From: Kiritimatiellia bacterium
Lineage (GTDB): Bacteria; Verrucomicrobiota; Kiritimatiellia; RFP12; UBA1067
Reading direction: 5' to 3'
Length of the DNA: 61,535 nucleotides
NCBI GenBank assembly: GCA_046482825.1
Contig: JAWOEI010000109.1
Span: forward strand, 1-61,535
Part shown: positions 1-61,535 of the stretch, piece by piece
Layout of the letters: each line of letters begins with the position of its first letter
Position numbering within the stretch: the first letter of the stretch is position 1
Notes under the pieces: model-generated
Told to the model about the DNA's origin: nothing
Seen by the model: only the letters and a program-made list of their open reading frames with translations
Databases searched by the model: none
Program-made: the position numbers and the translations under genes

Positions 1-340
1 AAAAATTAATACCTATCCCGAATTTTCTTTACGTGACAGCCGCGTAACTTCGCGTTCAAACCTCTTTCTTTTCCCGCGAATCTCCGCCAATCTCTGTTGC
101 GGCAGAAATTTTTTTAACGCTAATCGCTAAAAATTCCTGTCGCTAAGGCTTTTCCAGTAATCTCAAACGTATTAAATTTTAAGTGATTAACGGCCCCGCG
201 CAGCGGGGATAAAATTTAATGCGCCTTTCGCGAAGATTAGTGGGCCAAAAACCTGTAAACAAATTAAAGCCCGTCACTAATTCTTCCCGGATCGGACGGT
301 TGCGCAGCTGTAGGCCGGGTCCCCGACCCGGCGCCCCAAC
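1..340 (+). repeat. Mosaic intergenic element, copy A (structured X module plus Y module ending in a GTAG-headed REP hairpin)
   Basis: Near-identical over ~230 nt to 45283-45606 and 49723-50028. REP 'gcagctgtaggccgggtccccgacccggcgc' lies at 304-334. It carries an extra ~37 nt (about 28-64) relative to the other copies. The left end may be cut by the window edge. Confidence 0.85.
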
Positions 341-390
341 TCCTCTGTGTTAAAATTCTCCGCTTCCTGACATCCTGTTCCCGACTCCGG

Positions 391-1416
391 TTACAAGGGC
401 AGTTCTCCCTGCTGGCTGATGTTTTCACCGGACTGCAATCCCATACGCTGATAGCACAAATGGGTGGCCTGTCTTCCTTTGGGAGTGCGTTGCAGGTATC
501 CCTCCTGAATCAGATAGGGTTCATAAACTTCTTCGATGGTGTCGCGTTCTTCGCCGACAGAGACCGCGATAGTACTGAGGCCGACAGGTCCGCCGTTGAA
601 TTTATGCACTATGGTCTCAAGAATACGCATATCCATTTCGTCAAGGCCTTTGGGGTCTATTTCAAGCAGGGAGAGAGCTTCATCCGCAATCGGGCGGGTG
701 ATATGGTTGTCGGCCCGCACCTGCGCGAAATCGCGGACGCGCCTCAGCAGGTTGTTGGCGATTCGCGGGGTACCGCGTGATCGTGCGGCTATTTCTGATG
801 CGCCTTCCGGTTCTATACTGACATTGAGTTTTGCGGCGGAGCGGTTGATAATACGGGCGAGATCCTCCTGCGGGTAGTAATCCAGACGGTTCACAAGCCC
901 GAAACGGGAACGAAGGGGGGCGGAGATCAGACCGCTGCGTGTTGTGGCACCCACCAGTGTGAAACGCGGCAGTTCAAGCCGCACAGAGCGTGCGTTGGGT
1001 CCCTGGTCAATCATAATGTCTATCACAAAATCCTCCATCGCTGAATACAGATACTCCTCAACGGTACGCTGCATGCGGTGGATTTCGTCGATAAAAATCA
1101 GATCGCCCGGTTCAAGAGAGGTGAGCAGACCTGCCAGATCGCCGGGTTTGTCGATAACCGGCCCGGAGGTTGTTTTGATATGCACGCCCATGGCTTCGCT
1201 GAGAATAAAGGCCAGTGTGGTTTTCCCGAGTCCGGGTGGTCCTGACAGGAGCACATGGTCAAGCGGTTCACCGCGTTGCAATGTCGCCTCGACGGCCAGT
1301 GTAAGGCGTTCCCGCACCTTCTGCTGACCCGTGAAATCCTCAAATCGCGTGGGGCGCAATGTATTGTCGAAAGAGGCATTCCGCTGATTGAATTCTTCTG
1401 TTGTGTGCATGGACAT
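391..1416 (-). CDS. ruvB: Holliday junction branch-migration helicase RuvB
   Basis: 341 aa. Walker A '[11 protein letters not shown]', 'IFIDEIHR', and the typical RuvB N- and C-terminal layout. Confidence 0.95.
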
Positions 1417-1563
1417 TCTGAAATGCTCCTCTGTTTGTTACAGCATGCGTTTCATTCAGTTCGGCGTCACATTAACCATATCACCGGTTTATGTGGCTGC
1501 CGGGGTATGACAGGAAAAATTGTGGACTGTACAGACTGTGTACTTCCCGGCCGCCAGCCGCTG

Positions 1564-2343
1564 TTACCAGTGCATACGCATAGGCACGCCTTCGGCATGA
1601 AGTTGCTTTTTGAGTTTTTCAATGGTGGTTTTGCCTGTATGCAGAATGCCGGCAACAATGGCTGCATCGGCGTGGGCTTGATTGAAGGCGTCGCGCAGGT
1701 GGGCTGCGCAGCCAGCTCCGCCGGAAGCCACCACGGGAACAGAAACCGCATCGGCGATAAGACTGGTGATTGTCAGTTCAAATCCGCTGCGTGTGCCGTC
1801 GGCGTCAACAGAATTGACTACAATTTCACCGGCGCCGAGTTCTTCCGCACGTTTGGCCCAGTCAACCGCATCGATACCGGTATGTTCCCGAAACCCGCGG
1901 GTTGTTATTTCATAACCGCTGGGACATTTTTCCGGATTATCGGTTCTGACGGGATCCATTCCCAGAACAATGCACTGAGCTCCGAAAGCGCGGGCACCTT
2001 CGCTGATGATGGACGGATTTTTCACCGCAAGTGAATTCACGGAGATTTTTTCAGCTCCCGCCAGCAGCACACGCGACATATCTTCGACAGTGGAGATTCC
2101 TCCGCCCACTGCAAAGGGGATACGGATGGAACGGGCCACGTCGCGCACCATTTCAATATCGATAGGGCGGCGCTCGGCGGAGGCTGTGATATCATAAACC
2201 ACCAGTTCATCACAACCTTCGTTTGAGTATTTAACAGCCATTTCCACCGGATCACCGAGATCGACGTTGTTTTTGAATTTAACGCCTTTGGTGACGCGTT
2301 TTTTTATGACATCCAGACAGGGAATTATTCTTTTGGTCAGCAT
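1564..2343 (-). CDS. hisF: Imidazole glycerol phosphate synthase, cyclase subunit HisF
   Basis: 259 aa. N-terminus '[12 protein letters not shown]', 'GADKISVNS'-like 'GAEKISVNS', 'ASGGAG'. It starts 4 nt after the hisH stop. Confidence 0.95.
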
Positions 2344-2347
2344 TTGT

Positions 2348-2986
2348 TCAGGGGTTGGGGGTTAGAGGAGCGGGTTTCCAGTCTATAAAGTTTTTCAGCA
2401 TTTTCAGACCGATTGCTCCTGATTTTTCCGGATGAAACTGTGTTGCCGCCACATTGGCGCATCCCACCATGGATGCGAATGTTGTATCCGCATACTGTGT
2501 TGTTCCTATGATGATCGCATCATTTTCCGGTGCGGGATAGTAGCTGTGAACAAAATAGAATTCGCTCCGATTTTCTATGCCGTCCATCAGCGGGTGCGGA
2601 CGTATGCATTCAACCTGATTCCAGCCTATCTGGGGGACTTTGTCGCGTTGATTCTCCGGTTGAAAACGGGGAACATGACCGGGCAGGATTCCCAGTGTCG
2701 GAATGCCGCAATCCTCATCTGAAAAATCGAAAAGAATCTGTGTTCCCAGGCATATTCCAAGGAAGGGGGTTCCTCCGGCTGCGACTTTTTTGATGGGTTC
2801 AATCAGTTGCAGATCGGAAAGGCTGCGCATGGCCGCCCCGGCTGCGCCGACTCCGGGAAAAACCACATGATCCGCTTTCAGTATGGTTTCAGCGTTCTGA
2901 GTAACCTCGACATCGCAGTCAAGCGTCTCAAAGGCCAGTTTTACACTTGTGAGGTTGCCGGCATTGTAATCAACTATTGCAATCAT
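2348..2986 (-). CDS. hisH: Imidazole glycerol phosphate synthase, glutaminase subunit HisH
   Basis: 212 aa. '[14 protein letters not shown]', catalytic 'GICLG', and 'FHPEKS' of class-I amidotransferases. Confidence 0.95.
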
Positions 2987-3149
2987 AAATTCAGAGTACA
3001 GATATTGTGGTTAGTAATGCCGTTAATTGTCCTTTAGCAGGCTCTGAAAGTCAATGAGGATTTTATAGTTGTCATTTATATGTGTGAATCGTAGAATAAC
3101 AAATCTTATCCCAGACGAAAAAACATTCGGCAGCGATTGGAGTTGAAAA

Positions 3150-3917
3150 ATGAATTATATTTTATTGTGTCTTCTGAGCGTTCTTCTTTTTGGACTTACG
3201 GGTTGTTTCTCTCTTACCGGTGGTGGCGATTCCGGCCTGCCAGCGGGCTGCGGGAAGATAGACAATGCGGAATCCGGTCCGGTCTGCGGGGAAAGCCGTG
3301 AAGATTCGGTTCATCCCGATTCACGCAACTGGGCACCTCTGTTTGATTATGCCCTGTCAAACGCGGATTTTGAGCGTGGTGTCTGGTATATTGATGAAAG
3401 GGGGCGTTTGACAGCGGCTGAGGATCAGCCGATCTGGACTGAAAGAGAATACGGAAATTTTGTACTGGATTTGGAATACTCCTGTGCGCCGGGTGCCAAC
3501 AGCGGAGTGCTCATCTATGCGACTGATACGGAAAACTGGATTCCGGCCACTGTTGAAATTCAGATTCAGGATGATTTGGATCCTCACTGGGCTGAAGTGC
3601 CGGATACATGGCGTAACGGAGGTCTTTTCGGACACTGCGCACCGAAGGTATTCAATGTCAGGCCTGCGGGCGAATGGAACCGTATGACGATTACCGCCGC
3701 GGGACGGAATATCACAGTTGCCGTCAACGGAGAGATAACCGTGGAGGCGGATCTGTCCGACTGGAAGGATGCGGAAAAAAATCCTGACGGCTCCGAAATA
3801 CCGTCGTGGTTGAGTACACCCTGGGCGGAGCTGCCCGTGAGAGGCAAGATAGGGTTGCAGGGCAGACACGGAAATGCCACAATTTACTTCAGGAATGTAA
3901 GGATAAAAGAGTTGTGA
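3150..3917 (+). CDS. DUF1080 (3-keto-disaccharide hydrolase-like) lipoprotein
   Basis: 255 aa. Lipobox 'LTGC' in the signal peptide. Jelly-roll signature 'NSGVLIY ... EIQIQDD ... GKIGLQGRHGNATIYFRNVRIKEL'. GGAG lies 8 nt before the ATG. Confidence 0.8.
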   Translation: MNYILLCLLSVLLFGLTGCFSLTGGGDSGLPAGCGKIDNAESGPVCGESREDSVHPDSRNWAPLFDYALSNADFERGVWYIDERGRLTAAEDQPIWTEREYGNFVLDLEYSCAPGANSGVLIYATDTENWIPATVEIQIQDDLDPHWAEVPDTWRNGGLFGHCAPKVFNVRPAGEWNRMTITAAGRNITVAVNGEITVEADLSDWKDAEKNPDGSEIPSWLSTPWAELPVRGKIGLQGRHGNATIYFRNVRIKEL

Positions 3918-4068
3918 TTCCGTTTCAGGAGTGTTCCGCAGAAAGCTGGAAGCCGGTTTATTAACAGACAGTCCGCATAAACCCTGCTTGCAGAGACAAG
4001 ACAAACATGTTGGTATGTTGTGCTGTTAATTTTGCAGGCCCGACGGTATCCCGGATCGGGCCCGGGAT

Positions 4069-4236
4069 TTATTCGTACTGATTTCTTATACTGCCTGGCA
4101 GGGGCATTGTGCCTTCCCAGGATTCCCGCCCTGACCACGGCATATCGGTGTCGTGCGGGCTGTTCTGAATACATCCGGAAAGCATAGCTGCTGCGAGCAG
4201 TAAAAGCAGAACGGCAAGTTTAGAAAAATACGACAT
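4069..4236 (-). CDS. Candidate 55-aa micro-lipoprotein (absent from the ORF track, which lists nothing shorter than 60 aa)
   Basis: My own translation is MSYFSKLAVLLLLLAAAMLSGCIQNSPHDTDMPWSGRESWEGTMPLPGSIRNQYE*. It has a hydrophobic h-region plus lipobox L-S-G-C. Its ATG overlaps the last 17 nt of the upstream coiled-coil gene. A GC hairpin (ggcccga...tcgggcc) follows. Confidence 0.4.
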   Translation of the reverse strand: MSYFSKLAVLLLLLAAAMLSGCIQNSPHDTDMPWSGRESWEGTMPLPGSIRNQYE

Positions 4237-5362
4237 CACCTTTTTCCACCGGTGTCTGTTGCCAGTCGCTCAGGATATCGGCGACAATCAGGTTTTTACC
4301 GCGTACTATCTGACGTAGCTTGATGCGTGTGACAAATTCACCAGCGGCACTCTGGAGGCCGGGACGGCGCACATTCATTTCCAGCTGGGGCAGTCTGGTC
4401 TGGCGGTCAGCTCCGATAAGTTCATCAATGGTATCGTCGGTGAGTTCCAGAATTGCGAACTTCAATTTATCGTTAGCTTCGATAATTTTGCCTTTGTCAC
4501 CGGCACTGGGCAATCCGGCAGATGCTGAGGAAGAACCACTGTCGCCTGTATTAGGCTGGTTTTTCATGCCAGCGTAACGTTTCTTCAGATCTTCATAGGC
4601 ATCGCGAAGTGTTGTAAGATCCTCTTCAATGGCGAGTTTGTCTTCATTGAGAATTTTAACTTCGTTGCGCATATCGGCCAGTTCCGCATTGAGCTCTCTT
4701 TTCTCCCGCAGGAGTTTTGTCATGCGGGTTTTCGCCTCATCCTTTTCCTGCTGAAGAGCGAGCATCTGCTCGTCTTTTTCTTTAAGCTCTTTTTTGCAGG
4801 TGCGTCCATTAGATTTGAGGGTGTTGACCTCTTCAACGGCAAGAGTCATTTTTTCGCGCATGGCGGTCAGTTCACGGCGGGTCTTGTTCAGTTTTGCCTG
4901 CTGGGTTTTTGCGCGGTCGATGACGGTCTCGAGAGCAGCAGTCATTGTACCGGGGCCTTGCATAGCGGGTTTGCCGGTTAGATCATCCATAATGTATTCA
5001 CCGTCGGCGCCGACAGCATACAGACTGCGCAGCTGTTTGCGCATCTTGTTGTTGTCAAGATCCAGATAGGGCAGGTTCTGCTGTTCGAGAGAGATGGGAT
5101 AGCCTTCAAGCATTGGTTGAGTTTCCGGATTGATCAGCTCGCGTGCTGTAACCTCGGAAACGTCTTTTTTCACGGTCGGCGGTGCTGATTCTTCAGCATC
5201 TTCGCTTTCTATTGTTTTTGCCACTTTGACAACGGCATTCTCAAGAACACTGTTGCGCTTTGTGAGCAGTTCCCGCTTCTTGAAAAGCTTATTTGCAAAA
5301 ATCAGCGAGACAACACTCAATATTAGGATTACAATAACCAGTATTCTTAGCACCTTGCCCAT
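4220..5362 (-). CDS. Membrane-anchored coiled-coil protein, function unknown
   Basis: 380 aa. N-terminal TM 'ILVIVILILSVVSLIF'. A long K/E/L-rich heptad-like middle region is followed by a ~90-aa C-terminal globular domain. I recognise no family motif. Confidence 0.6.
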   Translation of the reverse strand: MGKVLRILVIVILILSVVSLIFANKLFKKRELLTKRNSVLENAVVKVAKTIESEDAEESAPPTVKKDVSEVTARELINPETQPMLEGYPISLEQQNLPYLDLDNNKMRKQLRSLYAVGADGEYIMDDLTGKPAMQGPGTMTAALETVIDRAKTQQAKLNKTRRELTAMREKMTLAVEEVNTLKSNGRTCKKELKEKDEQMLALQQEKDEAKTRMTKLLREKRELNAELADMRNEVKILNEDKLAIEEDLTTLRDAYEDLKKRYAGMKNQPNTGDSGSSSASAGLPSAGDKGKIIEANDKLKFAILELTDDTIDELIGADRQTRLPQLEMNVRRPGLQSAAGEFVTRIKLRQIVRGKNLIVADILSDWQQTPVEKGDVVFF

Positions 5363-5548
5363 GTCAATACCTCTGAATTAATTCCTGTAAATTAGATTTA
5401 ACAACGTCTCTGAATTTACATCAAAAAGGATGTCACTGCAACTACAATTTCAGAAATATCCAGTTTTTTACAAAACCTCCTGAAAGCGGGATAAGCAGTA
5501 CATGAATACATCTGTATACACTTTTTTCAAAAAACAATTGATTTGAAA

Positions 5549-5577
5549 TTGACCTATTGTGCCTGTTAGAGTATAAA
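5549..5577 (+). promoter_or_regulatory. Sigma70-like promoter candidate, possibly giving a leaderless mRNA
   Basis: TTGACC (5549-5554), a 17-nt spacer, then TATAAA (5572-5577). The -10 box ends 7 nt before the ATG at 5585, and no SD is present. Confidence 0.3.
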
Positions 5578-5584
5578 AAAGAAC

Positions 5585-8500
5585 ATGAAAGATATCAGAT
5601 ACCAGAAATTGCTGTCTCTATGTACAGTAGTGCTTATTTCTATCTTCCTTGTAAGTCAGGGGATGGCTCAGGCCGAGAGTATGGATCCCGAACTTAAAAC
5701 CGAGCTTACATATATAAAGAAGCTTCAGCAGATGCGCATGCCGGATATCGCAGAGGCTGTTATAGAGGAGACAAGAAAAAAATTTCCCGAAGCGTCCGCC
5801 CAGTTAAAGGTGCAGGAAATACAGGGCCTGCTCTGGCAGGGCAAGTGGGATGAGGTTCAGAAGATTATCGATGGTATCAAAGACAAAAACAGTGCTGAGT
5901 ACTGGGCGCTTGTTCTTTCGAAGGCCGATGCACTGTATGCCTTTCAGAAATATGAGGAGGCGGATAAGCTTTATAAACGGTTTTTCACGAAGGTGGCCAA
6001 ACCCACTCCTGAACTGGCTTCTTTCTATCGCGACTCCGCCTACAAATATGCCCAGATGCTGCTTTATCTCGGCAAGGAGTCGGAAGCCCTCGATGCATAC
6101 AGGCGGCTGGTGAACAATCCCAAGATTAAACTGGAAGAGGGGCAGGCACGCAATGTTTATGCCGAAATGGCTGAACTGATGCTGAAATTAGTTCCTGAAA
6201 CAAAGGACAAGAAGGAAAAAACGGCTATGCTCAAAGAAGCTGAGGGCATTGTCGATAAACTTCTGTGGAAACAGGATGTCTGGTTCGGCAAGGCGATAGT
6301 GATGAAAGCTCATATAGCTGTGTTTCGTAATGATATCGCCGGGGCGCAGGAGCTGGTTGAAAACTACCTGCCGCAGTTGAAGATCATTCATGATTCTCTC
6401 CTTAAAGAGGACCCTGACGGTTCCCGGGGTTGGTTGCGCATGAGTCCTATGCCTCAGTGCCGTTACCTTCTGGCCAAGCTTTTGCTTGATGAGGCCAAAG
6501 CCGAGATGAAGAAAGATAATCCCGATGAAGAGCTTATTAAATCGTTGTTTCTCGGTGAGCGAGATCCCGAAACCAAGAAGCGCAAAGGAAACGGAGCGCT
6601 GAATCATTTTCTCAACGTGTTTCTGCGTTTTCCCGAAAGTAAATGGGCTGCTGCTGCCGGGGCAGGATCAGAAGAGGTCCGCAACATCATTGAAGAGCGT
6701 TACGGTGTTTCTGTTGGTGTTACGGTGACTCCCGAGAGAATGGCTAAAGTGCGCGAGATGCAGTTTAAGAATGCGAATGTGCTCTTCAGTCGGAACCAGT
6801 ACAAGAAAGCTATCGACAGTTACCTGCAGGTGCTCAACCAGTTCCCGGAATCGAGGGAGTCTGTAAAGTCTCTTTACAATCTGGTGGTGTGTTACCTGGA
6901 TACAGCCGCGAAAAACCCTGAAGATCAGCGGATGGCCGATATGATCACCGCGCATCTTTCAGAGAGATTCTGCAAAAAAGAGGATCTGATGAAACTGGCT
7001 GGCGACAAGGTGCGGCAGATCGGTGATCTTTACGGTGAGATGAAGCGTGCCGATAAAAGAAGTGAAGTCTATGCGATGTTCTTCCGCGATTATCCTGATC
7101 ATTATGCGGCCAGCCAGCTTATCATGAGTTTTGCGGATCGCGCGTACAAAAACGAAAACTACCCCGGCGCCATGAATTATTACCAACGTATCGTCAATGA
7201 ATATCCGGGTTCGCCTTATTACATCGATGCTCTGAACCGCATCACACGGATTCACAAGGCAAAGAATAATGTGACAAACGAGATGTCGTCTCTCGAATTT
7301 CTGATCGGGGAGCTGGAAAAAACCGATAGACCCGGGCACAATCTTCCCGTTGCAGTGTTCCGTTTGGCTGAAACCCGGCGTGAATATGGCAGTTCGTTGA
7401 TGAAAAAAGCGGCTGCATCCACCAATGATACTGTTGAAGCTGTGCAGAAGACAGGCATGATGAATCTCATCAGGGCGGCTAAAGGTTTCGACAGGGTTTT
7501 TTCCATGCTGAAAGGCGACGGCGCCGCAGCATATCAGCGTAATGCCGATGAGACTCAGCGTAACGCTGAAATTTGTGAAATGGCTGCATTCACAAAGGGT
7601 ATTGCTCTGGCTCAACTGCAGTATCCCAAAAATAAGATAGAAACCTTCCGCAAACTTTCAATCAACGCTTTTGAAGATTATCTCAAGGCCTATCCGGATG
7701 GCAAATATGCGCCGCGTTCGCAACTGCAGATCGGCACCCTGTACACCATAATGACAGGTGCGGCCGAGGATGAAGCGGCCAAGGCGGAATATACCCGAAA
7801 AGCTCAGGAAGCCTTTGAAAAGCTGAGCAAAAAATATCTGGGTTCCGAGGAGGCCAGAAACTCCGTGCCTATGCTGGCGGATGCCCTGATGGATATGGGC
7901 CTGCGCGGTGAGGCTGTTGCGAAATATCGTGAGATGTTCACCGTTGACGGCAGCTATAATGCCAGTCAGTACATGAAAGCGGCTGATGCGTTGTTGGCCT
8001 CAAAGGAATATCCCCTGGCTCTGCAGGGCTACAACAAGGTTCTGGATGATGCCAAGGAGCTTTCTGTGAAAGCCGCGGCTCTGATAGGCAAGGCCAGGGC
8101 CTCTCTCGGGCAGAAGAAGTATGCCGTCGCACGTAAGATACTTGAGGATTTTGTGAATGACGAAAAGCTGTCCAGACTGACTCTGGTTGTTGAAGCCAAT
8201 ATGCTTCTGGTTGAAGCAGCCAGCGAAATGGGCAAAACAGAGGCGGATGATGACCTGCGCAAGGATCTTTTCAACCAGGCAATTGATGCGCTCAAGGTGG
8301 TTAAAGGACATCGCAAGGAGAAGGCTGAGATTGCGGAGATTGATCTGGCAACAGGCGATGTTCTCGTCCGGAAGATGAAGGCGGAGGAGAAACTCGGACT
8401 CAAAGAGCAGATGGTTGAGTCGCGGGGCAAGGCAATTGTAGCTTATATGTCTCTTATCGATCGCATTGATCCCGGAGATGCCGAGCTGACACCTTACCTG

Positions 8501-8656
8501 GAAAAAGCATATCATGAGTTTGTGCCTCTGTTGCTCGAACACGAAGCTTACGAACAGGCAGCCGAGGACTGTCAGACCTATCTGAAGCTTTTCCCTGAGG
8601 GAAAATACAAGACAGATATACAGAACTGGCTTAACCAGGCGCAAATTGAACTTTAG
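5585..8656 (+). CDS. Large tetratricopeptide-repeat (TPR) protein with N-terminal signal/anchor
   Basis: 1023 aa. Hydrophobic N-terminus 'LLSLCTVVLISIFLV'. Repeated A/Y/L-rich helical pairs run throughout ('YKYAQMLLYLGKESEALDAYRRL', 'GAMNYYQRIVNEYPGSPY', and others). Confidence 0.8.
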   Translation: MKDIRYQKLLSLCTVVLISIFLVSQGMAQAESMDPELKTELTYIKKLQQMRMPDIAEAVIEETRKKFPEASAQLKVQEIQGLLWQGKWDEVQKIIDGIKDKNSAEYWALVLSKADALYAFQKYEEADKLYKRFFTKVAKPTPELASFYRDSAYKYAQMLLYLGKESEALDAYRRLVNNPKIKLEEGQARNVYAEMAELMLKLVPETKDKKEKTAMLKEAEGIVDKLLWKQDVWFGKAIVMKAHIAVFRNDIAGAQELVENYLPQLKIIHDSLLKEDPDGSRGWLRMSPMPQCRYLLAKLLLDEAKAEMKKDNPDEELIKSLFLGERDPETKKRKGNGALNHFLNVFLRFPESKWAAAAGAGSEEVRNIIEERYGVSVGVTVTPERMAKVREMQFKNANVLFSRNQYKKAIDSYLQVLNQFPESRESVKSLYNLVVCYLDTAAKNPEDQRMADMITAHLSERFCKKEDLMKLAGDKVRQIGDLYGEMKRADKRSEVYAMFFRDYPDHYAASQLIMSFADRAYKNENYPGAMNYYQRIVNEYPGSPYYIDALNRITRIHKAKNNVTNEMSSLEFLIGELEKTDRPGHNLPVAVFRLAETRREYGSSLMKKAAASTNDTVEAVQKTGMMNLIRAAKGFDRVFSMLKGDGAAAYQRNADETQRNAEICEMAAFTKGIALAQLQYPKNKIETFRKLSINAFEDYLKAYPDGKYAPRSQLQIGTLYTIMTGAAEDEAAKAEYTRKAQEAFEKLSKKYLGSEEARNSVPMLADALMDMGLRGEAVAKYREMFTVDGSYNASQYMKAADALLASKEYPLALQGYNKVLDDAKELSVKAAALIGKARASLGQKKYAVARKILEDFVNDEKLSRLTLVVEANMLLVEAASEMGKTEADDDLRKDLFNQAIDALKVVKGHRKEKAEIAEIDLATGDVLVRKMKAEEKLGLKEQMVESRGKAIVAYMSLIDRIDPGDAELTPYLEKAYHEFVPLLLEHEAYEQAAEDCQTYLKLFPEGKYKTDIQNWLNQAQIEL

Positions 8657-8824
8657 ATGCATTCGGCTCAGCGGGAAGCATGCGTAATCCAGACGGATTG
8701 CGGAGACTGGGCCGTTGCATGGTGAGTTTTTCCCGCCTTCGGGGGGAGCGTATGATTAAGGCCGGGTATTGCTTGCCTGGCGTGCCGACGGAAAAAGTGT
8801 TAAGAAGCAAATAAAGGAACAAGT

Positions 8825-9616
8825 ATGAGAAATGAGATAAAAAGAGTTTTAGCGGTAATGGTTCTGCTGAGTGCGGGATCAGCCCTGGCTCAGGTGAAAG
8901 GCAGGATTATTACCACCGAAGGCCGTCCTATGCCGGGGGAGATCAAGTGGAGTAACCGCGACAAGGCCTATAAAATCAAGGCTAACAATATCGAGGTGTC
9001 AGTTCCTCCGGAAAAGGTTGCGAAACTTGAGATCCCCAAACCGGATGCATTGACTGACGCGGAGGCCCTGATTGAGAAAGGCCGTGGAGCCCAGGCAGTG
9101 AATAAGCTTGAAAGCGTGATCAGCACATACAACAAACTTAACTGGGATGAGGTTGCCACGGGGCTGCTTGCCAAGGCTTATATCGCCGACAACGATGCCG
9201 CGAACGCCATCAGGGCCTGTGAGAAAATCATTGCCGATGATCCTGAAAAAGCTTACATTGGTGAGATGGCTCCTACCTATTGGAAGGCGCTTCTGATAGG
9301 AGACCGTTTGTCTAAACTCTCGGATTATGTTACTAAGGCGGTGAAAAGCGGTGACCGCACCGCTTCGGCATTTGCTCTGATTCTGCGTGGCGACATTATC
9401 CGTAAAGAGGGTGATTCCAAAGAAAGCGCGGCCAAGGCCCTGCGTGATGGATATCTGCGTGTAGTTGTCTTGTATAAATCGGTCAAGGAGGCTCAGCCTG
9501 AAGCGTTATACAAGGCCGCTCAGTGTTTTGATGAACTGGGGCAGTCTTCGCGTGCTGACCAGATGCGTACAACCTTGAAAGGTGAATATGCTTCATCTGA
9601 ATGGGCGGTAAAGTGA
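8825..9616 (+). CDS. Secreted TPR-like helical-repeat protein
   Basis: 263 aa. Signal peptide 'VLAVMVLLSAGSALAQ'. TPR-like helices ('LLAKAYIADNDAANAIRACEKII'). 'aaaggaa' lies upstream of the ATG. Confidence 0.6.
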   Translation: MRNEIKRVLAVMVLLSAGSALAQVKGRIITTEGRPMPGEIKWSNRDKAYKIKANNIEVSVPPEKVAKLEIPKPDALTDAEALIEKGRGAQAVNKLESVISTYNKLNWDEVATGLLAKAYIADNDAANAIRACEKIIADDPEKAYIGEMAPTYWKALLIGDRLSKLSDYVTKAVKSGDRTASAFALILRGDIIRKEGDSKESAAKALRDGYLRVVVLYKSVKEAQPEALYKAAQCFDELGQSSRADQMRTTLKGEYASSEWAVK

Positions 9617-9713
9617 GTCGCGTGTCGGGTAAGTATCAGCGGATGATTCTTTAACTGAATTTTGTTAGTAAACAGCTAACTTTTAACACAAGAGTAATAA
9701 AAAGAGGTCAATA

Positions 9714-10487
9714 ATGAAAAAACTGATTCTGTCAGCAGCAGTATTCGCAGGATTAATGCTTGGAAGTGCGTCGCTTATGGCGCAGGATGCACCGGAAGCC
9801 AAGGGAGAAGGTGCGCTCGTCGCTGATTCCGAGCAGGCTCAGAAACCGCAACAGGCGGGGTTCTTCGCGGTTATCGTCAATTCCGGCTGGCTGGGCATGC
9901 TTCTATGGGGAGCACTCTTCGGCTGCGGAGCTGCGGCTGTATATTTTATCGTGGACTGCTCCGTGCTTATCCGTCCGCAGAAGGTTATGCCCGAGACGCT
10001 GATCAACAAAGTCAAAGAGGGAATGTCCGAAGGCGATGTAATGAAAGCACTGCAGGCATGTGAATCAGAACCCGGACCTCTGGCTAATATTCTGACTGCC
10101 GGTTTTTCTCATGTTGAAGAGGGATTTGATATCATTCAGGAGTCGGTCGGGGCTGCGGCGGATCTGGAAACGGAACGTCTGATGCAGCGTCTGACCTGGA
10201 TTTCCGTCTGCTCCAACCTTTCGCCTATGCTTGGTCTGCTGGGTACCGTGCAGGGCATGATCATGTCTTTCCAGACGCTGGCTACAGGTGCTCCTGATAT
10301 CGGAGCTCTTGCTATGAATATTTCTCAGGCTCTGTGGACAACCGCTACGGGTCTGGCTGTGGCTATTCCCGCAATCGCATTTTATTACAGCATCCGCAAC
10401 AATGCCAATCGGCTCATTCTGCGTATGCAGGCCATGACCATGGAACTGATCAAGGATCTGCGCAATGTCGAAGTTGTCAGCGAGTGA
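9714..10487 (+). CDS. exbB: MotA/TolQ/ExbB proton-channel protein
   Basis: 257 aa. 'LSPMLGLLGTVQGMI' and 'ALWTTATGLAVAIPAIAFYY' are canonical ExbB/TolQ TM2-TM3 motifs. Confidence 0.9.
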   Translation: MKKLILSAAVFAGLMLGSASLMAQDAPEAKGEGALVADSEQAQKPQQAGFFAVIVNSGWLGMLLWGALFGCGAAAVYFIVDCSVLIRPQKVMPETLINKVKEGMSEGDVMKALQACESEPGPLANILTAGFSHVEEGFDIIQESVGAAADLETERLMQRLTWISVCSNLSPMLGLLGTVQGMIMSFQTLATGAPDIGALAMNISQALWTTATGLAVAIPAIAFYYSIRNNANRLILRMQAMTMELIKDLRNVEVVSE

Positions 10488-10644
10488 TTGCGGTTGAGTT
10501 GACGGAGCCCCTTAACCCTGGTTTCAGCGAACAATCTGCGGAATGCCGGTGGAATACTGGCTGGCAGCGCGGTTGTGACTTTTATACCGTGTTTTCGCGA
10601 AGAAAAAAACTTTAACCGCCTCCGGGTGGACGAGGAACCGGACT

Positions 10645-11079
10645 ATGCACAGAAAAAAACTCAGTTCGACTGATCAGTGCGAAATGGATATGACGCCCAT
10701 GATCGATGTTGTGTTTCAGCTTATCATTTTCTTCGTGGTAACCCTGAAGATGACGCAGGATCAGAATGAAAACATCTTTCTCGAAGACGGAAAACACGGC
10801 GTTACCCTGACGCAGGACAACATGCCCCCCAGTACTCTTGAGATTGAGCTCGGCCGTCGGGGACGTCTGTCCATTCATAATGCGGTACTTACGAAATCGA
10901 TGCTTCACGTGATACTGAAAAACCGTGTTGCACGTCACGGCAACGAATTTCCAGTCCTTATCCGTGCTGATAAACGTGTTCCGCACAATAAAGTCAGGGA
11001 AATCATGGATATCTGTACTGCTGCGGGAATATGGAAACTCTCGTTTGTGGCTGTTCAGGAGCACAAAACGGGTAAATGA
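10645..11079 (+). CDS. exbD: Biopolymer transport protein ExbD/TolR (copy 1)
   Basis: 144 aa. 'DMTPMIDVVFQLIIFFVVT' with the conserved TM Asp. Confidence 0.9.
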   Translation: MHRKKLSSTDQCEMDMTPMIDVVFQLIIFFVVTLKMTQDQNENIFLEDGKHGVTLTQDNMPPSTLEIELGRRGRLSIHNAVLTKSMLHVILKNRVARHGNEFPVLIRADKRVPHNKVREIMDICTAAGIWKLSFVAVQEHKTGK

Positions 11080-11097
11080 TAATATCAGGAGGCCTTT

Positions 11098-11502
11098 ATG
11101 GCTTACAGAAGAAAAAAAAACAGAGGTGAATCTCCCCAGCTGGATATGACGCCTATGATCGATGTGGTTTTCCAGTTGTTGATCTTTTTTGTTGTCACTA
11201 TCAAGCAGGAGGATATCCTCTCTAAGCTGTCCGCAGCACGCCCCGCTCCAGATAAGAATGCGAAGCCGGATAAGCAACCCGATCTGCTGAATATCATTGT
11301 TGCGTCGCAGGGCTTCATCTTTAACGGACGCTCGGTGAGTAAAGAGGCACTGGACAGACGTATCGAGCAGTATTCCAAGCTCAGCAAAACTGCGATGATA
11401 GTGATCAAGTGTACTGCTGATTCTCCACACGGGCTCCTGGTGCAGTCACTGGATATCTGCAATAAGCATGGTATGACGAACCTGTCCATTTTCAGTATGT
11501 AA
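11098..11502 (+). CDS. exbD: Biopolymer transport protein ExbD/TolR (copy 2)
   Basis: 134 aa. 'DMTPMIDVVFQLLIFFVVT'. AGGAGG lies 6 nt upstream. It starts 18 nt after copy 1. Confidence 0.9.
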   Translation: MAYRRKKNRGESPQLDMTPMIDVVFQLLIFFVVTIKQEDILSKLSAARPAPDKNAKPDKQPDLLNIIVASQGFIFNGRSVSKEALDRRIEQYSKLSKTAMIVIKCTADSPHGLLVQSLDICNKHGMTNLSIFSM

Positions 11503-11520
11503 GGGAGAGGGTAGATTAAT

Positions 11521-13257
11521 ATGGATTTAAATGAAGTAAATACCCATCTCGCAGAAATCGCCGAGATGTATGGGAGCGAATCTTATTTTCATCGCCTTAA
11601 AAAACTTTTTACAGGCCTGAAACAGCCCAGGAGTTCGCATGCATACAAGGAGTCGATGATAGAGATGCAGCGATTGTCGGCGCCGCTGGCCGCAATTTTG
11701 ATGCCGGCTCTTGCTGTGTTTCTGCTGATTGTGCTTTCGAGTGCCACTACCAGTAGGGAGAAGGTTATCGAAACCCAGATTATTGAAGCGGAGGAAATGC
11801 AGGATCTTCAGGAGATAGAAGAGATTGTTGAACCACCCGAGGTGATGGAGGAACTGGATGTCGATATAGAAATCGACACGCCGGATGTCAGCGTTGAAGC
11901 AGTACAGCAGGAGACTACGGTCAGTTCACAGCCCGCTGAGTTTGATTCGGTTATGAGTGTTAAAAGTCCGGTTATTCTAAAGAATATGTACGGGACAACA
12001 CGCAGTACCGGTACTATCGGCGCGTCACTGAAACGTTTCGGCGGTGATAAACAGACCGAAGCCGCAGTTATGAAGGCCCTTCGCTGGCTGAAGATGAAAC
12101 AGAACAAAGATGGAAGCTGGGATCGCAATAAGGTGGCCATGACAGGATTGGCCATCCTGACCTTCCTTGCTCACGGTGAGAAACCGGGTGACTCCGAAGA
12201 GTTCGGCGATACAATACGGAAGGCTCTGAAGTATCTCATCCAAAGGCATAAAGCTAATAAAGGCCGCCTTCCCGGTAACTATGATCATCCCATTGCGACT
12301 TACGCAATCTGTGAAGCTTACGGCATGACTCTCAATCCCAATGTCAAGACAGTAGCCGAGGAATCGCTCGCGCAGATTATTAAAGGGCAGCATCCGACCG
12401 GAGGCTGGACTTACAATCTATACAGCGGTTTGGATAAGAAAACCGGCAAATACCGTGATGACACATCTTATATGGGCTGGTGTGCACAGGCTTTGAAGGC
12501 AGGTAAGCTTGGCGGCTTGCATGTGGAAGGCATGGAGAAATCCATCAAACTGGCTATCAAGGGATTCCTGGGAAATGCCCATCCCAAGGGCGGTTTCGGA
12601 TATACCAGTCCTTCGAGAGGCGGATTAACCGCAACCGGTACGCTCTGTCTGCAGCTTTTAGGTGCCTCTTATAAAAGGGAAGTCAAGAAATCGCTTGATC
12701 TGATGGATGAATGGACACCGACATTCTCGCAGTATGACAGGGTTCATGAAATCATGAAACAGTTGAAGCCGGAAGACCTGATTATGCGCAATAAAGCGGG
12801 AAAGCCTATTCTGGATGATAAAGGCAAACCAAGAAAACAGAGTAGGATAAGAGTTGCCAAAAATAAGCTTGTTTCAGAACTGGAGCCGGAGAAAAGAAAA
12901 TTTTACACAGGATCGCCTCAGTATTATTACTACTATGCGACGCAGTGTAAATTCCATGAAGGCGGCAAAGACTGGGTGAACTGGAACAAGGACATGAAGC
13001 CTGCGTATATCAAAGCTCAGAAGGTTAAGAAAGATGCTTATTCTTTCGATGACAAAAAACATGATGTCGGATGGTGGGAGAATGCGGATACACATTCGGA
13101 TCGCCCGGTTATGGACACTTGCCTCGCCGCACTCCAGCTGATGGTTTACTATCGTTATCTGCCTACAACCAGTGCCAGGGCTGTCGAGGTTGAAGAGGAA
13201 ATTACCGCTACCTCAACAGATACCGATGACATCAAGGTGGATGTCGGTAATCTGTAG
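11521..13257 (+). CDS. TonB-topology membrane protein with prenyltransferase/squalene-cyclase-like alpha/alpha-toroid periplasmic domain
   Basis: 578 aa. A cytoplasmic N-terminus is followed by a single TM 'LAAILMPALAVFLLIVL' and an acidic linker 'EAEEMQDLQEIEEIVEPPEVMEELDVDIEIDTP'. Toroid repeats follow: 'ALRWLKMKQNKDGSW' and 'GQHPTGGWTY'. It starts 18 nt after exbD2. I see no TonB C-terminal motif. Confidence 0.75.
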   Translation: MDLNEVNTHLAEIAEMYGSESYFHRLKKLFTGLKQPRSSHAYKESMIEMQRLSAPLAAILMPALAVFLLIVLSSATTSREKVIETQIIEAEEMQDLQEIEEIVEPPEVMEELDVDIEIDTPDVSVEAVQQETTVSSQPAEFDSVMSVKSPVILKNMYGTTRSTGTIGASLKRFGGDKQTEAAVMKALRWLKMKQNKDGSWDRNKVAMTGLAILTFLAHGEKPGDSEEFGDTIRKALKYLIQRHKANKGRLPGNYDHPIATYAICEAYGMTLNPNVKTVAEESLAQIIKGQHPTGGWTYNLYSGLDKKTGKYRDDTSYMGWCAQALKAGKLGGLHVEGMEKSIKLAIKGFLGNAHPKGGFGYTSPSRGGLTATGTLCLQLLGASYKREVKKSLDLMDEWTPTFSQYDRVHEIMKQLKPEDLIMRNKAGKPILDDKGKPRKQSRIRVAKNKLVSELEPEKRKFYTGSPQYYYYYATQCKFHEGGKDWVNWNKDMKPAYIKAQKVKKDAYSFDDKKHDVGWWENADTHSDRPVMDTCLAALQLMVYYRYLPTTSARAVEVEEEITATSTDTDDIKVDVGNL

Positions 13258-13264
13258 CGTTAAA

Positions 13265-13297
13265 CACGGGGGGCTGCCCCCGTGCTGTCGCTGTTTT
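13265..13297 (+). terminator. Hairpin terminator candidate closing the Exb cluster
   Basis: Perfect 8-bp stem cacggggg/cccccgtg with a 4-nt loop. A TTTT run follows 9 nt later, so the tail is weak. Confidence 0.4.
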
Positions 13298-13367
13298 ATC
13301 AAGTGCGGTTTTCCCGGTATTGATGTTCCGCCGGTAACGGCGGGATTCCGGTTCGGTGGTAGCAGTT

Positions 13368-14594
13368 ATGCCCTTTTCCCTTTTTCTAGCCTGTAAATAT
13401 CTCAAGCCTAAACGCAGTGTCGCATCCGTCGTGACACTGATTTCCGTTCTTGGTGTGGTGCTTGGTGTCGCCATAATTATCATAGTGCGGGCTGTAATGA
13501 CAGGTTTCGGCGATATGTGGCAGGAGAAAATCCTCGATTTCAAGCCGCATATCACGGTTCGTTCTGTGGGTGGCGGTGTGATTCACGACGAGGGAACGAT
13601 CTGCCGCAGACTGGAACAGGTTGAAGGCGTAATCGCCGCATCGCCCTCGCTTGAAACGCGTGTCCTGGTGGAACACCGTCGCCGGGTTGTCGCGCCGCTG
13701 CTTATCGGTGTTGATCCTGAACAGGCCTGCAGGGTTCTCAAGCTGGACAGAGTGGTCTCCGGTGCTTTTGATTTGCGTGGAGACTCTGTGGTTCTCGGTG
13801 TTGATCTGGCGGTTGAACTCGGGGTGACGGTAGGTGATGACCTGCTTATATACTCCCCTATGAATCTGGTTTCCGACGACGAGGTTTATTTTCCGGAACG
13901 CCTAACTGTCACCGGCGTTTTTGAATCAGGACAGCGTGATTTCGACTCAGGTTATATCATTACTTCCCTGGCTGTTGCACGCGACCTTATGGGCATGGAT
14001 AAAGGGGTGTATTCTATTCACCTGAAAACGGAACATCCGGCGAAACATGAATATTTCAGCAGGGTCCGTGAAGATGTGGACAGGCTGCTTCCCGGATATG
14101 TCGTGCGCACCTGGCAGGAGATAGACAGGCAGCTTTTCAATGCGCTGGCCGTTGAAAAAAACATGATGGTTATTCTGCTTATGTTTATCACCGTTGTGGC
14201 TATTTTCTGCGTAACCAACACTCTGATTGTGCTGACAGTGCAGAAAACCGATGAGATAGGCCTGCTCAAAGCCCTGGGTTTTTCCTCTGCTCAGGTGATG
14301 TGGGCCTTTGTAATACACGGGTGGATTCAGTGTATCGCGGGAACTCTGCTGGGTGTGGGCGCTGCTTTCCTTATTCTGCATAATCTGCAGTCCATGGTTG
14401 ACGGATTATCCATGATGGGTGTCGAGGTTTTCCCCAAGGATATTTACGGGCTTTCTTCAATACCGTGGCGTATTGTTACTTCAGAGGTGGTTGATGTAGC
14501 GCTAAGCGTTATACTGTTCTGTACAGTGGCTAGTTTTCTTCCTGCGTGGCGTGCCTCCCGAATGGATCCGGTGGAGGCTTTGCGTAAGGAGTAG
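13368..14594 (+). CDS. Lipoprotein-releasing ABC transporter permease (LolC/E, FtsX family)
   Basis: Starts 'MPFSLFLACKYLKPKRS'. It has the 4-TM FtsX layout with a large periplasmic loop. The ORF track starts at a GTG 12 nt upstream, and I prefer the ATG. Confidence 0.85.
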   Translation: MPFSLFLACKYLKPKRSVASVVTLISVLGVVLGVAIIIIVRAVMTGFGDMWQEKILDFKPHITVRSVGGGVIHDEGTICRRLEQVEGVIAASPSLETRVLVEHRRRVVAPLLIGVDPEQACRVLKLDRVVSGAFDLRGDSVVLGVDLAVELGVTVGDDLLIYSPMNLVSDDEVYFPERLTVTGVFESGQRDFDSGYIITSLAVARDLMGMDKGVYSIHLKTEHPAKHEYFSRVREDVDRLLPGYVVRTWQEIDRQLFNALAVEKNMMVILLMFITVVAIFCVTNTLIVLTVQKTDEIGLLKALGFSSAQVMWAFVIHGWIQCIAGTLLGVGAAFLILHNLQSMVDGLSMMGVEVFPKDIYGLSSIPWRIVTSEVVDVALSVILFCTVASFLPAWRASRMDPVEALRKE

Positions 14595-14796
14595 GTAAAG
14601 AAATGCGCGAGTGATGAAGTGCGCAAGTTCTTTTTTACAAGCACTTTATGTGACAGCACGGGATGCGGGTTGAAATACTGGCCGTGTCCCGAAACCCGGA
14701 TCAGGTATCAGATTGCTTCCTGTAACATCAAATAACAATCAGGAAAAGCGCATGACCCAGGACAAAGTGGAATGAACAATAAAAGCAGACATTACT

Positions 14797-15471
14797 ATGC
14801 TCAAAGCAGATAAAATATACAAAAAATACATACTGCCCCATCAAACTGTGGAGGTCCTGAAAGGCGCATCTTTTTCTGTGGGCGGCAACGAGCGCGTTGC
14901 TGTTGTGGGGCGCAGCGGCGCCGGCAAAAGCACACTGCTGCATATTCTGGGGGGGCTTGACAGGCCTGACTCCGGCACACTCGAAGTGGACGGACTTTCG
15001 ATCTACTCTATGTCGCGACGTAAACGCACGGCAGTCAGAGCGGCGCGTATCGGGTTTGTTTTCCAGTCCTATCATCTGCTGCCGGAGATGGATGTGACTG
15101 AGAACGTGATGCTTCCCGCTATGACAGGAGTTCTGCATCTTTCACGAAGCGCTATGCGTAAACGCGCTCTGGATCTGCTGGAACGTGTGGGACTGGCCGA
15201 CCGTGCATCACACAGACCCATGGAACTTTCAGGCGGGGAACAGCAGCGTGTGGCGCTGGCGCGTGCCCTGATCAACAAACCGGCCCTGATCCTTGCGGAT
15301 GAACCTACAGGCAATCTTGACAGCACAACCGGATCCAGTGTGATGGATCTGCTTTTTGAACTTTCATGTACAAACAGTTCCGCTCTTGTTATGGTTACAC
15401 ACTCTATGGATAGCGCGGGACTTTGCGACCGCATTCTTGAAATCCGTGACGGCCTGCTGGTGGAAGTATAA
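14797..15471 (+). CDS. lolD: Lipoprotein-releasing ABC transporter ATP-binding protein
   Basis: 224 aa. Walker A 'GRSGAGKST', signature 'LSGGEQQRVALARAL', Walker B 'LILADEPTGNLD'. Confidence 0.85.
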   Translation: MLKADKIYKKYILPHQTVEVLKGASFSVGGNERVAVVGRSGAGKSTLLHILGGLDRPDSGTLEVDGLSIYSMSRRKRTAVRAARIGFVFQSYHLLPEMDVTENVMLPAMTGVLHLSRSAMRKRALDLLERVGLADRASHRPMELSGGEQQRVALARALINKPALILADEPTGNLDSTTGSSVMDLLFELSCTNSSALVMVTHSMDSAGLCDRILEIRDGLLVEV

Positions 15472-15581
15472 GACGACTCACATGCTGCGCAACGCGCGGA
15501 GCATGAAGGTGACCGAAAGTTTGAATTACTGTAACTGAAAGGTTGATCCGCTTAAGTTGTGCCTAAAAAAAGGAATACGAA

Positions 15582-16211
15582 ATGAAAACCGCATTGTTCG
15601 ATCTGGACGGAACCCTGACCGATACACGCGATGACCTGACTCTGGCGATAAACCTGACACGCGCTGAATATAATCTGCCGCCTGTGGGACGTCAGCTTGT
15701 GGTTGATGCCGTGGGCAACGGTGTTAAGCCTATGATAGAACGTATCTTCGAACCGCTGCCGGATGCGTACGAAAAAATTCTGGCACGTTACAGAGAACAT
15801 TATGCGAAACACTTTCTGGATAACACAACGCTTTATCCCGGTGTTGAGGATACGTTGAATACAATGGCCTCGGATGGATGGAAGCTGGGTGTGGTTACAA
15901 ATAAACCGGGAATTTTCGCCCGACCTTTACTGGAGGGCATAGGGGTTGCCAGCTTTTTCGGTGCAATAATCGGTGGAGGCGACTGCGAAAAGCTTAAACC
16001 CGATCCCTCGCCGCTGTATCTGGCCGCAGAAAATATGGGAGTTGTTCTGGATGAATACGACTGGATGATAGGCGACCACGTTACAGATCTGAAGTCAGGC
16101 AATACCGCCGGCATGCAGACATGTTTCTGCAGCTTTGGAATGGGGGAAACTCAGGGTGTGCATCATAATATTGCCGTAGGGCGTATGGATGAATTATTGC
16201 TACACCTATGA
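15582..16211 (+). CDS. HAD-IA hydrolase, phosphoglycolate phosphatase-like
   Basis: 209 aa. 'LFDLDGTLTDT', 'VVTNK', 'GDHVTDLKSGNTAG'. Confidence 0.8.
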   Translation: MKTALFDLDGTLTDTRDDLTLAINLTRAEYNLPPVGRQLVVDAVGNGVKPMIERIFEPLPDAYEKILARYREHYAKHFLDNTTLYPGVEDTLNTMASDGWKLGVVTNKPGIFARPLLEGIGVASFFGAIIGGGDCEKLKPDPSPLYLAAENMGVVLDEYDWMIGDHVTDLKSGNTAGMQTCFCSFGMGETQGVHHNIAVGRMDELLLHL

Positions 16212-16306
16212 ATCCTACGTTTTGCGCTATCAAGTATGTGAAAGACGCAATGGGACTTGTTTGCCGAAGCCTTGGCTGAGGGGCAGGTGGAAAGGAAGTT
16301 TTTTCG

Positions 16307-17890
16307 ATGGCGGATCAGAAAAGGGAAGTCTGGGCGAGTAAGATAGGTGTTGTTCTGGCGGCAGCCGGCAGTGCCGTCGGTCTAGGAAATTTCCTCCGGT
16401 TTCCGGGAGTGGCCGCGCAGAATGGCGGCGGCGCTTTTATGATTCCGTACTTTTTTGCTCTTCTTTTCATTGCTCTGCCGCTTTGCTGGATGGAATGGAG
16501 TATGGGCCGGCTGGGAGGCTCTTACGGTCATGGTTCTGCACCCGGTGTTTTTGATGTGCTGACCGGACATAAAAAACCCTGGATCAAGTATCTGGGTGTG
16601 ATGGGGATTGTCGGTGGTCTGGGGATATTTTTTTATTATGTCTATATAGAGTCCTGGACGCTGGCTTACAGTATATTCGCAGTCACAGGGAAATACAGCA
16701 ACATCACGTCGCCCGCGGAAATGGGAGTGTTTCTTGACAGTTATAAGGCCGGAGACGGCCAATATTTTAACAGCAGGTGGCCTGTTTACAGTTTTTTCCT
16801 TGTTACGTTTACTGTAAACTTTTCGATTCTTTACAGGGGTATAAGCAACGGGATTGAACGTTTCTGCAAGATTGCTATGCCGCTGCTTTTTTTTATGGCG
16901 GTAATTCTCGCTGTCCGTGTGTTTACCCTGGGATCACCTGTCAATCCGGAGTGGACGGTAAGCGAAGGTCTCGGGTTTTTGTGGAATCCGGATTTTTCCG
17001 CGCTTAAATCCTCCAAGGTGTGGCTTGCTGCCGCAGGGCAGGTTTTTTTCTCCATTTCAGTGGGAATCGGTACGCTGCTGACATACGCATCCTATATGAA
17101 GCGCACGGATGATGTGCTGACATCTTCAACCACTTCCGCATTTCTCAATGAGTTTGCTGAGCTTGTTCTCGGGGCATCTATTGTGATTCCCGCAGCTGTT
17201 GTCTTTTTCGGACCGGTCGAGACAGAGGCTGTGGCCGGAAATATTTTCGACCTGGCTTTTAAAACCACACCGCTGATCTTTAAGTCGATGGCTGGCGGAC
17301 CGCTGATAGGTTTTGCCTGGTTTTTTCTTCTGTTTATCGCTGGCTGCACCAGCTCTGTCTCAATTATACAGCCGGCACTTTCTTTCCTACAGGATGAATT
17401 CGGCTTCAATCGCAAACGCTGCGTGATTGTGCTCGGGGCGCTTACATTTGTTTTTGCCAACCTGACAATATTCGGTAAGGGGGTGTTGGGTGAAATGGAT
17501 TTCTGGTTCAGCGAGCTGGGGCTTCCGCTCTTCGGTTTTATCGAGGTAATTGTTTTCACCTGCTTCTTCGGCATTGATAAGGGGTGGAAGGAGCTACACA
17601 GCAACGCCCGTATGCGTCTGCCGCTTTTTCTGAAATTCGTGATGCGCTGGTGTACTCCGGTGTTTCTCTTCATAATTCTCAGCAGCTGGTTTCTGAGCGA
17701 AGGCTGGCAGAAAATCCTGATGATCAGGCAGGTTGACGGCGTGTGGCAGCGGCTGTATGAAGGGGATACCTTCTACTGGGTGCTTGCAACGCGTATCAGC
17801 CTGCTGGCAGTTTTTGCTGCAACCTGCTGGCTGGTCAGAATTGCCTGGAGAGCGGACAAGCACCGCGCGAATATCCTCGATACGGAGTAA
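16307..17890 (+). CDS. Sodium-dependent transporter, neurotransmitter:sodium symporter (SNF/NSS) family
   Basis: 527 aa, polytopic. Hallmark 'AAGSAVGLGNFLRFP' at the N-terminus. Confidence 0.9.
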   Translation: MADQKREVWASKIGVVLAAAGSAVGLGNFLRFPGVAAQNGGGAFMIPYFFALLFIALPLCWMEWSMGRLGGSYGHGSAPGVFDVLTGHKKPWIKYLGVMGIVGGLGIFFYYVYIESWTLAYSIFAVTGKYSNITSPAEMGVFLDSYKAGDGQYFNSRWPVYSFFLVTFTVNFSILYRGISNGIERFCKIAMPLLFFMAVILAVRVFTLGSPVNPEWTVSEGLGFLWNPDFSALKSSKVWLAAAGQVFFSISVGIGTLLTYASYMKRTDDVLTSSTTSAFLNEFAELVLGASIVIPAAVVFFGPVETEAVAGNIFDLAFKTTPLIFKSMAGGPLIGFAWFFLLFIAGCTSSVSIIQPALSFLQDEFGFNRKRCVIVLGALTFVFANLTIFGKGVLGEMDFWFSELGLPLFGFIEVIVFTCFFGIDKGWKELHSNARMRLPLFLKFVMRWCTPVFLFIILSSWFLSEGWQKILMIRQVDGVWQRLYEGDTFYWVLATRISLLAVFAATCWLVRIAWRADKHRANILDTE

Positions 17891-18009
17891 GAAGAAGTGC
17901 GTGAGTTGTGTGGTTGCCGTTTTTCCGTGCCGCTTGCGCAGTTGATGAAATCAAAGACAGCTGGCTTAACCGAGCCGCATTCCGCGTGGCAAAAACACCC
18001 TTCACTCGT

Positions 18010-18942
18010 TTACCCGAACACCAGCAGCACAAACGCCAGGACAGGCATGGCGAATAGAGTGCTGAGAGTTACTGCGGAGGCGGCCAGTTCCTTGTCGGCC
18101 TTCATCTGTTCCGCCATAACATAGGAAGTCACCGCAGTAGGCGACGCCAGATATATCAGGGATATCAGCAGAATGTCTTTGTTGTCAATGCCGGAAACAC
18201 GGGCTATAAAATAGCCTATCAGGGGCATGACAAGCAGCTTGAGAAAAGAAGCGGCAATGGCTGGTTTCAGACGGAGGCGCATTGTATCAAAAGAAAGGCC
18301 GGCTCCGAGAGAGAGGATAGCGCACGGCAGGGCCGCCTGCCCGAGAGTTTTGACCGCCCGCAGGACAGACGCAGGGATATTCAATTCTGTAAGCATAACA
18401 GCCAGTCCGACTGCACAGGCAATAATCAAAGGATTGCTGAGAGTCCCTGTGATGGTTTTTTTAAGACGTGTTTTCAGGGAGGAACCCTCCGGCGGAGTGA
18501 GGATAATCACCGCAAGTAAATTGTAGAAGGGAATAGCGGGTATGAATGCAATCACGGCGAGTTCCGCCATTTCAGAATCAGCTCCGAAAGTAAATAGGAT
18601 AATGGGAAGGCCCGAATAGGCCAGATTTCCGCGCATCGCGGCTTGCATCAGAGAGCGTGCCGATGCATTCGGCTGGTGGCTTAATTCAGACCATGCCCAC
18701 GCGATGAAGCTTATAATCAGTGAACAGACACATAACAGACATCCTATATGCAGCCCCGGCGCAATGGAATGCGCATCTGCGGTAGCAATTTTATAGGAAA
18801 TCAGAGCCGGAAGCAGAATGTAAAAGCCCAGGCGGTTCAACTGTAGAAAAAAAGATTTCGGCAGAAAATCTTTCGCAATCAGAATGGTTCCGAGAGCTAT
18901 GATGAAACAGATAGGAAGAATTGATGTGAAGATAATTTGCAT
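18010..18942 (-). CDS. AEC (auxin efflux carrier) family transporter
   Basis: 310 aa with about 10 TM segments. The two-lobe layout and 'ASPTAVTSYVMA'-type C-terminal helix are typical of the AEC/malonate transporter family. Confidence 0.8.
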   Translation of the reverse strand: MQIIFTSILPICFIIALGTILIAKDFLPKSFFLQLNRLGFYILLPALISYKIATADAHSIAPGLHIGCLLCVCSLIISFIAWAWSELSHQPNASARSLMQAAMRGNLAYSGLPIILFTFGADSEMAELAVIAFIPAIPFYNLLAVIILTPPEGSSLKTRLKKTITGTLSNPLIIACAVGLAVMLTELNIPASVLRAVKTLGQAALPCAILSLGAGLSFDTMRLRLKPAIAASFLKLLVMPLIGYFIARVSGIDNKDILLISLIYLASPTAVTSYVMAEQMKADKELAASAVTLSTLFAMPVLAFVLLVFG

Positions 18943-18986
18943 GTTGTTTAGGGGTTGGGGAGTTGAAGGGGTTGGGGCGCTCCCTA

Positions 18987-19844
18987 TTACGCGTCATACT
19001 CCGCTTCTCCATGCCAGGGTTCAGCTTCCGGAACAGCTATGGCGCCGCTGCTGATACGCTGACGAACAGCTTCAAACAGCAGGATAGTGGCAGCTGAGGC
19101 GACATTCAGCGAGTCGGCAAGCCCCAGCATGGGAATACGTACTCGCAGGTCGGCTTGGTTCATCCATTTTTCCGTCAGTCCGTATTGTTCTGTCCCGAGA
19201 GCAATGGCGGTATTCCGCGTAAGATCAACACCGGAATGCAGGTGTTCGGCGTGCGGAGTTGCCGCCAGTATATGGAATTTATGTTTTTTCAGGAACGCAA
19301 GTGCTTCGCTGCTGGTTGTTTCTATTACAGGAACGGAAAAAATTGTGCCTGTTGAGGCTCGTACAACATTGGGATTGTGGATGTCGGTGCAGCGATCACA
19401 GACGATTACCGCATTCACACCGGCGGCATCAGCGGATCGCAGCACAGTGCCGAGGTTGCCGGGTTTCTCTATTGATTCCGCTACTACAATCAGCGCATTT
19501 CCCGGCAGCCTGAGATCAGCCAGGGATGTTCTGAGCTGTGGTGCCACCATCAACAAACCTTCAGGGCGTTCACGATAAGCAATTTTTTCAAAAACCGGAA
19601 CAGTGCACGACAGACACAGTGCGCCTTTTTTGCGACACTCATCCACCAGTGCCGGTTCGTTCAGGTTTTTCAGATACAGCAGTTCACAGTAAAAGAGAAT
19701 TTCCGGTATGCAGCCGTAATCAAGGGCCCGGCGGCATTCACGGTATCCTTCTATCAGCATCTGGCCGGATTCGTCGCGGTGCGGGCGCTGCCGCAGTTTT
19801 ACAGCATGTTTGATCTTGGGATTGGTTAATGATGTGATATCCAT
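18987..19844 (-). CDS. TrmH/SpoU-family RNA 2'-O-methyltransferase
   Basis: 'ESIEKPGNLGTVLRSADAAGV', 'IALGTEQYGL', 'IPMLGLADSLNVASA' (SPOUT knot). The first ATG is at 19844. The track starts at a TTG at 19871. Confidence 0.85.
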   Translation of the reverse strand: MDITSLTNPKIKHAVKLRQRPHRDESGQMLIEGYRECRRALDYGCIPEILFYCELLYLKNLNEPALVDECRKKGALCLSCTVPVFEKIAYRERPEGLLMVAPQLRTSLADLRLPGNALIVVAESIEKPGNLGTVLRSADAAGVNAVIVCDRCTDIHNPNVVRASTGTIFSVPVIETTSSEALAFLKKHKFHILAATPHAEHLHSGVDLTRNTAIALGTEQYGLTEKWMNQADLRVRIPMLGLADSLNVASAATILLFEAVRQRISSGAIAVPEAEPWHGEAEYDA

Positions 19845-20048
19845 AAGTTGTGCTTTCCCTGTAACATTCAAACGGATACCGCATCCGTTTCCGCCTGTTT
19901 CCCGATATATTAGCCGAGCTGATTCAGCTATGCAAGAAGAGGATTACCGGTAAAGTTTTTTCTGATCCGCAATCCTCAAGCTTGTGTTTTTATCTATACT
20001 TCTGTATATTCCAGGCTGTTCAGGAAGTAAAAAAAGCAGGAATTCAGG

Positions 20049-21065
20049 ATGAAAAAGTATAAGATAGGTTTAGTGGGAATCGGGGCTGTCGGCACCGAGA
20101 TGATCAGAATTTTGCGTCAGCGTGAATTTCCGGCAGAGGAAATCAGGGTTCTGGCAACCCGTGAACGTGATGAAGAGATAGCCGGAGAGACATTTCATGT
20201 TGAAGTGGCATGTCCCGAGGCTTTTGAAGGACTTGACATAGTGCTTTTTGCCGGAACTGAAGGAGCCAAAGGTGCATCCATGCAGCTGGGATGGGAAGCG
20301 GTCAGGCGCGGATGTATCGTTATTGACAACGGTGATGACTTCCGTATGGATGACAGAGTTCCGCTGGTTATTCCGGAGATCAACCCTGACGCGCTGGATA
20401 AACACCGGGGATTTATCGCCAATCCGAATTGCAGCACTATCATTACTCTTATGGGAATTGCGCCGCTGCACAAGGAGGTGCCGCTCAGACACATGACCGC
20501 GGTTACATACCAGTCGGTCAGCGGCAGCGGACGCGGCGCTATTGAAGAGCTGGAACAGCAGGTTCGCGATTATGCGGAGGGCCGTAAGTCTGAGCCCCGG
20601 GCATATCCCTATCAGATAGCGTTTAATGTTCTTCCGCAAATAGGCGGACCGAAACCCGAAATGCCCGGGTTCACCAGTGAAGAAGCGAAAATGACTTTTG
20701 AATCGCGCAAGATTCTCGGTAATCCGGACCTGCGTATTACCTGTACCTGCGCGCGTGTTCCCGTTTTTTATGCCCATTCAGTTGCAGTTCATGCAAGTTT
20801 TGAACAGAAACTTAGCCCTGAGCGGGCTCGTGAAATACTCTCTCAAACGGCGGGAGTTAAAGTGCTTGACGATCTGGCCGCAGCTCAGTATCCGATGCCT
20901 CTCTTTACCGGAGGTGAAGATGATGTGAGCGTAGGCCGTGTACGCAGTGATCCCAGCCTTGAAAACGGATTGGCTCTGTGGTGCTGCGGCGACAACATCC
21001 GCAAGGGTGCTGCGCAGAATGCCGTGCAGATCGCTGAGGAGCTGATTAAACGCGGGCTTGTCTGA
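20049..21065 (+). CDS. asd: Aspartate-semialdehyde dehydrogenase
   Basis: 338 aa. 'GLVGIGAVG', active-site 'NPNCSTI', 'YQSVSGSG'. Confidence 0.95.
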   Translation: MKKYKIGLVGIGAVGTEMIRILRQREFPAEEIRVLATRERDEEIAGETFHVEVACPEAFEGLDIVLFAGTEGAKGASMQLGWEAVRRGCIVIDNGDDFRMDDRVPLVIPEINPDALDKHRGFIANPNCSTIITLMGIAPLHKEVPLRHMTAVTYQSVSGSGRGAIEELEQQVRDYAEGRKSEPRAYPYQIAFNVLPQIGGPKPEMPGFTSEEAKMTFESRKILGNPDLRITCTCARVPVFYAHSVAVHASFEQKLSPERAREILSQTAGVKVLDDLAAAQYPMPLFTGGEDDVSVGRVRSDPSLENGLALWCCGDNIRKGAAQNAVQIAEELIKRGLV

Positions 21066-21348
21066 AAAGGCTGTGGTTTTTCCTGATGCCGAAGGCATGG
21101 AGCATTTGAAGTGCGCAGATCGATCCCGCCTGCGCTTATAAATGTGCGACCCTGCCATGCCACGGTGTAATGCCGCAAACGGCATGAAGACGGGTCGCAT
21201 ATAAGGCCGACCCGGACATATATCTCCGGGTGCGTTGAACCTTTGCAGAATAATAAGCTGAGGGTATCCGCCGCCGTCTCTGCAATTTTATCAGCGGTAA
21301 CAAATTCGCTGAAGACCAGCATATTTGTCTTTATCCGGCAGGCAGGGC

Positions 21349-22341
21349 CTACATCGTCCAGCGGATGGCCATTGCACCCCATGTCAGGCCAGCTCCGAAA
21401 GCGTCGATTACAAGCAGACCGCCTTTTCTGATACGACCCTCCTCCACTGCCTCACACAATGCGATAGGAATGGTTGCGGCGGATGTGTTGCCGTATTTTT
21501 CAATATTGATGAAAACCTGTTCTTTTTTCAGCTTGAGGCGTTTTGTGACTGCGTCGATAATACGTATGTTCGCCTGGTGAGGAATCAGCAGATCAACATC
21601 CTGATTGGTCTGTCCAGCTTTATCGAGAACTTTCAGAGCAGCTTCGTACATACGGCGCACCGCATTTTTAAAGGTTTCATTACCGACCATCCTGATTGCG
21701 CGCGGAGTTGGTGACCCGTCTTCTTCGGTATATTTCCGGCTGCCGCTGTTGGGAAGAACCAGCAGATTCTGCAGAGAACCGTCTCCACCCAGCTCCATGG
21801 AAAGTACGCCGTCTTTCTCATCTTCTGACGCCGTGAATACCGCTGCGCCGGCTCCGTCGCCGAAGAGAACGCAGGTATCCCTGTCTTTCCAGTCAACCAG
21901 AGTGGAATTGACTTCCGATGCGATTACAAGAATGTTTTTCATAAGTCCGGATTTTATCATGGACCATGCAACGCTGGCTCCGTATATAAAGCCGGTGCAG
22001 GCTGCTCCTACATCCATCACGCCTGCATTGACCGCACCTATATTGTCCTGCACAATACAGGCAACCGACGGATAGGATGTGTCACCTGTAGTGGTGCCAA
22101 CAATAATGAGGTCAATTTCCTCCGGTGCCAGTCCGGACATCTCCAGAGCGTTTCTGGCGGCTGCGCTTGCGAAAGAAGAATTGTATTCATTCTCCCCGGC
22201 AATCCGGCGTTCTTTGATGCCGACGCGTTTGGAAATCCATTCATCTGAAGTATCAACCATTTTTTCAAGATCAAAGTTGGTCAGGCGTTTTTCCGGCACG
22301 GCCTTGCCGACACCGATAATCTTTGCTGTAGCATTCTGCAT
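21349..22341 (-). CDS. fabH: Beta-ketoacyl-ACP synthase III
   Basis: 'GVGKAVPEKRLTNFDLEKMVDTSDEWI', active-site 'GAACTGF', 'HQANIRI', 'GNTSAATIP'. I place the start at the internal ATG 22341 (MQNATAKIIG), not the track start at 22437. Confidence 0.9.
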   Translation of the reverse strand: MQNATAKIIGVGKAVPEKRLTNFDLEKMVDTSDEWISKRVGIKERRIAGENEYNSSFASAAARNALEMSGLAPEEIDLIIVGTTTGDTSYPSVACIVQDNIGAVNAGVMDVGAACTGFIYGASVAWSMIKSGLMKNILVIASEVNSTLVDWKDRDTCVLFGDGAGAAVFTASEDEKDGVLSMELGGDGSLQNLLVLPNSGSRKYTEEDGSPTPRAIRMVGNETFKNAVRRMYEAALKVLDKAGQTNQDVDLLIPHQANIRIIDAVTKRLKLKKEQVFINIEKYGNTSAATIPIALCEAVEEGRIRKGGLLVIDAFGAGLTWGAMAIRWTM

Positions 22342-22622
22342 AATAATTCCCTGAATTTGCGGCGCACTTTTTTCTCCGGCGCCTTTTCCTGTTAAAATCA
22401 GGGCACTGATTATAGTAAATTTCGAACAGGACAACAATAGCGCATTTATGTGACTCGGGACAGGGTGAGAGAGTGCCCCTCCCTGCGCCCTGAGGAGATG
22501 CGGACTGCGGATAAATCATCTGTAATATTTCCTTGTTGCATGCGTATCGGTGCTTGAGTTCACATTCAAAATACGCTTTAATTAAGAAACATTTTGTTAA
22601 TTGAAAGATTCAGGAGTTTTAG

Positions 22623-24974
22623 ATGCATAAATCATTGCGTTTGCTGTTGGTTATGTCGGTTTTTGTCTCTTCCATGGCGATGGGAGCTAAAAACACAGTT
22701 AAAGATGTCACTGTCAGGGTGATTGATAAAATCGGTACTGATGCATCGGATGTTCTGACATTCTGCAGTGTCAAGCCCGGTTCCGAGATTTCACAGGAGG
22801 CGATGTCAAAAGATGTACGCGCTCTTCTTGATACGGGACGTTTCGGCTATGCCGGAGTTGAGCTGGAAAAGGTGGATGACGGTGTACGCGTGGTGTATGT
22901 TGTTCGCCGCCGGTATCGTTTCCAGGAACCCCTGACTGTCAAAGGCGCGGATTATTTCAGCGAGCGTAAAATACGCAAACTCGCGGATATGGAAAGCGGT
23001 GATTATATCGATGAGCCGGTGATGTCTGAAAAGGTTGCCGCCATACGAGAGGCCTACATCAAAAAGTTTTTCTCTGACGTCAGAATAGGAGTGAAGATTG
23101 ATCCCATTGAAGACGGAGCAGGCGCGGCCAACGTAATTCTGACCATTGATGAGGGGCAGAGGGTTAAAATCAAGGAGTTCCGTTTTTCCGGTAATCTGTC
23201 GATTGAATCCAGCGAGCTGCGCTCCTCTTTCGGTCAGCGTCCCTGGTACGATCCCCGCGGGTGGTTTACGGATACACCGGTGTCAGCGCAGGATCTGGAG
23301 GATGCCCGCTTGGAAGCTGAAAAAGTTTACCACAACCGCGGGTATCTGGATGCCCAGGTTTCCACTCCTGTCAAGGAAATGGTGGATGAAGACGAGGCCG
23401 CTATGGTTTTTTCGGTCACAGAAGGTGACATCTACACGGTGGAATCAACCGCGGTTAAAGGTGTTAAACTATTCCCTGAAGATGCGGTTGAAGCCGAAAT
23501 TACCCTGAAACCGGATGATGTGGCCAGTCTGGAGGCAATAGAGGCCGCAGCCCGAAGTGTGCGTGATTATTATACAGCCCGCGGTTATATCGATACAAAT
23601 GTGCGCGCTGTGAAAGAGCCTGTTGAAGGCAAGCCCGGACGTCTGGTTGTCACTTTCAACGTGACGGAAGGTTCTCTGGTTTATATCAACAACATACTTA
23701 TACGCGGCAATAATAAAACGAAAGACAAAGTGATACGCCGTGAAATCATGGTTAACCCCGGTGAGGTTATGGACGGGGTTGCTGTCAAGCGCAGCGAAAA
23801 CCGCCTGACGAATCTGGGTTATTTTAAACAGGTCCGCAATTATTCTGAAAAGACAGACAAGGCAGGATCACGTAACCTTGTTTACGAGGTTGAAGAACAG
23901 CGTACGGGAAATTTCATGGTCGGTGCGGGTTTTTCAAGTATCGATAACCTGGTCGGCTTTGCCGAGGTCTCACAGAGTAACTTTGACATCCTTAATTGGC
24001 CGAATTTCACAGGCGGCGGACAGAAGGCCCGTCTGGGGGTGGAAGTTGGTTCGCGCAGGCAGACGGTTGAAGCTTCTGTCACGGAACCTTGGTTTCTGGA
24101 CAGGCCTATCGCACTTACGGTTGAAGGCTATCGCAGGATGCGCTGGTATGACGAATATGACCTGATCCGTAGCGGGGCTTCCGTCGGGCTGTCCTATCCG
24201 ATTAAATTCGGCCGTTTCGGTGTTCGCTATACTCTTGAACTGGTTGAGATGGAGGATGTGGACTCCGGCTTTGATTATGACGAGAAGGGGAACGATATTG
24301 TTCCGGCCAGCTATAATGGCGATGACGGCTATTTCGGCTATATGGAGGATGAATACGGCGATGCGCTTAACAGTGTTGTTCGTCTCTATTGGGCACATGA
24401 TACCCGTGATCATCCCTTTGTTCCGACCCGCGGATACAAAACCACGGTGTTCGGCGAGGCCACCGAGAGTGGCATAGGCGACAACGAGGTGTACTCTATG
24501 GGTGCCGCTTACCGCCGCTGGTATCCCATGCCATGGTTCAAACATGTGCTGAGTCTGCGCGGGCGCTTTCAGACGGTTGAGGCCTATAGCGGAGACGTTC
24601 CGATTTATGAAAAACTTTTTGCTGGCGGTCCCCGTTCTATCCGAGGCTTCGAGTATCGCGATGTCGGCCCCAAGGCGTTTAAAGATAATGAAAAGACGCA
24701 TGCTCCCATAGGCGGCCAGACGCTTGCTCTGGTTTCCGCGGAATATACCATTCCGGTGTTCAAAGCCTTGCGTTTCGCAACTTTTGTTGACGTGGGGTCG
24801 GTCGGAGAGGACCATTTTGATCCCGAGTTTTCCGATATCGCCGCTGCTGCCGGTATAGGTTTCCGCATCGATATCCCCGGGTTCCCCATCAGATTCGATT
24901 TTGCTGAAAGCATCTCCGAAGATGACAGTTATACAGACGATGAAATGTTTTCGTTTTCCATCGGATTTGAATAA
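22623..24974 (+). CDS. bamA: Outer membrane protein assembly factor BamA (Omp85)
   Basis: 783 aa. A signal peptide is followed by POTRA-like repeats ('EGQRVKIKEFRFSGN', 'EGSLVYINNILIRGNNKTKDKVIRREI'). The C-terminal beta-barrel ends '...FSFSIGFE'. Confidence 0.95.
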   Translation: MHKSLRLLLVMSVFVSSMAMGAKNTVKDVTVRVIDKIGTDASDVLTFCSVKPGSEISQEAMSKDVRALLDTGRFGYAGVELEKVDDGVRVVYVVRRRYRFQEPLTVKGADYFSERKIRKLADMESGDYIDEPVMSEKVAAIREAYIKKFFSDVRIGVKIDPIEDGAGAANVILTIDEGQRVKIKEFRFSGNLSIESSELRSSFGQRPWYDPRGWFTDTPVSAQDLEDARLEAEKVYHNRGYLDAQVSTPVKEMVDEDEAAMVFSVTEGDIYTVESTAVKGVKLFPEDAVEAEITLKPDDVASLEAIEAAARSVRDYYTARGYIDTNVRAVKEPVEGKPGRLVVTFNVTEGSLVYINNILIRGNNKTKDKVIRREIMVNPGEVMDGVAVKRSENRLTNLGYFKQVRNYSEKTDKAGSRNLVYEVEEQRTGNFMVGAGFSSIDNLVGFAEVSQSNFDILNWPNFTGGGQKARLGVEVGSRRQTVEASVTEPWFLDRPIALTVEGYRRMRWYDEYDLIRSGASVGLSYPIKFGRFGVRYTLELVEMEDVDSGFDYDEKGNDIVPASYNGDDGYFGYMEDEYGDALNSVVRLYWAHDTRDHPFVPTRGYKTTVFGEATESGIGDNEVYSMGAAYRRWYPMPWFKHVLSLRGRFQTVEAYSGDVPIYEKLFAGGPRSIRGFEYRDVGPKAFKDNEKTHAPIGGQTLALVSAEYTIPVFKALRFATFVDVGSVGEDHFDPEFSDIAAAAGIGFRIDIPGFPIRFDFAESISEDDSYTDDEMFSFSIGFE

Positions 24975-25087
24975 GCCGAAGCTGCTTTCAGCCGCCTGTC
25001 TGCGCCTGCCTGACAGGCAGGCAGGCAAAAGGACTGAAACAAAACAATGTGCGTAAGCGATAAGAATGAAAAAAGAAAGTTGATGAT

Positions 25088-25666
25088 ATGAAAAGAATAC
25101 TTTTAGTATTGGCGGCGGTTTTAACCGCCGGAGTTTTAACTGCTGCAGAAAAAACCGCAGTTGTTAATATGGTCGATCTTGTCCGTTATCATCCTAGCCG
25201 TGAGCGCGACCGCAAACTCATGGAGGAGACGGAGAAGGAATTCCAGGCAAAACTCGATAAACAACGCGACAGATTTGAAGAGTTGCGTGCTGATTATGAA
25301 AAGGTTGTCAAAGAGGCCCGTAATCCCGCATTAAACGATAAAGCCAGGGCTGAAGCTGAAGATAAAGCTATGAAACATCGTGAAGTCTTGGCTCAGGCGG
25401 ATAGAGATCTTCGTGATGAGATGAAAAATCTGCAGGGTGAACTCGGAGATCTTGATGCGCGCCTCCTTCGTCAGGTTACAGGCGATATACGCGAGATCCT
25501 GACCAAATTCGCGGAAGAGAAGAAGTATGATATGGTGCTGGACAGCACCACCATGGCTTACTTCAATCCCGAACTGGATGTCACAGATGATGTTCTGAAA
25601 CGCATGGGAGTTGATCCCGCAGTGCGTAAGCAGGCTGAGAAGCAGAAAGAGGCGGAGAAAGAATAA
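25088..25666 (+). CDS. skp: OmpH/Skp-family periplasmic chaperone
   Basis: 192 aa. It has a signal peptide, a K/E-rich coiled arm, and the canonical position between bamA and lpxD. Confidence 0.8.
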   Translation: MKRILLVLAAVLTAGVLTAAEKTAVVNMVDLVRYHPSRERDRKLMEETEKEFQAKLDKQRDRFEELRADYEKVVKEARNPALNDKARAEAEDKAMKHREVLAQADRDLRDEMKNLQGELGDLDARLLRQVTGDIREILTKFAEEKKYDMVLDSTTMAYFNPELDVTDDVLKRMGVDPAVRKQAEKQKEAEKE

Positions 25667-25834
25667 GCGGATGCGGGTTCAGAGAGCCCGCAAACCGATA
25701 TCTCTCGTATGCGCTCTTCCGGCGGGAAGCAGTTTTCGCATTACGTTTAAGCCGGCATACGCAAGACGTGTTTCGGAATACACCGTTTTTTTTGATATCG
25801 GGCGCTGTGTTGCTTTATTTCAGGCTTGCAGAAT

Positions 25835-25864
25835 GCGCCTCTCGGAGAGGGGCGCGTATTTTTT
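25835..25864 (+). terminator. Rho-independent terminator candidate after skp
   Basis: Stem gcgcctctc / gagaggggcgc with one bulge, followed by 'tatttttt'. Confidence 0.5.
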
Positions 25865-25892
25865 GCTGTACGCAGGTATAAAAGGATAAGTG

Positions 25893-26966
25893 ATGAACGT
25901 CAGAAATATCGCAGACCATATCGGCGGTGTGCTTGCCGGGAATGAATCCGTGGATATAAGGAACATAGCTGATCTTAACGAGGCACGCGAAGGGGATATT
26001 TCCTTTTTCAGAGAAAAAAGATACGCGGCACAGCTGGAGAAAACACAAGCCAGTGCGGTGATTGTTCCGGCAGACTGGGAAGGCGACTGTCCCGCTCCGG
26101 CTGTTATAAAGGTTGCCGATCCCAGCGACGGTTTTATGAAAGTTTCCGCGTTTTTCGCTCCGCCTCCGGTTGTCCATGAGCCTGGAATCCACCCGACCGC
26201 AGTTATCGGTGAGGATGTGTTTATCGGTGACGATGTGTATGTCGGGCCCTGGACTGTTATTGAAAAGGGAGCGGAAATAGGAGCCGGTTCTGTGATTGAG
26301 GCGCAGGTGTTTGTAGGACAGCGCGTTGTTCTGGGCCGCAACTGCCATATCTATCCGCAGGTTACAATTCGCGAGGGATGTCTGCTCGGTGATCGTGTGA
26401 TTCTGCACTCCGGCGTGAGAATAGGCAGTGACGGATACGGGTATAATCCCGTAATCAGTGCGGATGGAAATATTACAATAGAAAAAATCCCCCAGATAGG
26501 TATTGTCGAACTCGGCAACGACGTTGAAATCGGAAGTAACACCACAGTTGACCGGGCACGTGTCGGACGAACCCTTATCGGCAACAGCACTAAAATCGAT
26601 AATCTGGTGCAGATAGGCCATAATGTGCAGGTCGGTGACTACAGCGGCATCATTGCTCAGGCCGGTGTGGCAGGCAGCACCAAAATCGGTTCAGGTTGTA
26701 TAATATGGGCGCAGGCCGGGATTGCCGGTCATCTGAAGGTCGGTGACCGTGGACAGGTGGGACCTGCCAGCGGACTGACAAAAGATTTGCCCGAAGGCGA
26801 ATACTATCTGGGTCTGCCGGCTGTCTCACGACGTGAATTCGCAGCCGCTAAGCTGCTGCCCCGAACAGTTGAAAAGCTCAGGAAGAAAGTTATGGCTCTC
26901 GAAGCCCGCCTGAATGAGCTTGAACAGCCTCGGGATTCGGAAGAGGCATCGACCCCGGCGCCCTGA
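25893..26966 (+). CDS. lpxD: UDP-3-O-acylglucosamine N-acyltransferase
   Basis: ~357 aa. It has a long left-handed beta-helix of hexapeptide repeats ('IGDDVYVGPWTVIEKGAEIGAGSVIE...') and a C-terminal helix. The ATG lies 3 nt inside the track's GTG start. Confidence 0.95.
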   Translation: MNVRNIADHIGGVLAGNESVDIRNIADLNEAREGDISFFREKRYAAQLEKTQASAVIVPADWEGDCPAPAVIKVADPSDGFMKVSAFFAPPPVVHEPGIHPTAVIGEDVFIGDDVYVGPWTVIEKGAEIGAGSVIEAQVFVGQRVVLGRNCHIYPQVTIREGCLLGDRVILHSGVRIGSDGYGYNPVISADGNITIEKIPQIGIVELGNDVEIGSNTTVDRARVGRTLIGNSTKIDNLVQIGHNVQVGDYSGIIAQAGVAGSTKIGSGCIIWAQAGIAGHLKVGDRGQVGPASGLTKDLPEGEYYLGLPAVSRREFAAAKLLPRTVEKLRKKVMALEARLNELEQPRDSEEASTPAP

Positions 26967-27534
26967 TATTACGGGATCTGTGCGCCTAAGCCTTGATGAA
27001 GAAGCATACAGGATGCTTGCGCCGCGCGCGAAAGTATCCGCGACACTCTGACACAATTTTTTGACAACATGTCCCGTAAACTCAGATATATTAATAAGGG
27101 TTCTTGTTCTGATAATATAAATCATTTCACTTTTATGTGTAACTGTATATATAACAAAGCTTTATACAAATCAAATCTCATCTTTTCTCCAGTGTCGGCA
27201 TAGCGGATACCATTCCTTTTCATGAAGTATCCGTGAAATGAAAACGGCTTGGCACGCCATAAGCTGAATACAAACCCGCTGGCTGAGAGACAGCAAATGA
27301 TTGAATAAACAGGTCCGTTTGGCCATAGCATTGTTCACTCAGCCGGGCCAATGAACTAGGGATGCTGTCTTCTGAATGATGCTATGGCCAGTTTTGCCGG
27401 ACATTGCAATTCACAGGAAAGTACTCCCGTATTGCTACAGACCGGCAAGGTGTGTCGTTGGAAAAACACACGGATGCAGGCGTAGAATAGCCGGAAGAAC
27501 GATTACACAGCAGGAATTTAATATGGAGGTGACA

Positions 27535-28965
27535 ATGAGTGACATAAGATTTACAAAACGTATTGCGTTTATATTGGCGGGAGTGGCTGTTTCAACACTC
27601 GGATTGATCAATGCCCATGCGGCAGGTATAGATATCAGGCGCGGTTTTTCAGAGGTGGCCGGAGAAGCCACCGATGCAGTGGTGTATATCAAAGTCGAAA
27701 AAGAAGTTGAAGTCGGCGGATTGCAGAGATACGGAGATTTGTTTGATTTTTTCGGACAGAAATTTCCAAGGCGTCATTCTAATCCTTACAACCGCAGAGG
27801 CGGTGCCCAGACATATAAACAGCGGGGGCAGGGTTCAGGTTTTCTCATAAGCAAAGATGGATATATACTGACGAATACACACGTTGTCGGCGATATGGAT
27901 AAAATTACGGTCAAGCTGGCGGATGGACGCGAATTCGATGCGAAGCGCATAGGTGCTGATTCACGGACAGAAGTGGCATTGATTAAAATTGAAGCCGATG
28001 ATGACCTCCCCTATCTGAATCCCGGTGATGTTGATAAACTGGAAATTGGTGAATGGGTTATAGCTATAGGTACTCCTTTTGGACTCAATAAGACACTTAC
28101 AGTGGGCGTAGTGAGTGCTAAAGGACGCACCAATATCGGAATTACCGATTACGAAGACTTTATACAGACAGATGCAGCTATTAATCCGGGTAACTCCGGC
28201 GGCCCTCTCCTGAACGTGGATGGCGAGGTTGTAGGAATCAATACAGCTATATACAGCCAGAGTGGCGGCTATATGGGAATTGGGTTTGCTGTCCCCATTG
28301 ACATGGCTCTTAGCATAAAAGATCAGCTTGTTTCAAATGGTTATGTTAAAAGAGGTTATATCGGTGTTTATCTGAATCCCGGTGAGGTTACAGAGGCGAT
28401 GGCAGCCCAGTTCGGACATGATGAAGCCAGCGGTATTCTGGTGGCGGATGTGCTGGAAGACGGACCTGCCGATAAAGCGGGAGTGAAGAGCGGCGACATA
28501 ATAATTGAGCTCGAAGGAAAGAAAGTAATAAATAATGCAAGTTTCCGCCGCGATGTGGCACACATTATGCTTAATAGGGAAGCAGAGTTTACAATTGTGC
28601 GTAACGGAAAGCGCAAAACAGTGACAATCAAGGTCGGTCTGCTTCCTGATGAGCAGCAGACGCGGGAGGAGACAGAAGCGGTTCTTGAGAACCTGGGATT
28701 TGAGTTGCAGCCTCTCAGCAAGGATATAGCCGCACAGCTCGGATACAAAAAAGAGACGGGTCTGGTTGTCACAAATGTGATCCCCGGATCAGATGCCGCT
28801 GAGAAAGGCATAAAACCGGGAATGCTGATACTGGAAGTCAACCGCAAGGAGGTTGAAACAATTGAGGATTTTGAGGCAGCGGTGAAAGATTCGAAAGAAG
28901 GTTACATTCTTTTGAGAGTCAAAGCCGGAAATGCGACGATTTTTGTAAGTTTAAATGTTTCATAA
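27535..28965 (+). CDS. htrA: Periplasmic serine endoprotease DegP/HtrA (two PDZ domains)
   Basis: Catalytic triad contexts 'TNTHVV', 'DSRTEVALIK', 'GNSGGPLLN'. Two PDZ-like segments are present. I place the start at ATG 27535, preceded by GGAGG at a 6-nt spacing. The track's 27376 start adds 53 implausible residues. Confidence 0.95.
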   Translation: MSDIRFTKRIAFILAGVAVSTLGLINAHAAGIDIRRGFSEVAGEATDAVVYIKVEKEVEVGGLQRYGDLFDFFGQKFPRRHSNPYNRRGGAQTYKQRGQGSGFLISKDGYILTNTHVVGDMDKITVKLADGREFDAKRIGADSRTEVALIKIEADDDLPYLNPGDVDKLEIGEWVIAIGTPFGLNKTLTVGVVSAKGRTNIGITDYEDFIQTDAAINPGNSGGPLLNVDGEVVGINTAIYSQSGGYMGIGFAVPIDMALSIKDQLVSNGYVKRGYIGVYLNPGEVTEAMAAQFGHDEASGILVADVLEDGPADKAGVKSGDIIIELEGKKVINNASFRRDVAHIMLNREAEFTIVRNGKRKTVTIKVGLLPDEQQTREETEAVLENLGFELQPLSKDIAAQLGYKKETGLVVTNVIPGSDAAEKGIKPGMLILEVNRKEVETIEDFEAAVKDSKEGYILLRVKAGNATIFVSLNVS

Positions 28966-29034
28966 CAACACACATAACACTACACATAAACAACACACAT
29001 AACAAAATAGTACAGACCACTCCTGTCATGCAGT

Positions 29035-29066
29035 GCCGGGGTCGGTAAAACGATCCCGGCCTTTTT
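29035..29066 (+). terminator. Terminator 1 downstream of htrA
   Basis: Imperfect stem gccggggtcg / cgatcccggc, then 'cttttt'. Confidence 0.5.
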
Positions 29067-29134
29067 AAAACGGATTTTTCATAACAACACACATAACACT
29101 ACACATATCATAACATAGACACTCCTGTCATGTA

Positions 29135-29167
29135 CCGGAACCGGGAATTCCCGGTTCCGGATTTTTT
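29135..29167 (+). terminator. Terminator 2 downstream of htrA (strong)
   Basis: Perfect palindrome ccggaaccggg-aatt-cccggttccgg (11-bp stem), followed by 'atttttt'. Confidence 0.8.
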
Positions 29168-29376
29168 ATGGCAAAGCATGTACAGACGTAATATCATAAG
29201 ATTGTCATTAATTATGAATTATGAGCAATGTGGGGGTGTTGGATTTATTATTCTTTTACAGATATTCAAAATTTCGTATTATATGATGAATAAAAGTTGC
29301 AGTTCAGACGGTGATTACAGGTCTGAGGAAATATTGCGTGGTCGGACTGCGCCGGTTTGCGGGACGGATACATTTT

Positions 29377-31161
29377 ATGCAGGCAAGATATGAATGGGTT
29401 GAAAAAGAAAAGGGTGACAGGTCTGCCGTCCTGAAGTTAAGCCGGGAACTGGAACTGCCGGAGATTATCGCGCAGGTGCTGGTGTCTCGCGGTATATCCT
29501 CCAAAGCAGATGCACGCAGTTTTCTTACACCCGAAATAAAACGTGATCTAGGGGCTCCATCTGATTTTCCCGGAGTGGATGCGGCGGTTTCGCGTATCTG
29601 GCAGGCGGTGCAGCGTGGTGAGCATATAGTCGTATTCGGCGATTTCGATGTTGACGGGGTCTGCGCAGCGGTTATCCTCGATAAAGCGCTCTCCGCCGTG
29701 GGTGCTGAAAACAGTGTGTTTCTGCCCCTGCGCGAACCTGAGGGCTACGGACTCACAATGCCGGCAATTGAACGCTGTCTGAATGAGACCCCGGAAAAAC
29801 CGGGGCTGCTTATCACTGTCGATTGCGGTATAGGGTCAGTTCATGAAGTCAGATACCTCAAAGATCAGTCGATAGATGTTGTTATCACCGATCATCATGA
29901 GTGCGGAGAAAAGCTGCCGGAAGCTGTCGCCGTTGTAAATCCGCATTGCGGTGCGTCTGCCGGTGCGGAATATCTCTGCGGTGCGGGAGTGGCCTTCAAG
30001 GTTGCTCATGCCCTGGTTCAGCATGCGCAGCAGAATGGGGTGGAAACCGATAAAGGGCTTGCCGGGCAGCTTGTGGTGGCCGCCGGCCTGGCAACAGTAG
30101 CCGATATTGTTCCACTTCAAGGAGAAAACCGTCTTTTTGCTTCAAGCGCTATGAAGCTCTGGAAAAATTTTGCCGGTAAAGGGCTGCACGCGCTTCTGAA
30201 CCGTGCCCTGACACGTCCGCAGGAAACACCCGATGCCTATACATTCGGCTTTGTTCTCGGACCGCGCATCAACGCATCCGGGCGTATGGCTTCGGCTATG
30301 GTGGCATATGAGCTTTTAATGACCGATGATCCTGACAGGGCCCGGGAACTGGCCGCGGAACTTGAAGGATTCAACGGTGAGCGCCGCGGTGTGCAGAACC
30401 GCATTCTGAAACTTGCCCGCGAGCAGTGCGGCCTTGATGCGGGAAAATTTGAAAGTCCGGCTGTGGTTGTAGGCGGTTACGGTAAATCCTGCGGTGAGAG
30501 CGACGGATGGCATCCCGGAGTTGCCGGTATCGTGGCTTCCCAGCTTTGTGAAGAGACAGGATGTCCGGCTGCTGTTATTGTTTTCGACAGTGACGGCGGC
30601 GGAAGGGGCTCTGTGCGTGCCGGTTCACAGCATCACGCGCTCGAGACATTGTCCGCATGCTCTGAAGTTCTTGATGGCTTTGGCGGACATGCTAAGGCCG
30701 CGGGATTCCAGCTAAGGCCACGGTTCTTTGAAAGATTTAAAAAACTCTTCATTGATTCCTGTGCCGCTCAGGTTGCAGGACAAAAAGCTGCTACGCCTCT
30801 CAGTTTCGAAGCCTGGTTGGATCCGCATCAGATCACGTATGAAATGGCGGGCCATATCCGGAAGCTGGCGCCTTTCGGTCTGAAAAACCGAATGCCCAGA
30901 TGGGCTTTGCGTGATGTAACGCTGGAGAATGTGCGTACTATGGGGGCATCTGCCGATCATATGCAGTTTGTAATAAAAACCGTATCGGAAATGTCTGTCA
31001 GGGCGGTATGGTTTAAAAGCGGTGATCTGACGGATGATTTGAAGAAAGGCGACTGCGTGGATATGGTTTTTGAACTCGTTCAGAATGATTTTCGCGGTTG
31101 CCCGGAAATAGAACTCCGGATAATTGACATGCGAACCAAAGCTGCTTCCGATAGCAATTAG
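29377..31161 (+). CDS. recJ: Single-stranded-DNA-specific exonuclease RecJ
   Basis: DHH motifs 'VFGDFDVDGV', 'ITVDCG', 'VITDHHE', and a DHHA1 'GGHAKAAG'. I place the start at ATG 29377 (MQARYEW...). Confidence 0.9.
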   Translation: MQARYEWVEKEKGDRSAVLKLSRELELPEIIAQVLVSRGISSKADARSFLTPEIKRDLGAPSDFPGVDAAVSRIWQAVQRGEHIVVFGDFDVDGVCAAVILDKALSAVGAENSVFLPLREPEGYGLTMPAIERCLNETPEKPGLLITVDCGIGSVHEVRYLKDQSIDVVITDHHECGEKLPEAVAVVNPHCGASAGAEYLCGAGVAFKVAHALVQHAQQNGVETDKGLAGQLVVAAGLATVADIVPLQGENRLFASSAMKLWKNFAGKGLHALLNRALTRPQETPDAYTFGFVLGPRINASGRMASAMVAYELLMTDDPDRARELAAELEGFNGERRGVQNRILKLAREQCGLDAGKFESPAVVVGGYGKSCGESDGWHPGVAGIVASQLCEETGCPAAVIVFDSDGGGRGSVRAGSQHHALETLSACSEVLDGFGGHAKAAGFQLRPRFFERFKKLFIDSCAAQVAGQKAATPLSFEAWLDPHQITYEMAGHIRKLAPFGLKNRMPRWALRDVTLENVRTMGASADHMQFVIKTVSEMSVRAVWFKSGDLTDDLKKGDCVDMVFELVQNDFRGCPEIELRIIDMRTKAASDSN

Positions 31162-31222
31162 ACGTAACGAACACGATATACGTTGACGAATCTATTTGTT
31201 GGCTGATTTGGTTTTAATCGCC

Positions 31223-31250
31223 GCAGCTGTAGGACAGGTGACCTCACCTG
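31223..31250 (+). repeat. Solitary REP: shared head 'gcagctgtagg' with a different palindrome
   Basis: 'gcagctgtagg' is followed by 'a' and then caggtga-cc-tcacctg (7-bp stem). The head matches the ccgggtc-type REPs elsewhere in the window. Confidence 0.6.
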
Positions 31251-31369
31251 CCGAATTGGCCGGTGATGTCATCCGGCGTCGTTCCGCAAGCTATGGCGGG
31301 ATGACGCCGATACCGCAAATCTGCCCTTCGGTGAAGGGCCTGTTTTATAAAATGTTAAAAGGAAATATT

Positions 31370-32869
31370 ATGAAGAAGTTGTTTGCAGTTGATTTAGGCG
31401 CTTCGGGCGGAAAATGTTTTGTCGGAATCTTTGAAGATGACGGTTTCCGTATGCAAGAGGTTCATCGCTTTGCTTATGAAGGTTCAACCTGTTTTCTGCC
31501 GGATCGTAACGGCGAGGTTTCGGAACGCACTTTCTGGGATGATACATTTATCTATCAGAATATTGTCAAGGGACTTCAGGCGGCATCACGCGAATTTGAC
31601 GGAACGCTTGACGGTATAGGTATAGACACCTGGGGGGCGGACGGACAGCTTCTGACACCGGATGGCGATGCTCTCGGCAAGATGTACTGCTATCGGGATC
31701 ACCGCCTCGACACCATGTGTGACGAGGTTAAGGAACGCGTGGATGCGGAACGTGTATATGAGATTACCGGTAACCATTTCCAGCCCTTCAATATATCCAA
31801 TCAGCTGTTGTGGGTTGCAACCCGGCGTCCTGAACTGCTGAAACGCGCCGGTATGTATCTGCCTGTTCCGGCTCTGTTCTACTATTATCTCGGGGGATGC
31901 ACCTGCGTTGACTCCACCTTTGCCAGTGTAACCCAGCTGATGGATGCGAAACGCCGCAGGTGGAGCCGGGAGATGCTCAAAGCATTGAAAATTCCCCGTA
32001 AAATTATGCCTGAAATCGTTAAACCCGGAGTGAAGATCGCGCGGTTGCAGCCGGGGCTGGCCAAGGTCTGCGGACTGAATGAGGTTGATCTTATATCCGT
32101 AGGTTCGCATGATACCGCCAGCGCTTTCGCGGCGGCTCCTGTGAAGAATGCAAAAAAGGCCCTGATAATCAGTTCGGGTACCTGGTCGCTGGTCGGCAAG
32201 TTAATCCCCAAGCCGATTACATCCGCTGATGCCATGGCGAAAGGTTTAAGCAATGAAGGAGGCGTCGGCAATGTGCGCTTTCTCAAGAACTGTATGGGCA
32301 CCTGGATTGTTCAGGAGTTACTGCGTATATGGGAGATAGCGGACGGCCAGCGCATGAGCTGGCAGGAGGTTGATACCATTACTCCGGCAGCGAAATCTTT
32401 TACAGCGTTTATAGATCCGGATGATTCACGTTTTTACAATCCGTCCGATATGGAACAGGCTGTTCTCGGTTATGTCGCGGAAACCGGACAGACTGCCCTC
32501 AGAGGACGTGGAGAAATACTGCGTTGCGTTTATGAGAGTCTTGCCCTTAAATACCGCAATGTTAATGAACAGATAAACGCTGTAACCGACACCGCAACCG
32601 ATGTTGTCCATATCGTCGGCGGCGGCAGCAATAACGAACTGCTCAATCAGTTTACAGCCGATTCCACAGGAATTCCGGTAATGGCGGGACCGAAAGAAGC
32701 TACGGCTGTCGGTAACATCATGGTGCAGTCTGTCGGTGCGGGTGTCGTTCCTTCCCTTAAAAAAGCGATGCCGTATATCAGAAAAGCGTTTTCCATCAGA
32801 AAATACGAACCGCAGAACACAGAGGCCTGGAACAGTGCCTATGAACGCTTTGTGAAACTGCTCAAATAA
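31370..32869 (+). CDS. rhaB: FGGY-family sugar kinase, rhamnulokinase-like
   Basis: 499 aa from ATG 31370. 'FAVDLGASGGK' N-terminal phosphate-1 motif, 'GSHDTASA', 'HIVGGGSNNELLNQ'. Length and motifs fit RhaB better than GlpK or XylB. Confidence 0.7.
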   Translation: MKKLFAVDLGASGGKCFVGIFEDDGFRMQEVHRFAYEGSTCFLPDRNGEVSERTFWDDTFIYQNIVKGLQAASREFDGTLDGIGIDTWGADGQLLTPDGDALGKMYCYRDHRLDTMCDEVKERVDAERVYEITGNHFQPFNISNQLLWVATRRPELLKRAGMYLPVPALFYYYLGGCTCVDSTFASVTQLMDAKRRRWSREMLKALKIPRKIMPEIVKPGVKIARLQPGLAKVCGLNEVDLISVGSHDTASAFAAAPVKNAKKALIISSGTWSLVGKLIPKPITSADAMAKGLSNEGGVGNVRFLKNCMGTWIVQELLRIWEIADGQRMSWQEVDTITPAAKSFTAFIDPDDSRFYNPSDMEQAVLGYVAETGQTALRGRGEILRCVYESLALKYRNVNEQINAVTDTATDVVHIVGGGSNNELLNQFTADSTGIPVMAGPKEATAVGNIMVQSVGAGVVPSLKKAMPYIRKAFSIRKYEPQNTEAWNSAYERFVKLLK

Positions 32870-32893
32870 AATATAGAGCCTGGAGCAGAGGGT

Positions 32894-32927
32894 AAAAAAA
32901 CACCGGTATAATTTAAACGGTGTTTTT
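32894..32927. terminator. Bidirectional rho-independent terminator (rhaB / def convergent)
   Basis: 'aaaaaaa-caccg-gtataatttaaa-cggtg-ttttt': the stem is flanked by an A-run and a T-run. Confidence 0.7.
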
Positions 32928-32977
32928 AGGTGGACTTGGCGGACAGAAAATATTTACAGTTTACGCTCCGCTTGCCG

Positions 32978-33517
32978 CTATCTGTTATTCTCTTTCTGCA
33001 GGCGTTTGAGTTTGCCGGAAACCGCGAGTTTCTGTACGGAATTCATTCTGTCCACCAGCAGTACGCCGTCAAGATGATCGAGTTCATGTTGAACTGCGCG
33101 CGCGAGAAGGCCGCAGGCACTGACGGTTTTACGTATACCTTCAAGATCGGTGAATGATACGGTTACCTGATCAGCCCGGGTGATCTGAACACCGATCTGC
33201 GGAAAGCTGAGGCATCCCTCCTCATCGCGCTGCTCGCCTTCAGAAGCTATTATCTGCGGATTGATCAAAACAAGAGGCATTCCCGCCGAAACGGTTTTTT
33301 CTATACATTTCTCTTTTTCCGCATCCGGCGGTATGTCGATTATACAAAGGCTTTCGGTTCTTCCTACCTGTTCCGCCGCCAGTCCCACACCATTGGATGC
33401 ATACATGGTTTCGAACATGTTTTCCACAAGCTGTCTGATTTCATCGTTTATGTCGATGACAGGGGTGGCTTTTTCCCTCAAAATTTTGTTGCCGTAAGTT
33501 GTGATAGGAAGTGTCAA
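32978..33517 (-). CDS. def: Peptide deformylase
   Basis: 179 aa. The three metal motifs are 'GVGLAAEQVG', 'EGCLSFP' and 'HELDHLDG'. It uses a TTG start preceded by 'gaggtg'. Confidence 0.95.
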   Translation of the reverse strand: MTLPITTYGNKILREKATPVIDINDEIRQLVENMFETMYASNGVGLAAEQVGRTESLCIIDIPPDAEKEKCIEKTVSAGMPLVLINPQIIASEGEQRDEEGCLSFPQIGVQITRADQVTVSFTDLEGIRKTVSACGLLARAVQHELDHLDGVLLVDRMNSVQKLAVSGKLKRLQKENNR

Positions 33518-33556
33518 TATTCACCTCACTTGTTTTTATTTTTTTTATGCTCTGCG

Positions 33557-33566
33557 GGGGGGGGGT
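33557..33566. repeat. G10 homopolymer (C10 on the def strand), adjacent to a T5-A-T8 run
   Basis: Read directly: 'tgtttttattttttttatgctctgc' followed by ten G, then 'tgc'. It lies 40 nt upstream of the def start and 276 nt upstream of the acyl-CoA ligase start. Confidence 0.95.
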
Positions 33567-33841
33567 GCATTTACAGCGTTCTGGTGTTACGTCTTCCCAG
33601 AAGTGTAGATAAATCGCAGGGGATTGGCAATCTCAAAAATCGGTTGGCACAGGCGCCGTCTTATCGTACAATGCAGAGCTGTCTGGCTGCGCAGTTATGC
33701 ACAGGCGGGCAGTTGAATAAAGACAGGCAGAGATGTATGAGAACTTTTTTTCTATGTCCTCCTGTTTTTACCCTTGCTGTTTCCGGAAAAACCAATGTGC
33801 GATCTGCCGGAAAATTTTGTTTTTCATGCGAAAGGAAGATT

Positions 33842-35521
33842 ATGACACTCAGAAATCTGCTGGAAAATGCCGTCGATAAACTTCCTGAACGGATTGCAAT
33901 CAGATATAAACAGGCAGGAGAATGGAAAAGTATAAGCTATGCCGTTTTATATGATAATGTTGCCCGGATGGCTGAAGCTTTCGCGGATCTCGGTATCAGA
34001 CCGGTTGACAACAACGTTGCTTTGATGCTGGATAACTGTCCTGAATGGATTGAAAGTTATTTCGCCCTGGCCGGATGCGGTGTGCCTGTTGTTCCTGTTG
34101 ACCCGCGACTGCAACCTGATGAAATAGCCTACATTCTGAAAGATTCGCAGTCTGTGATGCTGATTGCGCATGAACGTCATATTCCTGTAATCAGCGATAT
34201 GTATGAGGATCTCCCCGATCTCCATTCTGCGGTTATAGCTGGTGGAACCGGTGATGTCGGGGCGGACGATATCAGTCTGCCCCTTCACAGTTACAACCGT
34301 CTGAAATCAGAACTTGCCGGAAGAAGCGGATTGTCATGGTTTGCCGATCACAAACCGGAAAGCGGCCACGTGGCATCGATTATCTATACTTCCGGTACAA
34401 TGGGCAATCCCAAAGGAGCTATGCTGACGCACAATAACTTCTGCAGTGATGTAAGCGGTTCTCTTGCGGCAGTTGATAATGTTCTGAATGAAAAAGATGA
34501 CTTTCTGGTTGTGCTTCCTTTATTCCATTCATTTTCATTTACCGCAAATCTTTTAATAGCTGTGGCGAATGCAAGCGGACTCTGCTTTGTTGAAAACCTG
34601 CGCACATTAGCTCAGGATATCAAAGAGCTGAAGCCCACAATTCTGATGGGAGTTCCGCTTCTGTATGAAAAACTTTTTTATAAAATTCTCTCGCGTCTCC
34701 AGGCTCATGCCTTGCCGCGTTTTATGCTGAAAACAGGGATGGGACGGCTTCTGGGATTCCAGGTGCGCAAAGGTCTGGGAGGAAGACTGCGCTATATGAT
34801 TGTGGGCGGCGCCCCCTGTCCTGTGGATGTCATCAGAGGGTTCAAGCTTCTGGGTATTCCGCTGGTGGAGGGGTATGGCCTTACCGAGTGTTCCCCTGTT
34901 GTCTGTTTTCCCAGGCTCACGGAACCGCATATCGGGACTATCGGCAGAAAACTGCCCAATGCTGAAGTGCGTATTGCGGAACCGGATGAAACCGGAAGCG
35001 GTGAACTTCAGGTGCGGGGCCCTATGATCATGAAAGGATACTACAGAAATATAGAGGCCACCCGCGATGCTTTTGACGGGGAATGGTTGAAAACCGGTGA
35101 TATGGCCCGTATAGATGCAAATGGTTATATTTCAATATGCGGACGCAGAAAAGCTCTGATCGTCAACCGCGAAGGCAAGAATATTTATCCGGAAGAGGTG
35201 GAGAATGTCATCGGAGTGGATCCGCTGCTGAGTGATCTTGTAGTTGTGGGGTATCGCGTCGGATCCGATCCCGGAGAGCGTATAGGTGTGATAGTTGCTC
35301 CGGATGAAGATCTGCTGAAGCAGGAATTGGATGAGGATGCTGCTGATACCGCCCGCGTCGAGGATTTTGTTAGAAAAAGACTTATGAAACAGTGTGAAAA
35401 ACTGGCCGCGTATAAACGCCCCAGAAAAATCGTTGTCAGACGCGAGCCTCTGGAAAGAACCTCTGTACAGAAAGTGCGGCGCTGCCTTTATCAGGGCTGG
35501 CTTGATGATGAGAAAGAATAG
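33842..35521 (+). CDS. Long-chain-fatty-acid--CoA ligase (AMP-binding family)
   Basis: AMP motif 'IIYTSGTMGNPKGAMLTHNN', 'EGYGLTE', 'WLKTGDMARID'. I place the start at ATG 33842 (MTLRNLLENA) with 'aaggaag' upstream. The track's 104-aa N-terminal extension crosses the homopolymer region. Confidence 0.85.
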   Translation: MTLRNLLENAVDKLPERIAIRYKQAGEWKSISYAVLYDNVARMAEAFADLGIRPVDNNVALMLDNCPEWIESYFALAGCGVPVVPVDPRLQPDEIAYILKDSQSVMLIAHERHIPVISDMYEDLPDLHSAVIAGGTGDVGADDISLPLHSYNRLKSELAGRSGLSWFADHKPESGHVASIIYTSGTMGNPKGAMLTHNNFCSDVSGSLAAVDNVLNEKDDFLVVLPLFHSFSFTANLLIAVANASGLCFVENLRTLAQDIKELKPTILMGVPLLYEKLFYKILSRLQAHALPRFMLKTGMGRLLGFQVRKGLGGRLRYMIVGGAPCPVDVIRGFKLLGIPLVEGYGLTECSPVVCFPRLTEPHIGTIGRKLPNAEVRIAEPDETGSGELQVRGPMIMKGYYRNIEATRDAFDGEWLKTGDMARIDANGYISICGRRKALIVNREGKNIYPEEVENVIGVDPLLSDLVVVGYRVGSDPGERIGVIVAPDEDLLKQELDEDAADTARVEDFVRKRLMKQCEKLAAYKRPRKIVVRREPLERTSVQKVRRCLYQGWLDDEKE

Positions 35522-35563
35522 CGCCAGTTCCCTGATCTCTATCTGATTCGAAAATACCCTTTT

Positions 35564-37003
35564 TTATTTCACATCGATATTGAAAGCGTTAGGAACCAGG
35601 CAGCTCTCGTTGTAGAGGTTGCATTCGCAGGTCTGATTCCACATGAAACGCACTTTCTTCGGCTCTGCAACTTTGTCGGAACTGACGATTAGCCGGGCAC
35701 CTTTAATCTCAAGTTCAGCGGAAACAAAACTGCTGTCAGCACCGGCCACCTCGAAGTGTCTGGCTGGCTTGTTTTTCCTTGTATACCAGCCTTCCGCATT
35801 GTTGAAGGTGAGAACAACTTTGCCGTTTTCAACTCTGCCTTCCCTGATTGTGGGAGAGTCGGCTTTGATGTGCTTCATGCCGTAGTCGCGGTTGAGAGCC
35901 AGCAGTGCCAGGCGACGGCCGACAGTTTCCTTGTCGCCGGGATGAATGTCCTTGAGATTTGCGACATCCGTGATAATCGCCATGCCGGCATCCTTTTCGT
36001 CATCAGCAAATTTCTGCTGAGTCACCCAGAAATTCGGCAGGCGTTTCGGGTCACCGCCGTATGTATACGGGGCGATCTGTACAAAGTAGAATTTCAGTTC
36101 AGGATTTTCAAAAACCTCTTTCCACCCGTTCAGCAAAGCCTGCATCTTATCATAGTAAACCGCACCGTCACGTAGATTGGATTCACCCTGATACCAGATT
36201 GCACCGCGCATGGTGTAGGGAACAAAAGGATATATCATGCGATTGTATAGAACAGTAGGCTGTTGACGAAGTTTTTTGACATTTTCAGGCTTATCCCTGG
36301 GTTTTAAAGAGGACAATGATTCAAAAATCCCCTTTAAAGATGGAACCGAGGCGAAACCGCACGGCGGTGTCCAGGGTTCAATGCGTGTGCCGCCCCAGTG
36401 GGAGGTAATCAGACCTATAGGAATATCCAGAGCATGGTGGAGTTCGACACCGTAGTAAAAACTGACGGCGGAAAGTTTTGCCACATTGTCCGGACCCATG
36501 ATTTTCCATTCCATAGGATAGTCCGTGCGGGGTTTTGTTGAAAAATCGTATCTGCCCATCCTTGAAAAACGGATAAGCGGGTAGTCGGCAAGCGAAGCCA
36601 TCATGGCACCCTTTTCATCGCGGAAAGTCGGGTGTTTTCCCCAGAGAGGCTGCTCCATGTTGGATTGTCCGCTGCAGAGCCAGACCTCGCCGACAAGTAC
36701 ATTCTTTACGGTGATGGTGTTATCCCTGCCCCTTGCTGTCAGGGTGCGGTTCTCTTTAGAGGTGTCCAGCGGCTGAAGGCGAAGCTTCCAGGCTCCTTTT
36801 TCATCAGCCTCGGCTTTAACCGTCTGCCCGGCAAATGAAACACTGACCTTTTCGCCTGCATCAGCTGTACCCCAGACGGCGGCAGGTTTCCCGCGTTGCA
36901 GAACCATGTTGTCGGCAAATACAGGTGCGAGAGCAACTTTCGCCTGGGCGCTTAGAAAACCAGCCAGCACCGTGAGGCTGGCTGTATAAAGAATTTGTTT
37001 CAT
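35564..37003 (-). CDS. Sialate O-acetylesterase (SASA/DUF303 family)
   Basis: Signal peptide from ATG 37003. Catalytic 'GEVWLCSGQSNME' and 'AIWYQGESN'. The C-terminal domain is typical of the 9-O-acetylesterase family. Confidence 0.85.
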   Translation of the reverse strand: MKQILYTASLTVLAGFLSAQAKVALAPVFADNMVLQRGKPAAVWGTADAGEKVSVSFAGQTVKAEADEKGAWKLRLQPLDTSKENRTLTARGRDNTITVKNVLVGEVWLCSGQSNMEQPLWGKHPTFRDEKGAMMASLADYPLIRFSRMGRYDFSTKPRTDYPMEWKIMGPDNVAKLSAVSFYYGVELHHALDIPIGLITSHWGGTRIEPWTPPCGFASVPSLKGIFESLSSLKPRDKPENVKKLRQQPTVLYNRMIYPFVPYTMRGAIWYQGESNLRDGAVYYDKMQALLNGWKEVFENPELKFYFVQIAPYTYGGDPKRLPNFWVTQQKFADDEKDAGMAIITDVANLKDIHPGDKETVGRRLALLALNRDYGMKHIKADSPTIREGRVENGKVVLTFNNAEGWYTRKNKPARHFEVAGADSSFVSAELEIKGARLIVSSDKVAEPKKVRFMWNQTCECNLYNESCLVPNAFNIDVK

Positions 37004-37396
37004 CCTATCCCCTTTCTGAATTTTATATTTATCAGGCAGAATTATAGCTGAATACGCTTTCATCCGCAAGTATCAGGGGATAGTTTGTCAGAGGTATTTC
37101 CTCCAGTTACGCATAATCCGGCGTTTCCTGTGCCTGGATCAAGGAGGGGTTCATTGCTGTTAATGCTGTCGCAGCTATTCCAAATTTCCCAAAATCTCTT
37201 CTATTGATGTTCATGTTGTTTATCTCCCGCAAAGACGCGAAGGCGCAAAGATCTTTGCATCGCAGTTTTGCTTACATCATTAGTCGCTATAAAATCAACT
37301 CCTGTCGCAAAAAACAAGAAACTCAGGAGACCATTTGCATATCACAGAGGCTCAGTTTGGTTCCCTGCCTGTCGGCAGACAGGCGGCTCCGCTGGT

Positions 37397-38899
37397 TTAG
37401 TGTTCGTGCTGATTATCCCGCGGGTTTTTCGGATTGAATCCGCCTGTGAAAGGTTCGGCTCCCGGTATAAACATATACAGGCAGGCGCGGCGGTCGCTTT
37501 CTCCCATGAAGAGGGTTCCGTCGATTCCCGTTGTTATGGCATCAAACTGGTATGCCCGCTTGGCGTAGTACGGACTGCGGTCAACGGTTATTCCTCCCCA
37601 GTCGTGAAAACCCTCTTTTCCGTCCAGACCGTAACTGAACAGCTTGCAGGGTTCTTCAAATTGACCGCAGATCATGTAGAGACGGTTGTCGTGGCCGAGC
37701 GACATCCCGCGGACACGCCGGGACAAGCGCGGTTTTCCGAGGTTGGTCAGCTGTTGACGTGACTTGTCCAGTCGGAAAAGGTAACCATCGGTAGTGGCGC
37801 CGTATAGTGACCCGTCAGGCGTCGCCTGCCACGCTTCCAGTACCGGATAGCCGTAATAGTTCCAGGCTTCGTAGTACTCTCCGGGAATCTGCATCCCTGT
37901 AGCGACAATTTTCTTTTTCTCCGTATCGTAGTAAACGATGCGCCCGTCTTCACCGGATGTATAAATGCGTGTTATCCGGCCGGTTTTTTTTGATTCTGCT
38001 CCTGAGGAATTCACTACGCCTTTATCAACAAACAACGCACGAGGAATGCTGCGCCACTGACGTTCAGGACCGGAATAGATCTTGCGTTTAAGCAGCGGCA
38101 GGCTTTCCGTCAGCTTGTTTTTTCGCAGATCCCATACAAAGAACAGGGCGTCAGGATAAGTAATGCCGTACAGCTGTCGCGCGGCTTTATCTATTGCCAT
38201 GGCGTATATAGTGTTGTTTTTGACCGGTATGCCGAGATCCTCCAGCGGGCAGGCTTCACCCGGCAGACGGGCGCCTTTGTTGCCGGAGACGGGATCATAG
38301 CGGTAAAGGTGTCCTCCTGTATAATCTGCGTACGGAGCGGCAATATCTTTCCACAGCTGTTTTTCAATCGCCCGGAAACCACCCGGAAAATCCCGGGTCA
38401 GTTTGACCGGAGCCAGCATGTTGAGTCCTCCGCCTATAAGCAGGGAACCATCGGCATCCTGCAGCAGAGCGTGATAGACACCTTTGTTTTCTTCGATATG
38501 ACCCAGCGGCCGTACTTTGTTGATGGCGCGGTCATAGAGAAAAAGATATGATGCGCTTTTGCCGCTGGTTGCTCCATACACCATGCCGTCCTCGGATGTC
38601 AGCAGCGCTGTGACAGGTGAATTGTCGGCCGGTACTGCATTTACATCGGGATATCCGAGATCACGGTAGTCCAGCCGGTGGCCGTCGAATTTAGGATTCA
38701 CCCATTTCTGAGCCAGAGATGTTCCGGTGACAAGAAGTACGGTTAGCAAAATGCCGACCTTGAAAATTGTCGTCCACCTGTAAATCGGTTGACCCCACCC
38801 GGCGCATGCGGCTGCAGGTTTTGATCCGACCTTCGATGTTCGGCATAATTGCATGGTTTTAGTGAAATCCAGGTTTGATTCATGAAATATTTTAATCAT
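37397..38899 (-). CDS. Uncharacterised beta-propeller-like exported protein (paralog 2)
   Basis: 500 aa. Hydrophobic anchor 'IFKVGILLTVLLVTGTSLA'. Recurring blade-like 'DG.(L/V)YG(A)T' segments ('EDGMVYGATSG', 'PDGSLYGATTDGYLFRLD', 'IDGTLFMGES'). The ATG overlaps the upstream stop (ATGA). Confidence 0.6.
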   Translation of the reverse strand: MIKIFHESNLDFTKTMQLCRTSKVGSKPAAACAGWGQPIYRWTTIFKVGILLTVLLVTGTSLAQKWVNPKFDGHRLDYRDLGYPDVNAVPADNSPVTALLTSEDGMVYGATSGKSASYLFLYDRAINKVRPLGHIEENKGVYHALLQDADGSLLIGGGLNMLAPVKLTRDFPGGFRAIEKQLWKDIAAPYADYTGGHLYRYDPVSGNKGARLPGEACPLEDLGIPVKNNTIYAMAIDKAARQLYGITYPDALFFVWDLRKNKLTESLPLLKRKIYSGPERQWRSIPRALFVDKGVVNSSGAESKKTGRITRIYTSGEDGRIVYYDTEKKKIVATGMQIPGEYYEAWNYYGYPVLEAWQATPDGSLYGATTDGYLFRLDKSRQQLTNLGKPRLSRRVRGMSLGHDNRLYMICGQFEEPCKLFSYGLDGKEGFHDWGGITVDRSPYYAKRAYQFDAITTGIDGTLFMGESDRRACLYMFIPGAEPFTGGFNPKNPRDNQHEH

Positions 38900-40248
38900 T
38901 TTATTGCTCCTTTTTTAGGTGTGTAGCGTACCAGACCCAGGCTGAACGGCCATTTGCCATCTATTCTGTTGGCAACCCGGTCGGGATTCTTTTCTTCAAC
39001 AGCGCCGACGAAATAGATGTTTCCGTCTTTCTGACCGGTGCAGGCACCGCCGAGCCCGAAGATGCGCTGTCCATCTACGCCACGCAGCAGACCGAGTTCT
39101 TCGCGCTGTTCTGTGTCGAGATCATATCTGATCAGAACCGATTCCGGCGGGGTGTCTTTGCCTGTGAGATGAGCGGTGAATCTGCGTTCATCAGCCACAT
39201 CCCAGGATGTGCCCGAGTAATCGAAGGCTACGGAAATTACAGGGGCGTAATAGAGTTTGCGCTGCGGAGTGATGGTCAGCGCCAGCGTGGCAACCGGTAT
39301 CAGACTCGCATCAGCTTCCATATAACGCTCGGCACAGAGCCGCGTCAGCGGGGTGACGGTTCCTTCCGGACCTTCATACGGATCAAAACGGAATAGGCGG
39401 GAATCACCTACCATTGTACCGTAAGCCACGCGTTCTCCAGGCTCCCATTCAATGACCCGCCAGTAAACTTTGCGGTCTATCATTGGATTGGACATCGTAC
39501 GCGGTGTCGAGCGTGGATCAAGCGGCAGGCGGGTTCCGCGCAGATCAAAGATCCTGTCGAGTTCCGGATCATATTTCCAGATGCGCCCGGTTGGAAAAGA
39601 GCCGTAAATGTTGCCTTCATCATCCGCGAAGATCGTGCGACAGATGTCCCAGTCGTCAACACGGCCGAGATCGGTTGTTGCCATGGTTTCCAGATCGAGA
39701 TAATAGAGGTGTCCGTCTTCCGCGAGACCGTAGGCCCGCTGGTATTTAGGTTCAAATACCATTCCAAGCAGCCCCCACTGTCTGTTGATACGTCCCAGGT
39801 TCTCCAGCTTTTCTTCGGCGGGATCATACCGGAACCAGTGCGGTCCACGATAACTGGCGGGATCTATGCATTCCGGGCCGGTATCTTCACAGAAATCCGC
39901 AAAATAGATACGTCCCTTTTTGTCTTCGCTCATGCGCACATGAATCTTGCCTGATGTTCTTATGCCCTTGCCTCGTTCCCCTTTGAAAACGGTTAAATCA
40001 GCGATATGATTCATTTTCGATTTTAGCGGATCATATTCAAAAAAATGAGCCGCCTCAGCGTGTGTGCAAAGCCCTATATAGAGTTTGCCGCTTTTAGCTG
40101 CGTATAAAGCGCTCCACATGCTGTCTTCAAGACCGCTACCGCCAGTGAAGCGGATTATATCAACAGGTACTGTCTTTTCCTGCTCTGCAAAAATGCTGCT
40201 GGCAACTGTAAGCAAGCCCAGCAACAGTATTCTGATGGATTTTAACAT
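38896..40248 (-). CDS. Uncharacterised beta-propeller-like secreted protein (paralog 1)
   Basis: ~450 aa from ATG 40248, with 'aaagga' upstream. Signal peptide 'MLKSIRILLLGLLTVASSIFA'. Blade-like repeats ('SGKLYIGLC', 'KGRIYFADF', 'DGHLYYLDL', 'EGNIYGSF', 'DGNIYFVGA'). Confidence 0.6.
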   Translation of the reverse strand: MLKSIRILLLGLLTVASSIFAEQEKTVPVDIIRFTGGSGLEDSMWSALYAAKSGKLYIGLCTHAEAAHFFEYDPLKSKMNHIADLTVFKGERGKGIRTSGKIHVRMSEDKKGRIYFADFCEDTGPECIDPASYRGPHWFRYDPAEEKLENLGRINRQWGLLGMVFEPKYQRAYGLAEDGHLYYLDLETMATTDLGRVDDWDICRTIFADDEGNIYGSFPTGRIWKYDPELDRIFDLRGTRLPLDPRSTPRTMSNPMIDRKVYWRVIEWEPGERVAYGTMVGDSRLFRFDPYEGPEGTVTPLTRLCAERYMEADASLIPVATLALTITPQRKLYYAPVISVAFDYSGTSWDVADERRFTAHLTGKDTPPESVLIRYDLDTEQREELGLLRGVDGQRIFGLGGACTGQKDGNIYFVGAVEEKNPDRVANRIDGKWPFSLGLVRYTPKKGAIK

Positions 40249-40543
40249 CTGTATTCCTTTCGTTTTGTTATTGTATCTCCTTACTGTCACTCCATAATAT
40301 ATCGTCCGGAGTAAACCCTCAATTCCGTATATGCGAAGTGGAATTATGTTTTTGCGAAGTTAAAGCTTGCTTTTCCTGAAAGGTCATTTATGATAACTAA
40401 AGATTATAACTTTATTGTTAAAAACAGAGGACACATTATTAACATGTTGATGCGTAAATTATCAGTGATTAACGACCGTACGCAGTACGGGAATAATTTC
40501 CACATCTATTCGCGGAGATCAGCAGGCTGAAAATCGTTTACTG

Positions 40544-41734
40544 ATGAAAAAAAATCTACGTAGAAAAATTCCGCAGGTTGCGGTGGTGCTGGAAACATCG
40601 CACGGGATATCACGGCAGGAGATGCATGGCATTCTCAGATATGTGCGGGTGAATGGTCCCTGGAACATTACCTACAATGTGGGAGGAACGAGTGATCTGC
40701 GGATTCCGGATATGTCCGACTGGGATGGAGACGGAATTATCGGTCGTGTGACCAGTGATGTCATCGCCGATGCAGTCATCGCATCGGGGCTGCCGGCTGT
40801 CTTTTTTAATCCCGGCGAGAAATATATGCATCCTGCGCATCCGATTTCAAAATACAGCCATACTCAGAGTGACTCAGAGGCGATAGGAAGGATGGCGGCG
40901 GAATTTTATCTGGGAAAGGACTATCCGAGTTTTGCGTTTGTCGGAAATATTGACAACATCAGATGGTCGCGGGAAAGACAGAAAGGTTTTGTTGAGCGCC
41001 TGGCGGTGGCTGATAAACAATGCCGTTCATATCCCGTTCCTCCCCGCGCCCTGAGCCGCTGGGAAAAAGAGCGGAAGCTGTTGAGCAGATGGCTGACGGC
41101 TCTGCCGAAACCGATTTCGGTTTTTGCGGCTAATGATTACCGGGCCCGTCAGGTGCTGGATGCCTGCCTTATGTCGGGCATCAGCGTGCCGTACGAAATT
41201 GCAGTGCTGGGTGTGAATAATGATGAAATGATCTGCGAGACTACAATACCGGAACTTTCAAGCATTGCGCTTGATGCGGAACGGGCCGGGTATGAAGCCG
41301 CCCGCATGCTGGATGAAAAAATGAGCGGTCTGCATAAAGAACAGCAGGTGTTTACATACGGGCTGCTGAATGTGGTTGCCCGTGAATCAACTGAGACCCT
41401 GCATGTTAAAAATCGTTTGATTATTCAGTCTCTCGAATTTATCCGGATGAACAGGGGTTTGGTTATTCGAGTCAACGATGTGGCTGAACGGTTCGGAGTT
41501 ACCGCCCGCTGGCTGGAGATGCGTTTCTGCGAATATCTGGGCCGTTCGGTTCATGAGGTTATTGCTGATGTCCGCATGAGAACTGTCTGTACTATGCTGG
41601 AGGAAACAGATATGCCAGTCAATGCTATATCGCAGAAATGCGGTTTTGCCTATGCTACGCACCTTTGTTCTCTATTTAAACGGAAATACAATATGACAAT
41701 GGTTGAATATAGGCAAAAGAAACAAAAAGAGTGA
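40544..41734 (+). CDS. XylR-type hybrid regulator (periplasmic-binding-protein-like sugar sensor + AraC HTH)
   Basis: 396 aa. The N-terminal LacI/PBP-like fold includes 'ISVFAANDYRARQVLDAC' and 'IAVLGVNNDE'. The C-terminal AraC-type HTH includes 'ISQKCGFAYATHLCSLFKRKYNMT'. It is divergent from the propeller operon. Confidence 0.8.
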   Translation: MKKNLRRKIPQVAVVLETSHGISRQEMHGILRYVRVNGPWNITYNVGGTSDLRIPDMSDWDGDGIIGRVTSDVIADAVIASGLPAVFFNPGEKYMHPAHPISKYSHTQSDSEAIGRMAAEFYLGKDYPSFAFVGNIDNIRWSRERQKGFVERLAVADKQCRSYPVPPRALSRWEKERKLLSRWLTALPKPISVFAANDYRARQVLDACLMSGISVPYEIAVLGVNNDEMICETTIPELSSIALDAERAGYEAARMLDEKMSGLHKEQQVFTYGLLNVVARESTETLHVKNRLIIQSLEFIRMNRGLVIRVNDVAERFGVTARWLEMRFCEYLGRSVHEVIADVRMRTVCTMLEETDMPVNAISQKCGFAYATHLCSLFKRKYNMTMVEYRQKKQKE

Positions 41735-41738
41735 AAAT

Positions 41739-41978
41739 ATGAGAAAAATTACATCTTTAATCCTGCTTTTTGGCGGCGTGATTGAATTGATTACCGCTGT
41801 TGTTCTATACATTATCCCGGCCAGCCGGGTGGCTTATTGGGGTGATTATCATATCACTGTAGGATTTCTTCTGGTTGCCGCATCTCTGCTGCATATCTTT
41901 TTTAATTTAAAACCCATTCTTCGTTATCTTTCCGATAAGGCGAATAAATTTGTGTTTTTTAGTAATTTCACAACGTAA
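41739..41978 (+). CDS. Small two-TM membrane protein, unknown function
   Basis: 79 aa from ATG 41739. Two hydrophobic helices carry His residues ('...YHITVGFLLVAASLLHIFFN'). Confidence 0.4.
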   Translation: MRKITSLILLFGGVIELITAVVLYIIPASRVAYWGDYHITVGFLLVAASLLHIFFNLKPILRYLSDKANKFVFFSNFTT

Positions 41979-41980
41979 AA

Positions 41981-42475
41981 TTACTTCTGGAAAATAAAGA
42001 ATTTGCGCATTGTGTAATTGATAAAAAGGGATGTGAATATATTTGCTCCGAAGGCGAGGGTTGTCTGCATATCGAATTCAACTATCAGCAGTGACTGCAG
42101 TACCGTGCCGATAATCATGCTGATGGCGGAGACTCCGAAAAAGAGCAGAAACTCCAGGACCCGGTGATGGCGTCCCGGTTTGAATACAAAAAGTACATTA
42201 AGTATGTAACAGAATATGTTGGAAATTATAAAGGCGATGGCGTTGCTGTAGGCCGCCCGGGTGGCACGGACCCCTTCAGCTATTTCCGGAGCCGTCAGCC
42301 CCAGCAGCCTGACAAATATGTCCGACTGGCCTATGCAAGGAAACAGAAACCAGCCACAGATAAAAAAGACAACCATGTGAACGACGGTTGACATACCGCC
42401 GACCAAGCCGTACTTGATGAACTGCACTATAGGATGTGCGTCATGGCTCAGGTTTTTTTTGATGAAATCCAACAT
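41981..42475 (-). CDS. GtrA-family membrane protein
   Basis: ~164 aa from ATG 42475 (MLDFIKK...). 'VQFIKYGLVGGMSTVVHMVVFF' is the GtrA N-terminal signature, and there are four TM segments. It starts 19 nt after the lipA stop. Confidence 0.7.
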   Translation of the reverse strand: MLDFIKKNLSHDAHPIVQFIKYGLVGGMSTVVHMVVFFICGWFLFPCIGQSDIFVRLLGLTAPEIAEGVRATRAAYSNAIAFIISNIFCYILNVLFVFKPGRHHRVLEFLLFFGVSAISMIIGTVLQSLLIVEFDMQTTLAFGANIFTSLFINYTMRKFFIFQK

Positions 42476-42494
42476 AATTGTTTCAATTCGCGTA

Positions 42495-43376
42495 CTATGA
42501 TTTTGTTCGCAATTTGTTACGGACAAACTCAGCCTGCCCCTCTTCATGATACGAACTGCGGATAAGCGGAGCACAGGCGGCAAATCGGAAACCTGTGTCA
42601 TAGGCCTTTTTTTCTATATCGGAAAATTCCTCCGGTGTAAAATAACCCGCAACCGGTAGATGACGCGGAGTGGGCTGCAGATACTGACCGGCGTAGAAGA
42701 TGCGGCATCCCGCATCATAGGCGTCCTGAACGGACGCATAAATTTCCTCCATGGTTTCGCCTAATCCTAGCATCAGGGAGGTCTTGGTGATATGCCCTTG
42801 ATCCGCAGCGTGTCTGAGAATATCAAGAGATCGCTGATAATCGGCCTGCGGACGCGCTTCCGGATATAGGCGCGGCACTGTTTCCAGATTATGGCTGAAA
42901 ATGTGCGGTTGTGTCGCCAGTACGAGATCCAGCTGATCCGTATTTCCCTGGAAATCCGGTGTGAGAATTTCGATAAGAACATCGGGATTCGTCTCTCTGA
43001 CGCGGCGGACTGTTTCGGCCCAGTGACCGGCACCGTTATCAGGCAGGTCATCACGGGTGACGGATGTCAGAACGGTTTCTTTCAGACCTGCTTCTTTAAC
43101 AGCTTCCGCAACAAGGCCGGGTTCTTCAGAATCCGGCGGAAGTAGTTCCCGGTGATCAACGTTACAGAAACGGCAGTTGCGCGAACAGCAGTCACCAAGT
43201 ATCATGATGGTGGCACGTCCGTGCCGCCAGCAATGTCCTAAATTGGGGCAGAATGCCTCTTCACAGACTGTATGCAGCCCTTTTTTCTTCAAGCGGGCAC
43301 GTGTGGCCTGAAAGGTCTCGTTGTTTCCTATCCTGACTCTTATCCACGGCGGTTTTCTGTCGGCACTGATCGGCAT
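42495..43376 (-). CDS. lipA: Lipoyl synthase
   Basis: 'CEEAFCPNLGHCW' auxiliary cluster and radical-SAM 'CSRNCRFC'. I place the start at ATG 43376 (MPISADRKPPWIR). The track's extension runs across a REP hairpin. Confidence 0.95.
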   Translation of the reverse strand: MPISADRKPPWIRVRIGNNETFQATRARLKKKGLHTVCEEAFCPNLGHCWRHGRATIMILGDCCSRNCRFCNVDHRELLPPDSEEPGLVAEAVKEAGLKETVLTSVTRDDLPDNGAGHWAETVRRVRETNPDVLIEILTPDFQGNTDQLDLVLATQPHIFSHNLETVPRLYPEARPQADYQRSLDILRHAADQGHITKTSLMLGLGETMEEIYASVQDAYDAGCRIFYAGQYLQPTPRHLPVAGYFTPEEFSDIEKKAYDTGFRFAACAPLIRSSYHEEGQAEFVRNKLRTKS

Positions 43377-43455
43377 GCGACATATTAAAGCAAAGCATCG
43401 GACAGAAACAAAGCTGTTTCTTTTAAACAGCATGGCGCAGGGCGAATCGGTGCAC

Positions 43456-43482
43456 GGCGGGGTCACGGACCCCGCCCTACAG
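43456..43482 (-). repeat. Solitary GTAG-headed REP (reverse orientation)
   Basis: The reverse complement reads 'ctgtag-ggcggggtc-cgt-gaccccgcc', a 9-bp stem. It lies 80 nt upstream of the lipA start. Confidence 0.6.
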
Positions 43483-43606
43483 TAAAAATGCATTGGAACT
43501 GTAAAAACACAGAAAATTTTTCGATTGAAAAATGCGCGATTTTGGTGATATTATTATCCGGTATTTTGAATTTTTCTATCATATATTATAAAAATCGGAG
43601 GATTGA

Positions 43607-44788
43607 ATGGATTTTCGTAAGTCGGTGCTGATAACAATCTGCAGTATGGGGGCATTGGCCTCAATGGCAGGACTTTATGGTGATACGCCTGATGCGGAAC
43701 ATGCCTGGGCCGTGCATGACAAAAACCGTCCTGCTCCGCCTAAAGTGACCGCTGAACCCGGTAAACCACCGTCCGATGCAATCGTTCTTTTTGATGGCTC
43801 TTCACTTGATGCCTGGATGTCCGCTAAAAAAAGCGGGGGACCCGCCAAGTGGAAGCTTACAGATGATGGCGCCATGGAGGTTGTTCCCAAGACAGGCGTT
43901 ATTAAAACGAAGCAATCCTTCGGCGATTGCCAGCTCCATGTTGAGTGGGCCTCACCGAAAGAGGTTAAAGGCAATGGCCAGGGGCGTGGCAATAGCGGTA
44001 TTTTCCTGATGGGCAATTATGAAATCCAGATACTGGATTCCTATGAAACATATCTGAGACCTGACGGCTCCAATAAAAATCCCGTTTATGCTGACGGCCA
44101 GGCATCAGCCGTTTATGCCGAAAACCCCCCGCTGGTTAATGCATGCCGCGCTCCCGGTGAGTGGCAGACATATGATATTATCTTTCACCAGCCTATATGG
44201 GAGGGCGACGAATTGAAATATCCCGGTTCTGTCACTGTTCTGCATAACGGTGTGCTGACTCAGGATCACTGGGAGATGGAGGGTATGACAACCCACCGCT
44301 ACCGCAAGCCTCTTAAACCCCATGAGAAAAAACTTCCCCTTTCCCTGCAGGATCATGGTAATCCCACCCGATTCCGCAATATCTGGATTCGCGAGATTCC
44401 TTCCCGCTATGACAACACCACACATGGCGGACCGGCAGTATGCGAGGAGGATGTGATGGCCCTGCGCCACGAAACCGCTGAAAACCTTTTTGCTAAAGCT
44501 AATCCCGGTGATGCCGACAAAAAAGCCGCACTGGAGCGCATGCTGGAAGTTATCTCTTATGAAAAAACAGACCGTTATCTGAATATTATCGATGACCTGA
44601 GCAAAACCTATATCGCTGAACTCAACGCATTGAACAAAGCCGCGCTCGGAAATAGAAAAAAAGATATCCTCGGTTTGAAAAAATCCTGCGATCTTCTCAC
44701 ACGTAACAAGGTGATGCCGAAAAACTTTTATCTTCAGGAAGAACTGTTGAGAATTATCAAAGCCAATGGATTTGACAAGAAAAAGTAA
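43607..44788 (+). CDS. DUF1080 (3-keto-disaccharide hydrolase-like) secreted protein with C-terminal helical extension
   Basis: 393 aa. Signal peptide, 'WKLTDDGAMEV', 'GNSGIFLMGNYEIQILDS', 'LSLQDHGNPTRFRNIWIREI'. Confidence 0.85.
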   Translation: MDFRKSVLITICSMGALASMAGLYGDTPDAEHAWAVHDKNRPAPPKVTAEPGKPPSDAIVLFDGSSLDAWMSAKKSGGPAKWKLTDDGAMEVVPKTGVIKTKQSFGDCQLHVEWASPKEVKGNGQGRGNSGIFLMGNYEIQILDSYETYLRPDGSNKNPVYADGQASAVYAENPPLVNACRAPGEWQTYDIIFHQPIWEGDELKYPGSVTVLHNGVLTQDHWEMEGMTTHRYRKPLKPHEKKLPLSLQDHGNPTRFRNIWIREIPSRYDNTTHGGPAVCEEDVMALRHETAENLFAKANPGDADKKAALERMLEVISYEKTDRYLNIIDDLSKTYIAELNALNKAALGNRKKDILGLKKSCDLLTRNKVMPKNFYLQEELLRIIKANGFDKKK

Positions 44789-44842
44789 AACACTTTTTCA
44801 CCAATGACAGTTGAGTGGTTGAAAATAACAGGGAGGCGTGTC

Positions 44843-44863
44843 GGGAGGCATGCCTCCCTTCTT
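44843..44863 (+). terminator. Terminator candidate after the DUF1080 gene
   Basis: Stem gggaggc / gcctccc (7 bp) with loop 'at', followed by 'ttctt'. The T-tail is weak. Confidence 0.4.
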
Positions 44864-44920
44864 AAACAAATAAAGCCTGTTCCTGATTCTTTCCCTATAA
44901 ATAAAGGGTAAAATGCTTCT

Positions 44921-45000
44921 GAAACCACGAAAGGGAAGGGAATTAGTGATGTGCTGCCTTCGCTGTTGTTTAACCACAAAAGACACGAAAAGCACGAAAG
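44921..45000 (-). repeat. 'cacgaaa/aaccac' repeat module (V family)
   Basis: 'gtgctgccttcgctgttgtttaaccac' is the exact reverse complement of 61402-61428. The flanking 'cacgaaa(a)g' iterations resemble 61160-61194. Confidence 0.6.
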
Positions 45001-45002
45001 AA

Positions 45003-45097
45003 ACACATTAAAGCCTGTCACTACTTCTTCGGATCGGACGGCTGCGCAGCTGTAGGCCGGGTCCCCGACCCGGCGCACCAACGCTCTAATTCTTCCC
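45003..45097 (+). repeat. Stand-alone Y module with REP hairpin
   Basis: 'acacattaaagcctgtcactacttcttcggatcggacggctgcgcagctgtaggccgggtccccgacccggcgcaccaacg' matches the 3' parts of copies A, B and C. Confidence 0.85.
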
Positions 45098-45132
45098 GGC
45101 TGAAAGAAGGTGAACAAGCGACATATTCCTGT

Positions 45133-45196
45133 GTAGTAGTCGCTTTATAAGCGACATCTTACCGCTTGCTTGTGCCGCTCACAGAGCGGCTACTAC
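45133..45196. repeat. REPIN-like inverted doublet of a second REP family (GTAGTAG head)
   Basis: The left unit is 'gtagta-gtcgctt-tat-aagcgac'. An 18-nt spacer follows. The right unit is 'gccgctc-aca-gagcggc-tactac', the same unit reversed. Confidence 0.7.
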
Positions 45197-45282
45197 ATTG
45201 CTGCTGTGAAGCAATTCTACAGTTTCCTTCGCGTCTCCGCGCCTCTGCGCGAAACAAATTCTGTCTTCTACATGCGTTGTGA

Positions 45283-45606
45283 AAAAATTAATACCTGTCC
45301 CTAATTTTCACTACTTTTCTTTTCCCGCGAATCTCCGCCAATCTCTGTTGCGGCAGAAATTTTTTAAACGCTAATCGCTAAAAATTCCTGTCGCTAAGGC
45401 TTTTCCAGTAATCTCAAACGTATTAAATTTTAAGTGATTAACGGCCCCGCGCAGCGGGGATAAAATTTAATGCGCCTTTCGCGAAGATTAGCGGGCCAAA
45501 AACCTGTAAACACATTAAAGCCTGTCACTACTTCTTCGGATCGGACGGCTACGCAGCTGTAGGCCGGGTCCCCGACCCGGCGCACCAACGCCCTAATTCT
45601 TCCCGT
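45283..45606 (+). repeat. Mosaic intergenic element, copy B
   Basis: Aligns end to end with 49723-50028 with only a handful of differences. It contains nested inverted repeats and the REP hairpin at 45554-45584. Confidence 0.9.
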
Positions 45607-45611
45607 CTGGC

Positions 45612-45647
45612 TGTGCCGCTCACAGAGCGGCTACTACATTGCTGCTG
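45612..45647 (-). repeat. Second-family REP, single copy
   Basis: The 36 nt 'tgtgccgctcacagagcggctactacattgctgctg' are identical to 45171-45206. Confidence 0.75.
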
Positions 45648-45656
45648 GTCGCTGGT

Positions 45657-46325
45657 TCAAATAATATCCATAATTCGTCTGATGCTTCTGCCGGTATCGG
45701 AAAAATCATCGAGAACCACATCAGCACCTGCGTCAGAAAGCTCTTCAGCTGAAACCCATCCCGTCGCAACGGCGATTGACGGCAGATTGTTGGCTTTGGC
45801 GGCCTGTATATCCAGCGGCGTATCGCCTATCATCAGTGTTACAGGTGCTTCCGCGGGAGCTCTCCTGATAGCAGCTCCGGTGATTTTTTCGCGCTGATGA
45901 TGATCATCTCCGTAAGCCCCGAAGCTGAAGCAGTGATCTATACCGCCATGCCGCAGTTTGCACCAGGCGGTTGAACGGATGTTACCTGTAATGATTCCCA
46001 GAGAGAATCCGTTTTTTATTAGTTCAATCAGCAGTTCCGGTACTCCTCTGTACACCATGGGCTTGTTCTGCGAAAGAGCTTTGTCCAGTTCCCTGGCCAG
46101 TACCAGAAAGAAATGTTCTTCCTTGGCAGGTGAATTCCGGACATTGCACTCACGGGCCATCTGGCGGATGACGTTGGAATCTGTTGCCCCCACGAAATGG
46201 ATTTTATCCATGTCGGGATAATCAATTCCGTAGGCTGCCCGGAATGCGTTTCCGAAAGCCCGGCGCCCTGCACTTTTAGCGTAAAGGAGAGTTCCGTCTA
46301 TATCGAATATTATTGATTTCTTCAT
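45657..46325 (-). CDS. HAD-superfamily phosphatase
   Basis: 222 aa from ATG 46325. 'IFDIDGTLLYA' (DxD motif I), 'IITGN', 'GDTPLDIQAAKAN'. Confidence 0.75.
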   Translation of the reverse strand: MKKSIIFDIDGTLLYAKSAGRRAFGNAFRAAYGIDYPDMDKIHFVGATDSNVIRQMARECNVRNSPAKEEHFFLVLARELDKALSQNKPMVYRGVPELLIELIKNGFSLGIITGNIRSTAWCKLRHGGIDHCFSFGAYGDDHHQREKITGAAIRRAPAEAPVTLMIGDTPLDIQAAKANNLPSIAVATGWVSAEELSDAGADVVLDDFSDTGRSIRRIMDII

Positions 46326-46522
46326 ATGTGTAAGTACTCTTTTCCCATGCTCCATGCCGTTCATGCGCAACACGAATCCGGTGGCTATTCTCTCAATTCC
46401 GGTCTCGAAAAACAAGCAGTTGAATTGCTGTTTTCCGGAAATCATTACCAGCAAACAGTAATGAGCTAACCACAAAACACAAGAAAACAAAGCCGAGTGG
46501 TTGCAAATCCGTATCCCGGAAT

Positions 46523-46591
46523 GCTGATATCGGGCGCATCTGCGATTATGTTGCGCGCAACATAATCGCAGATGCGCCCGCTGATATCAGC
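46523..46591. promoter_or_regulatory. 48-bp perfect palindrome (extendable to ~69 nt) in the HAD/fkp divergent region
   Basis: 46532-46555 'gggcgcatctgcgattatgttgcg' is the exact reverse complement of 46556-46579. Flanking 'gctgatatc' and 'gatatcagc' extend it with a 3-nt bulge. It lies 63 nt upstream of the fkp ATG. Confidence 0.9.
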
Positions 46592-46641
46592 GGGCCGGTT
46601 TTCGAATTGTTTTTTCCGGTTTTCAATGATATCCTGCGTTT

Positions 46642-49600
46642 ATGCAAAATTATGATATCATTGTGTTGACGGCAGCCAATGAAGCGCAGGCCGGGGGCTA
46701 TAGAAAGCAGCTGAATTGGCGTAGAGAAAACGGACTTATTCCTGAGAATACCCGTTCTCTGGTTGTAGCTGATCCGGATGGCAGGCGTGTCGGTTCGCTG
46801 GGATCCACTTTTTTTGTTCTGTATGAACTGGCGGAATATCTTTTTAATATCCGTAAAGCATCCTCTTTTGAAGAGTTGTTCCGCGGGTGCCGTATTCTGA
46901 TCTGTCATTCCGGCGGCGATAGCCGTCGTACCCCTGCCTACGCAGCACAGGGAAAAGTTTTCACACCGGTTCCCGCTGTTGCAGAAAACGGGGCGCCGCT
47001 GGCACTCTTTGATCTTATCCTGAAGACTCTTGCCGAACTGCCTGCCCCTGAAGACGGTCATGTGCTTGTGACTTCCGGTGATGTGCTCCTTACGTTTGAT
47101 CATGCCTCTGTAGATTTTTCCCGGCCTGGGGTTACGGGTGTCGCCTATTTCGGTTCCTGTGAACGGGGTTCGCGACACGGCGTTTATGTTCCTTCCCGTT
47201 TCAAAGGCACATCCTCACGGACCGTGTGCTACCCTGTTGCTGATTTCCTTCAGAAGCCCGATCATGATCAGATGAGAACCGCCGGTGCGATAGACGCCTT
47301 CGGTCATGTGGCCATTGATACCGGATTAGTCAGTTTCGGCCCTGAAACCGTGCAGAAATTGATGGTTTTATGCGGCGTCAGACTCAGCAAATACAAGGTG
47401 ACGGTTGTCAACGGGATTCTGAACGATATTATCAGCGGCCAGGCACCGCAGATGGATATCTATGAAGAGTTGCTGATGGCACTTACACCGTCATTCAGTG
47501 AGGCTGGCTTTGTTGAAAACTTTGCCGGAAGATACCCCGGGACACAGCATAAGCGCCGTATGCGGAGATTCTACCGGGCTGTGCATGATGTTGATCTGAA
47601 TGTGAATATCCTGCCCTATTGTGAGTTTTTTCATATAGGCAGTAGCCGTGAACTCCTTTCAGGCTTTTCCGGTCTTTCCCGTACCGCCCGGGAATACGGT
47701 TTCTCAAACGGGAGCGGCTCTGCTCTGATGCATCCGGATGACAGTGAACGAGCCTTTGTCTTTAATTCATATCTTAATGTGCCTTTTTCTTCTGGACGTT
47801 CTCTGCTCGAGGCGGTGTATCTGGATGGAAAAAGTGAAATTGTTCTGGATGGCGACAACATTCTGACAGGCATTCCTGCTGAATGTAATGTGAATATTTC
47901 ACTGCCTGCCGGTATCGGCCTGGTTTGTCTGCCTGTCGGTAGAAAAAAATGGACCGCTTTGGCTTATGGAATACGGGACGATTTTAAAACACCTTTCAAA
48001 GACGGTAATGATTGTCTTTTCCTGAATAACCCCGTAAATGTCTGGATGAAAAAAAACAGCGTTCCTTCAGTAGAACTTTGGCGCGATAATGAAAATAACG
48101 GCATGTGGACTGCCAGACTCTGGCGTATGGGCGAACTTGACGATGTGCTGGCTGAAGCTGTGAAAATAGCTTCCGGTAAAGGGTTTAAGAGTTCATCCCG
48201 TGCCGGACGATACAGCATTTCCGAAATTCTTCCTAAAGTGAATCACAGCCGTCTGCTTGAAGTACGTCGTGCGATCCGGCGCAAAGTCGGATTGCTGAAT
48301 GTCCGCAATCGACTCAAGCAGAACAACTCGTTGCCTGCTCAGGTGATCTGCGATGATATCAGGAGCAGGGAGGATGCAAAGTGTGTTCTCAGACAGCTGG
48401 CCGATCTGATTGAATCTGCAACACCGGGGGAATACCTTTTCAAAGCGCGCGTTTTGAAAACGGCATCGATGATCTACCGTCTCTGGCCGGATGCAGGATG
48501 TGCGGTATGTAGTCAAGTCGCAGATTCAGAAGCTGCGGTGAAGGCTGCCTTTCAGCAGATTTCGCACTGCGTGGCTTTGAATTATCAGCCTCCGGATTTC
48601 AAGGGAAAGGCCGCTATTCTGCATGACCAGGTTGTCTGGGTGACAACTCCCGTCCGTATTGATTTTGCTGGCGGCTGGTCAGATACACCTCCCGTATGCA
48701 CAGAAAGGGGCGGTACTGTTTTAAATGCCGCCATAACCCTGAACGGACTCTACCCGGTTCAGGTTATGGCAAAACTGAATGAACGTAATACTATACGTCT
48801 TTCCAGTATTGACCTCGGCGAACGTCAGGAATTAACAAAAACCGCGCAGATCCTGGACCACCACGACCCCCGCGACTGGGCTGCATTGGCCAAAGCAGCC
48901 CTCATTCTTTCAGGCATAGTTCCTGATTCCACGCAAGTGTCGTTGAAAAAGAAATTGGAGATGTTCGGCGGCGGATTGGATTTGACAATATTTTCATCGC
49001 TGCCCAAGGGCTCCGGTATGGGGACCAGCTCTATACTCGGTTCTGCTGTTCTGGCCTGTCTGGATCGGGTGCTGGGTCTGCGGTTTTCCGCTGACCGCCT
49101 GATCTTCATGACATCAATGCTGGAGCAGCGTATGTCAACCGGTGGCGGCTGGCAGGATCAGGTCGGCGGAATTATGCCCGGAGTGAAACTTATCCGTACC
49201 GAACCTGGTGTTGCCCAGACCGTTAACCTGCGTTGGAGTGTTTTCGATTTGCACAGGGATAGTGATCTCAAAAAGCGGTGTCTGCTTTATTTTACCGGTC
49301 AGAAACGCATGGCCCGTAATCTGCTCCAGAACGTGGTCGGAGGATATCTGGCACGCGACCCGCTGATTTTAAAGACGCTGGATGAGTTGAAAATTTGCGC
49401 TCTTGATACAAAGGAAGCCCTGGATGCACAGGATATCGAAGGTTTCTGTCGCGGCGTCAACCGCTACTGGGAACTGAAAAAGCAGATTGATCCCGGATCC
49501 ACAAACGAACCGATTGAAAAACTGCTTGCGTTGGTGCAGGACGATTGTTCCGCCAGGCTCCTGCCCGGTGCCGGTGGCGGAGGGTTTATCTTTATCATTG

Positions 49601-49722
49601 CCAAGGATCTGGAAGCCGTCGTCCGTATAAAAGAGAAGTTTGCAAAACATCCTCCGAACAGACACGCCCGCTTTTTTGATTTTGACATCGATCAGCAGGG
49701 GTTGAAAGTGACTGTGCTTTAG
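46642..49722 (+). CDS. fkp: L-fucokinase, Fkp-like (fucokinase / possible fucose-1-phosphate guanylyltransferase fusion)
   Basis: 1026 aa. The N-terminal nucleotidyltransferase/fucokinase-type region includes 'YDIIVLTAANEAQAGGYRKQL' and 'HSGGDSRR'. The C-terminal GHMP kinase has 'LPKGSGMGTSSILGSAVLACL' and 'LPGAGGGGFIF'. Confidence 0.85.
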   Translation: MQNYDIIVLTAANEAQAGGYRKQLNWRRENGLIPENTRSLVVADPDGRRVGSLGSTFFVLYELAEYLFNIRKASSFEELFRGCRILICHSGGDSRRTPAYAAQGKVFTPVPAVAENGAPLALFDLILKTLAELPAPEDGHVLVTSGDVLLTFDHASVDFSRPGVTGVAYFGSCERGSRHGVYVPSRFKGTSSRTVCYPVADFLQKPDHDQMRTAGAIDAFGHVAIDTGLVSFGPETVQKLMVLCGVRLSKYKVTVVNGILNDIISGQAPQMDIYEELLMALTPSFSEAGFVENFAGRYPGTQHKRRMRRFYRAVHDVDLNVNILPYCEFFHIGSSRELLSGFSGLSRTAREYGFSNGSGSALMHPDDSERAFVFNSYLNVPFSSGRSLLEAVYLDGKSEIVLDGDNILTGIPAECNVNISLPAGIGLVCLPVGRKKWTALAYGIRDDFKTPFKDGNDCLFLNNPVNVWMKKNSVPSVELWRDNENNGMWTARLWRMGELDDVLAEAVKIASGKGFKSSSRAGRYSISEILPKVNHSRLLEVRRAIRRKVGLLNVRNRLKQNNSLPAQVICDDIRSREDAKCVLRQLADLIESATPGEYLFKARVLKTASMIYRLWPDAGCAVCSQVADSEAAVKAAFQQISHCVALNYQPPDFKGKAAILHDQVVWVTTPVRIDFAGGWSDTPPVCTERGGTVLNAAITLNGLYPVQVMAKLNERNTIRLSSIDLGERQELTKTAQILDHHDPRDWAALAKAALILSGIVPDSTQVSLKKKLEMFGGGLDLTIFSSLPKGSGMGTSSILGSAVLACLDRVLGLRFSADRLIFMTSMLEQRMSTGGGWQDQVGGIMPGVKLIRTEPGVAQTVNLRWSVFDLHRDSDLKKRCLLYFTGQKRMARNLLQNVVGGYLARDPLILKTLDELKICALDTKEALDAQDIEGFCRGVNRYWELKKQIDPGSTNEPIEKLLALVQDDCSARLLPGAGGGGFIFIIAKDLEAVVRIKEKFAKHPPNRHARFFDFDIDQQGLKVTVL

Positions 49723-50028
49723 AAAAAATAATACCTGTCCCTAATTTTCACTACTTTCCTTTTCCCGCGAATCTCCGCCAATCTCTGTTGCGGCAGAAAT
49801 TTTTTTAACGCTAATCGCTAAAAATTCCTGTCGCTAAGGCTTTTCCAGTAATCTCAAACGTATTAAATTTTAAGTGATTAACGGCCCCGCGCAGCGGGGA
49901 TAAAATTTAATGCGCCTTTCGCGAAGATTAGCGGGCCAAAAACCTGGAAACACATTAAAGCCTGTCACTATTTCTTCGGATCGGACGACTGCGCAGCTGT
50001 AGGCCGGGTCCCCGACCCGGCGCACCAA
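49723..50028 (+). repeat. Mosaic intergenic element, copy C (starts immediately after the fkp stop codon)
   Basis: Same architecture as copies A and B. Nested stems: cgctaatc (49809-49816) / gattagcg (49926-49933), attaaatttta (49862-49872) / taaaatttaat (49901-49911), and ccccgc-gca-gcgggg (49885-49899). The REP lies at 49994-50024. Confidence 0.9.
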
Positions 50029-50206
50029 CTGAAAACAAAACAAAGCCATGTAAAAACGCAGACAAATGTAATGAACATGTGTAGGATTGGTTGAGATCCG
50101 CCGCGGGCTTTGAAATGCGCAGACCCCGTCGGCGCTTATAGTTGAACTTTTGTAGAACAACAAAGCGGAAACCCGGCCTGCAGTTGCGGAGCTTGCCCGC
50201 AATAAG

Positions 50207-53200
50207 TTATAGGATCAGAATTACTGTACCGCTGTTATCGCGCAGAACCTCAAGCATCCCCTCGCCGGAAAAGTAAATGTCGTTTATGTTATTCGCTCCG
50301 CTTCCTGTGGCGCCGTAGGTGCCTTTTGACTTCTGTTCTCCATCCAGAAAAAGATATTTCACCTTTTCAGTCAGACCAGCGTTGATCTCGACATAACCTG
50401 ATTCATCGATATGAAGTTCGGCGTTGTCCGAAACAGCAGCATCGTTCTCGAGTACTATTGAACCGGTTCCGCTCACAACAACGTTGGTGCTGTTGTCTCC
50501 GAATGTTCCCAGGTTGGATGCCTTCAATGTTCCGTTGCTGACAATGAAACTGCCCGCTGTGGATGTGAAGGCATTGGTCAGTGTAAGCGTGCCCGTTCCC
50601 AGTTTCAAAACACTGAGTTCTCCATGGAACTGCCCGTTGAAGCTGGTGTTATCATCCTGGGCGATGGTCAGCAGGGCTGGCGTCGGACTGGTGATCCGAC
50701 GGGAGCCTGTTTTGTGCGTTAAGTCATCCAGTTTCCCGATTGTCTGGTCGTTGCCGTTTAGGTCAAGAATGCCGTATGGAGCGAAACTGACACCGACACG
50801 CAACGATGATGAGGGAGGCAGAACATCAGGATAACTGCAGCGCAGTGTGCCGCCTGCTACCATTGTGTCAGACCAGGTGTTGTTTGTAACAGCAAGAACG
50901 GTCAAACCTCCGGTATCTGTCCAGAAAGTGCACCCTGCAAGATTCAGTGGTTTGTCTGTGAATGTAATTGTTTGTCTTGCATTAATCACAAAATAATGAT
51001 TGGAAGTGACCGCTGTGATACCTCCGCTGAAAACAAGGTCTGCGTCAATTGCTTTTATTCTGACCTGATCTTCACAGGTGACCGGGCCGCTGATGGTGTT
51101 GATGCCGTCGCCTTTCGATATCAACGTTCCCGCATTGTTGAGCTCCCCGTGAAGGTAGAGGGGCTCTTCTATGTTCACGCCATTGGAAACGCTCAGTCGT
51201 GCTCCGCTATAACCGTTGATAACAGTGTGGCCGTTAGTGCTGCCAAAGGCATGTGAATCCGTAACATCAATATCTCCCCCGTTACCGGTGAATACGCCGT
51301 CAAAGGAATTGCTCGCTGTCAGTTTCAGGTCGCCCGTGCCTTCCTTAGTTATGTTGCAGGGAAGGAACCCGTCATCCAGTTTACCGTCAATAACTAACAG
51401 GGTGGAAGCAGATCCATTCTCAACATTCCATGTCTGACTCTCGTACAGGACCATGTCTTCCTCAATGGTGTAAGTGTGGGCGCTTGTGCTTGGAGTCTGT
51501 GCGCTGATGCCTCCGACACCGTTTGTGATTATTCCGTTCCCTGTGGCTAATGTGAAATTGTTGTCGCGGTTGAACGTGATTTTATAGAGATTCATGGTAG
51601 AGTCAATGGTTGCTGTGTCGCCGTCCGTCGCAAAAATCAGATTGGCGGCGCCGCTGTCTGTCGGAACAGCATCATCCACCCAGTTTTCGGGCGTGCTGAC
51701 AAATGTGTCGGATCCTTCCGCATCCCATGTGGTGTCGACAGGCGTGATAGGCGGATTGCTTTCCACAAAAAGCATTTCCGTGCCGGAGAAGAAGGTATCG
51801 TTAATAAACATTGCGCCGCTGCCGGTTGCACCGTAATAACCGCGTTCCTGCTGTATCCCGTTGATAAACAGCTTGTCAACAGTTTCTGTTGTGCCGCCGC
51901 CAAGTGTAATTTCTCCGCCGTTACCTATATAAAGGGCTGTTGTATCAGTAATGGCATCAGGTGTTGAAAGATTCAGAGAACCGTCAACAACTGTTATGCC
52001 TGAACTGCTGTCAAGGGCAGCTCCCGAAGTCACATTCAGAGACGCGTTGCTGACGGAAATATCGCCGCTGTCAAGAACTGCTCCTGATGCGACAGCCAGT
52101 GTGCCGTTATTTACAGCAATATCACCGGTTGTCGAGCTTTGCCGTTCGGTTAGAGTCAATGTGCCGCTTCCGAGTTTGATCAGGGAGATTGCTTCGCTCA
52201 GTTTGCCGTCAAATACAGTGTTGCCGGATTGGTTCACTGTCAGGGTTGCCGCGTCTGATGATGTCAGGGTGTTGACGAGAACTGTACCTTCTTCACCCGT
52301 TAGACTGGCAATTGTCTGATGGTTTCCGTTCAGGGCAAGGATGCCGCCCTTTTCTGAAAACAAGACGTTAACATCTGCATCAAGCGCAACTGAAGTGCCG
52401 AGTTTTATTACGCCGTAATTAATGGTCAGATTACCGGTGAAGGTGTTTTCCCCGCCCAGAGTCCATGTGCCTGCGTCAAGTTTAATAATAGCATCTGATG
52501 CCCCTTCGGAAATCACGCCGTTGATTGTACCTGTTCCGCCGCCTCGCAGATAAAGGGTGTATGTGTTCAGATCGATGTTGCCGTTGAGGGTGACATTATC
52601 ATTGTAGTCTGTCGGTTTGCCCACAAAAACCGGGGAGTTTTTTATCAGCACGATTTTGTTGGTATGTGTGGTGGTACTCAGAAACATCAAGCCGCCCGGA
52701 TGGTCGAGAGAAGAGGAAATACTTCCTCCATCCAGTGTTAACGTGCCTGTTCCCATAGCTCCGGATTTGGGGACATAGATTCTTCTCCAGTCTCCGTTAG
52801 AGGCTTGGACGGTGAGTCCGCCTGCAAAAGTGTTGTACGCGTGGTTAAGATAGAGTCCGCCGAAGTTGTCTGTTTTGACAATGCCGCCGTCCCCGGAAAT
52901 CAGGCCGTCCATGTAGAGGTTATAGGTGTCCACTTTCAAAGTGAATGTAATGCCCGCAGGAATATGTATATCGTTGCCCAGATGACAGGTTGCTTGGCGT
53001 GAAAAGTAGATGCGCGGCTGGGTTGTACCGTTGACAGCTACCTGTATCTGTTGGCCGTCAAGAGTGAAAGCAGTGTGAGGATCAGCCGCATAGTGGCGGT
53101 ATATGAGCTGGTTCAGGATAAATGGATCCGCTATATCCTGCACCGGTGTAAGCCGTGTGGCACCGGCCAGTTCTATGGTTGTATCCGAGGCGCTTACCGG

Positions 53201-53338
53201 AGCGCCGCTGGGATTCCAGTTGTCGGCTGTGCTCCAGTTGTCATCAGTTCCGCCGCCATCCCAGATGTAGGAGTCGGCTGTGGCAGTTGATGTAAGCAGA
53301 GAAACAATACACAATAATAACACACGATTTGTTTTCAT
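50207..53338 (-). CDS. Large secreted beta-helical adhesin-like protein (autotransporter-associated beta-strand repeats)
   Basis: 1043 aa. Signal peptide, 'YIWDGGGTDDNWSTADNWNP', and repeated 'GSGTLTLT/GTGTLTLTN' and 'LNGNxQTI' units. I see no C-terminal barrel or PEP-CTERM motif. Confidence 0.85.
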   Translation of the reverse strand: MKTNRVLLLCIVSLLTSTATADSYIWDGGGTDDNWSTADNWNPSGAPVSASDTTIELAGATRLTPVQDIADPFILNQLIYRHYAADPHTAFTLDGQQIQVAVNGTTQPRIYFSRQATCHLGNDIHIPAGITFTLKVDTYNLYMDGLISGDGGIVKTDNFGGLYLNHAYNTFAGGLTVQASNGDWRRIYVPKSGAMGTGTLTLDGGSISSSLDHPGGLMFLSTTTHTNKIVLIKNSPVFVGKPTDYNDNVTLNGNIDLNTYTLYLRGGGTGTINGVISEGASDAIIKLDAGTWTLGGENTFTGNLTINYGVIKLGTSVALDADVNVLFSEKGGILALNGNHQTIASLTGEEGTVLVNTLTSSDAATLTVNQSGNTVFDGKLSEAISLIKLGSGTLTLTERQSSTTGDIAVNNGTLAVASGAVLDSGDISVSNASLNVTSGAALDSSSGITVVDGSLNLSTPDAITDTTALYIGNGGEITLGGGTTETVDKLFINGIQQERGYYGATGSGAMFINDTFFSGTEMLFVESNPPITPVDTTWDAEGSDTFVSTPENWVDDAVPTDSGAANLIFATDGDTATIDSTMNLYKITFNRDNNFTLATGNGIITNGVGGISAQTPSTSAHTYTIEEDMVLYESQTWNVENGSASTLLVIDGKLDDGFLPCNITKEGTGDLKLTASNSFDGVFTGNGGDIDVTDSHAFGSTNGHTVINGYSGARLSVSNGVNIEEPLYLHGELNNAGTLISKGDGINTISGPVTCEDQVRIKAIDADLVFSGGITAVTSNHYFVINARQTITFTDKPLNLAGCTFWTDTGGLTVLAVTNNTWSDTMVAGGTLRCSYPDVLPPSSSLRVGVSFAPYGILDLNGNDQTIGKLDDLTHKTGSRRITSPTPALLTIAQDDNTSFNGQFHGELSVLKLGTGTLTLTNAFTSTAGSFIVSNGTLKASNLGTFGDNSTNVVVSGTGSIVLENDAAVSDNAELHIDESGYVEINAGLTEKVKYLFLDGEQKSKGTYGATGSGANNINDIYFSGEGMLEVLRDNSGTVILIL

Positions 53339-53435
53339 AACACTTATTCCCGTTTATTTATTGAATAATTAGCATCCCAATAAGGATGTTGGAACTTAAT
53401 TAAATTCCACCTTTCAATCTATTATGGGGGGGGGG

Positions 53436-53445
53436 ACGTGAAAAT
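53436..53445. repeat. G10 homopolymer (C10 on the coding strand), 98-107 nt upstream of the adhesin ATG
   Basis: Read directly: 'ctattatg' followed by ten G, then 'acgtg'. It lies inside the 234-nt gap between the 137-aa gene and the adhesin gene. Confidence 0.95.
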
Positions 53446-53572
53446 GTCAAGCCTGCGATTTTTCGATAAAGACGTGCTATGATAAGGCAACCCTGAATTT
53501 ATGCAGCCCGATAGTCTGCATCCTGCTTGTCAGGTTGTATCCGAGGCGAAGACTAATGTGATGCTGATCTAT

Positions 53573-53986
53573 TTAAAAATGCTTTCTTACATTCAGAATA
53601 CAGCATACAATAAACAGAAGAAAAACACCTATGAAACGATACTTGCGGAAAGTTTTTGATTCAGTCTGTTTCTTCTTCTTATTACCGGCCTTCTTGTTTA
53701 TGGAAGCGGATGTCAGTTTATTAAGGTCTTCGTCGGTTTTATCGCTGTTGATCCAGAGCGGGATATTCTCCGGTGAAATGGTTCTGATCTTTTCAGCCCG
53801 TATCCGGGCCGCCTTCAGGCGGGCAGCTTTTTTTTCCAGTAATGACTGGGCATTCCTTCGACGCTGCTCCACGTTCAATTCGCTTGGTCCGGTTATCCCT
53901 GATTCAACAGAATCATCAACAATTGCCTGTGCCGTACTAAACAGTATAAAAAATTCGATAACGACTAAAATTTGCTGTTTTTTCAT
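53573..53986 (-). CDS. Small bitopic protein (signal peptide + coiled segment + C-terminal TM), unknown function
   Basis: 137 aa. N-terminal 'ILVVIEFFILFSTAQA', a K/R-rich middle, and C-terminal TM 'FIGVFLLFIVCCIL'. The ATG directly abuts the stop of the 580-aa gene. Confidence 0.5.
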   Translation of the reverse strand: MKKQQILVVIEFFILFSTAQAIVDDSVESGITGPSELNVEQRRRNAQSLLEKKAARLKAARIRAEKIRTISPENIPLWINSDKTDEDLNKLTSASINKKAGNKKKKQTESKTFRKYRFIGVFLLFIVCCILNVRKHF

Positions 53987-55729
53987 TTAACTTGCTTCTC
54001 TCCAGCCTATAACACGCGGTGTGCCTATGGTTAACGGCATAAAAATAAAGGTGTTCATGCCGTCCGGGCTTTTTGAGCCAAGGCGTATATCCCAGTTTAT
54101 TCTCACTGATTTTGTGTAAATGCAGCCGTCATCGCGGCAAACAAATCCGCCGTTAAACTTGCATGCCCCGACCATACCCATAAGAGCATGATTATTGAAA
54201 AGGACGGCATCTATGTTTGACAGGTAGCCGCTTTGGCTTAATTCCGAGATTTTGTGATTCCCTACTGTGCTTTCATAATATCTGCGGTCCTCAGTGCCTG
54301 AAGGAACATATTCCTTTTTTTCCCAATCCCATCTGTAATTTATTTTTTCTCCGCCATCTCTAGCTGTGTAATCACCATTGAAATAATCCCCGTACCCAAT
54401 GGAAGCATCTGTCGGATCGCATTCGTAGCCATTGACAAAAGGAGGCTTGATGTTTCTTCCGACAGAAGACAGCCAATTATGAGATGTGTAATCGCCCAGA
54501 ACAACATTGCCTTTGGCTATTAATCCGAGCATGTCCTTTGATTGATTCTTTTTTGTTGTTTTGTCCGGGGAATTGTCAGGCTTGGGCCATACAGGTGGAT
54601 TTGCGTAATTGACGTCTCCGACAATATGGATGTTTCTTCCCGCATATATAGTGCCCTGTCCTGTAACTGTTCCTTTTATGATAACATCACCGTTGACGAC
54701 TACGGGGCCGTCAATAATTATAGGTTTTTCTGTGCCGTCCAGGATAATACTTCCCGTATCATCCGCATTCTCTATTCCTGAAGGTCCGGGGCCGTCATAA
54801 CAACCATTAACCAGCGTTCTCCCCTGTTGTTTAATTGTTCCGTTGAGAATTCCGGCGATATTGCGATACCCCTCCAGATCCCCGAGGAAGGGCATTTCCA
54901 AATGTTCCTGATAGGAATACAAACCGTTGCGTGCTTCGTATCCCATCGAATACGGCTCTGTGGATGAACTGGATGTCGGGCTGGTTGGACGTGCGGCTCT
55001 TTCGTTATCATGCCAATATTCTGTCTGTTGCATATGACGGGTAGTGTTCCCTCCGTCAACAGTAATTTTTCCGGCAGCACCGATGGCGGGATTAGCTGCA
55101 GCATAGGCGAATCCGTTAATAATGGCGCTCCGGTCCAGTGTCATGTTTCCGTTTGCACGAATGTCCCCGTTTGCTGAACAGCCGTTCCCCATAAAATAAC
55201 CATAGTTGTTGACAAAATAAGCATAATCAAAAACCCGTGAGCGTTTCATTGCATACTGAACAGTTTCTTCTATGGTTCTCGAACATGTCATGCCCCCGGG
55301 TGATGTGGCAGTGCCCGTTGATTGAAAAGTGATGTCAGTAAATTGACGTGCCTCAGAGGCGGGGGATCTCTGAACGTCTGTAATAATCACAGAGACATTA
55401 CAATCGTCGATAACTGTGTCCTGCATTAAATCATAGCTGTATGCACCGGAACCGATGCTTGTAGAACTATAGCTGTCGAACCATGACAAAAGCTGCCAGG
55501 ATGATGGATTTATTTGATTGTATTTTTTAAATTCATCCAATATTTCGATTTTGGTCTGCTCCAGCCCTGACTGTGCACTCAGGCGGCACTTAGAAGCAGT
55601 AAGATATTGTCCCGCCGCTCGTGTGGCATATATGCTGTAGGAAAAAACGGCACCTGAAATTATTGCCACAACAGCGGTTGTCACAAGTACCAGTGGTAAT
55701 ACGAATCCGGTTTCTGAATGGTTTCTCAT
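53987..55729 (-). CDS. GspK/PilX-like large minor pseudopilin
   Basis: 580 aa. The N-terminus 'ETGFVLPLVLVTTAVVAIISGAVF' is a pilin-like hydrophobic helix without Glu+5. The large C-terminal part includes beta-helix-like 'VVNGDVIIKGTVTGQGTIYAGRNIHIVGDVNY'. Confidence 0.6.
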   Translation of the reverse strand: MRNHSETGFVLPLVLVTTAVVAIISGAVFSYSIYATRAAGQYLTASKCRLSAQSGLEQTKIEILDEFKKYNQINPSSWQLLSWFDSYSSTSIGSGAYSYDLMQDTVIDDCNVSVIITDVQRSPASEARQFTDITFQSTGTATSPGGMTCSRTIEETVQYAMKRSRVFDYAYFVNNYGYFMGNGCSANGDIRANGNMTLDRSAIINGFAYAAANPAIGAAGKITVDGGNTTRHMQQTEYWHDNERAARPTSPTSSSSTEPYSMGYEARNGLYSYQEHLEMPFLGDLEGYRNIAGILNGTIKQQGRTLVNGCYDGPGPSGIENADDTGSIILDGTEKPIIIDGPVVVNGDVIIKGTVTGQGTIYAGRNIHIVGDVNYANPPVWPKPDNSPDKTTKKNQSKDMLGLIAKGNVVLGDYTSHNWLSSVGRNIKPPFVNGYECDPTDASIGYGDYFNGDYTARDGGEKINYRWDWEKKEYVPSGTEDRRYYESTVGNHKISELSQSGYLSNIDAVLFNNHALMGMVGACKFNGGFVCRDDGCIYTKSVRINWDIRLGSKSPDGMNTFIFMPLTIGTPRVIGWREAS

Positions 55730-55737
55730 AGCATCTC

Positions 55738-56295
55738 CTACCTGTTGATGATTTGTGATCTGATCTGGTGCTGCTGGTTGTAACGCCTATCCCCTACCGG
55801 CATGGTCAGATCCAGATTAACGCGGATAGATTGATTGGAAGTATTGTGGGAAAACACATCTTCAGTCTGAAATTCAATGGTCCCCGGTGAAAGCCAGCGC
55901 TGACCGTTTCCTATCTCCGCCTTCAGCTTTTTGTTACGGCCCAGTGAGATAACGTTTTTCCGCCCCTTGCGAGGTTTGAACTGAATCCCTTTTCCCCATC
56001 GCCCGGAACCGCCGCCTGTTTCCTTTATAATTAATTCGGTTTGATCCGCATTCATCAGCCCCCCGTCTGAATTCACGCGGAATAGCAGTTTTTCCCGCAT
56101 TTCCCGCGATTTCAGAGATAGATGCGTTTCTGCAAAAGTTGCCTCCAGCAAACGTTGTGCCGAGACAATTGTAATGCATATCTGTCCAAAAATAATGACT
56201 GTGATGGAGCTTGCGATAAGGGTTTCAATAAGAGTAAATCCGCTGTTGCCACTCCGTTTTGATCCGGATTGATTCATATTTGTTTTGATTTGCAT
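55738..56295 (-). CDS. Prepilin-type N-terminal cleavage/methylation domain protein (pseudopilin)
   Basis: 'GNSGFTLIETLIASSITVIIFG' is a class-III signal (G|FTLIE). The first ATG is at 56295. The track's GTG at 56322 would overlap the upstream gene by 20 nt. Confidence 0.8.
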   Translation of the reverse strand: MQIKTNMNQSGSKRSGNSGFTLIETLIASSITVIIFGQICITIVSAQRLLEATFAETHLSLKSREMREKLLFRVNSDGGLMNADQTELIIKETGGGSGRWGKGIQFKPRKGRKNVISLGRNKKLKAEIGNGQRWLSPGTIEFQTEDVFSHNTSNQSIRVNLDLTMPVGDRRYNQQHQIRSQIINR

Positions 56296-56302
56296 AATCT
56301 TG

Positions 56303-56758
56303 TCAGAAGATCCTCCTGTCACTTTGGTATCTGATTATTGTATGATCAGTAGTTAATGCTTTATAATTGCCGTTTCCGACAGGCCATGCCACATTGGTCC
56401 TTATAACCCATCTGTTAGCCGGCATGCCTAAAGGGGTAATTGAACGAAGAAGATATGCCTGCTGTCCTCCATGCCAGACAGACGTCATCTGACTGTCGAC
56501 AACGGACCAGTCTGACTGTGCAGCAGGTACTGATGTTTCAAACCACTCTGTGTGCCTGTTAAAAATTTCCCATGCCTCATCAAAAGCAATTTCATCGGCA
56601 GCCAGCTGCCATTTTATAGAGTTGCATATGTTCCGGCAGGTGGCAATTGATTCGAACAGAGTCAGTATAAGCAGAAGTGCCAAAGAAGAGGCAAACATAA
56701 GTTCTATCAGGGTAAAACCGCTGTTGCGGTCCGATTTTGATTGTGTGTATGTACTCAT
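56303..56758 (-). CDS. Prepilin-type N-terminal cleavage/methylation domain protein (pseudopilin)
   Basis: 151 aa. 'SDRNSGFTLIELMFASSLALLLILTLF'. It is the first gene of the cassette. Confidence 0.8.
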   Translation of the reverse strand: MSTYTQSKSDRNSGFTLIELMFASSLALLLILTLFESIATCRNICNSIKWQLAADEIAFDEAWEIFNRHTEWFETSVPAAQSDWSVVDSQMTSVWHGGQQAYLLRSITPLGMPANRWVIRTNVAWPVGNGNYKALTTDHTIIRYQSDRRIF

Positions 56759-57538
56759 TTTTTCCCTGTAGTGTTCTCCCTAATAACAGTCCGAGTCCAG
56801 TAAAACTTCCAGTCTTAACACCAAATCCGGTCTGAAAAGCTACTTAATTATTAGCTTATTATTATAAGCTCTATATGGCACAGCAATACAGAATATGTCG
56901 GAGCAATTTAGATGCTATACTATAGAATTTATTTTATACCTAATTTGTTAAACTTAGTAATCAGCAGTTTGTCTTTATGAAAAGGGATATGCGCTGTTTG
57001 CTTCTGAGTATTATTGAGTATAAGATTATAGTTAATCGGATTAAATTTAAAATAAAGGTGTTTATGATATTGTCAATTATGCGAAAAATTTGAATTATGC
57101 GAAAATATAATCGCCACTGAAGGAAGAAATATTTTGTTCCAGTAAAAGGCGCGAGTAAATGTTAGCGAAAAGTGAAGTGATTTTGCTATAGTCGGAACAG
57201 AACGATTTCAGAGGGGAACATCAATTCAGCTGATAAATGAACAGGGTCTTAAGATAATATAAGACTCATATCTCGTAACGAAGGACGGCATGAAATGTTT
57301 GACGCCGTCTTCGCGTGAAATCGCAGTATTGTAGATAGCCCCCGTTCGGAAACCTTTTAGAACGCCTCGAAATACGGAATTTGTGCGCCGAATCCTTGAC
57401 GAAGGAACATGCTGAATACGTGATGCCCCTCCTTCGCCGTTTAGTTATGGCAGACAAGCAGATCAGACAGACTGAAAACAGGTGTTGGCGGGTGACGTTA
57501 ATCAGGAATTGTCAAATGCGAAGAACAGGAAACAAAAT

Positions 57539-58153
57539 ATGGATATAAAAGTGATTGGCGTTGGGCCTTATGAGGTCAACTGTACGATTTTATGGAAGGA
57601 TCCGGAGAAGGCCTGGCTTATCGATCCGGGGGCTGATGCGGATCGCATTAAGTCTGTACTGGATGGTAATGGATTGACATTGGGTGTTGTCGTGCTGACA
57701 CACAGCCATTTTGATCATATATCAGCGTTAAACCGTGTGCTGGACGGATTAAAAGTTCCTGTTTATATGCACAGAAATGATGAAGCGTTTGCTTTTTCGC
57801 CAATGAACAGCATGCCCCCTTATCCTGTCACAGAAAGACCGCCAACTCTGAATCTGGAAAAAAATGATGGCGATATGATTGAATGCGGCGGTCTTGCGGC
57901 GCGTATTCTTACAACCCCGGGGCATACACCAGGAGGCTGGTGTCTTTACTTCAAAGAGCATAGTCTGCTGTTTGCCGGCGACACCCTTTTCGCTGGCTCC
58001 GTCGGGCGTACTGACCTGCCTGGCGGCGACTGGGATATGCTCACGGCTTCGCTCCGGAAGTTAAAAAAGCTCCCCGGCAACACACGTGTTATTTGCGGAC
58101 ACGGACCCGAAACTACCATCGGAACCGAGAAACAACGTAATCCTTATTTATGA
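57539..58153 (+). CDS. MBL-fold metallo-hydrolase (glyoxalase II-like)
   Basis: 204 aa from ATG 57539. 'VVLTHSHFDHI', 'TPGHTPG', 'GDTLFAGSVGRTD'. Its stop overlaps the birA start (ATGA). Confidence 0.85.
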   Translation: MDIKVIGVGPYEVNCTILWKDPEKAWLIDPGADADRIKSVLDGNGLTLGVVVLTHSHFDHISALNRVLDGLKVPVYMHRNDEAFAFSPMNSMPPYPVTERPPTLNLEKNDGDMIECGGLAARILTTPGHTPGGWCLYFKEHSLLFAGDTLFAGSVGRTDLPGGDWDMLTASLRKLKKLPGNTRVICGHGPETTIGTEKQRNPYL

Positions 58154-59154
58154 GCACCTCTTCAAAAATTTTGGAACTGCTGAAAAACAGTTCTGCCGAA
58201 ACGATGTCCAGCAGCGTTCTGTGTGAAGCGCTCGGAATATCCCGCAATGCGGTGTGGAAGCATGTCAATGCGCTGAGAGCACGCGGATATGTTATCGATG
58301 CCCATTCGCGTTGCGGTTACCGGCTGGTGGAGTCACCTGACAGACCGTGTGCGTCTGAGGTGATTCCGCTGCTGAATACGGAATTTGCCGGGCGCTCCCT
58401 GATTTTCAAGGAGAACACAGTGTCAACAAACAGCGATGCTTCCTCAGGCGCGGAGAACGGCTGCGCAGACGGGACGCTTTTCTGCGCGGATGCGCAGAGC
58501 GGCGGTCGCGGACGTATGAAGCGCCATTGGTTTTCTCCCTCGGGAATAAATCTTTATTTCTCGCTGGTCCTGCGTCCCGGAATACCTGTAAGCCAGGCAT
58601 CCTCCCTTCCGCTGGTTGCGGGCATCGGGCTTGTTTCCGCTATTAAAAAACTGGCCCCAGAACTGAATCCGCAGGTAAAGTGGCCTAATGATATCCTGAT
58701 TGACGGTAAGAAGGTCTGCGGTATCCTCTGTGAGATGCAGGCTGAGATCGATTGTCGTGTCAGATATATAATTGCCGGCGCCGGGATCAATGTCAATCTC
58801 GCGCAATCAGCTCTGCCCGGGAATTTACAGGAAATCGCGACATCATTGAAAATTGAATGTAGGCGTAATTTTTCCCGGACACAACTGCTGGCGGAGATAA
58901 TCAATCAGTTTGAACCCCTTTATACCTCGTGGGTAAACAACGGATTTGCGCCCCTGAAAACGCGGATGGATGAATTTGATGCCTTGAAAAACCGCCCTGT
59001 TCAGATTCAGCAGGGGAAACATCTGCTTTCCGGTATTGCCTGTGGTGTGCAAGATGATGGAGCTTTGCTGATTCATACTGGCAAAGGAATGGAACTTGCA
59101 TATTCCGGTGAAATCAAAGCTGCTTTCAGCGGGAACCAAACACTGACAAAATAA
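58150..59154 (+). CDS. birA: Bifunctional biotin-[acetyl-CoA-carboxylase] ligase / repressor BirA
   Basis: 334 aa. N-terminal wHTH 'LCEALGISRNAVWKHVNALRARGY', 'GGRGRMKRHW', 'KWPNDILIDGKKVCGIL'. Confidence 0.9.
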   Translation: MSTSSKILELLKNSSAETMSSSVLCEALGISRNAVWKHVNALRARGYVIDAHSRCGYRLVESPDRPCASEVIPLLNTEFAGRSLIFKENTVSTNSDASSGAENGCADGTLFCADAQSGGRGRMKRHWFSPSGINLYFSLVLRPGIPVSQASSLPLVAGIGLVSAIKKLAPELNPQVKWPNDILIDGKKVCGILCEMQAEIDCRVRYIIAGAGINVNLAQSALPGNLQEIATSLKIECRRNFSRTQLLAEIINQFEPLYTSWVNNGFAPLKTRMDEFDALKNRPVQIQQGKHLLSGIACGVQDDGALLIHTGKGMELAYSGEIKAAFSGNQTLTK

Positions 59155-59230
59155 TATGCGCTGTCTATATATTTCATCAACAGAAAGTTATTTTATAGTG
59201 TTTAAATTCGTGCGGCGTAGGAAGGGCTAC

Positions 59231-59438
59231 GCAGCTGTAGGCCGGGTCCCCGACCCGGCGCACCAACGCAACTGTAGGCCGGGTGCCCCACCCGGCGCAC
59301 TACGCAGCTGTAGGCCGGGTCCCCCACCCGGCGCACTACCCGGCGCACCAACGCAGCTGTAGGCCGGGTGCCCGACCCGGCGCACCAACGCAACTGTAGG
59401 CCGGGTGCCCCACCCGGCGCACTACCCGGCGCACCAAC
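59231..59438 (+). repeat. Tandem array of five GTAG-headed REP units (36-49 nt each)
   Basis: The units start at 59231, 59268, 59304, 59353 and 59390. Each is 'gca(g/a)ctgtaggccgggt(c/g)ccc(g/c)acccggcgcac...'. Confidence 0.9.
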
Positions 59439-59495
59439 GCCCGGCGAGGGCATCCGCTGTCGTCCTGCAAGCGGATCGAAGAAAAGGATACGGCA

Positions 59496-60299
59496 ATGCC
59501 ATTATCATACAAACCAACACAGAATAAAGTCGGCCTGAAACGTGCAATCCGTCGTTCGATCAACGGACTCGGCCGCCGGTGCCGCTGCTGTATCTGCGGC
59601 AGGACTTTCTATAAATTTTCTGAATACAGAGGCGGCTGGAATGCAGTTTCATCATATCTTAAGGAACTTGAATGGACCGGCAGCGACTTCGACCGCTTCT
59701 GGTGTCCGTTCTGCCGCAGCCATGACCGTGAACGTCATCTCAAACTCTATTTTGATGCGCTTGATTTCTGGCTCCGCTTCAAAAGTGCATCCGTTCTTCA
59801 TATAGCACCTGAAAAACATATTTCACGGGCGGTGGAAGGCTGTAATCCCGAAAGATATGTCAAAGGAGATTTGGAGCCGGTCAGAAATGACATACGGAAA
59901 ATGGATGTAACCGATATAAACGAATCAGACAGCTCATTTGATATTGCAATCTGTAATCACGTGCTTGAACATGTTCCTGATGACAGAAAAGCATTATGTG
60001 AGCTGTTCCGGGTTCTGAAGCCTGGCGGAATAGCCATACTGCAAACTCCCTATGCGCTTAAACTCACTGAAACCCGTGAGCAGGATCCTTCTGTCGTCAC
60101 CGGAACGCAGCGACTGGAGTTTTATGGTCAGGAAGATCATATCCGCCTCTACGGACTTGATCTGCCAGAGCGTATCCGCGAAGCCGGATTTGATCTTACA
60201 CTGAAAACACACACTCAGCTTCTGCCGGATATCGACTGCGTTGCGTTCGGGGTGAACCAGGCTGAACCGCTTTTTTATGCGCAAAAACCTGTTGTTTAA
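59496..60299 (+). CDS. Class I SAM-dependent methyltransferase with N-terminal Cys-rich (zinc-ribbon-like) segment
   Basis: 267 aa. 'CCICGRTF...WCPFCRSHDRERH', then 'FDIAICNHVLEHVPDDRKALCELFRVLKPGGIAIL'. Confidence 0.8.
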   Translation: MPLSYKPTQNKVGLKRAIRRSINGLGRRCRCCICGRTFYKFSEYRGGWNAVSSYLKELEWTGSDFDRFWCPFCRSHDRERHLKLYFDALDFWLRFKSASVLHIAPEKHISRAVEGCNPERYVKGDLEPVRNDIRKMDVTDINESDSSFDIAICNHVLEHVPDDRKALCELFRVLKPGGIAILQTPYALKLTETREQDPSVVTGTQRLEFYGQEDHIRLYGLDLPERIREAGFDLTLKTHTQLLPDIDCVAFGVNQAEPLFYAQKPVV

Positions 60300-60462
60300 T
60301 GCGCCCTTTTCGACAAGCTCAGGGCAGGCGAATGCGCAAGTGCGTAAATCAGGATGAGGACGATATGCTCTGTGAGCTATGAGTTGAGAGATGTGTTCAA
60401 AACAATTTGCAACCTGCATCTCGCATTTTACAGTTCTCTGAAATCTATTTAAAGGGGAGAGC

Positions 60463-61122
60463 ATGATAAAACTGAGAATTTTCGGAATTTCGCTGATACT
60501 CGGAACTTGTCTGGGAGCTGCGTCTTTCCTGTGGATAACACATGATACCCGTCCTGTGCTGGTATGCCTGGGTGACAGTCTGACTTCGTGCGGCGGGAAA
60601 GACGGCAGATACAGCGATCACCTCCAGCGTATGCTGCCGCATGTTCGTGTGATAAACACCGGTATAGGTGGCGATACACTTGAGGGCGCGCGTAAACGAT
60701 ATAAAGAAGATGTTCTGAAAGAGCATCCGGATGTGGTTGTCGTGGCACTCGGTGCCAACGATTTCTGGCGGCGCTCCCGTTCTGTCAGAGAAATGCGTGA
60801 TGATCTGGTTGCCATGATTGCCGATTTCCAAAATCACGGCGCCCGGGTGATTGTGGCCAGTTGTTTTGGAGATCGGGATTACTGGAGTGAGCACTCCGTT
60901 GAGTTTGACTGCCGGCTTTTCGATCTGGCATGGCGATTCGCACAGATGGAGCGTGATGTCGTTCAGGAGTACGACTGCCTCTATCTTCCTAACATGCAGG
61001 TTGATATAAAACCGAACCGACTCAAACCCTATTGGGATATGACGGATCATCCCGACTCAGCTGGCAACGTGCAGATAGCACTCCGCCTGCTTCCCTATGT
61101 CAATAAAGCATTACGACAGTAG
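60463..61122 (+). CDS. SGNH/GDSL-family hydrolase
   Basis: 219 aa. Block I 'VCLGDSLT', block III 'GANDF', and a C-terminal 'DHPD'. 'ggggagag' lies upstream of the ATG. Confidence 0.8.
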   Translation: MIKLRIFGISLILGTCLGAASFLWITHDTRPVLVCLGDSLTSCGGKDGRYSDHLQRMLPHVRVINTGIGGDTLEGARKRYKEDVLKEHPDVVVVALGANDFWRRSRSVREMRDDLVAMIADFQNHGARVIVASCFGDRDYWSEHSVEFDCRLFDLAWRFAQMERDVVQEYDCLYLPNMQVDIKPNRLKPYWDMTDHPDSAGNVQIALRLLPYVNKALRQ

Positions 61123-61159
61123 CCGCCGCACAGATCCGCGTAGATTCGTAGTTATTTTC

Positions 61160-61439
61160 TCAACCACGGAAAACACGAACCACACGAAAGGAAGAAAGCT
61201 GTGGCATCTGCGATGCCTGACACAGACAGAAACCGGATAGTTCCTGAAAACAAGTTTTCCGCACTATTCAGTTCTGCCTGTTACCGGTTGCACCGGAACA
61301 GCTTTCTTCTCTGCCGGAAACGGCAACGACAACATACAGGCAAAAAATCACACAACAGCGAAGGCAACACCTCCCTAATCTCCTTTTTCGTGGCATTCGT
61401 GGTTAAACAACAGCGAAGGCAGCACCTCCCTACCTAATT
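61160..61439. repeat. ~280-bp segment bounded by imperfect inverted copies of the V-family repeat
   Basis: The left boundary is 'aaccacggaaaacacgaaccacacgaaagg'. The right boundary is 'ctttttcgtggcattcgtggtt'. Internally, 'acagcgaaggca(a/g)cacctcccta' occurs twice in direct orientation. Confidence 0.55.
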
Positions 61440-61500
61440 TTTTGTCACTGATTGTTTCTATGAACACGGTGACACCCGGCGTGACCGGCACAACCAGACG

Positions 61501-61529
61501 CAATGTAGTAGCCGCTTTATAAGCGGCAC
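61501..61529 (+). repeat. Second-family REP (GTAGTAG head) at the window edge
   Basis: 'caatgtagta-gccgctt-tat-aagcggc-ac'. It is the mirror image of the units at 45174-45200 and 45615-45641. Confidence 0.65.
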
Positions 61530-61535
61530 AAACCA

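Follow-up and report, generated by a model that had tools for sequence, protein, structure and literature searches.

We analysed a window of 61,535 nt from a Kiritimatiellia bacterium (contig JAWOEI010000109.1). Between positions 5585 and 13257 its plus strand carries six co-directional open reading frames in the order TPR-TPR-exbB-exbD1-exbD2-toroid, and the ORF listing with its translations bears out the gene order and direction described in an earlier note on this DNA. The cluster and its neighbours are:

4220..5362, minus strand: divergent neighbour of 380 aa, combining a TM segment at its N-terminus with a long coiled coil; possible member of the system
5585..8656, plus strand: large periplasmic TPR protein of 1023 aa, with a signal peptide and several YbgF/CpoB- and BamD-like TPR modules
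8825..9616, plus strand: small periplasmic TPR protein of 263 aa, with a signal peptide (Pfam TPR_19, TPR_6)
9714..10487, plus strand: ExbB/TolQ-type proton-channel subunit of 257 aa (MotA_ExbB PF01618, E = 1.5e-27)
10645..11079, plus strand: ExbD1, 144 aa (ExbD PF02472, E = 1.7e-22)
11098..11502, plus strand: ExbD2, 134 aa (ExbD PF02472, E = 2.5e-20)
11521..13257, plus strand: toroid protein of 578 aa; from the N-terminus, a conserved cytoplasmic part, one TM helix, an acidic linker, the (alpha/alpha)6 toroid and a terminal acidic strand
13265..13284, plus strand: GC-rich hairpin 3' of the toroid gene, with an 8-bp GC stem (CACGGGGGG-CUGC-CCCCCGUG)
13356..15471, plus strand: lolCE and lolD, a lipoprotein-release ABC transporter; conserved downstream neighbours

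The last three genes of the cluster had been described as 18 nt apart, and the two spacers (exbD1-exbD2 and exbD2-toroid) measure exactly 18 nt each. Both contain a Shine-Dalgarno-like AGGAGG or GGGAGAGGG, and all three genes are in the same reading frame; the gap between exbB and exbD1 is 157 nt. The hairpin said to close the cluster is real (folding z = -2.9), but no T-run adjoins it and it is not among the calls of the terminator scan. It may not be the end of the transcription unit, since lolCE begins 99 nt past the toroid stop codon and this synteny is conserved. The identity of lolCE is supported by NCBIfam (lolCE, E = 6.8e-83), and positions 14797-15471 give an ABC_tran match. On the other side of the cluster, the 380-aa neighbour has a hydrophobic segment at aa 4-22 and only weak matches of coiled-coil type in profile searches, and its position and orientation are kept in more than 25 related loci.

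Motor subunits and TPR proteins

The motor genes are intact. The 257-aa channel subunit starts with a signal-like segment and is somewhat nearer to TolQ than to ExbB, both against PDB (1.3e-8 vs 1.3e-6) and in NCBIfam (78.9 vs 47 bits), where all equivalog scores are under cutoff. ExbD1 keeps the TM aspartate (MTPMIDVV) and matches ExbD and TolR of PDB at 1e-4 to 5e-3. ExbD2 keeps this aspartate too, has a Pro/Lys-rich segment past the TM helix and represents the kind of ExbD that is always the one directly before toroid genes.

The 1023-aa protein, whose gene is syntenic across related loci, is rich in TPR matches (Pfam TPR_14/16/6 and YfiO) and reaches 82.9 bits with NCBIfam tol_pal_ybgF over four stretches, for a cutoff of 90.1; its orthologue in L079 scores 109.7 bits. 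In the AF2 model of the 263-aa protein (pLDDT 89.7), a five-stranded beta domain (aa 24-69) is followed by about five TPR repeats, and Foldseek retrieves generic TPR proteins only, such as BamD, MamA and PilW. The match of this protein to NCBIfam Mul1B (NF052542) is weak (E = 0.009, 15 bits, cutoff 75); the same model is matched by 8 of 38 orthologues, with a best E of 1e-9. By sequence comparison, the small TPR protein is a distant homologue of Akkermansia Mul1B, and this homology suggests a glycan-uptake role.

A serious rival to such a role is Tol-Pal-like housekeeping, where TolQ/TolR-like proteins would work with the toroid protein as a TolA analogue and with CpoB/YbgF-like TPR proteins in outer-membrane attachment, envelope growth and division or lipid and lipoprotein traffic, with no nutrient import. 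The cluster shares with TolQ-TolR-TolA-TolB-Pal-CpoB/YbgF the TolQ-leaning channel and the TPR proteins, whose best named matches are tol_pal_ybgF and BamD; one TPR orthologue is even named 'TolA-binding protein' by JGI. The surroundings also speak for it: lolC is the next gene after the toroid gene in 30 of the 53 Exb-linked cases, where lolCE-lolD adjoins the cluster, and the other genes around are housekeeping envelope genes (bamA, skp, lpxD, degP). Each genome apparently has a single Exb-linked cluster, placed among core genes with no flanking CAZymes or sulfatases. Indeed, substrate uptake fits less well than a Tol-like role because the cluster itself contains no outer-membrane gene or CAZyme and lies in this housekeeping setting. 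However, no TolB-like or Pal/OmpA-like gene occurs in or beside the cluster, the toroid protein has neither TolA domain III nor the long helical domain II, and every Tol equivalog score is under cutoff. Where Tol-Pal has one TolR, the cluster encodes two ExbD/TolR paralogues, and of its TPR proteins one is far larger (1023 aa) and the other has an added beta domain. The Mul1B homology, in turn, would point to a locus needed for mucin growth rather than for viability. We consider the housekeeping reading possible, with clearly less than even chances.

The toroid protein

Four parts can be distinguished in the 578-aa protein:

11521..11745, plus strand: N-terminal module, aa 1-75, made up of conserved cytoplasmic helices plus the TM helix
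11947..12000, plus strand: short conserved linker strand at aa 143-160 with the core KSPVILKN, where an ExbD periplasmic domain may dock
12037..13188, plus strand: aa 173-556, the (alpha/alpha)6 toroid of the periplasmic head, which contains QW-type repeats
13189..13254, plus strand: acidic C-terminal tail ending in the alternating hydrophobic strand DDIKVDVGNL

The earlier note had attributed TonB topology to this protein. The single TM helix (one hydrophobic segment, aa 54-72) and the extended acidic linker agree with that description, but the cytoplasmic N-terminus is conserved and, with about 52 aa, not very short, and the linker is not Pro-rich (22 acidic, 7 basic and 5 Pro residues in aa 76-172). 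The N-terminal module has an invariant face in alignment A1 (E48, Q50, R51, L52, A54, P55, A58, P62); among 113 family representatives, conservation of R51, L52 and P55 is about 70%, and the motif G..PR.S..YK.A.IE.QRL.AP is common to Exb-linked and sigma-linked paralogues. Unlike those of TonB and TolA, the TM helix has no SxxxH motif.

Both linker and C-terminal tail are disordered in the AF2 model, and each holds a candidate linear motif. The linker strand at aa 143-160, of low pLDDT, has a mean column conservation of 0.78 in the 53 Exb-linked toroids vs 0.46 in the 15 sigma-linked ones, and we infer that its KSPVILKN core may dock on the periplasmic domain of an ExbD. In the tail, an h-x-h-x-h pattern falls within the last 25 residues of 92 of the 113 representatives (13% of background windows), with acidic residues enriched at positions -9 to -7.

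The head had been said to lack a TonB C-terminal domain and to carry squalene-cyclase-type repeats, and both statements hold. Profile searches gave no TonB_C or TolA match at E <= 0.1, and KQNKDGSW (aa 193) and HPTGGWTY (aa 291) are both QW-type repeats. According to the AF2 model the head is a real alpha/alpha toroid (pLDDT above 80 for most of residues 175-555, mostly 82-96 in the toroid). Squalene-hopene cyclase (SHC) is the best match both by Foldseek (1sqc, E = 3.6e-4, followed by GH76, cellobiose 2-epimerase and a2M TED) and when the A1 profile is run against PDB (E = 9e-7). In the domain search, SQHop_cyclase_C comes out at 23.4 bits, just below its cutoff of 26.1, and TED at E = 0.1. 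An insertion at aa ~400-462 varies by lineage and is missing in about half of the homologues. The term 'prenyltransferase-like', also used for this head, is correct for the fold only, since the thioester motif, the DxDD motif and any prenyltransferase match are absent. Like SHC and other class II terpene cyclases, a2M TED and further (alpha/alpha)6 barrels, the protein combines this fold with QW-type repeats. Unlike SHC, it has a single toroid and not a beta-gamma pair and is periplasmic and bitopic; its scores lie under the family cutoffs, and it has neither a DxDD motif nor a CxEQ thioester motif.

Most (alpha/alpha)6 toroids are enzymes, and the protein could be a membrane-anchored periplasmic enzyme, acting for example on a glycan or an isoprenoid-linked substrate, co-transcribed with the motor and mechanically uncoupled from it. 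The Foldseek matches to SHC, GH76 mannanases, cellobiose 2-epimerases and polysaccharide lyases are in line with this, as are the many invariant polar or aromatic toroid residues (E265, R312, D314, S316, W320, Q323, H479, N489, D532) and the weak Pec_lyase matches of some family members. However, a conserved R-x-D-x-S pattern stands in place of the class II cyclase DxDD, and all enzyme-family matches are at or under threshold. Moreover, anti-sigma factors and kinases use the toroid as an outer module, as they typically do with binding domains, and the ExbD/TPR fusions and strict ExbD2 adjacency described below would need another explanation. We regard a mere enzyme as improbable.

Conservation, fusions and paralogues

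Our survey covered 95 toroid genes in 88 related loci. An ExbD2-type gene lies directly upstream of the toroid gene in 53 of the 95, while about 40% of the sampled family members are not beside exbD. The complete order TPR-TPR-exbB-exbD1-exbD2-toroid is maintained down to ~38-41% identity and occurs also in MAGs labelled Lentisphaerae and Verrucomicrobia; L071 and L064 have additional ExbD2-toroid pairs without exbB. Natural fusions were found as well: P0215 joins an ExbD1-like periplasmic domain (34% identity to ExbD1, E = 1e-19) through a linker to a toroid, P0245 combines ExbD-like, YbgF-like TPR and toroid parts, and P0222 and P0342 are TPR-toroid fusions. The arrangement, being recurrent in dozens of related loci, is far beyond chance. 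Given the adjacency, the order kept at such divergence and the fusions, the link between toroid and exbBDD is non-accidental, and the proposed synteny with two TPR genes is conserved.

These results bear on another possibility, namely that exbB-exbD-exbD is an ordinary Ton system energising a TonB encoded elsewhere, with the toroid gene as an unrelated passenger. TonB_C genes exist in relatives and are reported in Pontiella genomes (PMC10880615), and exbB-exbD-exbD clusters serving TonB are common, as in Fibrobacter. However, in the relatives L004 and L005 the canonical tonB (TonB_C E = 1.4e-20) belongs to an exbB-exbD-tonB operon immediately 3' of lolD, so the motor is not merely awaiting a TonB from elsewhere. 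Even between widely divergent loci the toroid gene remains behind exbD2, and other genomes contain toroids fused to ExbD-like domains. We find this possibility hardly credible. The same operons qualify the description of the locus as a motor without a TonB, which is true of the cluster but not of its close relatives, where the canonical operon adjoins it; for this reason the cluster is a dedicated second motor and not the mark of a TonB-less organism.

A second class of toroid genes has other partners. An ECF sigma gene directly follows the toroid gene in 15 paralogues, and a zf-HC2 anti-sigma gene comes next in L036 and L037, those that were checked; in L088 the ECF sigma gene lies 5' of the toroid gene. 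P0151 fuses zf-HC2 to the toroid N-terminal module, a TM segment and a toroid, and P0164 is a Ser/Thr kinase-TM-toroid fusion. In this sense, the toroid serves the whole family as a periplasmic module and is not motor-specific; its sigma/anti-sigma linkage and its fusions to anti-sigma and kinase domains suggest that it binds a ligand or acts as a sensor. The toroid of the cluster could then be mainly a periplasmic sensor which reports a ligand to the motor or gates it, with paralogues signalling to ECF sigma factors, as in TonB-FecA-FecR-FecI, and would not pull cargo. In agreement, the Exb-linked and sigma-linked classes have both N-terminal module and C-terminal tail in common, and the sigma-linked paralogues may themselves couple to the motor. 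Unlike FecA-FecR-FecI signalling, no TonB-dependent receptor or FecR-type domain takes part and the sensing module would be the toroid. There is no sigma, anti-sigma or kinase gene near the Exb-linked copy, which bears a class-specific linker motif, and the ExbD-toroid fusions favour a mechanical or structural tie over pure signalling. A mainly sensory role seems to us unlikely.

Relation to known envelope machines

The cluster resembles the Ton/Tol envelope machines and seems to be a variant of them that has not been described before. As in Ton (ExbB-ExbD-TonB), a MotA/ExbB-family channel and ExbDs with a TM aspartate are followed, directly after exbD, by a third protein, bitopic and N-in, in which a single TM helix leads into a long, flexible linker in the periplasm and then a folded head; several paralogues of this third protein per genome recall the multiple TonBs of Ton systems. 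The differences from Ton are the missing TonB_C and SxxxH motif, an acidic linker that is not Pro-rich, a toroid head of ~380 aa, the conserved cytoplasmic N-terminus of 52 aa, the absence of a TonB-dependent receptor gene near the cluster and the true exbB-exbD-tonB operon that relatives own besides.

In gene order, the cluster resembles FSU_2396-2403 of Fibrobacter succinogenes (large TPR, second TPR, exbB, exbD, exbD and a third bitopic component), which has been implicated in the use of a polymer, cellulose, at the envelope. There, FSU_2397-2403 encode TPR, TPR, ExbB, ExbD, ExbD and a TonB-family protein (PMC6851124), so that the Fibrobacter cluster ends in a TonB-family protein and includes an OmpA-family gene, whereas ours ends in the toroid and has no OmpA gene.

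Probably, the cluster is also a distant relative of the MUL1 mucin-uptake locus of Akkermansia muciniphila. Besides the small TPR family already described, the two hosts have in common that they are PVC bacteria living on complex, often sulfated glycans; they belong to different classes, and the Mul1B similarity of the window protein is far under the family cutoff. If Mul1B is Amuc_0543, the two TPR genes are reversed in MUL1 relative to our cluster. According to papers citing the work on MUL1, a large TPR protein, Mul1A (Amuc_0544), is encoded alongside Mul1B as in our cluster, and an Exb-type 'biopolymer transport' gene (Amuc_0546) adjoins mul1A/B. Papers citing Davey et al. 2023 name mul1A as a mucin transport gene (PMC12570417), and Amuc_0546, adjoining mul1A, is listed among 'biopolymer' transporters (PMC11480725). 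According to a published abstract, not even aquatic Akkermansiaceae have MUL1 in synteny (PMC13174399).

Our preferred reading, to which we give about even chances, is a dedicated Ton/Tol-class PMF motor made of one ExbB/TolQ-type protein and two ExbDs, with the toroid protein in the TonB/TolA slot and Mul1A/Mul1B-like TPR accessories. It is supported by the intact motor genes with both TM aspartates, the 18-nt spacing with ribosome-binding sites, the adjacency and full order, the Rosetta-stone fusions of ExbD or TPR with toroids, the TonB-like topology with its conserved TM face, the linker motif conserved only in the Exb-linked class, the TonB-family gene in the same slot of the Fibrobacter cluster and the Mul1B homology. 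It is weakened by the TM helix without SxxxH, by the share of the family not beside exbD, by the low Mul1B score of the window protein and by the sigma, anti-sigma and kinase partners, which would fit a sensor no less than a force receiver.

In the working that we propose, the toroid protein would be seated beside the ExbB-ExbD complex by its conserved N-terminal helix/TM module, and the periplasmic domain of an ExbD may hold the KSPVILKN strand within the ~100-residue acidic linker. Proton flow would then move ExbD, and the toroid head would be pulled or repositioned. This head would bind a periplasmic or envelope ligand, by analogy with Akkermansia MUL1 most likely glycan cargo entering the periplasm, with the TPR proteins as possible scaffolds. 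The acidic C-terminal strand may dock on another partner, either in the groove of a TPR protein or on a component of the outer membrane.

Gene order around the ExbB-ExbD1-ExbD2 motor

The six co-directional genes described before were all found as ORFs on the + strand, and they encode a 1023-aa and a 263-aa protein with many TPR matches in Pfam, one ExbB, two ExbDs and a 578-aa protein that ends in a toroid domain (toroid protein). The motor proteins score well above the Pfam cutoffs and both ExbDs keep the Asp of the TM helix (MTPMIDVV), which places them in the MotA/TolQ/ExbB and ExbD/TolR families; the core of the cluster is a known kind of machine.

Motor genes, and the hairpin that follows the toroid gene
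9714-10487, + strand: ExbB; MotA_ExbB PF01618 (Pfam), E = 1.5e-27, 96.3 bits against a cutoff of 22.9
10645-11079, + strand: ExbD1; ExbD PF02472 (Pfam), E = 1.7e-22, 80.2 bits against a cutoff of 25.4
11098-11502, + strand: ExbD2; ExbD PF02472 (Pfam), E = 2.5e-20, 73.3 bits against a cutoff of 25.4
13265-13284, + strand: 8-bp GC hairpin, 3' of the toroid gene

The spacers between exbD1 and exbD2 and between exbD2 and the toroid gene measure exactly 18 nt, as had been read from the sequence, each with a Shine-Dalgarno-like sequence inside, and the three genes have a single reading frame in common. The hairpin proposed to close the cluster is present, but its role as operon terminator was rejected: it has no T-run and went unflagged in the terminator scan, and lolCE, which starts 99 nt past the toroid stop codon, continues the conserved synteny. 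A second strong hairpin (UUCCGCCGG-UAAC-GGCGGGA, 13325-13346, + strand) lies between the toroid gene and lolCE, just 5' of the lolCE start. On the other side of the cluster, the gene divergent from the large TPR gene (4220-5362, - strand) encodes a 380-aa protein that combines a TM segment at the N-terminus with a long coiled coil; over 25 related loci have it at this position. An envelope-biogenesis block (22623-28965, + strand) lies some 7 kb past lolD and comprises bamA (Omp85 with POTRA domains), skp/ompH, lpxD and a protease of DegP type.

When one genome per GTDB species was scanned, at least 78 related loci were obtained; contig look-ups added 10, and the window proteins were mapped onto all 88 loci listed, a sample biased toward Kiritimatiellia by the search patterns and the number of loci retrieved. 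Among these loci an ExbD2-type gene stands immediately upstream of 53 of the 95 toroid genes, being ExbD2-type the best upstream match in every one of the 53, and lolC-lolD lie downstream of 30 of these Exb-linked toroid genes. Where the contig is long enough the full order is the coiled-coil gene (opposite strand), large TPR, small TPR, exbB, exbD1, exbD2 and toroid. This order is kept down to approximately 38-41% identity, including MAGs labelled Lentisphaerae (locus L079) and Verrucomicrobia (locus L086); the taxon labels of MAGs on close relatives ('Akkermansia sp.', 'Lentisphaeraceae') are unreliable. Two loci, L071 and L064, have additional ExbD2-toroid pairs without exbB. The conservation in relatives of exbBDD together with the toroid and TPR genes excludes an accidental adjacency, which the earlier note had itself named as fatal to its reading.

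Gene fusions within the toroid family provide independent support for the putative link between toroid and motor. In the family member P0215 it is an ExbD1-like periplasmic domain (34% identity to the ExbD1 of the window, E = 1e-19, without a comparable ExbD2 match) that is fused to a Pro/acidic linker and a toroid. In P0245 an ExbD-like domain is followed by a YbgF-like TPR segment and a toroid, with another exbD gene just upstream, while P0222 and P0342 are fusions of TPR repeats with a toroid.

The toroid protein in the place of TonB

No TonB_C protein was detected in the 61-kb window by Pfam scans and tblastn. The description of the motor as one without a TonB is thus true for the cluster but not for the lineage, since two loci of close relatives (L004 and L005; toroid 62% identical to that of the window) have a canonical operon directly after lolD on the opposite strand.

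Canonical operon in locus L005
L005:13808-15813, - strand: exbB-exbD-tonB operon, same region in L004

This second ExbB matches PF01618 (E = 1.8e-30), the ExbD keeps the TM Asp, and the TonB has TonB_C (E = 1.4e-20), a SxxxH TM motif and a Pro-rich spacer; the long GTG-started ORF of the L005 tonB is probably over-extended, with the true start likely near Met167. A tblastn search of the 61-kb window found no counterpart of the L005 operon. Since the relatives provide the canonical TonB with a motor of its own, and the toroid protein occupies the TonB slot here, the idea of a distinct machine is strengthened. An ordinary Ton system in which the toroid gene is a passenger is less likely, as the fusions and the separate tonB operon argue against it. 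Pontiella genomes, too, are reported to have TonB_C and TonB-dependent receptor genes (PMC10880615), whereas reports on Kiritimatiella glycovorans mention no polysaccharide-uptake receptors of this kind (PMC5148204).

The likeness of the toroid protein to TonB in topology holds in part. It has a single hydrophobic segment (aa 54-72) and an acidic linker, but the N-terminus is 52 aa long and the linker (aa 76-172, 97 residues, 22 Asp/Glu) contains 5 Pro, unlike the Pro-rich spacer of the TonB family. In the Pfam search no TonB_C (PF03544) or TolA match at E <= 0.1 was obtained in the 578 aa, while the true TonB of L005, used as positive control for TonB_C, scores 74 bits; the absence of a TonB C-terminal domain is in this sense corroborated. 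The TM region QRLSAPLAAILMPALAVFLLIVL has neither the SxxxH (SHLS) motif nor any His, whereas the TonB of L005 carries SAALH in its TM. With no TolA-type match and a linker that is predicted disordered, neither TolA domain III nor a long helical domain II could be recognized. The toroid protein is encoded beside ExbB-ExbD, in an adjacency that is conserved and to which the ExbD-toroid fusions add; its physical binding to ExbB-ExbD is putative.

By its best homologues the window belongs to Kiritimatiellia. An AF2 model of the toroid protein built on 33 homologues (mean pLDDT 71.4) is confident over aa ~175-555, mostly with pLDDT 82-96, with a long helix that spans the TM segment and disorder in the linker (aa 75-172) and the last 22 residues. 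Foldseek against PDB returned (alpha/alpha)6 barrels, first of all squalene-hopene cyclase (1sqc, E = 3.6e-4) and then GH76 mannanases, cellobiose 2-epimerases, type II terpene cyclases and the alpha-2-macroglobulin TED, with TM-scores to target of ~0.55-0.59. Because of these barrels, and because the family profile (A1) matches the squalene-hopene cyclase of PDB (E = 9e-7), the predicted head is a single QW-repeat toroid of ~380 aa. The repeat motifs quoted before, KQNKDGSW and HPTGGWTY, were located at aa 193 and 291 and are of QW type, so that the QW repeats and toroid fold of class II cyclases are both present; SQHop_cyclase_C (PF13243) reaches 23.4 bits, under its cutoff of 26.1. The squalene-cyclase half of the prenyltransferase/squalene-cyclase description is therefore borne out by fold and repeats, but the protein prenyltransferase beta subunit model (PF00432) gives no match at E <= 0.1 in the toroid protein of the window, and weak matches appear in some distant relatives.

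Class II terpene cyclase activity was considered and rejected. The stretch YRDDTS resembled DxDDTA, but D313 is variable and only R312-x-D314-x-S316 is conserved there across 113 representatives; the catalytic DxDD(T/A) and the two-domain beta-gamma architecture are absent from this protein of one toroid. Likewise, a thioester/TED reading of the toroid was rejected: the conserved motif is C264-E265-A266-Y267, without the Gln of CxEQ, and the TED model (PF07678) gives E = 0.1. That the toroid is a plain enzyme is less likely, as the fusions and the separate tonB operon of relatives argue against this reading too. A basic toroid that binds anionic glycans was another candidate: the net charge in the window is +20, largely due to a Lys-rich insertion, and over 53 orthologues the mean is +5.6 (range -7 to +17), so this was dropped. 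The insertion has ~60 residues (12718-12906, aa ~400-462) and is found in roughly half of the orthologues and missing from the others; the genome of locus L001 has both forms, a short one behind exbD2 and a long one after lolD.

Toroid paralogues and proposed coupling to the motor

The toroid family counts 8409 matches at E <= 0.001 and 544 at E <= 1e-30 in a search of 1.84 billion cluster representatives. Where the sources give its members a name, it is 'terpene cyclase/mutase family' or 'prenyltransferase/squalene oxidase repeat-containing', which is probably misleading. Among the loci listed, a second class, 45-50% identical to the window toroid, never has exbD upstream; in at least 15 loci (including L036, L037, L039 and L030) an ECF sigma gene follows directly, and in both loci checked (L036, L037) a zf-HC2 anti-sigma gene comes next. 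Toroid, ECF sigma and anti-sigma genes thus recur as a module of three, without an exbD in the vicinity (for example L037:10001-12891). Further members are a zf-HC2 anti-sigma domain fused to a toroid (P0151), a Ser/Thr kinase fused to a toroid (P0164) and stand-alone genes beside glycan-degrading enzymes. Judging from sequence and gene context, these neighbours and fusions suggest that the toroid is a general periplasmic binding or sensing module. A purely sensory role of the motor-linked toroid is less likely, as the ExbD fusions and the separate tonB operon argue against it. A stand-alone paralogue on a 52-kb metagenomic contig (L082:11902-14397, - strand) adjoins Phage_F major capsid, Chlamy_scaf and Phage_ORF5 genes (Microviridae-like), which may be an integrated gokushovirus-like element.

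Comparison of the 53 Exb-linked with 15 sigma-linked toroid proteins revealed an N-terminal module (G..PR.S..YK.A.IE.QRL.AP..A..LP) and a C-terminal tail (D..DI.V...NL) common to both classes, and a linker strand, KSPVILKNIYG, conserved in the Exb-linked class only (0.78 vs 0.46). An alternating hydrophobic strand after an acidic run at the C-terminus is family-wide (92 of 113 representatives vs 13% of background windows). The N-terminal module would be the membrane docking part, and the tail may be a docking peptide, either as a beta-strand or as a ligand of TPR repeats. The TonB linker has an ExbD-binding segment; by analogy, the linker strand may be a class-specific contact with the periplasmic domain of one of the ExbDs. 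Our preferred reading, to which we give roughly equal chances of being right or wrong, is that the cluster encodes a dedicated motor of the Ton/Tol class, to which the toroid protein is coupled as third component and the TPR proteins are accessories, most likely acting in glycan uptake or handling at the envelope.

TPR proteins, the MUL1 locus and glycan uptake

Both TPR proteins carry signal peptides, and their best named matches are YbgF/CpoB and BamD. The large one reaches 82.9 bits against TIGR02795 (CpoB/YbgF; cutoff 90.1) over four stretches, its L079 orthologue 109.7 bits; it is a protein of repeated YbgF-like modules within 1023 aa and not a YbgF orthologue. The model of the small one (pLDDT 89.7) consists of a five-stranded beta domain and about five TPR repeats, for which Foldseek returned generic TPR matches only; PDB sequence searches with both proteins gave nothing useful. 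These YbgF-like proteins bring in the main rival of the glycan reading, a Tol-like housekeeping role, with which it also agrees that ExbB is slightly nearer TolQ, that the cluster has a fixed place next to lolCE-lolD, with bamA, skp, lpxD and degP not far away, and that no CAZyme or outer-membrane gene lies within it. Against such a role, TolA domains are absent, as are tolB and pal, no beta-propeller or OmpA-like gene having been found in or beside the cluster.

The dedicated-motor reading finds a possible parallel in Akkermansia. The small TPR protein of the window scores 15.2 bits (E = 0.009; cutoff 75 bits) against NF052542, the 'Mul1B family putative transporter subunit' of NCBIfam, which was matched by 8 of 38 small-TPR orthologues (best E = 1e-9), that of L043 across nearly its full length (E = 3.2e-5). 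As far as profile matches go, this shows that the small TPR protein is homologous to Mul1B, family membership not being implied. Mul1B is part of the mucin utilization locus MUL1 of Akkermansia muciniphila, of which Davey et al. 2023 is reportedly the primary study. To our knowledge, mucin uptake in Akkermansia is genetically defined and its mechanism is not understood. 'Biopolymer' transporter is the usual name of ExbD/TolR-type proteins. In one report mul1A (Amuc_0544) figures as a gene of mucin transport that is required to colonise the gut efficiently (PMC12570417), and a listing in another places Amuc_0546, two genes from mul1A, among 'biopolymer' transporters (PMC11480725). The cluster is probably related to this genetically described locus. 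In Fibrobacter succinogenes, FSU_2397-2403 show a parallel gene order (PMC6851124), whose last gene is of the TonB family whereas that of our cluster encodes the toroid.

In the literature we found neither a paper linking ExbD with prenyltransferase or squalene-cyclase-repeat proteins nor a published ExbBD partner with a toroid head. According to the textbooks, Gram-negative bacteria convey inner-membrane energy to the outer envelope through Ton and Tol, whose transducers end in a small TonB/TolA-type domain. A conserved motor with a large alpha/alpha toroid at the transducer end would broaden this picture, the more so as natural toroid fusions span ExbD-like, TPR, anti-sigma and kinase modules. 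For the uptake of complex sulfated glycans and mucin in Kiritimatiellia such a motor would offer a concrete candidate, and MUL1 possibly takes up mucin by the same means. A bolder proposal, which we put forward tentatively and consider rather unlikely, is a third Ton/Tol-type energy transduction in PVC bacteria of the Kiritimatiellia/Lentisphaerae group: a single ExbB-ExbD1-ExbD2 motor would accept a family of bitopic proteins with toroid heads via their common N-terminal module, the motor-linked copy would draw on PMF to bring polymeric glycan cargo into the periplasm by pulling or handing over, and the paralogues would drive ECF sigma signalling with the same head. If true, the motor would be the engine that has long been sought for the 'selfish' uptake of polysaccharides and mucin in bacteria without SusCD-type receptors.

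Elsewhere in the window, an apparent second Exb cluster (53573-56758) was discarded, its genes being pseudopilins and not exbD. They belong to a run on the - strand (50207-56758) with two genes bearing N-terminal methylation (pseudopilin) motifs, then 580-aa and 137-aa ORFs without Pfam match, and a protein of 1043 aa whose repeats are of the PATR (autotransporter passenger-type) kind. The run may represent a cluster for type II secretion or a type IV pilus-like structure, of interest beside MUL2, the second Akkermansia locus, which is pilus-like. A 1026-aa bifunctional fucose pyrophosphorylase / GHMP kinase (L-fucokinase / GDP-fucose pyrophosphorylase type; 46642-49722, + strand) fits a fucose-rich glycan lifestyle, and two proteins (3150-3917 and 43607-44788, both + strand) have a 3-keto-disaccharide hydrolase domain (PF06439).

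Follow-up and report, generated by a model that had tools for sequence, protein, structure and literature searches.

The window analyzed here, a stretch of 61,535 nt from a Kiritimatiellia bacterium, carries five open reading frames on the minus strand between positions 56758 and 50207. These encode, in order, minor pilin 1 ("pilA-like", 151 aa; 56303..56758), minor pilin 2 ("pilB-like"; 55738..56322), a predicted capping minor pilin of 580 aa that is interrupted by a beta-solenoid (53987..55729), a small conserved partner protein of 137 aa (53573..53986) and a 1043-aa PATR-repeat protein (50207..53338), which is a neighbor outside the pilin module. Minor pilin 2 has 194 aa when read from a GTG start, but the 185-aa form starting at the ATG at 56295, which is also the gene call of the source annotation, is more likely; the junction with minor pilin 1 is accordingly a 20-nt overlap (GTG) or a 7-nt gap (ATG). 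The following gaps are 8 nt from minor pilin 2 to the 580-aa gene, 0 nt to the 137-aa gene and 234 nt to the PATR gene. The coordinates, sizes and packing of all five frames agree with the original prediction, which had been made from the sequence alone. Its statement that the window lacks the core genes of a secretion or pilus machine was also borne out: Pfam scans of the 39 other window ORFs of at least 150 aa found no secretin, no T2SSE or T2SSF and no prepilin peptidase, and no further ORF with a class III signal was present elsewhere in the window.

Both small pilins carry the motif SGFTLIE, within the leader MSTYTQSKSDRNSG|FTLIE in minor pilin 1 and as NSG|FTLIE in minor pilin 2. For the N-terminal motif of prepilins, the curated thresholds are 21.2 bits for PF07963 (N_methyl) and 16.3 bits for TIGR02532, and these were exceeded by minor pilin 1 (23.3 and 17.5 bits) as well as by minor pilin 2 (21.5 and 17.3 bits). 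Judged by these sequence motifs, both are bona fide prepilins, as had been expected from their GFTLIE-type N-termini. Profile comparison thus recovered the prepilin motif, but among the GspH/I/J and PilV/W models and structures none matched the head of either protein. The head domain of minor pilin 1 had no match by sequence in Pfam or the PDB, and the matches of the window pilins to NCBIfam HpsC were weak (E=0.027-0.11). The AlphaFold2 model of minor pilin 2 (pLDDT 79.6) places an N-terminal helix at residues 22-71 before an antiparallel sheet, a predicted layout that is the pilin "lollipop", and a Foldseek search with this model gave no significant PDB match.

The 580-aa protein begins with MRNHSETG|FVLPL, and the residue at position +5 is Leu, which confirms the reported absence of Glu5. 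In the family alignment, the G|F-x-L-P N-terminus is conserved, with Gly8 conserved at 90% or more, and the alignment has 66 invariant columns and a mean column identity of 42%. This family yielded more than 796 matches, 1208 clusters at 50% identity and occurrences in at least 222 species genomes, and relatives of 950-1822 aa share the same N-terminus. No Pfam model covers the protein, for which only sub-threshold matches to the Bactofilin, MinC_C and FapA solenoids were obtained; PilX_N was not matched, and neither were the NCBIfam models HpsA and PilX. Its AlphaFold2 model (pLDDT 90.5, pTM 0.84) comprises a pilin helix (residues 10-73), a four-stranded pilin sheet (approximately 105-163), a beta-solenoid (approximately 170-550) and terminal strands (566-579). 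The sole significant PDB match found by Foldseek was ComZ (6qvi_B; E=4.9e-7, probability 1.0), and the best match of the solenoid was an ice-binding protein (7bwy; TMt 0.55). The 580-aa protein is therefore confidently predicted, from this model, to be a pilin fold carrying a beta-solenoid of about 380 residues in a ComZ-type architecture.

In ComZ of Thermus thermophilus, an ice-binding-like solenoid interrupts a GspK-like pilin domain ahead of its last strand (6QVI; PMC6561018); the protein is placed at the tip and binds a neighboring pilin (PMC6561018). ComZ and the 580-aa protein as modeled are alike in being large pilin-like subunits (about 550 aa for ComZ) with a hydrophobic N-terminal helix and a pilin sheet whose inserted solenoid lies near the C-terminal strand. 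ComZ, whose partner pilin is PilA2, is likewise encoded beside small minor pilins, and the argument that ComZ is too bulky for any place except the tip extends to the 580-aa protein. The resemblance is nevertheless at the level of the fold only, as no sequence or profile match was found: identity is 9%, and the global TM-score of 0.29-0.33, with an rmsd of 16 Å over the whole chain, indicates that domain orientation or details differ, so that the likeness could be convergence. In addition, ComZ binds DNA and functions in natural transformation; the host of ComZ is Thermus, whereas the present family occurs in Kiritimatiellota and Omnitrophota; and no counterpart of the 137-aa partner is described for ComZ (PMC6561018). 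A preprint describes the same architecture in cyanobacterial PilX with a solenoid, which it proposes to be a tip plug in place of PilY1 (bioRxiv 10.64898/2026.02.12.705559). Like the 580-aa protein, these PilX proteins, including the HpsA-related PilX-EPS, are caps without Glu5, carry an ice-binding-like solenoid of triangular shape that follows the penultimate strand and precedes the last one, and occur together with PilV/PilW-type minor pilins; their solenoids also vary in size, as in the larger relatives described above. They differ in lineage and in profile, as noted for HpsA and PilX, and the cassette has an extra small partner gene.

In that partner, the 137-aa protein, the N-terminus is signal-peptide-like, the motif AEKIR-x-(I/L)-(S/P)-P-E lies in a charged region, and a membrane helix at the C-terminal end precedes a basic tail; the protein matched nothing in Pfam or NCBIfam. 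A same-strand ORF directly follows the capping-pilin gene in 80 of the 83 related loci, in most of them with the same layout, and 50 of the 51 jackhmmer matches of the 137-aa protein are the ORF immediately downstream of that gene. Because it so consistently follows the capping-pilin gene, we infer that this membrane protein assists the large subunit as an accessory factor specific to the family.

The module of pilins, capping pilin and small partner is conserved in both Kiritimatiellota and Omnitrophota. One or more prepilin ORFs precede the capping-pilin gene in 68 of 75 loci, and two or more in 49 of 75; homologs of minor pilin 1 lie upstream of it in 54 loci, and homologs of minor pilin 2 are present in 55. 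Among the 43 loci with at least 9 kb of upstream sequence, 19 have PilB/GspE-like and PilC/GspF-like genes within 10 kb. In two loci (L042 and L062), PilM (PF11104, E=1.6e-52), PilO and a secretin directly follow the capping and small genes, and PilT (scoring 464, above its cut-off of 319), two PilB and PilC precede the module; in a third (L007, 58% identity), PilT lies 3.5 kb upstream. Since the modules of relatives adjoin or sit inside operons of PilB/PilC, PilT, PilM/O and secretin genes, the cassette in the window is, by its sequence and synteny, best described as part of a type IVa-like pilus system that has been displaced, rather than as an accessory island.

Alternatively, the module might belong to a type II secretion system, whose short periplasmic pseudopilus would push exoproteins, e.g., glycan-degrading enzymes, through the secretin instead of forming a surface pilus; we regard this as unlikely. 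The ComZ-type cap fold is closest to GspK (PMC6561018), and the 580-aa protein itself has a weak N-terminal GspK match (E=0.15; 11.5 bits, where the cut-off is 130). The platform protein of the rumen clade also scores better as GspF (347 bits) than as PilC (317 bits), no PilT or PilMNO was seen within 10 kb in the loci of this clade, and the L042 and L062 secretins carry an N0 domain like that of GspD. On the other hand, the ATPases near the module score better as PilB (600-652 bits) than as GspE (555-614 bits), PilT exceeds its cut-off in L062 and L007, and in L042 and L062 the module is immediately followed by PilM and PilO. GspC, GspL and GspM were not found, and a rigid solenoid of about 400 residues would be likelier as a displayed tip than as the head of a piston.

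The original prediction had further linked the cassette to the adjacent 1043-aa gene, as a possible five-gene unit whose pseudopilus tip may present or export a beta-helical adhesin. The 1043-aa protein has four PATR repeats (PF12951, E=2.3e-10; also TIGR02601), a Sec signal and a short conserved hydrophobic tag at the C-terminus, and consists of two duplicated halves of about 510 aa each (internal duplication, E=1e-29). No further domain was detected, neither an autotransporter barrel nor PEP-CTERM, and, in favor of such a link, a T2SS-like route across the outer membrane is conceivable. Its homologs are named [quoted passage not shown] in the sources. It shares the PATR repeats and Sec signal with the PATR proteins of PVC bacteria and with type V passengers, but differs in lacking a beta-barrel translocator and PEP-CTERM, in its C-terminal tag, in its internal duplication and in belonging to a tandem-array family, in which paralogs of about 1030 aa form tandem arrays in Kiritimatiellae.

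The two genes share a strand in the window, 234 nt apart, and adjoin again in the nearest relative (L003); in L026, a PATR ortholog (34% identity) lies approximately 2.4 kb from the cassette, but on the opposite strand. These three are the only cases of a PATR homolog near the cassette among the 83 loci, 51 of which have at least 5 kb of downstream sequence; direct adjacency is thus confined to the lineage of the window. In GCA_023269675.1, the cassette (L021) and the closest PATR homolog (L088) are on separate contigs, the latter in a tandem array of at least four paralogs; another array (L087) has at least seven, and these arrays contain no pilin genes. In L086, the flanking genes seen in L003 and the PATR gene are retained and the cassette is absent. 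The PATR gene also has its own conserved promoter-like site, TTGACA-18-CATAAT (53421..53450, minus strand; 11/12, the best score within 49700-57500), with a C10 tract in the spacer (53426-53435). In the L026 ortholog, the corresponding site reads TTGACT-18-CATAAT and has a C7 tract in the equivalent position, and the L003 gene has TTGCAT-18-TATAAT without a C tract. Transcription from the cassette may continue to some extent into the PATR gene, because no clear, strong terminator was found between the small gene and the PATR promoter. In GC content (50.1%) and GC3, the PATR gene is ordinary, resembling its neighbors and not the cassette. Moreover, the tip pilin is predicted to bear a beta-solenoid head already, so that the beta-helical part of the tip would be built into the 580-aa protein itself, as in ComZ. 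Because PATR arrays occur elsewhere, L086 has the site without the cassette and the promoter-like site is the gene's own and conserved, the proposed adhesin link is essentially refuted on the terms set by the original prediction, and a common unit is highly improbable. The PATR protein is instead probably a beta-helix protein that is exported by Sec to the surface or the medium independently of the cassette; it belongs to a multi-copy family and has its own putative promoter.

Upstream of the cassette, an AT-rich spacer of 723 nt (56759..57481; 37% GC) separates minor pilin 1 from a divergent metallo-beta-lactamase-fold gene and presumably holds the cassette promoter region; in L003, peptidase M24 and DUF1097 genes take the equivalent position. 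The spacer contains a sigma-70-like site, TTGACA-16-TATTTT (57076..57049, minus strand), and a degenerate sigma-54-type promoter-like site, TAGCAT-N5-TTGCT (56902..56917, minus strand), about 145 nt upstream of the minor pilin 1 ATG, which aligns with a canonical TGGCAT-N5-TTGC in L003. In relatives, TGGCAY-N5-YTGCW is enriched 11-fold at the operon start (18 loci). Since the -24 GG of the window site reads AG and no canonical sigma-54 site is present anywhere in the window, the function of this putative site is uncertain.

The cassette has a GC content of 44.9%, about 5 points under that of its neighbors (50.3 ± 2.0% for the other window genes), and its four genes are the four lowest in the window (z -1.9 to -4.5). 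A lower GC content had been noted before, but the contrast was overstated (43-44% versus about 55%), with bamA at 50.6%. An accessory origin, which this contrast had seemed to hint at, does not fit a module carried by 222 or more species genomes of two phyla, in which the GC content of the cassette tracks that of each host. Least probable of all is a decaying orphan, displaced from its machine and non-functional in this genome, for although core genes are missing throughout the 61.5-kb window, the -24 element is degenerate, the GC content is below that of the neighbors and the small gene of L003 appears frameshifted, all four reading frames of the cassette are unbroken and closely packed, the 580-aa protein is 67% identical to its L003 counterpart and retains each of the 66 residues that are invariant in the family (as the way the alignment was built entails), and equally dispersed arrangements occur in many relatives with modules still intact. 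Dispersal of pilus genes is normal in bacteria.

Taken together, we consider it probable that the genes from 56758 to 53573 form the minor-pilin module, serving in priming and at the tip, of a machine resembling the type IVa pilus. The proposed pseudopilus-tip complex is thereby upheld in its core, two prepilins with a large capping subunit lacking Glu5, as is the view that it differs from PilY1-type tips. GspK-GspI-GspJ and FimU-PilV-PilW-PilX (with PilY1) similarly co-encode low-abundance prepilins with a large Glu5-less subunit and share the presumed role in priming and capping. The cassette differs from them in that two prepilins, instead of the classical three, accompany the cap, while a fourth pilin of the GspH/FimU kind and a PilY1/PilC protein are absent, and in that the inserted domain is a solenoid, whereas that of GspK is alpha-helical. 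The motor, platform, alignment complex and secretin would be encoded elsewhere in this Kiritimatiellia-type genome. By the GspIJK, PilVWX and ComZ-PilA2 paradigms, the two small pilins and the large one would, after processing by a prepilin peptidase, come together in the inner membrane by way of their N-terminal helices, with the Glu5-less subunit taking the distal position and nucleating polymerization of the major pilin. The large subunit would thus reach the tip of the filament, where its solenoid may serve as a cap or plug and as a receptor, whose ligand, by analogy, may be DNA or polysaccharide.

The cassette is probably a module of a type IV filament system, with a capping pilin that bears a solenoid. 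It comprises four minus-strand genes, which encode pilin 1 (56303-56758, 151 aa), pilin 2 (55738-56322, 194 aa with a GTG start; 185 aa in the source gene call, with an ATG at 56295), a 580-aa pilin-like protein (53987-55729) and a 137-aa membrane protein (53573-53986) with a signal-peptide-like N-terminus, a C-terminal membrane helix and a basic tail. Beyond a 234-nt gap from the last of these lies the minus-strand gene of a 1043-aa beta-strand-repeat protein (50207-53338), hereafter the PATR protein. All five ORFs claimed by the original prediction are present at their coordinates and on the minus strand. Its statement that the window holds no core genes was also borne out by a Pfam scan of the 39 further ORFs, which found no secretin, T2SSE/F or prepilin peptidase, and no ORF in the window other than those of the cassette carries a class III signal. 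According to Pfam, the remaining window is ordinary chromosome (RuvB, HisF/H, BamA, Skp, LpxD, DegP, RecJ, Def, BirA and fucokinase/pyrophosphorylase).

Both small pilins contain SGFTLIE and scored, only just, above the curated cut-offs of PF07963 and TIGR02532, confirming them as GFTLIE-type pilins. They share the features of a class III signal, namely a short basic leader up to the Gly, then F-T-L-I-E, in which Glu occupies +5, and a helix that is hydrophobic. N_methyl was matched by 20/20 and 18/20 members of the two families and was the only Pfam model matched, and NCBIfam gave sub-threshold matches to ComGD/E/F and HpsC. The heads of the small pilins matched neither models nor structures of GspH/I/J or PilV/W/FimU, and the PDB profile matches of both families were confined to the N-terminal helix. 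A structure model of pilin 2, built with 14 database homologs (pLDDT 79.6), predicted a lollipop-like order of elements; Foldseek found no significant PDB match that would assign pilin 2 to GspI/J or to PilV/W. Judging from gene position, the two proteins may be GspI/J-like or PilV/W-like partners.

The N-terminus of the 580-aa protein reads MRNHSETG-FVLPL, with Leu at +5 in place of the Glu that the original prediction had noted as missing; a Glu5-less pilin helix, a feature of GspK, is thus present. An exact-sequence look-up returned no record, and a word-indexed search yielded at least 796 matches, all labelled "hypothetical" and mostly from Kiritimatiellae. A profile search of 1.84 billion cluster representatives retrieved 1208 clusters (50% identity) at E≤1e-3 and 366 at E≤1e-30. 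In an alignment of 34 family members, the mean column identity was 42%, 66 columns were invariant, and Gly8, directly before the hydrophobic helix, was near-invariant. No Pfam model covers the family; sub-threshold matches were to solenoid models (MinC_C in 13/34, Bactofilin in 9/34 and FapA in 5/34 members). PilX_N (PF14341) weakly matched 2/34 members at E≥0.06 and did not match the window protein at E≤1. The GspK model NF037980 was not matched (11.5 bits against a cut-off of 130, over the N-terminal 63 residues only), and the inserted domain of GspK is alpha-helical, whereas that of the 580-aa protein is predicted to be all-beta.

An AlphaFold2 model of the 580-aa protein, with the family alignment as input, reached a pLDDT of 90.5 and a pTM of 0.84 and predicted the order helix, sheet, solenoid and terminal strands: a 64-residue N-terminal helix, a four-stranded sheet (~105-163), a run of short strands (~170-550) and two final strands (566-579). 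The predicted order of secondary structure in residues 10-163 fits the pilin "lollipop" of a helix and an antiparallel sheet. In a Foldseek search against the PDB, the single significant match of this model was ComZ of Thermus thermophilus (6qvi_B; E=4.9e-7, probability 1.0), at 9% identity and a global TM-score of ~0.3, and the best match to the solenoid part was an ice-binding protein. The viral fold database BFVD gave only weak DUF3494 (ice-binding-like) and baseplate matches. ComZ was absent from a family profile search of PDB sequences at E≤10, the sole result of which was a non-significant match to an antifreeze protein.

In ComZ, a GspK-like pilin domain is interrupted between its penultimate and last strands by a triangular beta-solenoid of ~380 residues that resembles ice-binding proteins; ComZ was shown to bind DNA and the adjacent pilin PilA2, and its tip position was argued to be obligatory (PMC6561018). 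Similarly, a 2026 preprint describes all cyanobacterial PilX homologs as pilins with an inserted solenoid, which is proposed to plug the tip in place of PilY1, with polysaccharide as the proposed ligand of the PilX-EPS subfamily (10.64898/2026.02.12.705559). Given the fold match to ComZ and the description of the same architecture in these two papers, the 580-aa protein is best regarded as a capping pilin of the ComZ/PilX type whose head is a solenoid of its own, the solenoid being predicted to be inserted before the last beta-strand, as in ComZ. Relatives of 950-1822 aa have the same N-terminus and an expanded solenoid, a size spread that parallels the variation among cyanobacterial PilX solenoids. 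Like comZ, the gene adjoins small pilins (two here); partner binding and tip location may be shared by analogy. The cassette differs from PilY1/PilC systems, in which a large non-pilin with a C-terminal beta-propeller is encoded in the minor-pilin operon: no protein of this type is found at the cassette, where the only large neighbour has PATR repeats alone and is not a conserved neighbour. These results suggest that the solution of ComZ and cyanobacterial PilX, a cap with its own solenoid that makes PilY1 unnecessary, also exists in the PVC-related phyla Kiritimatiellota and Omnitrophota; a limited literature search found no paper on pili in either group.

A scan of one genome per species detected relatives of the 580-aa protein in at least 222 genomes. 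Using phmmer and ORF order, the 80 best loci were examined with flanks of at most 10 kb on either side, together with five further loci from contig look-ups. Most belong to Kiritimatiellia and Omnitrophota, and some are from MAGs labelled Planctomycetia, Lentisphaerae or Verrucomicrobia. The gene was preceded by at least one prepilin ORF in 68/75 loci and by at least two in 49/75, and was followed by a short same-strand ORF in 80/83 loci, in most with the layout of the 137-aa protein. An iterative search with the latter protein found 51 ORFs, 50 of them directly downstream of a 580-aa protein relative and the 51st 270 nt downstream. With prepilins upstream and the small membrane protein downstream across loci, the four-gene unit is conserved.

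Two kinds of irregularity were seen in the small gene. At L003, the nearest relative of the window, the ortholog (11744-12166) is split into an 87-aa ORF and a C-terminal membrane helix in another frame, either by an assembly frameshift or as a pseudogene. In three Omnitrophota loci (L074, L075 and L085), the small ORF directly after the capping-pilin gene runs in frame into a prepilin (...KGFTVVELL / KGTTLLELMF), which suggests a fusion or a missed stop before a further pilin.

The module is linked to type IV pilus machinery in several relatives. In a rumen/gut clade, PilC/GspF and PilB/GspE genes on the opposite strand are followed, on the cassette strand, by an MshEN protein, two pilins, the capping pilin and the small protein. 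At L042, the pilins, capping pilin and small protein precede PilM, a PilN-sized protein, PilO, a small protein and a secretin. On the complete Omnitrophota chromosome of L062, PilT, MshEN, two PilB, PilC and pilins with interspersed PilM come before the capping pilin and its small partner, and a PilN-sized protein, PilO, a small protein and a secretin come after them. PilT scored above its NCBIfam cut-off, and the ATPases scored higher as PilB than as GspE. At L007 (58% identity, on a 6.1-Mb chromosome), PilT lies 3.5 kb upstream of the module. PilB-like and PilC-like genes were both present in 19 of the 43 loci with at least 9 kb upstream. A type IVa set (PilB, PilC, PilT, PilM/N/O and secretin) thus accompanies the module in the distant relatives L042 and L062 and in part at L007, and none of it lies in the 61.5-kb window.

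Two other neighbours recur near the module and are absent from the window. The MshEN domain binds c-di-GMP and forms the N-terminus of MshE/PilB-type ATPases. A stand-alone MshEN protein of ~290 aa precedes the two pilins in the rumen clade (e.g. L004, 8123-9007), and a version of ~155-200 aa lies between PilT and PilB in Omnitrophota (e.g. L062, 1086-1550); such proteins occur near the module at these two loci and 24 others. A 317-aa protein that combines an HU-type DNA-binding domain with zinc ribbons adjoins the cassette in two clades (L009, 5434-6387; L004, 12653-13606); in one case it lies upstream on the cassette strand, in the other downstream on the opposite one.

In the clade of the window, the module is usually dispersed, lying for example between DUF1846 and NUDIX genes (L001) or after the HU/zinc-ribbon protein (L009), so a "stand-alone" cassette is what this clade normally shows and does not point to an island. 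The four cassette genes are the four lowest-GC genes of the window (44.9% for the cassette against 50.3 ± 2.0% in the other genes), which agrees in direction with the AT-richness reported in the original prediction and corrects its size, as bamA has 50.6% rather than ~55%. Recent horizontal acquisition was nevertheless rejected: the deficit is modest and extends to codon positions 1 and 2, and cassette GC follows host GC from 42% to 66% across relatives. The accessory origin suggested in the original prediction is not supported. In relatives, operon starts show an 11-fold enrichment of sigma-54-type sites (TGGCAY-N5-YTGCW); the aligned site of the window, TAGCAT-N5-TTGCT, has lost the GG at -24, and the window contains no canonical sigma-54 promoter. 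No Rfam model matched the window as a whole, and no repeats relevant to the cassette were found within 49700-57500.

The 1043-aa protein contains four PATR repeats and no other Pfam domain. It is a duplicated two-module beta-strand-repeat protein that carries a Sec signal and ends in a short hydrophobic tag, which is conserved (...GEGMLEVLRDNSGTVILIL); Pfam and NCBIfam revealed PATR repeats only, without the C-terminal beta-barrel translocator of type V autotransporters, and PEP-CTERM is absent. With a profile built from the three orthologs, a PATR-type ORF was detected near the cassette in only 3/83 loci (51 of the 83 having at least 5 kb downstream), namely the window, L003 (62% identity, arranged as in the window) and L026 (34% identity, on the opposite strand, ~2.4 kb from the cassette). 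The family consists of ~1030-aa paralogs in Kiritimatiellae that form tandem arrays, with at least seven copies in L087, at least four in L088 and at least four on the contig of P0149; L088 and the cassette locus L021 belong to one MAG and lie on different contigs. L086 shares its left flank with L003 (GDSL lipase, methyltransferase, BirA, MBL, peptidase M24 and DUF1097), and its PATR gene follows this flank directly, with no cassette; BLAST ruled out that two ORFs at the edge of L086 encode the capping pilin and the small protein. The gap of 234 nt holds the best sigma-70-like site of the 7.8-kb region (TTGACA-18-CATAAT), and counterparts occur in L026 (TTGACT-18-CATAAT, at the matching place) and in L003 (TTGCAT-18-TATAAT), so a separate promoter is very probable for the PATR gene. 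Some transcription may still read through from the cassette, as no convincing terminator precedes this promoter-like site. The PATR protein is not part of the pilin system, and its position is a lineage-specific juxtaposition. The original prediction, in which a pseudopilus tip presents or exports the adjacent beta-helical protein, is supported as regards a pilus or pseudopilus tip module; the unit of cassette plus adhesin does not hold up against the scarcity of PATR genes near cassettes, the arrays that lack a cassette and the separate promoter-like site. The GC content of the PATR gene, 50.1%, is ordinary for the window.

Slipped-strand phase variation is known for the fim promoters of Bordetella. 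In the PATR promoter-like site (53421-53450, minus strand), a C10 homopolymer (53426-53435) forms part of the 18-nt spacer; the L026 ortholog has a C7 tract at the matching place with the 18-nt spacing kept, and L003 has no tract. Such a tract in front of a multi-copy surface-protein family is a lead for phase variation of this kind. An REP-like palindromic intergenic element, CTGTAGGCCGGGTC(CCCGACCCGGC), occurs in 11 copies in the window against 0.24 expected by chance, at 308, 4352, 45050, 45557, 49997 and 50170(-), with five in a tandem cluster at 59.2-59.4 kb (59235-59407); an inverted pair sits between the PATR and fucokinase genes, and the element gives rise to spurious "RRVGDPAYSC" ORFs. 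Elsewhere in the window, three minus-strand ORFs had no Pfam match at E≤1e-3: 10612-11430 (272 aa), 37397-38899 (500 aa) and 38896-40290 (464 aa), the latter two overlapping by 4 nt in an operon-like arrangement downstream of a sialate-O-acetylesterase-like gene. A tRNA-Val(GAC) gene (42248-42333, minus strand) falls within the stretch that would encode the N-terminus in the longest ORF of a GtrA-like gene (41981-42601), so the true start of this gene must be further downstream. A 10-nt G tract (33556-33565) sits within the longest ORF of an AMP-binding enzyme (33530-35521, TTG start), 26 nt from its 5′ end, and is either coding or just 5′ of the true start.

Gene content, prepilin motifs, the absence of Glu5, the predicted fold with its ComZ match, the four-gene unit, its linkage to PilB/C/T/M/O and secretin genes and the independence of the PATR gene are directly supported. 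Beyond these, the GspIJK, PilVWX and ComZ-PilA2 paradigms would have the three pilin-like proteins join in the inner membrane as a helical-bundle complex, with the Glu5-less solenoid subunit on top. This complex would prime polymerisation of the major pilin and end at the tip, where the solenoid would plug the filament and bind a ligand; the small membrane protein may assist or hold the bulky solenoid subunit. By analogy, DNA, as for ComZ, or polysaccharide, as proposed for PilX-EPS, would be the obvious candidate ligands.

The 66 invariant columns of the capping-pilin family span two phyla, and many are Asp, Asn, Arg, Lys or His; R191, D348, K406, H514 and R549 are examples of invariant residues. 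Such conservation is unusual in a tip adhesin; the beta-solenoid cap might do more than plug the filament, and its conservation leaves room for a conserved receptor or catalytic head at the tip. We regard it as an unlikely idea that the solenoid is such a head, either a DNA receptor or a binder or cleaver of (sulfated) polysaccharides, with the small protein as an undescribed dedicated assembly factor. The conserved small membrane protein is in any case a newly identified partner worth testing, and the capping-pilin assignment provides a large "hypothetical" set, the 1208 clusters without a Pfam model, with a name and with a role that can be tested. If the idea were true, a DNA-receptor cap would point to natural competence in Kiritimatiellota and Omnitrophota, and a cap that binds or cleaves polysaccharides would serve these phyla as glycan specialists.
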